Origin: Antedon mediterranea
Lineage: Eukaryota > Animalia > Echinodermata
DNA: 64,000 bases
Direction of reading: 5' to 3'
NCBI RefSeq assembly: GCF_964355755.1
Contig: NC_092676.1
Span: forward strand, 17,006,871-17,070,870
Shown piece by piece: positions 1 to 64,000 of the stretch. How positions within the stretch are numbered: position 1 is the first letter of the stretch; each line of letters starts with the position of its first letter. The notes under the pieces are model-generated. The model was not told where the DNA came from. It searched no databases and saw only the letters and a program-made list of their open reading frames with translations. The position numbers and the translations under genes are program-made.

Positions 1-2455
1 GTGGAATGCCATTAATCAACTTTTAGGTAGGAAGAAAAAATCCAAACTGCCATCAAACCTAAAACATGTGACAGAGACATACACTAACCCAGAAACAAAA
101 TCCGATGCATTCAATTCTTACTTTATTAATATTGGGAAACAATTAGCTGACAAAATTAACCATGATAACAACCCTGCCATTGATCCAACGTCATATTTGA
201 CTGGTAACTACCTTAATTCTATGTATTTCAGACCCACAACAGAATACGAAATAATGACATACATTAATAAATTAGAAACAGATAAAACACCAGGTCACGA
301 TGATATCAGTGCTCACTATATCAAGTACAATTCCGTCTACCTTACAAAACCTATTTCACACTTAATAAACGTTTCACTCGCCACTGGCCGATTCCCTGAT
401 GAACTAAAATGTGCCAAAACTATACCTGTTTTTAAAAGTGGCGATAGGCAAAACCTTAATAATTATCGACCCATATCAATCTTACCATGTCTTTCTAAAA
501 TATATGAAAGAGTTGTCTACGACCAAACCATTTCATACCTTAATAAATACAACATGATAAATCAATCTCAATATGGATTCCGACAAAAACATTCAACTGC
601 ACATGCTCTACTACACACACTAGAAAAAATAACATCAGCAATTGATAACAACTCATTCATTATAGGTGTTTTCCTAGATCTGTCGAAAGCTTTCGATACG
701 ATCGATCATAGAATTCTAATCAATAAAATGGAATGCTATGGCATACGTGGTATTGTGTTAGACTGGTTCAGGAGTTACCTAAACCACAGAACTCAGTATG
801 TTACTATTGAATCACACAAATCAATAAAAAGAGAAGTAAAAGTTGGTGTTCCACAGGGATCTATCATTGGCCCATTGCTATTTTTGTTATTTATAAATGA
901 CGTATTTTGTGTAAGCAAAGTTGTCAAACTTATCATATTCGCGGACGATACAAACATATTCCTCAAACATAATGACCCCATAGTTGCATGTAATATACTA
1001 AACTGCGAATTACAACGACTAACCACTTGGTTTAGAGCTAACAAACTCTCAATTAATACAAATAAAACTAAATATATAATCTTTAGAGGGCGCCAGAATT
1101 TAACCGACTTCACAGACATGCAACTATACGTAAATAACACCACACTCGAAGAGGTAACCCATATCAAATTCTTAGGAGTTACCTTAGACAAATTTTTGTC
1201 CTTCTGTACCCATATTGATGGCATTGCAAACAAAGTTTCAAAGATAATAGGAATTCTGAATAAATTAAAGTATTTTTTACCATATATGACTCTATTGCAA
1301 ATTTATAAATCTATAATCCTTCCCCATTTAACGTATGCAATAGTAGTATGGGGCTCCTTCGGACCAAGTAAATTAAACCGACTTCACATCCTCCAGAAAA
1401 AAGCACTACGAATTATATGCAAAGTCCACTATCAACATCCTTCCCAACCGCTATTTATACAAACCAACACATTAAATATATTCGATCTTTATGAAAAACA
1501 TATGGCAATACTACTCTTCCAATATTATAATAAACAGCTCCCAATTACGTTTGACACTTACTTTCAAACAATTGAATCAACACATAATTATGATACCAGG
1601 AATAAAAAAAACTATACCACTGTACTAAAAAGAACCAAAATAGGACAACAAAGTTTATGCTATAGGGGTGCCAAGACATGGAATAGCCTTGAAAACTCAG
1701 TAAGAGAAATCAAGAGTATAGGACTATTTAAAAAAACAATTCATACTAATCTCCTCAAAAAATATTCTAATACCTAAAATCACAACGTATTATGAACAAA
1801 ATATTTTTCATTATCGATTTCTTTTTTTCTTTTTTTTATGAATGATCTGTTCTGGTCATATTTTTGAAATTGTTATTACATGTATAATAATATATATATA
1901 TATTTTTTTTATTCAACTGTCATTTATGATTATTGCTTATTGTCTCTATTGTTTACATTTATATTTACTAATTGTTATTGTTTTTATTGTAATTTATTTA
2001 TTTATTTAATTTTTCGAATTTTTAATTCTTACATAGGACATCACATTTTAAAGCTTTGCTTATAGTGATGCCCGATTCAATCAATCAATATATAACTTTT
2101 GCTTAAAACCATGTTCAACTTTAGGCCGTTGCCAATATACAGTAATCTCCCTAAACAATGCTACTTTTAATACTTACAATATTATATGTTTTCATCTTTT
2201 CCATTGATTGTAAACCTCTAACTAAACTTTCCAGTATTTTATTATTCAACTTCTGTTTCCAATAATAGTCAATATAAACAATTAATTTTTATTTTTATCA
2301 TTACTGTAAATAATCATTGTATATATTTTATAATTTATATTTATATTGGTCTTGTTTTTTTTGTTTGTAAAAATCTACTGTAATATTATACCTTATTGTG
2401 GTTACCATTATAACAAATGTACGATTGATTGAATAAAGTTCACATATATATATTC
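1..2455 (+). mobile_element. 3' part of an L2/Crack-like LINE including its 3' UTR
   Basis: RT ORF, then an AT-rich 3' UTR ending in AATAAA (~2432) and a short (TA)n tail. The right boundary is approximate. Confidence 0.75.
2..1777 (+). CDS. Non-LTR retrotransposon ORF2 (reverse transcriptase, C-terminal part), CR1/L2 group, Crack/Daphne-like; 5' end lies outside the window
   Basis: The frame is open from base 2 (WNAINQLLGRKKK). RT motifs: NYRPISILP, QYGFR, FLDLSKAFDT, GVPQGSIIGPLLF, FADDT, KFLGV. C-terminal HNYDTR motif. Confidence 0.93.
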   Translation, partial: WNAINQLLGRKKKSKLPSNLKHVTETYTNPETKSDAFNSYFINIGKQLADKINHDNNPAIDPTSYLTGNYLNSMYFRPTTEYEIMTYINKLETDKTPGHDDISAHYIKYNSVYLTKPISHLINVSLATGRFPDELKCAKTIPVFKSGDRQNLNNYRPISILPCLSKIYERVVYDQTISYLNKYNMINQSQYGFRQKHSTAHALLHTLEKITSAIDNNSFIIGVFLDLSKAFDTIDHRILINKMECYGIRGIVLDWFRSYLNHRTQYVTIESHKSIKREVKVGVPQGSIIGPLLFLLFINDVFCVSKVVKLIIFADDTNIFLKHNDPIVACNILNCELQRLTTWFRANKLSINTNKTKYIIFRGRQNLTDFTDMQLYVNNTTLEEVTHIKFLGVTLDKFLSFCTHIDGIANKVSKIIGILNKLKYFLPYMTLLQIYKSIILPHLTYAIVVWGSFGPSKLNRLHILQKKALRIICKVHYQHPSQPLFIQTNTLNIFDLYEKHMAILLFQYYNKQLPITFDTYFQTIESTHNYDTRNKKNYTTVLKRTKIGQQSLCYRGAKTWNSLENSVREIKSIGLFKKTIHTNLLKKYSNT

Positions 2456-2586
2456 GAACAAATTCGTCTATTGGAAACATTGACAATACGTTTCCAAGGC
2501 ACAGTGACTACATCCACTCACTTTTACTGGAAAATGAGCCGGTCATCCAATATGGTTTAATAAATATTTCTTCCAGAACAGGGACA

Positions 2587-2965
2587 CTACTACTACTAAT
2601 AATAATGACTGTGACGATTATGAAGATGATAACGGCGGTAATGATAAGGATAATTATGATAACGATAATGACGATGATGATGATGATGATGACGACGGTG
2701 ATTATGATGATAATGATGATGATGATGACGATAAGGCCGATGATGTTGATGTTGATGATGATGATGGCAATGACGATGATGATGGTGATGATGATGACGA
2801 TGATTATGATGATGATGATTATGATGATGACGATGACAATGACGATGAAGATGATGATAACGATGATTAGGATGATGATGAAAACGACGACGATGATGAT
2901 GACGAAGGCGGTTATAATAATGATTATTATGGTGATAATGACGACGATGAAGATGATGATGATGT
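2587..2965. repeat. Degenerate (GAT/GAC/AAT)n trinucleotide microsatellite
   Basis: About 380 bp of gatgatgat/gacgat/aataat. This explains the poly-His and poly-Met ORFs in the ORF track. Confidence 0.95.
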
Positions 2966-4029
2966 TTCAAGGGTCGATTTTACTTTCACGACGCCTTTTA
3001 ATAGGACAAAATTTCATCCTAAATTTTAGTTGAGATTGTGAAGAATACAATTTTATTATTTAATTTAGAAATTTAATGAGCAATTCTTTATTGAAGAACT
3101 TATTTTTTATTAAATTAATTTCAACGTAAACTAATGACGATGATGATGATGTTTCTGTATAATCAATTTACCTTTATCAGCATTTTGCTTTATCACAATA
3201 ATTTTCTAAAATCAATTTATCACTGCTATGGGCAGAACGATGTAGAGGTATATATTTCCCGAATACATTTAATACAGACGTATGTGATCAGTAAAGTAAT
3301 ATATTCCGAAACACATACATGTCGATTTGAAAGAAGTAAGTTACTACACAGTTGTTGTTGTTGTTGTTGTGATAATTCATAATAATAGTTTGATTTTCTT
3401 GTCATAACTTTCATATAATTATACATCAAAAAGGTAAGAAGAAAATATTAAATAATATTTATCAGGATGTTCATAGACAGTAGTAAAAAAAAGAATGTTG
3501 TTTTTATCTTTGGTACCAGATATTACACACTAATTACGTATAATGTGTAAAAGAAGTTCTACTTAAAAGAAGTATTTATTTAAAGACGTGTTTCCTTAAG
3601 AAATCATTGTTATTGGTAACTGAGTAACGACATTATAAGTTCAGACAATTACGTAAATTCAAAATCACACATTTTTCCATTCGAGGTTTGGATGAAAATG
3701 TTCTTCAATGATCAAACGGGAAACTAAATATGCCTATACCAGTTGATACAGAAATTTATTTGTATACATTTTCATCAAGTAACACAATTGGTGAATATGA
3801 TTTAGTGCGACGTTCCGCAAACTATTGGCCGCGGGCCAAATTTTTAAGGGCCGCGGAGTGGCTTAAGAAATTGAAAAAAAAAACTATAGACCTAATTTAG
3901 CGTCGTAAGCGCTTTTTAACATGGCTTATTGTTGTTGAAAATGTGTGCGATTCGATCGAACTAATGTACTAATGTACTTCCTCTTTAATATCAAGTTATT
4001 TATCGAACCGTTAACAATTAATTCAACAA

Positions 4030-4290
4030 TGTCTTGCATGCTCTGTGGTGTTCCCCAAGGATCCATTCTTAGCCTTCTTTTTATTTTTGATTTACGTCAA
4101 TAATCACCCATTACTCCTCCAACATCTTAAACTTCATCCTCTTTGCCGATGATACCAACATCGTTTATTCTTATAGCAATACTAATTCATTATTTAACAT
4201 TCTCAATTGTAAACTTATTAGCGTCTGTAATTGATTTAAACTTAAAAATTATCTCAACGCATCTAAATCAAGTTTGTGTTTGGTAAAAAA
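4030..4290 (+). mobile_element. Decayed fragment of a CR1/L2-type RT
   Basis: tgtggtgttccccaaggatccattctt (CGVPQGSIL) and atcctctttgccgatgataccaac (ILFADDTN), broken by stops and frameshifts. Confidence 0.75.
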
Positions 4291-5719
4291 AAATTTTATC
4301 CGGAAATAAATGATATATGAATGACTGAATAAACTCTGACGACGCGACAATTGTGTCGTGTGTGTATTTTCGGTGGATCAGCGGAATTTGTACTCCCAAA
4401 AAATAAATTGCAATTGCCAGGTTGATATTCCTAAAAAAATGTCCTTATCTCAGCTCCAACCATGGTGGATGGGGCTGGAGCAGACTGGTATGTGTGGCTA
4501 AAGTTTAGATTGCCGCAATGATGTAAAATTCTGACATACAGTATTTCGTGTTCGTTATAAATGAAGGATCATTAGCACAAGATATACCTTTAAAAAACTA
4601 AATTACAATGCAATTTCCGAAGACCTGAGGTCCATATATTCATAAAATGTTCTTACCTCAGCCCCAACCAGGTGAGGTATGGTGTATTCTTATTAATTAT
4701 TTAAAATTACTGAATCTGTATTGGCTTGTTCTTCATAGCAACATTTTTAACGTTTTATTTTACATTTTACTAGTATATAGTGTAGGTGTTTCTTTCACAT
4801 TGCCTCAACTGGTATATGTTAACGTATTAAGTCTACTTTTATCTTATAGGAAAATATGAAGTTCCAATGTATATTGTTGGTTGTGTTAATGGTCAACTTT
4901 ATTAACGTTGGCCATTGTAATTTGTGTCGTATTCAAGATACAGAAGCGACTTCTTCTCTGCAGTCATGCGGAAAATTTGTCAAAAAGTACGTCAATTATA
5001 ATAAAATTAAAAAACAGAAGACGGTTTTTCGTTTCAATAAGGAACACCTAGGCCTAATAGTGCACTATGGATTTGAAAATAATTTAAATGATACGTCCGG
5101 AAATAATATACATCTCAGAAATGCTAGTTTAAGTATAAGTGGCCATGAAGGCACTACCTCCTACTCAAAAGGAGTTGTTGGAAATGCACTCCGATTTGAT
5201 GGCGAGAGCGTAGTCTACACAGCAATGAGTTTGCCATGCGATTTCCTAATAAATTTCACTATTGGTTTATGGTTTAAAAGATGAAAATTCAGTGCAAAGC
5301 AGAGATAGTATCATTATTTCGTATATTAACGCTAGCAATTATCTGCAGATACGTGTCACAAATAATAATTTGGTTATCAGCACTCTCCAAAATTATGCAG
5401 CAGTTAAACAGGGGTGGCGCCAAGATCTTCCCGACGCGGGGGCTACATTCCCCGACGAGGGGGCTATGCGAGCATCACTAGGCTGGAGGCCAGGGGGCCG
5501 CCAAGGGCCCCCGGCGAGGCCCCTGGTTGCTTCCGGCGAAGCCCCCGGAAGCAACGCGTTCTAGCGTCATTTGAGGTCTTTTTAATCAGATTTAGGGTAG
5601 CCATTTTTCCATTTTTTATAATGCATAAATAAAATACTGCGTGCAAAAAAACGATGCGCGATGACTGTTTCAATCCATATTTTTCAATTTAAAAAATAAA
5701 AGTTCAAAGAAAATTTAGA

Positions 5720-5970
5720 AAAATAGAGTTGGAGGTCCCGGAAATTGGACTTATTATACTTCAAAACATGAAACAAAATATATAAGTCCATATCATGGTT
5801 GTGACTGAGCTAAGAAATGTTTGAAAAATAGAGATGTTAGGATCCCGGAAAATGTACTTCTTGTTCTTCGAAATATGACCAGCTTTATTGTTGGGGCTGA
5901 GCTAAGAAAATGTTTAAAACTAGAGCTGCAGGCCTTCAAAAAATTGCATTTTATATTTTGGAAACATCAG
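5720..5970. repeat. Three diverged ~100-bp tandem subrepeats inside the outer transposon
   Basis: Units of the form aaaa(c)tagag...ggaaa...aaacat start at ~5721, ~5825 and ~5917. Related sequence occurs inverted at ~4430-4670. Confidence 0.55.
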
Positions 5971-7317
5971 GCCTAGAGGCTTAAAAAACGCAAGCGTAGA
6001 CCTTTTTCAGTCGGGGAAATAACTTTCCCAGGTGTATGCGTGCGTACCATCTGGACTTCCGAGTGGTGAGAAATTCATGACATACAGGATATTGAAAATG
6101 TAATAACTTACAGTAGCTATAATAAGATGTTGGCTAAGCGAAAATGGCATGTTTTTTTGTTTAGTAATGGATGAAAAATTTATTTTAGGTGCCCCACGGT
6201 ACAGAAGGTTACTTGTAAATTAAAAAATTGGTGAACATACGAACAATTAACATAATTCGTTTTTGCTGTAGTGTAGCGTACGTCGACGCAGTACACGACG
6301 TAACCGTCGGTAAACTTCGCCTGGAAAATAACTACAGTACACATTTTGGTCCCTGGATGGAACATTATATCACGCGTCTCGACCCAACGTTGAACGATTC
6401 GTACAAAGGGATACCGCCAGACAAGTGCGTACCTAGCTATTGTTTAGTTGTAAGTTAGATCGCTGGCAATAATGAATGCATATAAAGTGCATAATATCAC
6501 TCTGACGTACTCTCACGGTCAATGAAACGTCGCGGTTTTCTAGGCGCTGAAGCTAGCTACGAAGTGAACGCGAACGCTTTTTACTGTATATTATATTATA
6601 TTCCCCGACAAAAAGTACCCGTGTTTCCTTCGGTAACCGTCGGTAAACTTCGCCTGGAAAATAACTACATTACACATTTTGGTCCCTGGATGAAACTTGA
6701 TATTGTCGTGGTACGTGAGACCATGCCCGGATTAATTTGGAAGTTTTCTCCCCGGGTATCAAGCGTGCGAGGCTTGGCTCAAATGAATGCAATATCAAGA
6801 CCAACAGAAAGACAACAAATTGTTGATTGCCGTTACCATACCATTTATTGTGTACAAATCAACGTCACTCAGAAAATAAAGAGAACGAAGAAAGGAAAAC
6901 CCTGCAAATATACAAACAAGCGTTACATAATTTCAATAACAGTCAGTTTATAACTTCACTTTACCACTGTATTACCACTGTACTTAAACAAACACACTGT
7001 GTACAAACTGGTTATCATTAAGAACAATACAATCAATTAAACGTCATTACAAATGATTAATACCTGAATCAACTTGAATGATGTATTTACTAACTAAGAA
7101 CGAAAGATCGTACAGCAATCAACCATTTCTCTATAAATTGAAGTAAAGATTTGAGAACATTATTTGCTTTATTTAAGTTGTATGCATGCAATTTAGTATA
7201 ATAAATTAACAGGCAATGATCCGTCTATCATGTAATATAATTCTTTTTACTACTTACAAATGGTAACTTCAACAACGGCTTAATAATATATATATACAAC
7301 ACGGTAACAAAAATCAC

Positions 7318-8408
7318 GGGTGTCACGAAACCCAAGACCACGAAAGCTAAGACCCCTAAGACCTAAGATCACGAAAGCTAAGACCCAAGACCTAAGATTA
7401 CAAATTCTAAAATATACTACAGCTTAAAAACAATACTTGTTTATCCATACATAATTTTAAACACAGTAGGTTTCATTTATTACCATAAATATAATTAAAT
7501 ACTACCGCAAAACATAGATAAACTCACATTATTTTCGCCCGTTGAGTAAATGTATAGTTTTTCTTTACAACAAACAAACTTGACGGGTTGTTTGTTGGTA
7601 TATATTTACTCCATTGTGTTGGTTCAGAGAATGTTTTTCTTACGCACCTGCCTTTCTTGTATTTTGACTCCAAATTTGTTGACTAACTTTATCCTGAATA
7701 CCACACTTTAAAATTAGGATTTATAAGTACTTTCAGAAGGAGAAACACATAAAAACAAATAAATAAATCCTTTAAATTGATGATTTTTAACAGACATGTT
7801 TCTTTGTATACTCATAGAGATAACTCCTCGAGCTCCCCCCATGCTCAATGTTTTTGTTTCTATGAAGCGCCAAAAGAGCAACATATAGTACAAGTATAAA
7901 AACAGAAAGAAAACGAAACAAAAAAACTTATTATCATGATTTTTAAATTAAAATTTATTTGCCAGTATTTCTTTCTTCGTACTTGCATGATATACTATTA
8001 TTATTACAATTGTAATTTTACATTGTTCCATCCACACTGTAGATGGACTCCACAGAGTTTTCAGCCCTCTATATAATTTTTGCTCTTTTGACGTTCCATA
8101 GAAACAAAAACATTGAACAGAAGGATAGGCCTACTGTACTCTGTAGGCTAGTCATGCGAAATTCGCAAACAGTTTGTGTGCGAGAAAAACGTCTGTAAAA
8201 TCATCAATTTAAAATTGTATTCGTTACTTTTTATGTGATTCTTTTTCATAAAAGTGCCAATTCTAAGGTGTGGTATTCAGAATAAATGTTGGGAGTTAAA
8301 ATACAAGGCAGGTGCGAAAGATAAATATTTGTAATCTTAGGTCTTAGCTTTCGTGATCTTAGGTCTTAGGGGGTCTTAGCTTTCGTGGTCTTAGCTTTCG
8401 TGACACCC
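7318..8408. mobile_element. MULE/foldback-like non-autonomous element inserted in the 3' LTR
   Basis: TIR GGGTGTCACGAAA with subterminal tandem cacgaaagctaagacc/cctaagac repeats. 10-bp TSD CAAAAATCAC (7308-7317 and 8409-8418). Long internal inverted homology (~7630-7880 vs ~8080-8320). The empty site is visible in the other LTR near 13183. Confidence 0.88.
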
Positions 8409-9470
8409 CAAAAATCACATCTTCCTGTGTTTGCAACAAAAGCTTTTCTGACGCGCAGACAGAAAAACCAGGTAGTTAACCAAAACATCACCTATATGCA
8501 AATGCGCCAAACACAATGCTCGCAAAACAACTAGCAGCAAGACACTTATATGCAAATACGCAGAACGCACACGAACAACAACTGATCCATGACATGTTCC
8601 CCGCTTAAAATCATTTTGTCCCCAAAAGGAGAACCTATAAAAGAGAAGAAACATAACAAATACAAAAAAATATAGATTCACTACACCTTCCCCGCTTGAG
8701 ATCCTTTTGTCCCCAAAAGGAGAAACAAACGAAAATAGACAAGAGGAGAAGTTAACCAGCAAATGTAACAAGGCACATAACACCAGGTATTGTTCCAAAA
8801 CAGATTTAGGTAAACGAAAAGGGTTACTATGAGTTCCTCGGGTACTACGAGTAGACCTTCTAAGAGGAACTATTGGCTCACTATCGCTCAATACTGGAGG
8901 CAGGTCACAACTAACAATAACACCGGGTATATCATCATCCGATTCAGAACTAAAACCACTCTCAGACCCTTCACCATATATATCCAGTCCAGAGAAACCA
9001 CACCATGTTGCAAAACATCGTCCAAATCACAATCAAACTTTTCCACACGAAGATTCAAACCATTCAACATTATCCCAGGAGGTAAATCCAAAGCAATATC
9101 TGGTTCAGAGTTGATACTTCTATCTGCTCCAACATCCGACGATTCCCTGTTCAAAGTAGTAAAAGAGTCACAGTTAGCATGAGAACCAACATTTACATTA
9201 GGTTTAATAGATTCATTTAAAGATTGGAAAGGAACAACTATATTTATGTGTTTTAATGAGACAAGAACGTTGGACTCGTCTTCATCGATTCTCAACATTC
9301 CTTCAGATCTACTTATTTCGGGCGCAGAAGGATGCTCATCTACCAGTTGTCTCAACTCATGTAGACCACTGAAACCATGCAACTGGCGTAAAATATTACA
9401 TCCAATAAGAATCGGATAATTTACTTGCTTATTCTTAACGGCGATGTCGGAGACAACCAGGAAACTACCC

Positions 9471-10904
9471 TTAATTAAGTTGCTGATCAGCAATCACAAC
9501 GGGAATTTCAATGTACCCTTCTATGGGTACCTCAACCCCACAGACCCCAATAACATTCATGAACAACCCACCAACACTACCCAGTTCACCACATTCAGGC
9601 TTTAGTATGTTATGGTATATGGATGATGGAATAATTGATGCCTCAGCTCCGGTGTCTAAAATACAACCAAGTTCAGCGGAACCAACGCTCATAGTAGTAC
9701 AAGGACTTCTAGCAACTAATTTCTCGAATAACACGGTATTTTGAACATGTGAATTAGGTATAGCATTAGAAATATTTGTATCTGCACTTGCAACAGGGGC
9801 ACGGACGTCGTGACATATCTGTGTATCCTTACTCTGGATACCTGATGACGATTGCGGAACAACACTCTGTTGAGAAGGATTAATAGATGAGTTATAATTG
9901 ACATTTTGGTTTCTACTATACTTATTTGGACAAGCATACGCAAAATGACCTGGATTTTTACAAGTCCAACACAAACCAGGAGGGACACTACATTGGTTTC
10001 TACTATGACCTTCGTTACCACAATTGAACCATCTACGAGAAATATTAGAACGAACATCTGAACGGAATTCAGGACGTTGAGATTGCAATAATGCACCGAA
10101 TTTGTTATCAATGGTCTCATTGATTTGCTGCTTAAGAAAAGATTGCAATTCTTGTTTCATCTCAGTCAGACCGTAATCTACACACTCTACCCCGTGAATT
10201 TTTGGTTTAGTATTTACTCGTTCCCCTTTAAACAATTCTACAACCTCCTCCCTCATTCCAAGAAAGGTCTTCCCTCTGAACGCCAACTCAATTCGCTTTA
10301 ATTCTCTTTTAACCCCATGGTCTCTGACCCCTTCTACTAATCTCTGCTTCAAAGTAGTATCCTGGAGGTGTTTTAAGGCTGCCTGCTCACTCCTATCTGA
10401 TGCCTCAACCAACTGTGTGTATAGTTTGAGTAACTCTAGACTATAATCAGCTATTGATTCTCCCTCTAACTGACGCCTAGAATAAAAAAAACTATATCCT
10501 GAAACAGTTTCTTCTGGACCAAACATAAATTGTAATATACCAATAGCACGCTTAGCATCTTTACCGTTACCGGACACCATCATCTGACACCGGACTTCAT
10601 CCTTTGCCTTGCCACCAAGATGACTTATCAAAGTATCATATTTTTTCCAATATGTTAAAGAATAATGGTCACAATAAGCTTCGAAATCAATAAGCCTTAA
10701 AGAACTCTGCCCAGGAAGTTTAGGTGTACCAAAAAACTTGGATAATTTAACAGGTGGAGGAGATTTTTGAGTGGACAAACCCTTGAAAGCATTGGTAAGA
10801 GCGGATATCATTTCACTAACATCAGTTGTCTTCGCAGCACTACCACCCCCTTGCGCAGTCTGTTTTTTAGGCGGGGCCGCGCTTTGACCACCACCAGTCG
10901 CCAT
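9471..10904 (-). CDS. Gypsy Gag (PNMA/Ma-like capsid, two zinc knuckles) plus the N-terminal part of the aspartic protease
   Basis: Knuckles WFNCGNEGHSRNQC (first Cys lost) and CWTCKNPGHFAYAC. Protease ILDTGAEAS. A frameshift near 9478 continues into PILIGCNIL in ORF 8888-9493. Confidence 0.88.
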   Translation of the reverse strand: MATGGGQSAAPPKKQTAQGGGSAAKTTDVSEMISALTNAFKGLSTQKSPPPVKLSKFFGTPKLPGQSSLRLIDFEAYCDHYSLTYWKKYDTLISHLGGKAKDEVRCQMMVSGNGKDAKRAIGILQFMFGPEETVSGYSFFYSRRQLEGESIADYSLELLKLYTQLVEASDRSEQAALKHLQDTTLKQRLVEGVRDHGVKRELKRIELAFRGKTFLGMREEVVELFKGERVNTKPKIHGVECVDYGLTEMKQELQSFLKQQINETIDNKFGALLQSQRPEFRSDVRSNISRRWFNCGNEGHSRNQCSVPPGLCWTCKNPGHFAYACPNKYSRNQNVNYNSSINPSQQSVVPQSSSGIQSKDTQICHDVRAPVASADTNISNAIPNSHVQNTVLFEKLVARSPCTTMSVGSAELGCILDTGAEASIIPSSIYHNILKPECGELGSVGGLFMNVIGVCGVEVPIEGYIEIPVVIADQQLN

Positions 10905-11650
10905 AACGAGAAAATGTGACTTTCACTAATGAATTATTTACGAAGGTAGCATATAATATATTGGATATCAATATTTCTCTATGGATTTTAAACAGCATAT
11001 AACAATCTCACTAACGTTCTGTAATTATAATTACAATAGTAAAGTAGCATATATCAACATTTAATTATCGCAATGTGGTTTAAACAGACTATCGTTTAAC
11101 AATATTATTACACGTTATTTATAACACAAGTTCACCATAACATCACTAGGCAAATCCTCTAAATAATCGGCTACTGCATTCAAAGTACAATACCACTTAC
11201 GTTATATCAATGTAAATTATTATTATAAATCAATAATTGCGTAAATACAATACATCAATCTACAGTGATCAATAAATCCAATACAGTATATAGAAATCTA
11301 TATAATTAACATAAAGAAAATACATCAATTAATGATAGTTCAATATGTATACATCTTATCTGTATCTCGGATTCACCGACAGTTGATCCAGGGCTTTCCA
11401 ATCACTGGTCACTCCAAAGAATATACTCGCTAATCACCATCATCTGCCGCTAAACGTCATTCTTGAATTGCGATCCTGTCCGTGACGCCAATTTGTCGTG
11501 GTACGTGAGACCATGCCCGGATTAATTTGGAAGTTTTCTTCCCGGGTATCAAGCGTGCGAGGATTGGCTCAAATGAATGCAATATCAAGACCAACAGAAA
11601 GACAACAAATTGTTGATTGCCGTTACCATACCATTTATTGTGTACAAATC

Positions 11651-12730
11651 CAGGCCCGTAGCCAGGGGGGGTTTTTATGGTTCGGGCGAACCCCCTTTAC
11701 AGCGAACCCCCTTAACCGACTTCGAACCCCCATCCCCGACATGCCCAATACCTCACTCTCATCTCCGAAAATCGTCCAAATACGTGCCCCACAGTACAAA
11801 AAGTTGTTCGTAAATTAAAAAATTCGTAAACTCGTTCGGAATAACTCATACAGTACCTTCTTCCCTGTATGAGCGTACTTCGAGCGATATAGTCTGTAAA
11901 TTTCTAAGAGTTGCAAATGAATTGCCGATTTTAACCTGAAAAATAAATGTTTGGACCCTGCATTCAACATGATATTGACGCGTCTCACAGCGAGCTGGGG
12001 GACGAACGATTCGTACAAAGGAAAGGACACCGTCAGACAACTGCGTACCAATTGTTTAGATCACTGGCAGTCAGGCAGCATGCATAAAGTATATAGCCTT
12101 CCGACATACATCAGTATTTATGTGTGGCTATGAAGTATAATGTATCATAGAGGATTATAGTGAATATTAATATTTTACACTATAATATCTATGGTATCAT
12201 GTACTGTAGTTCACATTATGGCATCCGATTATTTTTTTCTAGACCACCAGCCGATACGTACTCAAATGTATCAATATCACCTATTTACATTGGCATATTT
12301 AATTTCCTCAACAAATTGCTGTAAATAAATATTATAGATAGAGCTATAATAAGAATTGCATTTGCCTTCACCCAGTGTGCTTTTTTCGGGGCTTCTCCTA
12401 GACGTACGTTCGCATTGAACTTGAACGCAAAACAAAATATCGAGTAAATGATCAAACAATCGGCGGTTCCGCGCAGAGCACGCGCATCTAACATACGGCA
12501 ACAAATGTTATCGTTTAAATAGTCCACGAGTCCAAGTACGATCGTTTTGCTCACTGGTAGAATGCTGCATGAGAGTGTCTTTTCCGGCCATCTAGGGGTG
12601 TCATTTAACAAAATTTGCTTCGCCTCAGGCCCCACCCCAGGGTGGGGGGGGGGGGGGTAGGTATGGGGGTGGGGTGACCCAAATACTTAGTGTGCGAACC
12701 CCACCTTGACAGATCCTGGCTACGGCCCTG
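11651..12730. mobile_element. Non-autonomous TIR element with a 5-bp TSD (hAT5-like) inserted in the 5' LTR
   Basis: TIRs CAGGCCCGTAGCCAGG and CCTGGCTACGGCCCTG (15/16). TSD AAATC (11646-11650 and 12731-12735). The empty site is at 6856 in the other LTR. Confidence 0.88.
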
Positions 12731-13997
12731 AAATCAACGTCACTCAGAAAATAAAGAGAACGAAGAAAGGAAAACCCTGCAAATATACAAACAAGCGTTA
12801 CATAATTTCAATAACAGTCAGTTTATAACTTCACTTTACCACTGTATTACCACTGTACTTAAACAAACACACTGTGTACAAACTGGTTATCATTAAGAAC
12901 AATACAATCAATTAAACGTCATTACAAATGATTAATACCTGAATCAACTTGAATGATGTATTTACTAACTAAGAACGAAAGATCGTACAGCAATCAACCA
13001 TTTCTCTATAAATTGAAGTAAAGATTTGAGAACATTATTTGCTTTATTTAAGTTGTATGCATGCAATTTAGTATAATAAATTAACAGGCAATGATCCGTC
13101 TATCATGTAATACAATTCTTTTTACTACTTACAAATGGTAACTTCAACAACGGCTTAATAATATATATATACAACACGGTAACAAAAATCACATCTTCCT
13201 GTGTTTGCAACAAAAGCTTTTCTGACGCGCAGACAGAAAAACCAGGTAGTTAACCAAAACATCACCTATATGCAAATGCGCCAAACACAATGCTCGCAAA
13301 ACAACTAGCAGCAAGACACTTATATGCAAATACGCAGAACGCACACGAACAACAACTGATCCATGACAATATCACGCGTCTCGACCCAACGTTGAACGAT
13401 TCGTACAAATTAGGGATACCGCCAGACAAGTGCGTACCTAGCTAATGTTTAGTAGTAAGTTAGATCGCTCAGTCGCTGGCAATAATGAATGCATAAAGGT
13501 GCATATTAGCCCTCTGACGTACTCTCACGGTCAATGGAACGTCGTGGTTTTCTAGGCGCTGAAGCTATATGAAGTGAACGCGAACGTTTTTTACTGTATA
13601 TTATATTCCCCAACAAAAAGTACCCGTGTTCCCCGACGGGGGGGCTAGGCTCCCCGACGAGGGGGCTAGAGCCCCCGTAGCCCCCCCCCCCCCCCCCCCG
13701 CTGGCGCCACCACTGGCAGCAGACCGTATTAAGCCTCCTGCTTATGATTCAATAGAAAATGAATGGATCCATGTTGTGTTGGTGTTCACAAAAAATTATT
13801 ACTTTGACATTTATATTAATGGAACTTGGAAGTCGCAATTCCCCTGCAGAACGCAATGCTCCTGGTTGTTCAGACAATATTGTTCTTGGAAATTTGTTTG
13901 GACTCATAGATGAAGTAATTATTTTAAGCACAGCACTGTCATCTGAAGAAGTGTTCAATTGGAATGAATAATAGTTCAGAATACTAGTGTGTACGAG

Positions 13998-14341
13998 ATA
14001 TCACACACACGATATTAACTCGTTGAAGACATTGAGAATGAGAGACGATTGAAGAGGAGATACTTACTATAGGAAAATCAAGGGATGTCATTATTTCGGT
14101 ATAGAATATACTTTGATGGTCGACAGGAATGCAGAAGTCCAGAAAAAAAATAAATAAACTCAACAGTTCTTTTCAGAACTACATACAAAGTATATTGAAA
14201 GAAACGTCGAGAAAACCTTTAAACATTATATTCTTTATTTTGTTCTGAATAAATTAAATCGAGTATATTCTATACCGAAATAATGACATCCTTTGATTTT
14301 CCTATAGTAAGTATCTCCTCTTAATATCGTGTGTGTGATAT
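13998..14341. repeat. Inverted duplication (hairpin) just 3' of LamG copy 1
   Basis: 14054-14112 pairs with 14262-14320 (58/59; the odd pair would be G-U in RNA). 13998-14018 pairs with 14321-14341 (21/21). Confidence 0.92.
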
Positions 14342-16436
14342 AAATAGTATTTTTGGTATTGCAGAGCCAAATAGAATGTTGCCAAGTATAGTATGGGTTT
14401 GTTTATTTGTTAACACGATAGCGCCTACATTTTCAAGATATTCTGAATATGTTGGTGTGAATATACTTACAAAACATGCCTTTATAAATTCAAGAAAATT
14501 AGTATTCTTTTAACATTGGCCGAAATAACATGCGCCCCGTAATTAACATTAGGCCTACAGCGACCCCATTCTTATATTCAACAATGTGACGTACATTGGT
14601 TGATTGATCACTTTATTTCAGAATAAAAATTCTATATACAAGAAATAATACAAAACGGAATATCACATCCGCTCATCACATCGCTTCGCTCGCTCCCCCT
14701 CTAGGAAGTGTAGACGATGGTTCTCGGAATGATAATATGACTCGGGTAAAAAGTTTTAGGAAATTCTGGCCTGGACGATTTCGATCGGTTACCATTATTT
14801 AAATGCTTTTGATATTCGTAAAACTAAACCTACTCACTAACCTGTTTCACAGTGTCTTAGATGATTAATAGCGTTTTACGTATAGTGTGAGGGGGGGGGG
14901 GGTTGGGGGGAGTGGCGATAATTATTTTAATTGATGTTTTATTAGGGAGGTGTTCCGGGCGTTTATTCAAATAAATACCATCCTAATTTGTATAATTAAT
15001 ACATTATTCCGCGACACAGTGAGCCGTTTTGGCTTAAGAAGGAAGACGTTTTAGACGGCTTGCAACATGGGCAGAAGTATCCCAGGGTCCTGACCGGACT
15101 CAGATAGCGTATAGTATATATACATAAAGTCCTGGCATCTTACTCAACAACTCGGCTATCGGGGTTTCATTCGATTTCAAACAAAAGCTCTTATCATCAA
15201 TTCGATGTAATTTTATATAATTATTTCCCACAATTTACTCCTATGTTTTATGAATATATTTAATTTGATCTTTATGTACTACACGCTCGGTCCGAAAATA
15301 AACAAAAAACCAAACGGCCAAGGTTACAACTCCCTGGTTGAAACCAACCATGCAGGGAACTTGCTAGGTGATCGACCGTGAACCCGGAAATTACTTACCA
15401 CGCGTAGAGTTAAAATTTACCGATTGAAATCAGAAAATTCTTATAAAACCCTTTATAATATCTTCCTAAGATAGAAATATGGAACAATAGCGTCGATGTG
15501 AAAACTAATGTTATCAAATCTACGTTTCGCGGTACATCTGAGATAGATAAGGTAGGTATCCAAGGCGGAGATTTGTACCGAAGTTTTTGCATTGTGCTCG
15601 CCTATGTCAGAATTAACCATAATTTATATATAGATAGTTTGTTTGGAAAATATGAACTTATACAGTGGTTGTATACCAGGTAATTGTTAGTGGACCTACT
15701 ATAAAAACAAACTATGTATCGAAATACTCCAACTAAATAAACGACAATTGTTCATTTTTTTTTTTTTTTTGTCTTGTGTGGGGTCTTCCCACTTTTATTA
15801 TAATTCTCAGATTTATATGTATATATATTATATATAAAATAAAGGTACATTGTAGCAATTAATTATTTGTATGAATATTTCTATTTCTGTTGTATATTAC
15901 TAAGATTGTTACAAGTTAACAAGTAGTTAAAAAGTAGGCATATTTACATAAAAAGATGATTAATTTCAATATAATAACCATGCTTTCATTTACAATTTTA
16001 AAAAGATGTTAATTAAAATATAAAGATAAAAGATGGTAATAAAAGTCTATGAACTGTCATTAAAAACGTACTTATAAAATCTTGTTCATGTTCTGGTAGA
16101 GAGGCTATAAACTCAGAGGAGGAATATAAAATATCCTCCCTTTTCACCAAGACAAAAAGGATGAGATGAAAAAAGAGGAATGCAAAAGTTTGAAAACTAG
16201 ATAAGGATGATAGAGTGGAATGAAATATTTAAATGAAAACCGTAAGGTTAGAGTCCATACACCGTGCAAGTCCAAGATGCCATTTTGGCTCTGTGTGTAT
16301 GTGAGACGCTTCATACCCGATGACATCTTATTATAATACTACTTCTACTTCTGTATACAATTTGTAATTGGGAAATAAACAAAACATATTGCATTTTAGA
16401 AAACATGAAAAAAAAAACACTTCATACAGACTATAT

Positions 16437-19400
16437 TCATGCTATCAATTGTAACAGAGTTTCCTTTTTTGCACCCCATTTACGTTGTGCCTTAATGAAG
16501 TTACACATATGTTCATTTTCTATTAGATTTTTAACTTCAGCAGTGAAAAGAATCCAGATCTTTTTTTTATCATCTTTATCTTTTCTTCCACCATTGGATA
16601 TTATGTGTACCTTGTATATACAGAATAAAAACATAGAAATCAATTCATTTACAATATTGTTTTTTGTTCCTGTAACAATTTTAAACCATGTAATATTATC
16701 TTCAGCTGGAAAGCAATTAGCCAGCACACCTTTAAATTTGTGCCATGTCCATTGAATGGCATTGCATTCAAACAGCATGTGCTGTTCACTTTCTATCTGA
16801 TTTATACAATTGTCACATAAATTATTTTCTGCCAAATTCCATAATTTTAATCTTTTTTTACACGGTAATATTCGATGTAAGAGTTTAAAGTTGAATTGAG
16901 CAACTTTAACTATATGTTTCATCTTGTATACCTTATAATACCATACTTTATTCCAATCTATTTCTACGTTATTTAGCTCACATTCCCATTTTCTTTGTGA
17001 ACCTGGTTCAGTGGAACGTTTGTTTATAAAATATTTATAGTAGATAGATCCTTTAATGTTCTTATGCAACAATGAGTCATTATTACCTACATCTTGATTA
17101 TTTGTATTGTCTTTTCTAATAATTTCTTTCCACCCATTTGGTATGGCATTCATAAGCTGTAAATATTCGATTAAACCATTATGTTTTTTATACAAATTTG
17201 AGATTATTTCACCTGCGGTACATACTCTATCATTTATAAATATGTCACCAATTACTTTATAATCAGAATATAACCATGATTTGAAGTACAATGATTTATT
17301 GTTAGATAGTATAAACTTATTTTCCCATAGTTGTTGATTTTTTATTTCTATTAAAGTTGTTGGTTCTGAATACACAATATTATTAAATTTTACAACAGCA
17401 TTAATCATGTTCTTGTAGAATGTAGGCATATCTCTCAAGTTAGCATGATCATGTACATTAAGTTTAGTACTTTTTATTGTATATTCAATTGGGTGAAGGA
17501 AATATTTTGGTATGCATTTCCATTTACCTGGATCTGGACTTAACAGTCGCTTGACCCAATTCAGTTTAAGTGATTCAACCACAGAGCTAATATCTGGCAT
17601 GTTTAAACCACCTTCCTTAATATTTTTAATTAAGGTTATTCTCTTTATCTTTTCCCTTCTGGTTCCCCATAGGAACGTATATAATACGTTTTGTTTTTAA
17701 TTCTATTTGTTTAACTATATCTTTGGGAACATCAATTATACTTGCGTTATATATAAACTTAGACAATGCAAGTGTTTTAATAATAGTTATTTTACCAAAA
17801 AAGGTAAGATTCCTTCTTTTCCATAAATTTAATACGTTTTCTAGGTTGGTAATTTTTTTGTCCCAGTTTCTCTTTTCACATAAATGCTTATTGTAACCTA
17901 TATGGATTCCTAAAAATTTAACAGGTTCACTAGTCCATGTAATATCTAATGGTTTTGAAACACTATTTTCGTTTACACCAATCCACATACCATTTGTCTT
18001 TTTTCTATTTAATGTTAACCCTGAAACACTACAAAAAGACTCAATCTCATTAAAGAAATATTTTAAACTACCTTCGTCATGTGAAAAAATTACGGTGTCA
18101 TCCGCTAATTGAGCAATTTTAACGATATTATCATCATCGTCATTGCTATTAGGTAACGTAATTCCTATACATTTAGAATTATTTCTGATATTTACTGCCA
18201 TTATTTCTGATACCAGAATAAATAGCAAAGCAGATAATGGGCAGCCTTGCCTCACACCACACTCCATTTTAAACTTTTCTGACAACCATCCGTTGTTTAC
18301 TATGACACATTCTGTTTCTTTATACATAACCTTTATCCATTTGATAAATGAATTTCCAAAACCAAAGAGTTTTAAAACCTTAAACAGCAGTATTCTGTCT
18401 ATTGAGTCGAAAGCTTTCGCATAATCAAGAAAAACAATAGCACCTGTCATACTTTTTGCTTTTGTGTAGTCTAGTATGTCGTTTACCAGTCTTACATTTT
18501 CTCCTCCAAACCTTTTCTTAATATAACCTTTTTGATCTTCATTTATAATGGAACCTATAACGTTGTGTAACCTATTAGCTAGAATGTGAGCCAATATTTT
18601 ATAATCCACATTAAGTAGTGTTATTGGTCTCCAATTGTTTAGGTTTTCCCTCTGTCCATTTTTGTATAAAAGATTAATAATACCTCTTCTTTGTGTTGTT
18701 GATAACATGCCTTTAACAAAGCTATAATTCAATGAATCACACAATAAATATTTTACATTCTCCCAAAATGTACGATAAAATTCTACACTTAATCCATCAA
18801 TACCAGGACTCTTATTTATTTTCATTTTAAAAATCGTTTTTGTGCATTCTTCGACTGTTACAAGACCTTCACATTTTATTACATCTTCCTCTAACAACGT
18901 TTTTAATTTTGTGTGCTTTAGATATTTGTTCATATCGTTTAGAGGTATTTCTTTATTAGAGTATATGTTTTTATAAAATAGAACTTCTTCTTTCAGAATT
19001 TCATCATTGTTAGATGTATATTTTCCATTACTTTTTAAAACAGATTTAATGTGTTTTCTTTTAGCATTATTCTTTTCTAACCCTAAGAAGAATTTATTAT
19101 TTTTTTCTCCTTTTTCAAACCAATCAATTCTGGATCTGACAATTGCACCTTTTGCTTCAACTAAATATATGCTCTCTAAGTTATCCCTTTTTGTAATTAA
19201 TTGTTTTTCGATTCTTTCATCGTATACTTGATTAAGCTTTTGTGTAAGCTCGTTGACTTCTTTTATTAAGCTTACTTTATCCAAATTTCTTTCCATTTTC
19301 TTTTTTTTACAAAATTTTACAGAACATTCTTTTATTTTTACTTTAAGTAATTCCCAGAGCACGTCTGGTCTCAGATTGTTTTCATTTTTTTTTGTATTTT

Positions 19401-20247
19401 CAATTATTCCTTTTATTTTTCGGACGTATTCTTTATCGTTTAGGATACTATTGTTGATTTTCCATACTCCTGGACCTCTTTTTTCTTGATGTTGATCATT
19501 GGATATTTTTAGTGATATGGCCTGATGATCTGAGCATATCGAAGGTCTAATGTCTGTAGACAAAACATCACCATTTTTATTGAGGGAACTCGATATGCAC
19601 CAAAAATCGAGTCTTCTATATGTATCTGTCCTTCTCCATGTAAACTGTGTTTTATTTTTATTGTTATGTCTCCATATATCGATTAAGTTATGTTTAGTCA
19701 TACATTTTTTTAAAGCAGACGGTGAACTGTCATATAGATTTACACTATTTTTCTGATCCAATTTTCTATCTAAGATACAATTCATATCTCCTCCAATAAT
19801 TATAAATTCGTCATTGGTAATACTTAAGTTATCAATCTTTCTTTCTAATTTATTAAAAAAGAGATACCTTTCTTTGTAATTGTTGGGTGCATATATGTTA
19901 AAGAAGTAAAACATTTTATCATTATATTTTACTCTAAGGATGATCAGTCTACCCTCATCATCACTATATTTGCACTCAATATCGTTGGGATCAAACCCTG
20001 ATTTAAAAAATATTGAGACGCCTCTACTTTTCGTCGTTCCAAAACTATGATACGATGCGCCTTTCCACAACGTCTTATTATAGTTTACAACATTTTTATC
20101 AAGATGCGTTTCTTGTAGAAAAACAATGTCGAACTTTTGGTCATCTAACCAATTGAATATCTTCTTCCTTTTATACTTTTCTCTAATACCTCTAACATTT
20201 AGAGATATTAAATGTAGAGAATTATTTATATTTTTTTGTTTTTTCAT
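16437..20247 (-). CDS. Tx1 ORF2 (APE endonuclease, RT, C-terminal zinc finger) with a single frameshift near 17695
   Basis: EN: SLNVRG, FLQETH, GGDMN, RLDFW, SDH. RT: NWRPITLLNVDYK, LDYAKAFD, GVRQGCPLS, LADD. After the shift it continues NVLYTFLWGTRREKIKR...EGGLNMPD into ORF 16437-17600, which has CDNC...ESEQHMLFEC. Confidence 0.92.
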
Positions 20248-20465
20248 TCAATATATATGCATATATACAGAATACCTCCTTATATACCCATTGGATGACC
20301 AAACACATATAATACAAAAAATTAACAAACACGCATGTGTTTCTTTCGATATTTTTGTTAAACACCATCATTTTTTTGGGTTTTTTAAAATTATTTAATA
20401 AATTAAAAATGTTAAAGTTAAAACAATGTCAACCATATAGTATCAGTAGAACCAGACAAGCAATT

Positions 20466-21659
20466 TTAACTTACAGAGTCGGATTTCTTGTCCTTTTTTT
20501 CTGCGTTTTTTTCTCCACTTTCAGTGAGTTTCTTTCTTTTTCCTGCTGCAAAGTTCTCTCTTGCTGTGGTAGCTTGATCTTTAGTACCGGTACTTGCCGG
20601 CTCAGCGTTACTAGCAATTGCAAAATCAGTGATCGGCCTCAAACCCTTCTTGTTACTACTAATCTTGTCGGTGATTTTATTCAATTGTTCAACGTTGTTT
20701 GATTTTTTTTTCTTTTGTTTCTTTTTTTCGTTCTTGGTTACTTGATGCTCTTTCGTTTCCGTTGATTTGTTACCTTCATCTAATTCGATATAATCTGAGA
20801 TGTTTTTTGGTTTGTCTGGTTTGCTTAAAAGTTCTTCTAGGTCTGATTCATTCTGCTCCCTTGCTTCTTGAACATTTTCAATATCCGCTTCTTCATCTTG
20901 TTCTATGTCTTGTTTCTTTTCATTTATTTCTTGCGTATTACTTTCTTCATAATCAACATTGCCATTAATTTGATAAGAGTCTGTTGTATTAGCAACATTA
21001 TTACAATGCTTTGCCATGTGACCAGGTTTACGGCATATGTGGCAGATTGTATTTTCCATCTTTTTGGGGCACTCATATATTTTGTGCCCTACAAGACCAC
21101 ACTGAAAGCATGTTACTTCAATCTGTTGGTTGCTGTGGAAAAGCCTAGCATTGAAGCTGTTGATCTTAAGAAATCTCGGCAAGCTTCCTTTAAATCGTTC
21201 TACAAATACTGCTCGGTCCCCATTCAAGAAGCGGGATAATTTGCCATTTATTCTGAATTTTACTAGTTGTATCTCTCCAATGATCTTGCATCCGATTTTT
21301 TTTAACGAGTCGGTTATTTCTTCGTTTCTAACAGACAGTGGTATGTCTTTGACCAGTACTCTTACAGAATTTTCATCTCTATTTATGTATGGGTTCAAGT
21401 CGTAGACAGGTACTTGCTTTCCTTTAATGTTAAGGCCTGCAGTTATTACTTTAACTCTTTCATTATGGTCGTTTATATATATTCGCCATAGGTTTTTCAC
21501 TTTTTGTGCTCCGATAAGGTTATCACAGTTCATCACTTTTAATAAGGCAAAGTAGATATCTTCTTCTTTCAGATATTCATCTTCCTTTTTCCGAATGTCA
21601 TCATCTTTTACAAATACTGGTTTAACCCGTTGTATGTTAGGTTGAGTTGATGTCTCCAT
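20466..21659 (-). CDS. Tx1 ORF1 nucleic-acid-binding protein with two CCHC zinc knuckles
   Basis: CFQCGLVGHKIYEC and CHICRKPGHMAKHC; the VLVKDIPL and NGDRAVF blocks are typical of Tx1-type ORF1. Confidence 0.9.
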   Translation of the reverse strand: METSTQPNIQRVKPVFVKDDDIRKKEDEYLKEEDIYFALLKVMNCDNLIGAQKVKNLWRIYINDHNERVKVITAGLNIKGKQVPVYDLNPYINRDENSVRVLVKDIPLSVRNEEITDSLKKIGCKIIGEIQLVKFRINGKLSRFLNGDRAVFVERFKGSLPRFLKINSFNARLFHSNQQIEVTCFQCGLVGHKIYECPKKMENTICHICRKPGHMAKHCNNVANTTDSYQINGNVDYEESNTQEINEKKQDIEQDEEADIENVQEAREQNESDLEELLSKPDKPKNISDYIELDEGNKSTETKEHQVTKNEKKKQKKKKSNNVEQLNKITDKISSNKKGLRPITDFAIASNAEPASTGTKDQATTARENFAAGKRKKLTESGEKNAEKKDKKSDSVS

Positions 21660-23385
21660 AGCAACAGACGTTTTTCTTGAACAATGGATGCTTACTAGAG
21701 CGTGAAGCGTGCGTACAAAGGATAGCTAGGCCTTGTTGCTAGAGTGGTTGTCAAGATAAACAATAGCCTTACCCTTGTTTTCTTCGCTGTAGTATTGGCG
21801 GTACAATCAAAACGTAGTCGTGTTCGGGCCTGTACAAATTTACTGCTCAAATAACGTTAAAGAATATCCAAATGTAAAATTTCAAGCTGATATAAGATCT
21901 CCTTCAAATGAGTGATTAGATGTTAGATATACCGTATTTTGATTTCAATCTTACGTTTAGTATTTTTAGATTTTTGAACGTTGGTTTTCTTTAAGTACTT
22001 GTACTTTAAAACGCCACCATCGATCATTGTTCATGATTTATGTTCTCAAATAAAATTAAACATTTGAAGAGTTCTGGTATCTTTTCTTGTACTAAAGTTA
22101 ACATGTTCAATATTATAATAAGAGAATTTTTCTATTTTCGTTTTATGTCAAATATTCATTTGCGTAAATCGTATTTGTGATCAAAAAGTCAATATATGGC
22201 ACACATGGCGTATCATAAAGAATTACAATACACGCACAACTTAGCCAGTCTAACAACGAACTTTCACGATGGGAATATCATTCTATATAATATTATTACG
22301 CCATGAAACCACGCATAAAGCTCTATCTACACTATCAAACTAGTTTGACCAAAAAAAAGAGTGTTGTATGTCCAAATATGGTAGTGACATCATCACTTTT
22401 TTTGTCACATAAAACTTGATAGTGTAGACAGAACAAAATCATTTTTAAATTGTCTTTTTATACGGTATAAAAATGTTATATTGCCATGTATCAGTTTCCA
22501 ATTTTGATCCATTAAATTGTTATTTTGACTAAAATGTTCTTCACTGATAATTACTGTTATGGTTTTAAAATAAATCTTTCACATAACGAAGCACTTAAAT
22601 GTAGTCTTAATTGCAGGTTTAATCTCAACACATAGAAACCTATGAGATTGTAATTATATATACTCTATCATTCTCTATTATTTCATTTAGCTGAATAGAA
22701 AGAAAGAATGAATAGAAAAGGTAACAAAATGCAATGTTATTTCCGAGCATATAAACCGTACCACTAAGCAATGTCTGAAATATAACAAGTAACTTATTTT
22801 ACTTGGCTTGGCAGCATGATGGTCGTAAACTAAAAGTGTGAAAACAAAAGTTTAAAACTCCCTCATTATAGGCCACCATTCATTTTCTATGCTTAAATTC
22901 CAAAATAGGGCACAGCATTACACAACTATTATACAGAACTTTTCAACAAGCATGGTAATTAAGAATTATTAATTTACTTGTCAGCATGATGGACGTACCG
23001 TTTAATTAAAATTGATGTGATCTGTCATGGTGAAATTTGTTTTTAATGTTGTGGTCTCTTTGAACAAATGGATAGAAAAGAACATTAAACTTAGTTATTG
23101 AGAACTCTCTTATTGTACTACTATCAATGCTTATGACAAATACGAAAACAGGGCGAAGAAATACAACACCGATAAAGCACTTTAAAGCGAAGTAAGTTTA
23201 TCATACAATTAGAATGATTGATGGATGATTAATTGCATTTTTCAGTGTTATCTGTCATTGTAAATAATGTTATATTGAAGTCTATTGAACGAGTTACATT
23301 TTAATTTAGACCACTGACAATGTTATATTCATTACTTTTCTCTTCAACCCTTGTAAATGTTACGCATTGTGGGTATTATCATCTC

Positions 23386-23425
23386 TATAAAGACGTCATC
23401 GTGAGTATAACAGGATAATCAAGGT
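23386..23425 (+). promoter_or_regulatory. Possible TATA box and short non-coding first exon of the LamG gene
   Basis: TATAAA at 23386 is followed by gacgtca and a donor-like aag|gtaaag at 23424. Motif evidence only. Confidence 0.3.
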
Positions 23426-23619
23426 AAAGATACAGTCCACACGAATTATTTGGTAACGTGAATATTTATTTCAGACTAATCGAATGATGAATCTGTATTG
23501 TTTTGTTCTTGATAGCAACATTTTCCACGTTTTACTAGTATAGTGTAGGTGTTTCTTTTACAACATTGCCTCAACTGATATTAATTATGTTAACGTATAT
23601 TTTTTTCTTATAGGTAAAT

Positions 23620-24384
23620 ATGAAGTTCCAATGTATATTGTTGGTTGTGTTAATGGTCAACTGTATTCATCTTGGCCACTGTAATTGTGGTATTAAAAAT
23701 ACAGAAGAGACTTCTCGGCAGTCAGGCGGAAAATTTGTCAAAAAGTGCGTCAATTATAATAATAAAAATAAAAAACCGAAGACGGTTTTTCGTTTCAATA
23801 AAAAACATCTAATGGTGCACTATGGATTTGAAAATAATTCAAATGATGCGTCCGGAAATAATATACATCTCCATGTCGCAGGTTCTACCTCCTACTCAAA
23901 AGGAGTTGTTGGAAATGCACTCCGATTTGATGGTTATAACTACGCTGTCACCTTCGCATTATCGAGTTTCCCTTGCGATTTTGGAATAGGTTTCACTATT
24001 AGTTTATGGTTTAAAGATGAAAGTTCAGTGCAAAGCAGACATAGTCGCATAGTTATTTTCAATACATATCTTGGCGATTTTCTGGGGATAGATGTCACGG
24101 ACAATAATTTTGTTATGAGCCAAGATATGCCTGGCTACGATTATGAAAGTATTATTGTTTCAATAGGAAATGAATGGATCCATGTTGTGTTGGTGTTCAA
24201 CAACAATTCTTATGAAGTTTATATTAATGGAACCTGGAGGTCGCAATTCCCTTGCAGAACGCAATGCTCCATTAGTTGTTCAGCCTATATTACGTTTGGA
24301 AACACGTTACATGGATTTATAGATGAAGTAATTATTTTAAACACAACATTGTCATCTGAAGAAGTGTCAAATTTGATAGAATAA
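23620..24384 (+). CDS. Secreted LamG/concanavalin-A-like jellyroll protein (Laminin_G_3-type), intact copy, single coding exon, 254 aa
   Basis: Hydrophobic signal peptide. Motifs HYGFENNSNDASGN, GVVGNALRFDG, FTISLWFK, EWIHVVLVF, VYING and GFIDEVII. A splice acceptor ttcttatag ends at 23613, just before the ATG. Confidence 0.85.
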   Translation: MKFQCILLVVLMVNCIHLGHCNCGIKNTEETSRQSGGKFVKKCVNYNNKNKKPKTVFRFNKKHLMVHYGFENNSNDASGNNIHLHVAGSTSYSKGVVGNALRFDGYNYAVTFALSSFPCDFGIGFTISLWFKDESSVQSRHSRIVIFNTYLGDFLGIDVTDNNFVMSQDMPGYDYESIIVSIGNEWIHVVLVFNNNSYEVYINGTWRSQFPCRTQCSISCSAYITFGNTLHGFIDEVIILNTTLSSEEVSNLIE

Positions 24385-24715
24385 TGGTTCAGAAATACGT
24401 GATATATCACACACACGATATTAACTCATTGAAGACTTTGAGAATGAGAGACGATTGAAGAGGAGATGATTACTAGAAAAACTTGGGGATGTCATAATTT
24501 CGGCATAGAATATCCTCGATTTAATTTTAATTAAGAACAAAATAAAAATATACTGTTTGAAGGTTTTGTCGACTTTTCGATCAATAAACTTCGATCGTCC
24601 GTCGTAATTAGTGAGAATGCAGAAACGCCACGAGAACGTTGATAAACACAACAGTTCTTTTCAGAACTACATAGTAAAAAAGAGGAATTGTTGGAAATTC
24701 TCTCCAATTGGATGG

Positions 24716-25112
24716 GTAACAGCATCATCTACTCTATAATATCTAGTTTGAATCCATTCAATTTTGGACGAAATGTCTCTGAGTTTTTTGATGGTTTAAA
24801 GATATGAATTCGTGGTAAACAGAAATATTACAATATGGCCTACATGTATTCAGCGTGGCGTTCTGATAATAAAATACTGATTTTCGTAAACAATTAGAAT
24901 GCTAAATATTACCTCTGATTTAAGAGATGAATGGTATCACATGGTCTTGTTGTTTATAAACTACAGTTTCGTCGTTTATATTGATGGCACATTGAACATA
25001 GAATTACCGTGCTCAGATTGCTCCAATAATTGTTCGCAAAATCACTAAGATGAAGTAATTATTTTTAGTAAAACATTGTCATCTGAGGGAATGTCACATT
25101 TTATAAAATAAT
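24716..25112 (+). pseudogene. Third, highly decayed LamG paralog fragment (C-terminal half)
   Basis: tggtttaaagat (WFKD), gatgaatggtatcacatggtcttgttgttt (DEWYHMVLLF), gtttatattgatggc (VYIDG) and gatgaagtaattatttttagtaaaacattgtcatctgag (DEVIIFSKTLSSE). Confidence 0.75.
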
Positions 25113-25754
25113 TGTTCAGGAGTGATGCGTATATGACATACACTCATCAGACAGTTGAATGATTTTGAAGAAGGGAGGTGATTCCAGGTGTACGATTATA
25201 GACAAACTCCCGGATGATGTATGATTTCGGTTTCTGAACGGTATAAGTGAGATTCGTTTATTCAGTGTCATTAACTAGTCTATTAGAAACAGAGCTGACA
25301 GTAATATACTACGAATGATTCCAAATTACTTTGTCAGTATCATGAATTGTAAAGTTCCCATTACGCGCACCTTAAGTAAAAATCACTTGTGTTGTTTGTT
25401 ACGCGTATTGTATATGTGTACAATGTACGCGTACGCGTAAGCTATCACACACATGAATAATCTCAGCAGTCAACAGAACAATTATCGAAATAATCAAGTA
25501 AATGTAGCCAATGTGATTATGTGCAGCAGCCAATCGGAACTGTTGTTTTACCAAGAATATGTGGACGTAGATCAAGACACAACTTTGCGCTGATTACTAG
25601 CTGCATTATGGGAGTATGTTTCCATACGTGTTTGATCCAAAACATGACTGGGATAATAATGTTCAACGCTTAGAGGTTTCACAACATTAAGCGCTTTATA
25701 AATCCAGGATATTATATTATTATTATAATCCCACTTAAGTATTTAACTTAAGTC

Positions 25755-26190
25755 AATAAATATAAGCATTTATATACATATTTATATATGTATTTCTCTT
25801 AGTAGTCGCTAGAGTAAGAGGCTGTAAATATTCCGTATGTTCGTATTGTATTAGGCCCGATATTAAATAGTTAATCAAAATTTATTCAGCATGAATTTTA
25901 TTTTAGTTTGGTCTATAATTAAGTTTTCTTTTAAATATAAGACGCGATTGTATTGAAAGATGAAAGTATTTCACTTACGTCAATAAATATATAAGGATTT
26001 TTTTCAGATAAAAAAATGTATTTCCCTTAGTAGTCGCTACACTAAGCAAAGGGGCTGTACATATTCGTTATGTTCGTATTGTATTACAAGAAATAGATTG
26101 ATTCTGCATACATTTTAGTCTATAGGCCTAATGTAATTAAGTTTTCTTTTAAATATAAGACGCATTGCAATACGTATTGTATTGAAAGAT
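25755..26190. repeat. ~230-bp diverged tandem duplication
   Basis: cttagtagtcgcta...tatgttcgtattgtatta...aattaagttttcttttaaatataagacgc occurs twice. Confidence 0.75.
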
Positions 26191-26409
26191 AGTTTTTTAA
26201 AGATAATTCTGGTGCACCTTATTATTAGTTTTTGTATATATATATGCATATCAGTCACAATAGATATTGAAATTGCTTATGCGTTTGATTATAAACGGTA
26301 TTCAACAATAGGAAAAAAAAAGAGAAAAGGCCTATATGACAACACTAATGTAAATGTAAAAAAATTTTTAAACTGTTCTTTTCTAAATCATTATCCTCAA
26401 GTGCTTTAT

Positions 26410-28177
26410 TATTAGAGTTTGTTTTTAAAATATGAACTTATACAATAGTTGTATACAAGGTAATTGTTAAAATTGAACTGTAAACCAACAATACATTGAA
26501 ATATTTAAATTAAATAAACGCATCTTTATGTTCTCAAATAGAATTAAACATTTCAAGCGTGCTGGTATCTTTTCTTGTACCAAAGTTAATATCATAAAAG
26601 ATAATTTTTCTATTTGTTCCTTTTTTTTTTCAATATTAGGCCTATGTCCAATATTAATTTGCGTAAATCGTATTTGTGATTTGTGATACACGACATGCCA
26701 TAAAGAATTACAATAAAATGAATAACTATCAACGAACTTTACAAGGGAATACCTTTCGTAAAATCACAACTAATGCTAAGGCTTGGTTCCCACTAATAAA
26801 AGTAATTATGCCCCAACGCAACAACGCAGCGTAAGGACATACTTTTCAATTTCGCATCCCCCTCTAACGAGAAGTTGAATCGTCACTGTTGCGCATCGTA
26901 CTACGCATAGCAGAAATAGTGTTGAATATACTGTAGGCCTACGTCTACAGTAGTCCTACCATTTTTTTTTTAGTAATACTCCATGCCATAGTGGCATGGG
27001 AGCCTATACAAAATGTTGCCTTATTGTATCAGTTTCCAATTTTGACTTTTGACTATTACTTCTTGTGAACTTAGAGTTACTGTTAAAAAATGAATCTTTC
27101 ACGAAGCACGTAGTTTTAATTGCATTGATTGCAGGTTTAACAGTTTCCCATTATGTGTTTGTAATTTTATTATTAATCAAATTGTAAAAGTGTGAAATTA
27201 AAAAAATTAGTAGAAAGCAGTTAAAATGTTTTTTTATTTCTAAGCATTTAAAAGTTATCGGAAACTTTCTCATTACTGGACGCGCCTAACCATTATTTTG
27301 CTCATGACAAATCAGCAATGTCTTTATAAACACTATATACAACAATGAAGCCAATTTTATATGATTTATTTACTTTGGCTTGGCCGCATGTTGGTAGTAA
27401 TGATTACTCAAAGTCTAAATATGTTAATATAATAATTGTACATACTCTATATAATTCCCTAATATTTTATTCAGCTCTATTGAATGAATGAAAACAATAA
27501 CGTACCACTAAGCAATATTACAAGGCCATATAGATGGCTGCAGTCGCGTGCTCAAATTTGAGTTAGTGTTTTACCGACCAACCGACCGACCAACCGACCG
27601 ATATAGTGATCTGAGAGTCGCGTTGCACGCGACTAACAAGTAACATATTTTCAACAACAAAGGCAATTTTATATGATTCATTTACTTGGCTTGGCAGCAT
27701 GATGGTCGTAAACTAAAAGCGTGAAAAAAATTTTTAAAAGTTTAAGACTCTCTCAATATATCTCTATTACACATAACTTTTCAACAAGCAAACTAGGTAA
27801 TTAGGAATATTAATTTACTTGTCAGCATGATGGACGTACCGTTTAATTACAATCTATGTGATCTGTCATTGCGAAATTTGTTTTTGATATTGAAGTCTAT
27901 TTGAACAAATGGATAAAAAAGAACACTAAACTCAGTTATTGAGAACTCTCTCATTGTACCACTATCAATGCTTATGACAAATACCAACACAGGGTACAGA
28001 AATACAACACCGATAAAGCACTTTTAAGCAAAGTAAGCTTATCGTACAATTAGAATTATAGATGGATGTTTAATTGCATTTTTCAGTGTTATCTGTCATT
28101 GTAAATAATGTTATATTGAAGTCTATTGAACAAACGAATGAAAAACGAAATTCCATTTTAATTTAGACCACTGACAA
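26410..28177 (+). repeat. Segmental duplication copy B (3' flank of the arylsulfatase gene)
   Basis: Collinear with copy A but lacks the Tx1 insertion, and carries its own small insertions. Confidence 0.85.
27520..27635 (+). mobile_element. Small Helentron/HINE-like non-autonomous element
   Basis: agtcgcgtg subterminal motif, (ccga/ccaa)n microsatellite and a 3' palindrome agtcgcgttgcacgcgact. Absent from the paralogous site near 22785. Confidence 0.5.
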
Positions 28178-28426
28178 AAGCTGTGGCTGGCAACCAATTT
28201 GCTTTTAATTACAGTTTAATTATTTTTTCCGATCCAATTTTCGGTCAACTATTATGTGACATTAAAATACTCCAATAATTAAAACAATTTTTTTCAGGGG
28301 AACAAATTATCGTTAATCAATATATGAAGTGCTATTGCAAAATAATTATAATGTGGATAGAAATATAAATCAAAACAGCCAATTAATGTGAAAGCTATAC
28401 AGTGTAATCTGGATACCATAAGGTGC

Positions 28427-31100
28427 CTAAATTCGATGTCTGTTTCCATGTTTCTGATCTTTTTCCATAGACCCGTGACATGATTGGTCTAGTGGAAAAA
28501 GATCAGCGCTATATTGTGATTTACATTTACAACAGTGTGGAAATGGTTTGCACTCGGGGTCACAACACATCTGGGCTGTGACATCGAAATCTGTAAGAAC
28601 ACTTTCACCAAACTCGATTTGACTAGAAACATTGAACAACTGTTCTGTCATAAGTTGCAGTGTCGACCAATAGTGATCTGTGTCATTGGACAATGCATGG
28701 CGTTCTTCTGGGTCAAGAAGGAGGTCGTATAAAATGTATGGTTGTGTATCACAACGCCATCCTCCGTTGCTGTTCGGACACACTTCTTCGCAACTAATAT
28801 TTTGAATTTTATATTGATTGTTACGGATACCTATTGCGCCTATTTCTGGATCTGGCCTTGTGGGATAATACAAAATCGTTCTTCTGCGGCTCTATGATAT
28901 TATAAAATACAATAAAAAAAAATTAAAAAATGATGTACAATGTTAACAAATGTAAACTGTAAAGAAAAGAAAATATGTTTAAGAAAGTTCTAAAAGTGTC
29001 AAATGTCACAAATAATTTCTCTACAGCATTCTCCCTTTTGTAAGAAACAGTAGATAAGCAAGACATTTGCACAGAACAAATTATAAACCTTCTCCGGTGA
29101 TATATAAATAGGCCTATATTTCACACTTGATATCTTGTTAGGGCAGAACATATCAATCTATAGTAGGCTACAATAATTGTTTTTCGTAAATCTATATGGA
29201 TTTGAGTGAATATAGGCATTTTAATAAAAACGATTTAATTAATATCCAATGTATGTACAATTCTAACCTTTGTGTGTGAAAAAATAACATTGGAAAAATC
29301 AATTCCATCGAGAACGACGTTAAAATCATCCTCCAAAGAACCGCTTAGTCTTCGAAGTGTTGGCCATATATCCAAATGACTAAGTAATTCTAATGATATG
29401 CCGCTTTTAATGTGGCCTGGCCAACTTAGTATAGTTGGTACACGATGTCCACCTTCGAATGTTGATTCTTTTCCACATCGCATTTGGCCGCTAAATCCAC
29501 CATTTTCCATCTGTTCTAAATCTGGACTAAAAGGGCATACAATGTCCGGTTATAATTTAAGAAACGTTAGTTAATTTCAACTGAGATAAAGAATAAATTA
29601 ACGACTAATATATAGCGTGTACATTGTACTTTACACGTATATATACCACATGCCTACTTACATAACATAATAATATACATTTATTCATCCCTACTATACA
29701 CGGTGTTGTGAACTTACCCATTATCTGAGGTAAATATTACGAGAGTATTCTCAAGCAAATCGTGTTTCATTAATTCATCAATAACTTGTCCTACTTGCCA
29801 ATCCAATTCTGCCAAAGAATCGATGTAATGACCACCAACATTTTTGTTTGCGAATCTTTGACCGGCAAACTGTGGAACTTGTGTATGCTGGAATGCATAG
29901 AATAGAAGGAATGGTGTACTTGAGCAAGAATACTCCTGAATCCAACTTGTAGCTGCTCTAGCATATCTTTCTGATAGTGTGGTCAAATCTACTGGTTGTT
30001 CAAGAATACTGTTTCCATACATTAGCTGACAAGGAGCATGTTTAACTATACATTCATCGTAGTCACACGGTTCGTCTGGATAGAAGCATATCTCACATGG
30101 ACAATCAGAGTGTGTGTGTGGTACACCAAAGTATTTATCAAAACCATGTTGCAACGGAAGAAATTCTCTGTCGTATCCAACACCAAGATGCCATTTTCCA
30201 ATGTAAGCTGATTTATAGTCTTGTTCGGCTAGCATTTCGGCAATGGTTATTTCTTCGTGTGGTAAACCTCCTGTTAACTCTTGATTAAAGACTGCAGTAT
30301 CTTTTCCCCAGACACCTGAACGAACTGGATAACGTCCAGTTAAAATTGCAGCTCTGTTATAAAAGTAACAGAATAAAAGGTCCAATATTTTGCAACAGTG
30401 GCTGTGTGAGCTTAGTACACTTAGTTGTCTCGAAAGGTGTACCAGGTTCTCTAAAATGCACATGAACACTTTGTGTACACTTACTACGGTGTATAGTCCG
30501 TGTACCACCAGGACCATGATAAGAGAGTGACCCTCAAACCCTTGCCATAAGACTATGGATTATGGTTCCACTGTCTTATCCGCTCATGATTTTCAAATTA
30601 TGCATCAGAGGGTTCAACCAAGGCTAACAACAGGACAAACATTTCTTCATGAATATTGTTTCCATCTAGCCTACACGCAAGGTGCATTGAAAGAGTTACA
30701 TTTTCTCTTTTTATGATATTATATTTTTAAAGATAAATTGCGTCCGAATTTAAATTGATTGATATTCAAAGGCACCATTATACAGACTTGCAACATAAAA
30801 TGCACCAGAAGTAAATGACACGCTAAAATTATTATTTTTGCAGGCCTAGTCACATAGGCTTTAAAACCTTTACCTTGATGGACTGCCGACAGACGAAGCA
30901 CTGTAGAACTGCGTGAACTTCAAACCATTTTTAGCAAGCTTATTGATGTTTGGTGTATCTGCCAACGGATTGCCGTAAACTGCAGGATCGGAAAAGCCCA
31001 TATCATCGGCTAGAAATATCACGAAGTTTGGTTTGTTACTATTTGCAGCCAGAGCAGGCATGATTGAAAACAGTTCCAATAATATTACGAATCTGTCCAT
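28427..31100 (-). CDS. Arylsulfatase A-like protein, 4 coding exons, 528 aa; catalytic Cys replaced by Gly
   Basis: Exons 31100-30874, 30353-29718, 29526-29268 and 28891-28427, all GT-AG and phase-consistent. Signal peptide. Motifs KPNFVIFLADDMG, (G)SPSRAAILTGRYP, GKWHLG, FTSDNGP, GKESTFEGGHRVP and LYDLLLDPEE; Cys-rich C-terminus as in ARSA. Confidence 0.92.
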
Positions 31101-32999
31101 CGATACGATTCGAGAGTAGATAATACTATGTAAAAGAAAAAAACAATAGATGTAGGTGGTGGGTGAATAATGCAACCCGATTCTACTTTCATTACATACA
31201 CGTCACCCAAACTAATTAATTTTTAATACACTTTTCTCTGTCGCTGACCGACCGTGCCTGCCTATTTTAAATACAAATAAGGCTTGTCTCAAAGACGATA
31301 GCCAGTTATGTTGTATCTAACGACATCGGTCGATGATACATAAGACCACATAACACATGGTCTATATGTAGGCCTAATGTAATAAAAAAAATGAAATAAA
31401 GGTGAGTGAAATTCAACAAAAGAGAAAAAAACATTTCGATAAATAGTCATACCGTACGTAAAAAAAAAATTACAAACATTATTAATAACAGTAGAAATAA
31501 CAATTGTAATAATAATAATCATCATCAGATTGTAAAAATAGTCAAAACCATATTACATTATTAAGTGGAATAGTAAACACCATAATTATGATCATTTTAA
31601 AAACAGAAACAAAATACTTACGTAGGTTTAATGAATAGGGCCTACACTACCAGTAGTATAGAACGCAATACAAGGAGTATCGGAAAACAGGAATAGGCCA
31701 ACAATTACTGTTAAACAATGACACGCAAGAGCCGATAACTTAATTAATTTAACAGTGAATTTGCTGGTAGAAAGATACCTGTACTTTGGTTTTAATTATG
31801 CCAACCCATTCATCATTTACAAACATGTCCTTTATCAAATTAATTAATGAATATTATAGCAATACATAATACTTGTTATTATTCACACATAATTTCAGAT
31901 TTCACTATGAATAATATGTGACATATTTAAAATATCCGGGTTTCGGATTGAGGTACGTGAAGGTTCGGCCGCTGTACTAAAACGATCTAATCTCAAAATT
32001 ATTTACTACATACCACACTGTAAGTCCAACTATTTTAGGCCAATTAAACAATGTACTAATTAGTTATTATTAGGTATTCAAATTAATAAGCCCTAATAGA
32101 TAAATAATGTGGCCGTATGCATATTCGGTAGGCCCTACCATCCGTTTGTTGAATAAATCACTTTTTAAAGATTTCTATTGTGTGTATTGTAAATTGTAAT
32201 ATTAGTTATATCCCAGCCGCGGGAGTTCACTACACGTTCACCGACATGTAGGCATGTAATCTATAATAATAATAAATTCAATAATGTAGTTATATAGGCC
32301 TTTACCATACGAATAATTTTTCTTGTGCGCGACTCGGCCGTAAGTGGATAGGGCAGGCCAACAAAGCCGCCTCCCACTTAGGACGCAACGCAAGGACGCA
32401 AGCGCAAAGTAAGCGAGTTGACCAATGACACAGTTAATAATAATATCATTTACTTAATCCATATTGTGATTTGTCAGATTATAACTCCATGGTCAGATTA
32501 TTAAAATATCAATAGGCCTATTACCGGGCGGGCCTATACAACTAATATTAAAATCCTTTTTTTGTTATGATCCGATAACATTGTACATTTGATTGTAATA
32601 TTGGCTCTGTTCAAGAAATAGCTCTGGAAAGAACCACCAGGTAGCACATAATGGTCCGACAACCCTTTGAAATTCAATATTATGGTTCTGGTGAAGAACA
32701 GAGTAACAGCGCCACCAACCAGAGAAGGGTAGGTACGAAACGTGACGCGCGCACACTCTCGCTCCTAGATCCTTCTCTCTCTGCCTGCTTGATGGTGGTG
32801 TGTGTGTCCCGACTTCCCACCTCCTCCGGTCCGGGCCTAGAAAAAAAGAGGAACTTTTTCTATTAATAATTATTGCAAACGTATTTATCGTTATTAATAT
32901 TAGTTTTCCAAGAATTTGTGAATCGTGTTAATAAAGGTAAGTCTGGGCAGAGACGTTTGTTTTTACAGATAGGATGATTAAAATGTATAAATCCAGGCC

Positions 33000-33440
33000 T
33001 CACTACTGTACTAGCTAGCCAGCTAGGCCTAGTAGGCTAGGCTAGTATAGGCCTAGCCGGCTAGGCCTCCGGCCAGGCCTAGTATAGTTAGTGGGACGGA
33101 GGGAAGGGCCTACCTAGCCGTAGTAGGCTGCCCCTCTGCCTAACTTGAAAGCTAGACTATGCCTGGCCGGAGGCTAGTAGGGTAGGCTAGGCTAGTTGCA
33201 AGATATACTAGCCTAATAACTATCTAGGCTAGCGTACCTATCTAGTAGGCCTATTATTGTCTTCTTAATCATCATTCTTAATCTTAGTAGCCTAGGCTAG
33301 GCCTAACCTAGGAGAGGCTAGAGGCCTTAGTTAACGGGGCCTTAGCCTACTAGTAGGCTATTTAGCTACCCTAAGAGACTAGCTATGCCTATTTATAGAG
33401 TCTTATTAATATTATCTAGTAGTATAGTACTGTACTGTAC
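33000..33440. repeat. CTAG/TAGGCCTA-rich low-complexity tract at the start of the first intron of the ankyrin gene
   Basis: Dense taggcctag/agctag/ctagta words beginning about 60 bp after the donor aag|gtaagt at 32937. Confidence 0.7.
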
Positions 33441-33629
33441 ATTAGCTAACTGAAGAATAGGCGTTGGACCAAATGTGATTGTGATCAGGTCAGCCACAAA
33501 AATATGTTGGCCCCCAACACAATATTAAATATTATTGTATTCAACCTGTTTATAAAAATGCACCAGATACACAAATCCAATTTAATATATATATTCCGTT
33601 TTACTGCTTGTAATAGCTATATACTTGTA

Positions 33630-36600
33630 ACCACAGCAAATTCCGTGGCTAAGTGCCCTGATTTCTGGTTTCTCCCTACCGTCTGCACATGCCGTACGTC
33701 ACATGTACTACTATAGATCCGAGCGCCCGCAGACGGTTGGTATGCTCAGGCCATTTATTCATTGGCCACCCCCTGGGGTCAATACTATACTTGCCCCAGT
33801 TTTGAAAAGGAGGTAGTCACCCGGCTAGCGTTGCTACCCAGCCCCTGAGACTGGGTTCGCGGAATTTGCTATCTCCTTGTGACATAATAAAATATGGCAC
33901 CCGGCCGTGCAAGTTATAATTAAAAACTTTGAAATTGAAAATGTAACCCTTTATTGGGTATCGACACCGCTGAGACTTAAAACGGCTCTCGACGAGCGGC
34001 GCATTTGTATCAGTCAATATTGATCGCACAAGCTGCGAAATATTGACACATACTCCATATTCTCCCTATGTAAAGGAGCCCGTCCTCTCCGATACGTTAC
34101 CAATCCCGATTTAGCCACAAGTGTTTGTCGCCAGACTGGAGCTCAATAATTCTTCCACATCAGTCTGAGCCATACGACCTCGATCATAGTCCCACCTGGG
34201 TCCACCAGAACCCCTCTTCATTAGGGTCCGATTCTATCTGCCGGATTTTTAAAATAGGGACCACGTCATTTACGTCCTCCCGGAAACGCAATAAGAGCAT
34301 CCACCGCATGGCAAATCCCCGGGGTAGACTCCCTGCTTAAAGTGGAGAACAGAATTGTATAATCAGCAGCAGTATCTACTACAGCTACCGGGTGAACCCC
34401 ATTTACAAACACTGTGGCATGCAATGCTTTAGCTGACTCTACCCTATTTACCACTATTCATGGTTCCCTTTCCTTTAACCTACCGGTGTTTACAGATACC
34501 CCCAGAGGATCCCCACCCGGGTACCTCTTCCTTCTTAGCGCACGAGCCTTCAAAACGCTGGCAGTCGGTGGTCAGGCTCGACCCCAGACCCCTATTCGTT
34601 TAAAGGATCTTCTTGTTCCCCTACCTGCCTGGCTTGCCGCGCTAATTTTGAGCATTCTCTTTTAAAATGACCCACCTCATTGCATTCAAAGCAGCGGTCC
34701 CGGGTAGTAATAGCTGATTGGGGAGGAAGTGGAGGCCCTGCACCCATTCGGTCCCTGTATCAGTATCTCCAAGACCCTTTTTAGCAACCCTTTAACCTGG
34801 GCCAAATCTGCCTCTATTGCCATAACGCTCTTACATAACCCACCTGATTGGGCCTCGTACCCACCTCTAGGTGGTTGTCTGTAAAAACCCCCGTTCTCCA
34901 TCCCTCGGCCGTTCCAAGGCAAAACCGCGTAACTCGCATTTTGGTCAATTTTGAGATTTTTACATTTGGGGAATTATTACAAATTTATGAACAACCTGTA
35001 AAAATTTCAGGTTTCAGAGATCATTATTTTTAGAGATAGTACCACGTATCTTTAAGCAAAAAACAAATACTTCTAGTATTTTCCAAGGCAAAACAACGTA
35101 TCTACCAGATACATTGTTCTGCCACGGAAATGCATACAATTTTCCCTTTAAATTCTCACAATCAGCTAAGTTACGTAATTTTTAGATAGAAACCGCTGAT
35201 GCATGACAATATGCATACTGTAGCAACGATCTCAACTAAAAGTATAAGATATATTAAACAATACTAGGCTTATTAGGCTAGACAACTAATTTAATGTATT
35301 AAAATTTATTCTAAGAATTAACTATATTTACGAAAAAGTTTAGGCAAGCTTGAAACTAGGCTAGGCTATTATTTTTGACAGACCTACCTACAGTAATCTA
35401 GCCAAGGCCTAGTACCCCAGTACTGTCAATGGAACTAGGCTAGTATGACGGCCGTTTTTGCATTGTTGTACGTGTGCCTTGTAGTAGCAGGTTAGTACCG
35501 TAGGTAGGCTATAACATAATAATGTAAGTCTATATCATAAATAGTAGATCAAAATGGCTAAGCCTAGCTTCAAATGCACTCTTTGTTAAGCCAACCTAGT
35601 TGGTAGGCATTATTAGTGATTGCAGCCCTCCCTGTTGTTCAAAAAGAGTTTCAATCCATTGTTTTTAAAATCATCACAGTTACGTTGTTTTGCCATGGAA
35701 TGACCACAGTTACATGGTTTTGCCACAGGATATCGCAGTTACGTTGTTTTGCCTAAGAAATGACTTTCACATCATTTCCAAGGCAAAACAACGTATCTGT
35801 TAAAAGTGGTAATAACTTTTGATAAATTGTTTAAATTATTTAACATTTCATATTTAATAATAATTATTATTTATATATACTCATGCAAAATTTCACATCA
35901 TTACGATAATTTGTTGCTGAAATGCAAACACTCAAACTTCAATTAAATTTTTCTCGAAAAGCAACATTTTGTAGTTACGTTGTTTTGACTAACTGGACTA
36001 CGGGCTCCCCCTCGCTATCATTGTCCTCAGGTTGGACGGGAGTAGAAGAAAGTGGGCGTGATGGTGCAATCGGCCTAGTCGAGACCGTTGGAGACCTTGC
36101 TGGGGTGGTGGTGACGCTATTTCTTTTCCCCACATAGTTTCATAAAGAGATTGGAGGCTGTTAAATTTGTTGTACTTAATAAGCACCTCGGACATAGTAT
36201 AGTAGCGCAGTTTTCGAAAAGTACCAATTTCCCCACCCCCCGTGTTACGGCACCCAATACAGAACTTCATTGCTGAATATCTCTGTATCCATTCATTGGA
36301 AAGCGGCTTGAACGCTTTCCTCGTTAAAACCTGGTCGGCCCATTCCCCTACTGTCTCCGTTTCATGTTGGGCCGGGGAATGAACACTAAGATCATTCTGA
36401 TCTCTACCAAGGAAGACACTGAAGCTAGCATCTGACGAAAATCTTCTGGTGACAACCTAGGGTTAGGTGAAAAATCAAATCTGCTTGAGAATTCCGGCTT
36501 CTTACTAAAGACCCATTAATAGAACCTATTTCTATTACGGACGAAATATTACCTAATCTAGTCCTAAGGGACAACATTTTGTCCGCCCGAACCACTCCGA

Positions 36601-36900
36601 TCCCCGGAATATTGCATAATTGCTCGAGTGTACAAAAATTCAACCGAGTGCGATTCCCATCTATCGGCATGGTAGTTTAACAACCAAAACCCGGACTCTA
36701 ACTATAATCCCTAAACCGGGAATTTTTAACCCCGCCGATGGAGATCGATTTTTTATTTCCAAAAGCGGACTAACTATTAATTAATAATTAATTAATAACA
36801 ATCCAAATAGACACACAAATATGTATCCAATTAATTAATATTAACACTACCGTACCGCAATACCACTAATCTTTTTCCACTGACCCTGAAAACTAATTTG
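33630..36900 (-). mobile_element. Decayed LTR-retroelement-like remnant: HhH domain, CCHC knuckle, aspartic protease
   Basis: 36670-36540 reads LNFCTLEQLCNIPGIGVVRADKMLSLR (ComEA/HHH_3-like). 34693-34652 reads CFECNEVGHFKREC. Near 34370 it reads VFVNGVHPVAVVDTAADYTIL. More GC-rich than the flanks. LTRs were not resolved, so boundaries are approximate. Confidence 0.6.
34909..35996. mobile_element. Non-autonomous TIR DNA transposon inserted in the retroelement remnant
   Basis: Imperfect TIRs CCGTTCCAAGGCAAAACCGCGTAACT and AGTTACGTTGTTTTGACTAACTGG. Internal copies of ggcaaaacaacgta in both orientations at ~35085, 35680, 35710, 35740 and 35780. Confidence 0.7.
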
Positions 36901-37278
36901 CATAATATGCAGCACAAGTCTGTCCGATATCTCGCTAACACAAATTCCATACACATGGTTGTAGTGAAATTAGCCTAAATCACACACAGCTTCAAGACAC
37001 ACACATATATATATATTTTCATGGAGAAATCTTATGTAGGAGAATTTTACAGTAGGCGGAGGTACTGTATGCACTCGGAGGGGCTTTCTAGTTTTATTTT
37101 AATAGTTAAAAGAGCTTTGTATCTGTAATGCTGTATATGTACATTCGAATACGAAATAAAGAATAAATTAAATGAAATATTAGGCGTTTATAATTTTGAA
37201 TATGAGGCAACAATTACTCATTTCATTTAAAATAAGTTGTTTTTATGATACATTAAATTATCATTTCAGGTGAACACG

Positions 37279-51087: not shown

Positions 51088-54000
51088 ATGATGACTTCTT
51101 TAAAAGCAAGTTGTGTGTGGCTTTCTATGGCATTAATCATAGGTGCTATTGCTATTGTATCAACCCAACATCCTGTTCCCACAACTAAAATTACCAGTGT
51201 TGTCATCGTTGGGGCTACCGGTGACCTAGCTCAACGATATCTGTGGCAAGGATTTTTTAATTTATTTGTAGGTAAGTTTGCATGTTTGTTTTTATACTAA
51301 TTAAAAGTAAGTATACAAATACAATTAATATTTATACTATTAAGAAAGCATACAATAATAAATATTGTAATCAATGTGTATTATTTTATAGCACACCCCA
51401 GAGGCTACCCTCAACACCTTACTCTCTGTGGCAGTTTTCAAATGTTGTCTAAAACATTCCAAGTAAAATTTTACCCACAACCCCAGCATCCCCACCCCAT
51501 CCCTACCATCACTGCAGGGAGTTTAAATGTATGTTAAAACCTTCACAGTATTATTGCATATAGACCAATTTAAATACGGTATTGAATACCATACTAATGT
51601 TAAAATTCATTTTTTAAAGAAATGGAATCTGTTGATCATCATCTAAAACTGTATGGTGCCACAAGGGTTAATGCAGAGGAAGGTACAGTACTCCTGAAAA
51701 ACATTCTCAATGAGCGTGTTCAGTGTAACAAATTGACAGTCCCAATCCCGTCCAACTGCGAGGATTTGAGAGAAAAATTCCTTTCACGTGTGCAATACAA
51801 ACAGCTAAAGAAAGCGGAACAATACCAGGAACTCTGCAAGATGTTTGAAATGGAAGCAGACCAAGAACATGCTAAGGAAAATGGACGTTGGTTTTATCTG
51901 TCTGTACCTGCTTTTGCATATGCCAATATTGCTGAAAATGTGGGGAGCTGTAAGTATTTTCATGACATCATCATCATCATCATCTTTTATTGAGTCAGCA
52001 TTTTCCCTTCTTCCAAGGGTTACTGACTGTCACTCATTCCAGGCTGCTACACCATCTCTCTACTTTTTCCTGTTTTGCGCATCATGTTTCTTCAAACCAA
52101 CTATCCTGCTTTCTTTCTATCTTTCTACGTCACCTTTGGCTGACCTCTTTCTCTTCTACCTCCAACTTCTAAATGCACTTATAAATTGAATAAATGTCAA
52201 CAGTTACTGGCTCCGCAGCAGTCAATACAATATGTATTATTAAGATATGTATAGTAAAATTGTGGTTTTAATCAACATATCAATGACTTTCAGTTTGCAG
52301 ACCTACTGTGAGTAATACATGGCTGCGTGTTGTCCTTGAGAAGCCCTTTGGGCATGATCTGATGTCAGCCAAAAAGTTGTCTGACCAACTTATGGAACAT
52401 CTACATGATGAGGAAATGTATAGAATTGACCATTATCTTGGAAAAACAGGTACATATTTAAAATCCTATTGGTTTAGTCCAATGTTCCACAAACTTCCTA
52501 AGCACCACATGTTAGGTCCTAAGAACAAATGCATGTAGGAAAATTAAAAAAAATGTTTGAGGATTGCTGGGTTAGACAAATTTAAGCATAAGTATCATTA
52601 TAATTTGATAAGCTACAGTACTTGATATGAACAAACATTACTTATGAAATGAAATAAATTCTAGGATATATACTTGCTTGGCACCACAAAAGTTTGCAAT
52701 GTTTAATATTGTATAAGAAGCAACTTTTGTTCTATATTAATTTGAGTTTAAATGTAAATTGTATGTTTCTTGAACCAGGAGTATCTTCGATTTTGCTATT
52801 CCGACAGCTCAATCAAGATAAGTACGAACAAATTTGGAATAAGCATCATGTGGAAAGAGTTGAAATAGTTATGAAAGAAAAACTTGATGTCACAGGTAAG
52901 TACAACCAATACCCTACCTATAAAGCATTGTTCCAAAAGACATGTTCTAAATGTAAATCACCTACTGTACATTATCTTATGCTCTGTCTACACTATCAAA
53001 CTTTATGTGACAAAAACACATACTCTGCCCATACTGTTGGACATGATGACATCATATCACTACCTATTTGGGCACATCACACTTTTTTTGTCAAATTAGT
53101 TTGATAGTGTATACAGAGCGTTATACCTTATACTGTGTAACACCTACATTCACATTTCAGTAATTCGTATTATTTATTGTTGATACAGGTCGTTTTAGTT
53201 TTTATAATGAGTATGGAGTTATACGAGATGTCATGCAGAACCATCTGACAGAAATATTAGCACTTATTGCCATGGAAATACCAGCAGATATCAGTTCACC
53301 TGAACAGCACAGATTTGAGAAAATTAATCTTATGAACAAAATCCAGCCAATCAGAAAACAGCATGCAGTGATTGGTCAGTATAAAGCCTACCAGGAAGAG
53401 CTACGGGATGAACTAGGTAAGGCAGACAACTTCACAAGTCTTGTTCCAACATTTGCAGGTGTCACGTTATTTATAAATTCTCCTAGATGGTTTGGTGTTC
53501 CCTTTGTGTTGGTCTCTGGTAAAAAGATGGACTCAAAATCTGGTTACGCAAGAATAGTATTTAAACAAAACAATTTCTGTGTAAATGATGGCGGGATAGA
53601 GGGTGATTGTGGCACTAAACAAATTGTTATATACACTGGTGGTACAGGAGAAACCAAACCAATGCTTTTGGTAAGTAAAAATCTTCTTCGACCAAATGTT
53701 TTTGCAGACTGGACAACAAAATATTCATTCGAAGACCAGAATTTATTTGGTTCTGATTTCAAAGACTTCAATCATTATTCTCCACCTGTTGAAGCAGATG
53801 CCTACTCAGCTCTTTTACGATCTTGCTTCCTTGGAGAAAAGCAAAATTTCATTGCTTCTGATGACCTAATGCAGTCTTGGAAAATATGGTCACCACTTCT
53901 AAAAGATCTCGAAGGTACCATTCCACGAGAATACCCAGGAGGAATCAATAATGGAGAAATCTTAGATTTTGTTTCTTTAACTTCTGGCACTCAGTTTGTA

Positions 54001-54780
54001 ACACAGCAGAATGAACCACTGTTTGAAAACAGATATCAACACAATATTGCATTTAAAACTTCAACATTTAGAAATGAGTTTTTAGTATCTGGTGAAGCCA
54101 AACAAGTAATAGAAGCGCTTGCTGTGGATATATATAATTCTTCAATCTTCAGTATTAAGTCGCGAGGATATTTCCACCTGGCACTTTCTGGTGGGAAGAG
54201 TCCAGTTCCATTGTTTCATGAACTTTCCCAATTGGACAGCTTCCCTTGGAGAGACACTCATATTTGGTTGGTTGATGAAAGGTGTGTAGATTTTGATGAC
54301 GACAACTCAAATTTTAAATCACTGACTAAGAATTTGATAGACTACATTAGCATCCCGTATAGGAATGTGCATCCGATGCCAATAACTGGTGTATGGGAGA
54401 ATTGTGACAAGGAACAAAGTATCTACTATGACAATGACATCAGAAAGAGGACAAATGGCATATTTGATTACATTGTTTTAGGCTTGGGAAAAGATGGACA
54501 CACCGCTTCACTCTTCCCCCACAGCACAGCGCTTGAAGAAGACCGCCAGTTTGTCAGTGTCACCGTAAATCCATCAGATGGTTCTAGCCGACTTTCTCTT
54601 ACATACCCATGTTTGAATGCTGCCAGAACAGTATCCGTTTTAGTTACAGGTGCAGATAAAGTAGACATTGTCAATAGAATAAAAGGTGGTATTGTTGATA
54701 AAATGAACTTGCCTGTAACAGGTGTGTCACCTGATTCAGGAGTCAGGTGGTATATAGATGATGGAGCTCTAACCGGTTAA
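51088..54780 (+). CDS. H6PD: Hexose-6-phosphate dehydrogenase / 6-phosphogluconolactonase (ER bifunctional GDH/6PGL), 5 coding exons, 792 aa
   Basis: Exons 51088-51271, 51620-51949, 52294-52449, 52779-52895 and 53189-54780. Signal peptide. Motifs [28 protein letters not shown] and RDVMQNHL; C-terminal 6PGL domain with [15 protein letters not shown] and [11 protein letters not shown]. Confidence 0.96.
51966..52168 (-). mobile_element. RTE-type LINE 3' end fragment in an H6PD intron
   Basis: The reverse strand encodes a decayed [13 protein letters not shown]...DAQNR, then AATAAA and a (GAT)n tail. Confidence 0.65.
52980..53120. mobile_element. Harbinger/PIF-like MITE family 1 (representative copy)
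   Basis: TIR gctctgtctacactatcaaact...agtttgatagtgta(g/t)acagagc with TTA TSD (52977-52979 and 53121-53123). Other copies at ~22319-22432, 41360-41518, 45968-46101, 48261-48335, 48452-48533 and 62546-62668. Confidence 0.85.
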
Positions 54781-54945
54781 ACATAAACCACTACTACAGC
54801 TTGGTAAGACACTGTTGAGTAACATACAATGTTACTGTAAAATATAAAAACATCTGAAAAAGTGGGTGTATGGGATATATCTTTTTAAATCCCTCATTGG
54901 ACACTACCAAAATAGTCCACTTTATTACTGTAGTATTGAATAACA

Positions 54946-55042
54946 CAGTTCCGTAGCCAAGAGAATTAAAGTGGTGCAGTTGTCATAACAAGAAGGACCA
55001 ATCCCCTATGCAGGCAAAAATGGTTGAAACCTCACCAACCAT
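54946..55042. mobile_element. Tiny (~97 bp) relative of the 11651-12730 element in the H6PD 3' region
   Basis: Termini cagttccgtagcc and ggctacggccctg resemble the TIRs at 11651 and 12730. Confidence 0.5.
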
Positions 55043-56641
55043 ACTGGGGGGCTACGGCCCTGCTTCAGGAACAAAGTGTCCCCTTAATAGAGGTTGGACA
55101 TAGCGTTAACATATATATTTTCCCTGATCATTTCATGGGAAAGTGTCTGATTCTATTGTTTTGAATTAAGTAGACAGACCATTTCTTTCTGCAACAACCT
55201 GTCTATTCAATATTATTGACCTTGAACAAATTAACAGAAACGCTTGAAATACATTCATAACATTTATTTGTATCAAATAGTTTAGTAAAGAAAGCAGTAT
55301 GCAATTTGATTTGTTTAAAATTAAGAAAATGTAAAAGAAAAGAAAATATACTATGCAAGTTCTGTAAAAATGTATAGTAATCTAGTGCTAAAAACGTTGC
55401 TAGGAACAAAAGCAAAATATCTATAATATATTTTAGATTTTTTTTAAATGCAGACAAATTTGAAGAAAAAGCATTAAATCCAATAAAAAGGTCTGTAACG
55501 GTAGTCGTGTCGAGGGCCAAGACAATAACGATGGCACACAATTATTCAATGTACAAAATATAATATTTATTCAATCAAAAAGTAATATTATAAAACAATG
55601 TGAAACGTAGTGATTCTGACTGATGTTATAGTCTCAAGAATCAATACCCGAACTAACTAACTTAACTACAAAACATATATTTATATTAAGGGGACAGGAA
55701 GGATGACTAATTAAATGGTACCACATCCTGATTGACTTTCCTTGGAAGACCCACCTCAGGAATGTAGTGTTCCAAGTTAAGTAGGCATCGGGGAGAGTAA
55801 GGGGTGAATAGCCTGTGTGACTAATAGGGTTTGGTCCCACCATGTTACATTCCCCCGCTCGTCAATTCGAAGCCGTGTCTTCGAAACCAACGAGTCACTG
55901 AGCCAAAAATGTATTGAGAAACAAACTTAACTACGAACATCGTAAATCTAAACAAAAGAAAAAGTAACGCAAATCGTCACAAATCAATAAATCGGCAAAC
56001 GTGGCAAAACATACAAAAGTAAAAGTAAAATTGGTAAAAGTTCTCAAATTAAAAGTCATAATAACAATATAAAGCGTTCATAATAATATATAGCTCAGCA
56101 AACATGTTCAGTTGAAAATGAAAGTCAGCAGGACATAAATGTAGGAACTCCTGTATTTACTCCTGATGGATCCATCAATCAGCTGTTGCCTAGAAACAAG
56201 TTGACCTGCTTCCCAAAATTCAGTTCATAACAAAAAAATTTGAGAACGACATAACTGCAGTTGACTGTCCACTATATCTTGAAGAAAATCTTTAAAAAGT
56301 GTACATTTCTGGATTCAAGTTTCTCATCAATCCGAGGAATAAAGTGAAATAGTTTATCAATAAGTAATTCTCATGTAAGTGTTAAAAGTTTCTTGTGATC
56401 CATTATAATTAACTTCATTCAGGGAACATAGTTGTGAAAAGCTTCTTGTACCCAATGGGCAGGAGGGGAGAACCAATAAAACACAATTCAACATACACAT
56501 CATCATGACAGTGGCAGTAAACTTAATACTACATTTAACTAAATCCAATCTGATAAGCAAATAACAAGATGAAATTGATTTTACAAAATTATTGAAAAAG
56601 ACACTGTACATAAGGTGTAAAAATAAAGTATCCTAACATAA

Positions 56642-59600
56642 TTAGATTCGAGACAAAGCATCAGCATTAGTATTATGTGATCCTTTCTTATATTGAACAG
56701 TAAAACTATAAGGCTGTAAAGTCAAACTCCATCTAGTAAGACGAGGATTTGTAGTTTTCATTTGATCCAGCCATTTAATAGCTTTGTGATCTGTTTGTAC
56801 TATAAAGGGCCGACCATATAAATAAACATGAAATTGTCGTATGGCCCACAAAATAGCTAAGCATTCTTTTTCCATAATCCCATAGTTTTCTTCACACGGA
56901 GTTAATTTCTTACTTAAATAGGCAACAGGGTGTTCATGTTCATTATCGTCACATTGGGTCAAGACTGCGCCGATAGCTTGATTGCTAGCGTCACATTGTA
57001 GGATAAATTGTTTATCAAAATTTGGGCTTACTAATACAGGGGAATCGGTCAATTTTGTTTGTAAGGTTCTAAAGGAAGTTTCCATTTGCTCCGACCAGTT
57101 AACATTATTAGGGGATGATTTCCGAGTGGCCTCAGTCAGGGGGAGCGCAATTTGGGAAAAGTCAGGGATGAATTTCCGATAATAATTAGCAAGGCCTAAG
57201 AATGCCCGGATATTGGTTTTGGTTATGGGGCGGGGATAGTTCTGTAAAGCAGATAATTTATCCGGACTGGGTCTTACTAGGCCGTTTCCAATTACATGAC
57301 CCAAATATGACACAGTTTCCTGGGCTATCTCACACTTAGTAGGTTTTACTGTGAGGCCTGCTGCGTTTATCCTATCTAGTACTTCAGTTATGTGGAGTAA
57401 GTGGGAATTCCAGTCGGTACTAAATATCGCAATGTCATCTAAATAAGCACGGGCAAAACATTCAGTGCCCCTTAGAATGTTATCCATTAGTCTCTGAAAG
57501 GTACCTGGGCTATTAGCCATGCCAAATGGCATAACTTTGTATTGGTATTGGCCCCATGGTGTAATAAATGCAGACTTAAGTTTAGCTTCATCAGTCAGAG
57601 CTATTTGGTAATACCCTTGTGTTAGATCAAGTTTAGTAATGAATTTGGCATTACCGACCTTATCAATGATATCATCTATACGGGGCATAGGGTATGGGTC
57701 AATAATGGTGATTTTGTTTAATTCCCTGTAATCGGTACAAATACGTAGTGATCCATCCGGTTTTGGAACAGAAACAATGGGGGCAGCCCATGGGCTTGTC
57801 GATGGTTCAATAATACCATTATCATGCATGTGTTGTATTTGTAATTTGACTTGGTCTTCTAATGCATAAGGGATTCTATAGGCTTTTTGTCTTATTGGGG
57901 TATCTGTTGTCGTACGGACTTCATGTTTTACCATATCTGTTCTACCTGGGATATCTGTAAACATAAATCGTTTTGAGGAGAAGATATGGTGAAGGTCATC
58001 TTTCTGGGAAGGGGTAAGATAGCCCGGGATATCAATGTCTTTATAGGATTGGGCCTGGGAAGTGGCGGGGCCTGGTGGCTCAGGGGGAAACCAATCGTCT
58101 GGATCGGGGTCAGGGGCAGTGTACATACAATCATTGTTTTGTTTCTGTGGACGTTCGTTGTATAATCGTAGTAAATTAATGTGGTATGTTTTGTGTTTGT
58201 TACCAACTAGTATTTCATAATTAACATCACTGAAAACTTTAGAGATAGGATAGGGACCTTGCCATTTAGATTTAACTTTCGATGTGTCATCTGGGAGGAG
58301 AATTAATACTTTCTGTCCCACCTTAAATTTTCGAGGCAATGTTTTCTTATCATAATAATGTTTCTGTTTCGCTTGGGCTTGTTTAAGGTTGGTTCTAGCA
58401 ATGTCATTAACAACCCTTAATTTGTCTTGTAAGTCACTTATGTAATGAGAAATAGGTTGTTTGTTGTCTATCGTGTTTGTCATGCTGTCCTTTAAAAGTC
58501 GAAGTGGTGTTTTAACTTCGTGGGCAAATACAAGTTCAAAGGGTGTGAATCCTGTTGATTCATGTTGGGCATCGCGGTATGCGAATAGAAATAAAGGAAC
58601 ATATCTATCCCATTCATCAAATTGTTCTGGGGCGAGAGACTTTATCATATTTTTCATTGTCCCATTAAACTTCTCGACAAGACCATTTGTTTGCTGGTGA
58701 AAAGGGGTAGACGTCATCTGTTCAATTTGTAATAAGTCTGATAATTGTTTCATCAGTCGTGAAGTGAAGTTTGTGCCCTGATCGGATAGGATTTGTGATG
58801 GGAATCCAAAATCTTTGAACACCAATATCAATGCATCGGCCACAGTTTTGGCTTCAATATTACTAAGGGGCACAGCAAAAGGGAATCGAGTGGCATAGTC
58901 GCAAATTGTCAGTATATAGGCTTTTCTGTTTTTCGAACGTTTAAGTGGGCCTAGAATGTCAATTCCTACTTTGGAGAATGGTTGACCGACAATTTCTATG
59001 GGTTTCATGGGGGCCTTACTATACGTATTAGCATGGGCTGTTTTCTGACATATGTCGCATGTTCTACAGTACGTAGCAACATCCGAAAAAATACCTGGCC
59101 AATAAAAGGATTGTAGGATACGTTGTGTTGTTTTGTTTACACCGAGGTGGCCGGATGTTGGGTTGTCATGGGCTAAGGAAAGTATAGTCGGGCGATAAAT
59201 TGTGGGCAATACGATTTGTTCTAGGCCAGGGAGATTAACACTGGTCTTAATAGATTTCCATTTTCTAAATAATATATCATCTTTCAAATAAAAGCATACA
59301 CGATGAGAATTAATTTGGTCAAAAGAGACAGTTCTATCATGTATTATGGTGCTAATGGTTTTATCTTCTTTTTGTTGATGTGCAAGTTGGTGTGGTGTTG
59401 TTTTGATGTCCAAAGGTGAATGATCGGTAATGTGGGCAGTGGTAGTGTTGTCATTTTTCTTTACAATTCGGGACGATCTTGGGGAAGGTTTAAGTGGTAG
59501 GGCATCAGGGATTGGGGACGTTTTAACATTAAGGGCAGCAGCTAAATTAATAGCCTCTTGTCTTTCTTGGTCATGGGCTTGTTTTCTGGTAATAGCTAGT

Positions 59601-59938
59601 ATAGAAGGGGGCCATGTGACGTCGTTTGGGTTACCGGTCATAACTTCGTTGCCAAGTAATAAGTCTTTAGGGGTGTCATTACTCACGGCTGCCTTTAATT
59701 TTCCTCTATAGGCCTTACAATCAATATGTACGTGTACAACTGGGAGGGTTATGCATTGACCAGTAAAGCCTTGTACGGTGACAGTTTCACTGGTATAATC
59801 CTTGGGTTTAACAAAAGTACTTTTTACAATGCTTTGGGAGCACCCAGTGTCTCTAAGTATTTCAGCCTGTATGTTGTTAATTGTACCAGACAGTAACCAT
59901 GGGCTGGTCCCACAATTGTGTTTAATATACAGGCCTAG
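56642..59938 (-). CDS. Pol polyprotein in PR-INT-RT-RNaseH order, in frame with gag and lacking its own initiator before the protease
   Basis: The frame is open from the codon after the gag stop: protease LRDTGCSQS and LLLGNE; integrase HHCC (AHD...GHLG...CDIC) with core motifs GIDILGP, SDQGTNF and NGLVEKFN; RT YLDD; RNase H CDAS and TDH. Confidence 0.93.
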   Translation of the reverse strand, partial: LGLYIKHNCGTSPWLLSGTINNIQAEILRDTGCSQSIVKSTFVKPKDYTSETVTVQGFTGQCITLPVVHVHIDCKAYRGKLKAAVSNDTPKDLLLGNEVMTGNPNDVTWPPSILAITRKQAHDQERQEAINLAAALNVKTSPIPDALPLKPSPRSSRIVKKNDNTTTAHITDHSPLDIKTTPHQLAHQQKEDKTISTIIHDRTVSFDQINSHRVCFYLKDDILFRKWKSIKTSVNLPGLEQIVLPTIYRPTILSLAHDNPTSGHLGVNKTTQRILQSFYWPGIFSDVATYCRTCDICQKTAHANTYSKAPMKPIEIVGQPFSKVGIDILGPLKRSKNRKAYILTICDYATRFPFAVPLSNIEAKTVADALILVFKDFGFPSQILSDQGTNFTSRLMKQLSDLLQIEQMTSTPFHQQTNGLVEKFNGTMKNMIKSLAPEQFDEWDRYVPLFLFAYRDAQHESTGFTPFELVFAHEVKTPLRLLKDSMTNTIDNKQPISHYISDLQDKLRVVNDIARTNLKQAQAKQKHYYDKKTLPRKFKVGQKVLILLPDDTSKVKSKWQGPYPISKVFSDVNYEILVGNKHKTYHINLLRLYNERPQKQNNDCMYTAPDPDPDDWFPPEPPGPATSQAQSYKDIDIPGYLTPSQKDDLHHIFSSKRFMFTDIPGRTDMVKHEVRTTTDTPIRQKAYRIPYALEDQVKLQIQHMHDNGIIEPSTSPWAAPIVSVPKPDGSLRICTDYRELNKITIIDPYPMPRIDDIIDKVGNAKFITKLDLTQGYYQIALTDEAKLKSAFITPWGQYQYKVMPFGMANSPGTFQRLMDNILRGTECFARAYLDDIAIFSTDWNSHLLHITEVLDRINAAGLTVKPTKCEIAQETVSYLGHVIGNGLVRPSPDKLSALQNYPRPITKTNIRAFLGLANYYRKFIPDFSQIALPLTEATRKSSPNNVNWSEQMETSFRTLQTKLTDSPVLVSPNFDKQFILQCDASNQAIGAVLTQCDDNEHEHPVAYLSKKLTPCEENYGIMEKECLAILWAIRQFHVYLYGRPFIVQTDHKAIKWLDQMKTTNPRLTRWSLTLQPYSFTVQYKKGSHNTNADALSRI

Positions 59939-60940
59939 TCATTGATCTTTTGCAGGGTTGTTGTTAAGTGGGCATTGTCGACTAATGTGGCCTGGTTTAT
60001 TACATTTATAGCATGTAATGTTTTGTGTTGTGTATTGGCGAGTTGTGTAGGTACCGCTAGGGGCTGAATAATTATCAAAAGGGATCGAGAGCAAAGGTTT
60101 TGGGGAATAACTCGATGTAGGTTGGGGAGGGCCTTGGGATGCGGGACTGTAACTAGAAAACGACGGGGCTGTTGATGGAGGGGCGGATATTCTCGGGGAA
60201 GGTCTGGTGTTGGGTTTAGAAATAGATTCCATCCAGGGTTTACCTTTAATTTCAATCAAGGTATCGGCAATTCGAGAAAATTCATTGGACGTTTTGGGCT
60301 CTCTTTCTTTGATTAGGGAAGCAAGTGGGAAGGGGAGTTTTTGGATTGCCTGATCTAAAACAAAAAAGTCAAGAATTTCCTTGGGGTCTTGTAGGTTAAC
60401 TTTTGCACTTCGGAGCCACCTCGTCATGTCTCGATCAAGTTTTCCAACCCACTCTCTAGTGGACATTGAAAGGGGTTTGGGGGTTTGTCTAAATTGTTTC
60501 CGATATGTTTCGGCTGTGAGGTGGTACTTCAAGAGGATAGCATCTTTAAGGTCATTATATGTGAAGTTCTGTAAAGGCATATCGTTGTAGGCCTCCCTGG
60601 CTTTACCAGTTAATTTTGGGAGAAGGTGTAGGGTACAATTTTCGGGGGCAATTTGGCACTGTGCTGCAATACGCTCAAAGCATGACAAGTAGATGTCAAT
60701 GTCATCCTTATCTGTGATTTTAGGGATCTTATTAATGGGGCTATGAGTATCCTGGGGCGGTTGTTGACGCATTCGAAGACGTTGGAGTTCAAGTTCTAAC
60801 TCAAGCATGCGCATTTGCATAGCTGTTTCGGATTGAGATGGTGGGGGAGGGCTAGGTGGACTCTCAAAGTTAGGAGCCAACCCAGGGGTACTAATAGGGG
60901 TTGTACGGGTTTGGGACCGAGTAAGTCGCGGAGTTGCCAT
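59939..60940 (-). CDS. Gag with SCAN-like capsid domain and CCHC zinc knuckle
   Basis: IDIYLSCFERIA...LTGKAREAY, LTAETYRKQFR...VLDQAIQKLP...EREPKT (SCAN-like), and CYKCNKPGHISRQC. Confidence 0.92.
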   Translation of the reverse strand: MATPRLTRSQTRTTPISTPGLAPNFESPPSPPPPSQSETAMQMRMLELELELQRLRMRQQPPQDTHSPINKIPKITDKDDIDIYLSCFERIAAQCQIAPENCTLHLLPKLTGKAREAYNDMPLQNFTYNDLKDAILLKYHLTAETYRKQFRQTPKPLSMSTREWVGKLDRDMTRWLRSAKVNLQDPKEILDFFVLDQAIQKLPFPLASLIKEREPKTSNEFSRIADTLIEIKGKPWMESISKPNTRPSPRISAPPSTAPSFSSYSPASQGPPQPTSSYSPKPLLSIPFDNYSAPSGTYTTRQYTTQNITCYKCNKPGHISRQCPLNNNPAKDQ

Positions 60941-61100
60941 TTTAAGTGAGAATGTACGATAAGTTTGGAATCAATTAGGCTAATAACAGAATGTACCTTA
61001 ACTACAATATAAGTAATATTGAGAATTATTATACAATTATCAACAAGAATTATTAAAGTATAAAATAAATGCCACTGTCAGTATGAAAGTATATGCTAAT

Positions 61101-61306
61101 TAGAGTGTAGATTGGTTACTCACCCTTTACTTGTGTTGCTCTTTGTACGTCTCTGTTCCTTTGTGTTTCTTGTGTTTGTTGTTTCCAAGAGTGTAGAATG
61201 GTTACTACTCACTCTTTACTTGTGTTGCTCTCTGTGTTCCTTTGTGTTCCTTGTTGTTGTGTCCAAGAGTGTAGATTGGTTACTACTCACTCTTTACTTG
61301 TGTTGA
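61101..61306. repeat. Two and a half ~80-bp tandem repeats in the retrotransposon 5' UTR
   Basis: agagtgtaga(t/a)tggttact...ctttacttgtgttg at ~61102, 61187 and 61266. Confidence 0.8.
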
Positions 61307-62784
61307 AAACAAAATCCGTTTCGGAAATAAAAATCAGCTTCTTTTCAAATTCTACAGCTTGGTCGACTGTATAAATTTACTTTTTCTTCGTGAGTTCGTA
61401 AAAACCGCTGCCACCATGTAACGGTAGTCGTGTCGAGGGCCAAGACAATAACGATGGCACACAATTATTCAATGTACAAAATATAATATTTATTCAATCA
61501 AAAAGTAATATTATAAAACAATGTGAAACGTAGTGATTCTGACTGATGTTATAGTCTCAAGAATCAATACCCGAACTAACTAACTTAACTACAAAACATA
61601 TATTTATATTAAGGGGACAGGAAGGATGACTAATTAAATGGTACCACATCCTGATTGACTTTCCTTGGAAGACCCACCTCAGGAATGTAGTGTTCCAAGT
61701 TAAGTAGGCATCGGGGAGAGTAAGGGGTGAATAGCCTGTGTGACTAATAGGGTTTGGTCCCACCATGTTACAAGGTCTAACAATGAGATCGAATCTTAAA
61801 ATGTAATTAATGCAATTAATTGAGAAGATATAAATAAATATTTGTGAGAATAAGAGATAACTAATAATGAACTATTGTTCTTGTAGAACTTTCTCTATAA
61901 TTCAATATTGAATATTTTTCATCAATGATGGCAAAAAAAAAAAGAGTCCTGAGTTGTTGTATTTAAAAGGGGAAAATCAAAATAATAAAATGATCAGCTA
62001 CCAGTTCTATTTGAATAGAAAAAACCATCCTTGCATAAGATAAGCATTGAATACATAGTTTAGTTGATGGCAAGACTGTCCTAAGACAATAGAAAATATA
62101 GAGACATAGTAAAATTTACCGTCAATGAATCAATCATTTTCAGATCCAAAATTAAACATTACCCTTATTATTTTCCATTAAAAAGAAAGCAACGGATATT
62201 TTAATATATTGCTTGCCTACTGAATAGTTCAATGCTCATAACCGGGTATGAGCTCCGAGATCAAAGCGTTTATCTGTTGCTGTGACACTATCAGTTCCAC
62301 GCCCCTTAACAGACACCGCACACCGTGGAGAATATGTACATAGTACAGTACTGTTGGTATTTGTCGCTGCCAAACATAAGATCAAAGGACTGTAACGAGT
62401 TGTTTTATTGCCTTAGTTAGAGCTATTTTACAGTAATATTTAAAAAGTTGTGCAGTGGGTGGTGCACTGAAGTAAATGTAATATTGTATGTGGCATAACA
62501 CTCTATAGGTCTCAACTAGGAAAGATTAGTGGAAGTCACCTCTCAAGCTCTGTTTATACTATTAAACTAGTGTGATAAGCCGAAATATAGTAGTGATATG
62601 ACACTATGTCCATATATGGGCACATCATATTTTTTTTTCACATAAAATTTGATAGTGTAGACAGAGTTTTACAACATGTTGGTTAAAAATTCATTCACAA
62701 ATCTGAATATACCCCTAAAGAGATATTGTAAGCAGCCCCTAGTGCACATGTTGAGCACCTAACTAATTAATACACAAAGTTGTT

Positions 62785-63951
62785 TTAATCTTCAAACGTC
62801 ATTCTTCCACCCCCCTTATTCTTCATATACCTTCTATACATTTTATATTTGCTATTATTTGCTAACTTTCTCTTTTCCTCTTCTACAAGTTCCTCTTTAA
62901 GTACCTAAAAATATAATAGATAGATAGAACTTTACAATGAATGACAATTTACATATATATCACACCTTTAAAGACTTGCTGGTCTGCATATAAATATATC
63001 TTATTTGGGGTGGATTTTCTCATTATCACAGATGTTCTCTTCATTGTTTATAAATGATTAATTTAAAGTGCATCACTGATAGGTTTTAAGTTTCTTTAAA
63101 ATAAATTAATAGAAGGGATAGACGATGTATAGTAATGTACAGTACAAATTTCAGAATGGGTTTAAAAAAGAGAAGCTTTGCATATCAATTTGTATGCCAT
63201 TATGTTTATGGGGCATATTCAATAATGGTTAAATTTAGTATTAGCCCAGTTTAAAATGTTTAGTAAAAATCATTTCCAAAAGACTAGTTGAGCATCAAAA
63301 AGGTGTACATAACTTTACCTTAAAATTGTCTAATATCCAAGCTTCCCTCTCAAAATACACTTCTTTCTGTTCATCAGGAATAGCCTAGCAATAGAAAATA
63401 ATGTGATTAATGACTTTGAATTGATTATAACATAGGTTCATTGCAATACGTCCATCCTTTAAGATCTGTGATAGCTTTTCCTTATTTTATTGTCTTTAAT
63501 GCTGTGTTTGCCAACCAATTAAAATGTATTCATACAATGTCTGGGCTATGATCATACTGTATGATCAGTTTTATGTGTTTTCATTGGCAAATTATGAAAA
63601 TGAACAAAGCTTACGAGGACACCATTGGTACCCAACAAGGTTTCCCATTGATAGTGGTGTCCCCTGAATACGGGTTGGTCATAATGTTAAAAGATAATAT
63701 ATTTCACAGGAAAGTTTCCACTTTCTGACTTTAAAATAAATAAAAATAGGCTTACATCAAACTGCCCTTGTGATACTTTTAAGTGTCTCCTTATAAGGTA
63801 TTTCTTCTCCTCATCCCCGTATTCCACTTTCTTGATATTAAACCTCCAAATCCATCGTATATACCATACAATGTATTGATATATATAATATGGAAATATA
63901 AATAGTTGCACCCATAGTACATCCACAACACTTGGCTTGCAGTATACCCCT
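62785..63951 (-). CDS. DNAJC25: DnaJ homolog subfamily C member 25, last three exons; 5' part lies outside the window
   Basis: Exons 63951-63756 (YCKPSVVDVLWVQL...YIVWYIRWIWRFNIKKVEYGDEEKKYLIRR...QFD), 63384-63319 (...YFEREAWILDNFK) and 62904-62785 (...KLANNSKYKMYRRYMKNKGGGRMTFED*). These match the DNAJC25 C-terminus as I recall it. Confidence 0.88.
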
Positions 63952-64000
63952 CTGTAGAAATAGTAAATGATAGAAATTGAGAAGGCATAATTACAAAAAA

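What the first reader, a model, noticed from the sequence alone, without database searches (positions are those of the whole stretch)
59864..59944. Candidate programmed UGA readthrough (CAA-UGA-CUAG plus 3' stem-loop) joining gag and pol in a Gmr1-like retrotransposon
Seen: on the minus strand gag ends ...AAA GAT CAA TGA CTA GGC CTG.... Pol continues in the same frame with no further stop through PR-INT-RT-RH, and has no ATG before the protease active site. The stop sits at the nucleocapsid/protease boundary. A ~72-nt stem-loop starts 4 nt after it: GGCCUGUAU (59935-59927) pairs with AUACAGGCU (59872-59864), AAUUGUG pairs with UACAAUU, and there is an apical GACCA/UGGUU hairpin. Established: UGA-CUA(G) is the classic leaky context (alphavirus opal readthrough and several cellular genes) and is often enhanced by a 3' stem-loop. 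Ty3/Gypsy elements usually use a fused ORF or a frameshift, and gammaretroviruses use UAG plus a pseudoknot. Inference: this element, with identical LTRs and no other lesions, sets its Gag:Gag-Pol ratio by alphavirus-style readthrough. I do not recognise this as described for Gmr1-like elements.
Basis: partly seen in the sequence, partly recalled or inferred. Interest (0 to 1): 0.88.

Follow-up and report, generated by a model that had tools for sequence, protein, structure and literature searches.

The report
Leaky stop in animal Gmr1 retrotransposon
A young, intact jumping gene in a feather-star-like animal has its coat gene and enzyme gene in one reading frame split by a single UGA stop in a leaky context, and a distant relative has the same stop in the same place, so the enzymes are likely made by occasional read-through, a trick known from yeast jumping genes but unusual for this normally fused family.

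Summary
Observation confirmed. A 6.3-kb Gmr1-like LTR element (identical 356-bp LTRs, 5-bp target duplication) has gag (333 codons), one TGA-CTAG, then pol (1098 codons, PR-INT-RT-RH) in one frame. The stop is not private: 9 of 12 listed contigs spanning it, from two organisms, keep it. Three contigs (one organism) carry a sense codon; two of these have indels. A Gmr1-like locus about 30% identical (L061) has TGA-CTAG at the same place, in a clade whose five nearest pol proteins lack gag; a tree test rejects one clade with the window element. Most relatives are fused (66 of 77 scorable loci). The stem-loop is the weak part: most stable 72-mer of 1407 in gag-pol, but z about -1.8, no compensatory change, three pairs broken in a stop-bearing sister copy, spacer only 3 nt. 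Readthrough itself is untested. The layout is known from fission-yeast Ty3/Gypsy Tj1/Tosmo (AA-TGA-CT) and Candida Tca2, and this scan noted it before in Copia, Ngaro and other elements on other DNA; I found no report for Gmr1-like elements. Verdict: likely programmed readthrough (0.68), new member of a known kind.

The parts
61417..61772 (-). 5' LTR, 356 bp, TG...CA
   Evidence: identical to the 3' LTR
61404..61416 (-). primer-binding site directly after the 5' LTR (tRNA-Leu type, recalled, not tested)
   Evidence: sequence
59942..60940 (-). gag, 333 codons: SCAN-like capsid domain (60511-60251) and CCHC zinc knuckle (60019-59969)
59939..59941 (-). in-frame TGA, 10 codons after the last Cys of the knuckle and 30 codons before the protease Asp; preceded by CAA
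59935..59938 (-). CTAG 3' context (known leaky context)
   Evidence: sequence; no variant listed at these four bases; same four bases in L061
59864..59935 (-). predicted 72-nt stem-loop, role unproven
   Evidence: variants mapped by hand
56642..59938 (-). pol, 1098 codons, same frame as gag: protease (D at 59851), integrase (59206-58700), RT (57769-57290), RNase H (57022-56708)
55850..55860 (-). polypurine tract before the 3' LTR
   Evidence: sequence
55494..55849 (-). 3' LTR, 356 bp
61773..61777 (-). 5-bp target-site duplication GACCT (second copy 55493-55489)

Best explanation
The TGA is the inherited end of gag in a young Gmr1-like retrotransposon, and Pol is likely made as a Gag-Pol fusion when a small fraction of ribosomes reads through the UGA in its leaky AA-UGA-CUAG context. 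Most ribosomes would stop and release Gag (capsid plus nucleocapsid); the few that continue would give Gag-PR-INT-RT-RH, fixing a high Gag to Gag-Pol ratio. The short context is inferred to be the core signal; the 3' stem is at most an unproven helper. Shown: anatomy, inheritance of the stop across copies and two organisms, recurrence in a distant Gmr1-like lineage. Inferred: readthrough, its level, its benefit, and independent origin from fused ancestors.
For: (1) One stop in 1432 codons, at the nucleocapsid/protease border, in an element with identical LTRs. None of the 572 other single-base routes to a stop in the window's gag-pol, and 3 of 517 in L061, would give TGA-CTAG, so a random nonsense change rarely lands in this context. 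(2) 9 of 12 listed contigs across the codon keep TGA: 4 of 4 in organism B (runs X6, X8; main contig 19 differences in 495 nt) and 5 of 8 in organism A. (3) L061, 29% identical to the window's Gag-Pol by tblastn, has 336 open codons, knuckle, 9 codons, TGA-CTAG-G, then 823 open codons of PR-INT-RT to the contig end. (4) The five best of 66 hits to L061 pol (41-73% identical) begin 0-29 residues before the protease motif and lack gag, on contigs of 4.9-7.3 kb; they form a clade with L061 (SH-aLRT 99). Gag relatives of L061 at 93% and 88% end at the same residue, those at 41, 39 and 34% end 20, 19 and 13 residues after the knuckle. (5) Another copy, P0003 (7 differences in 999 aa), is annotated from the same downstream Met with pol intact. 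(6) Precedent: AA-TGA-CT is conserved in Tj1/Tosmo/Tcry (PMC10085805, passages) and the Tj1 stop is needed for transposition (PMC4600332, passages).
Against: Three of 8 listed organism-A contigs have a sense codon, about 40-50% of depth at the site in runs X1 and X2, so a fused form exists in the same genomes and could supply Pol. Fused Gag-Pol is the family norm (66 of 77 scorable loci; 109 of 120 proteins), including the nearest named relatives P0004, P0006, P0007. CTAG is also present in the sense-codon copies, so the context alone is no proof of selection. Purifying selection on pol of stop-bearing copies is only weakly seen (8 of 18 listed pol differences synonymous). L061 has an in-frame ATG 7 codons after its stop, so that clade could restart instead. 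L066 has an in-frame TAG where its sister L094 is open: chance stops do occur near this border. In Tca2 the junction alone did not direct readthrough in a reporter (PMC2194720, abstract). No RNA, ribosome or peptide data.
Confidence: 0.68

Rival explanations
1. The TGA is an inherited nonsense change in a non-autonomous sub-lineage that makes Gag only and is copied with Pol from fused sibling elements; the leaky context and the stem are accidental.
For: Sense-codon copies exist at similar depth in organism A; in run X2 both types join one 369-nt contig downstream of 59903 (depth 204.5 = 121.1 + 88.1), which suggests exchange between them. Fused ORFs are the norm (PMC11117352 passage).
Against: Pol is open over 1098 codons here and 999 in P0003; the stop is shared with a second organism; 2 of the 3 sense-codon contigs carry a frameshift or a 460-nt deletion in gag; the same stop and context recur in L061.
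Confidence: 0.2
2. The stop is programmed, but Pol is made separately: ribosomes restart just after the stop (non-AUG codon here, AUG in the L061 clade) or on a shorter or spliced RNA.
For: A CTG lies 3 codons after the stop; TAG|G resembles a splice acceptor; L061 has an in-frame ATG before the protease; Tca2 has a minor junction promoter (PMC2194720 abstract).
Against: No ATG before the protease active site in the window element; the sequence before TAG|G is purine-rich with no pyrimidine tract in both the window and L061; the only joint seen (59962 to 60423, run X1) lacks GT-AG ends on the sense strand and has 11 inserted letters.
Confidence: 0.09
3. The UGA is recoded by another route: selenocysteine insertion or A-to-I editing of the RNA.
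For: In naked RNA the stop is predicted to pair with upstream sequence (59994-59980, pair probabilities 0.5-0.8).
Against: No SECIS or other Rfam match at threshold in 55400-61900 (one chance-level hit, E 0.24); the A of the UGA has a 5' G, a neighbour that editing enzymes disfavour (recalled).
Confidence: 0.03

Closest known systems
Fission-yeast Ty3/Gypsy elements Tj1, Tosmo1-3, Tcry1 (Tf1/sushi branch; PMC10085805, PMC4600332)
   Same: gag and pol in one frame, one TGA, AA before and CT(A/G) after it (seven bases AATGACT shared with the window), no AUG at the start of pol; a single-ORF ancestor is proposed there too
   Different: animal host; Gmr1 clade with INT before RT and SCAN-type capsid; tRNA-type primer site; stop polymorphic within the family; no transposition test here
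Gmr1-like Ty3/Gypsy retrotransposons (PMC3587641, PMC4131045, PMC11117352)
   Same: integrase upstream of RT, SCAN domain in gag, CCHC knuckle, gypsy-type RT
   Different: described members have gag and pol fused in a single ORF; this one and the L061 clade have them split
Tca2 of Candida albicans (Ty1/Copia, gag-UGA-pol; PMC2194720)
   Same: single in-frame UGA with a proposed 3' structure
   Different: Copia superfamily; its junction did not direct readthrough in a yeast reporter
Alphavirus UGA readthrough with 3' stem-loop (PMC3159437)
   Same: UGA-C context and a predicted long 3' stem
   Different: alphavirus stems lie 8-9 nt after the stop and are conserved and tested; here the spacer is 3 nt and the stem lacks covariation
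Gammaretrovirus gag-UAG-pol readthrough (recalled; cited in PMC4600332)
   Same: stop at the NC/PR border sets the Gag to Gag-Pol ratio
   Different: UAG plus pseudoknot; no pseudoknot tested or seen here

Membership tests
Gmr1-like Ty3/Gypsy | integrase upstream of RT within pol | tested here: met
   Pfam order PR, INT, RT, RH; definition in PMC3587641 passage
Gmr1-like Ty3/Gypsy | SCAN domain in gag | tested here: met
   PF02023 E 7e-10; association with Gmr in PMC4131045 passage
Gmr1-like Ty3/Gypsy | RT/INT phylogeny with reference Gmr1 elements | tested here: inconclusive
   groups with INT-before-RT elements apart from canonical-order gypsy L106/L109, but no named reference Gmr1 sequence was in the tree
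Gmr1-like Ty3/Gypsy | gag and pol fused in one ORF (usual state, not the definition) | tested here: not met
   one in-frame TGA; fused in a minority of sibling contigs
In-frame-stop (readthrough) gag-pol retroelements | single in-frame stop between gag and pol, no AUG before protease | tested here: met
In-frame-stop (readthrough) gag-pol retroelements | stop conserved across the family | tested here: inconclusive
   9 of 12 listed contigs keep it, 3 do not; recurs in L061
In-frame-stop (readthrough) gag-pol retroelements | leaky context (UGA-CUAG) | tested here: met
   sequence; context named in PMC10085805 passage
In-frame-stop (readthrough) gag-pol retroelements | measured readthrough or Gag-Pol fusion protein | not testable with these tools
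   no reporter, ribosome or peptide data
Alphavirus-type readthrough with 3' stem | conserved 3' stem with covariation | tested here: not met
   11 variant positions: 0 compensatory, 6 one-sided, 3 breaking, 2 in the loop (mapped by hand)
Alphavirus-type readthrough with 3' stem | spacer of about 6-9 nt between stop and stem | tested here: not met
   3 nt here against 8-9, 7, 9 and 6 nt in the cases quoted in PMC3159437

The most novel reading that the evidence does not exclude
Gmr1-like elements, the fused-ORF ancestors of the SCAN domain, have evolved a UGA-CUAG readthrough gate at the NC/PR border at least twice independently, and the family in this genome is caught with both gated and fused forms side by side and exchanging sequence: a snapshot of a recoding signal being gained or lost by one base.
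Probability: 0.3. Interest if true: 0.7.

Novelty: new member of a known kind. Interest (0 to 1): 0.48.

Why it matters
It would extend Gag-Pol readthrough, so far tested in gammaretroviruses and a fission-yeast gypsy element, to an animal gypsy clade described as single-ORF, with at least two separate origins at the same place and context. That makes 'how does a fused retroelement acquire control of its Gag to Pol ratio' testable within one family that holds both states. In practice, such elements are mis-annotated as broken or as headless pol genes (P0003 starts after the protease active site), so activity surveys that demand a single ORF miss them.

Tried and rejected
No whole genome is held for the window, so copies could not be counted or aligned at full length; sibling evidence comes from short Logan contigs (difference tables: 40 of 100 rows shown; 18 of 20 pieces shown). 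No RNA holder listed; X1 is only guessed to be RNA. Run X9 does not cover the stop. The gag search by words found 1 protein only. Viral contigs gave nothing. Rfam gave nothing at threshold. A first sliding scan with step 25 missed the stem because no window began at it; repeated with step 3. The L061 stem is as weak as the window's (z -2.1, 7 of 200; 241 of 1122 windows as stable) and unrelated in sequence; L106 and L109 have none (z +0.6, -0.4). A single origin for the window element and the L061 clade was rejected (p-AU 3e-05, 38 of 190 rows, group named after earlier trees were seen). Not held: the 2003 survey of gag-pol recoding signals (Gao et al.) and the J Virol paper on the origin of the SCAN domain; the original Gmr1 descriptions were not seen either; any of these could mention a stop-containing Gmr1-like element. 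Nine literature searches showed no such report in listings; no supplements were read. Polarity (stop gained or lost) could not be fixed from the short contigs.

Full report
Observation. On the minus strand an LTR element runs from 61772 to 55494. Its LTRs are identical over 356 bp and flanked by a GACCT duplication; a primer-binding site follows the 5' LTR and a purine tract precedes the 3' LTR. Gag begins at ATG 60940 and ends CAA-TGA at 59941-59939; the same frame continues CTA GGC CTG for 1098 codons to TAA 56642. Pfam finds SCAN and a CCHC knuckle in gag, and protease (weak), integrase, RT, RNase H in that order in pol, the order that defines Gmr1-like gypsy elements (PMC3587641, passages; SCAN in Gmr elements: PMC4131045, passages). 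The stop is 10 codons after the knuckle and 30 before the protease Asp; the first ATG of the pol frame lies after the active site. The best protein hit is 99% identical and named as from Antedon mediterranea, so the host is most likely that crinoid or a close relative. No genome was available.

Is the stop private? No. Contigs of six public runs were laid on the junction. Of the 12 listed contigs that span the codon (2 further pieces not shown), 9 keep TGA: 4 of 4 in organism B (runs X6, X8, one study), whose main contig differs from the window at 19 of 495 bases, and 5 of 8 in organism A (runs X1, X2). Three organism-A contigs, 7-8 differences in about 120-135 bases, have a one-base difference that makes it a sense codon; by depth they are 28 of 57 in X1 and 88 of 209 in X2. 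Two of the three carry lesions in gag (a 1-base insertion in the knuckle region; a 460-base deletion). Whether the stop was gained or lost cannot be fixed from these short pieces; its presence in both organisms and in the deleted copy of organism B leans weakly towards an ancestral stop in this family, the fused state of the nearest other families (P0004, P0006, P0007) towards a gain earlier on. A second copy, P0003, differs at 7 of 999 residues, has an intact pol and is annotated from the same downstream Met. Of 36 listed differences tested (36 of 40 rows shown, 60 not shown), 17 are synonymous, 8 of 18 in pol: above the quarter or so expected without selection (recalled), but weak.

Wider family. 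Fusion is the norm: 109 of the 120 best-listed proteins align through gag into pol (such databases cannot show stop-joined forms), and of 125 fetched loci 66 are open from knuckle to protease, 8 have them in different frames, 3 have one in-frame stop, 14 lack a recognisable knuckle and 34 a protease hit. This agrees with a statement that all Gmr elements of tetraodontiform fish have a single ORF (PMC11117352, passages). One of the three is decisive for weight: L061, a Gmr1-like element 29% identical by tblastn, reads knuckle, 9 codons, CAT-TGA-CTA-GGA, with 336 open codons before and 823 after, to the contig end. The five best of 66 hits to its pol (73, 62, 44, 42, 41%) start 0-29 residues before the protease motif and have no gag although their contigs are 4.9-7.3 kb; they form one clade with L061 (SH-aLRT 99). 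Its closest gag relatives end 9, 9, 20, 19 and 13 residues after the knuckle (12 of 108 knuckle-bearing hits end within 22 residues). For these proteins no DNA was seen, so stop and frameshift cannot be told apart. The window element sits in another clade among fused relatives, and holding it with the L061 clade is rejected (p-AU 3e-05; 38 of 190 rows; group chosen after earlier trees). Two origins are thus the simplest reading. A random nonsense change seldom gives this context: 0 of 572 other single-base routes to a stop in the window's gag-pol and 3 of 517 in L061 yield TGA-CTAG. Against this, L066 has an in-frame TAG where its sister L094 is open, and L061 has an ATG 7 codons after its stop. 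The other two in-frame stops (L106, L109) belong to a canonical-order gypsy group, where two more loci have TAG-GGG.

The stem. The 72-mer 59935-59864 is the most stable of 1407 windows in gag-pol, but only z -1.7 to -1.9 against shuffles. Mapping the 11 variant positions by hand onto the MFE: 2 in the loop, 6 keep a pair by a one-sided change (4 of them A-to-G or C-to-U changes that always do), 3 break a pair, none is compensatory. Position 59871 differs in every contig that covers it, so the top pair of the basal helix is private to this copy, and the main stop-bearing contig of organism B has all three breaks. The spacer is 3 nt, against 8-9, 7, 9 and 6 nt in the cases quoted by PMC3159437 (passages); the first pairs would lie inside the ribosome when UGA is decoded (inference). 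L061 has an equally marginal, unrelated stem; L106 and L109 none. The stem is not established.

Mechanism. Most likely (0.68) ribosomes stop at the UGA and release Gag, and a small fraction inserts an amino acid and makes Gag-Pol, the AA-UGA-CUAG context being the core signal. Rivals: an inherited nonsense change in a lineage helped by fused siblings (0.2); separate initiation or splicing for pol (0.09); selenocysteine or editing (0.03; Rfam blank). Anatomy, inheritance and recurrence are shown; readthrough is inferred.

Comparison with what is known. The closest case is within Ty3/Gypsy: Tj1, Tosmo1-3 and Tcry1 of fission yeasts have GAA-TGA-CT(A/G) between gag and pol (PMC10085805, passages), and Tj1 without the stop does not transpose (PMC4600332, passages). 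Tca2 is the Copia case, where the junction alone failed in a reporter (PMC2194720, abstract). PMC8310308 (passages) added nothing on retrotransposons. Nine searches (listings only unless cited) showed no report for Gmr1-like elements, but the 2003 survey of gag-pol signals, the SCAN-origin paper and the original Gmr1 papers were not seen. This scan noted gag-UGA-pol junctions before in Copia, Ngaro and dinoflagellate elements on other DNA, none Gmr1-like and none like this sequence; these notes are unchecked and not counted as support.

Verdict. Real feature; likely programmed readthrough; new member of a known kind, in a clade described as fused, with a second independent case found here. Interest 0.48. 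The boldest reading left open, repeated birth of the gate with both states coexisting in one family, has probability 0.3 and would merit 0.7.

Noticed in passing
L106 (=L126) 1391, L109 (=L127) 70, L128, L129: A canonical-order gypsy group (PR-RT-RH-INT), found as evident host DNA in a bacterial MAG (G001), also has in-frame stops 9-12 codons after the knuckle with open pol: TGA-C in two loci, and TAG-GGG-T(A/G)C-GCG-CCT, nearly identical over 12 bases, in two others. 4 of the 19 loci printed; most others have gag in another frame.
   Followed up: partly
G001 and other MAGs: Several bacterial or archaeal species genomes hold many eukaryotic LTR retrotransposon contigs (108 matches in G001): host contamination.
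   Followed up: no
window 59904-60007 against 59535-59903: In run X2 sense-codon and stop-bearing copies differ at 8 sites plus an insertion in the first stretch but join one contig in the second: likely recombination close to the junction.
   Followed up: partly
window 59962-60423 and about 59968-60580: Internally deleted copies of gag in organism A (460 nt) and organism B.
   Followed up: partly
window 61300-61110: Three imperfect copies of a 60-70 nt unit in the 5' leader of the element.
   Followed up: no
window 56641-55861: About 780 nt without a long ORF between pol and the polypurine tract.
   Followed up: no
window 53164-54780 (+): Large last exon of a hexose-6-phosphate dehydrogenase-type gene (G6PD_C plus 6-phosphogluconolactonase); the element lies about 700 bp downstream on the other strand.
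   Followed up: partly
window 16437-21725 (-): Non-LTR retrotransposon with endonuclease and RT, ORF2 split in two frames, knuckle-bearing ORF1 upstream.
   Followed up: no
window 6300-13570: A second, decayed LTR-type element: identical 300-bp repeats at 6856 and 12731, gag-protease frame 10922-9471 (-).
   Followed up: no
window 28427-30559 (-); 23614-24384 (+) with repeats at 4831 and 13791; 2-1777 (+); 2508-3033: Sulfatase exons, a duplicated LamG-domain ORF, an RT-like ORF at the window start, and a short-unit tandem repeat.
   Followed up: no
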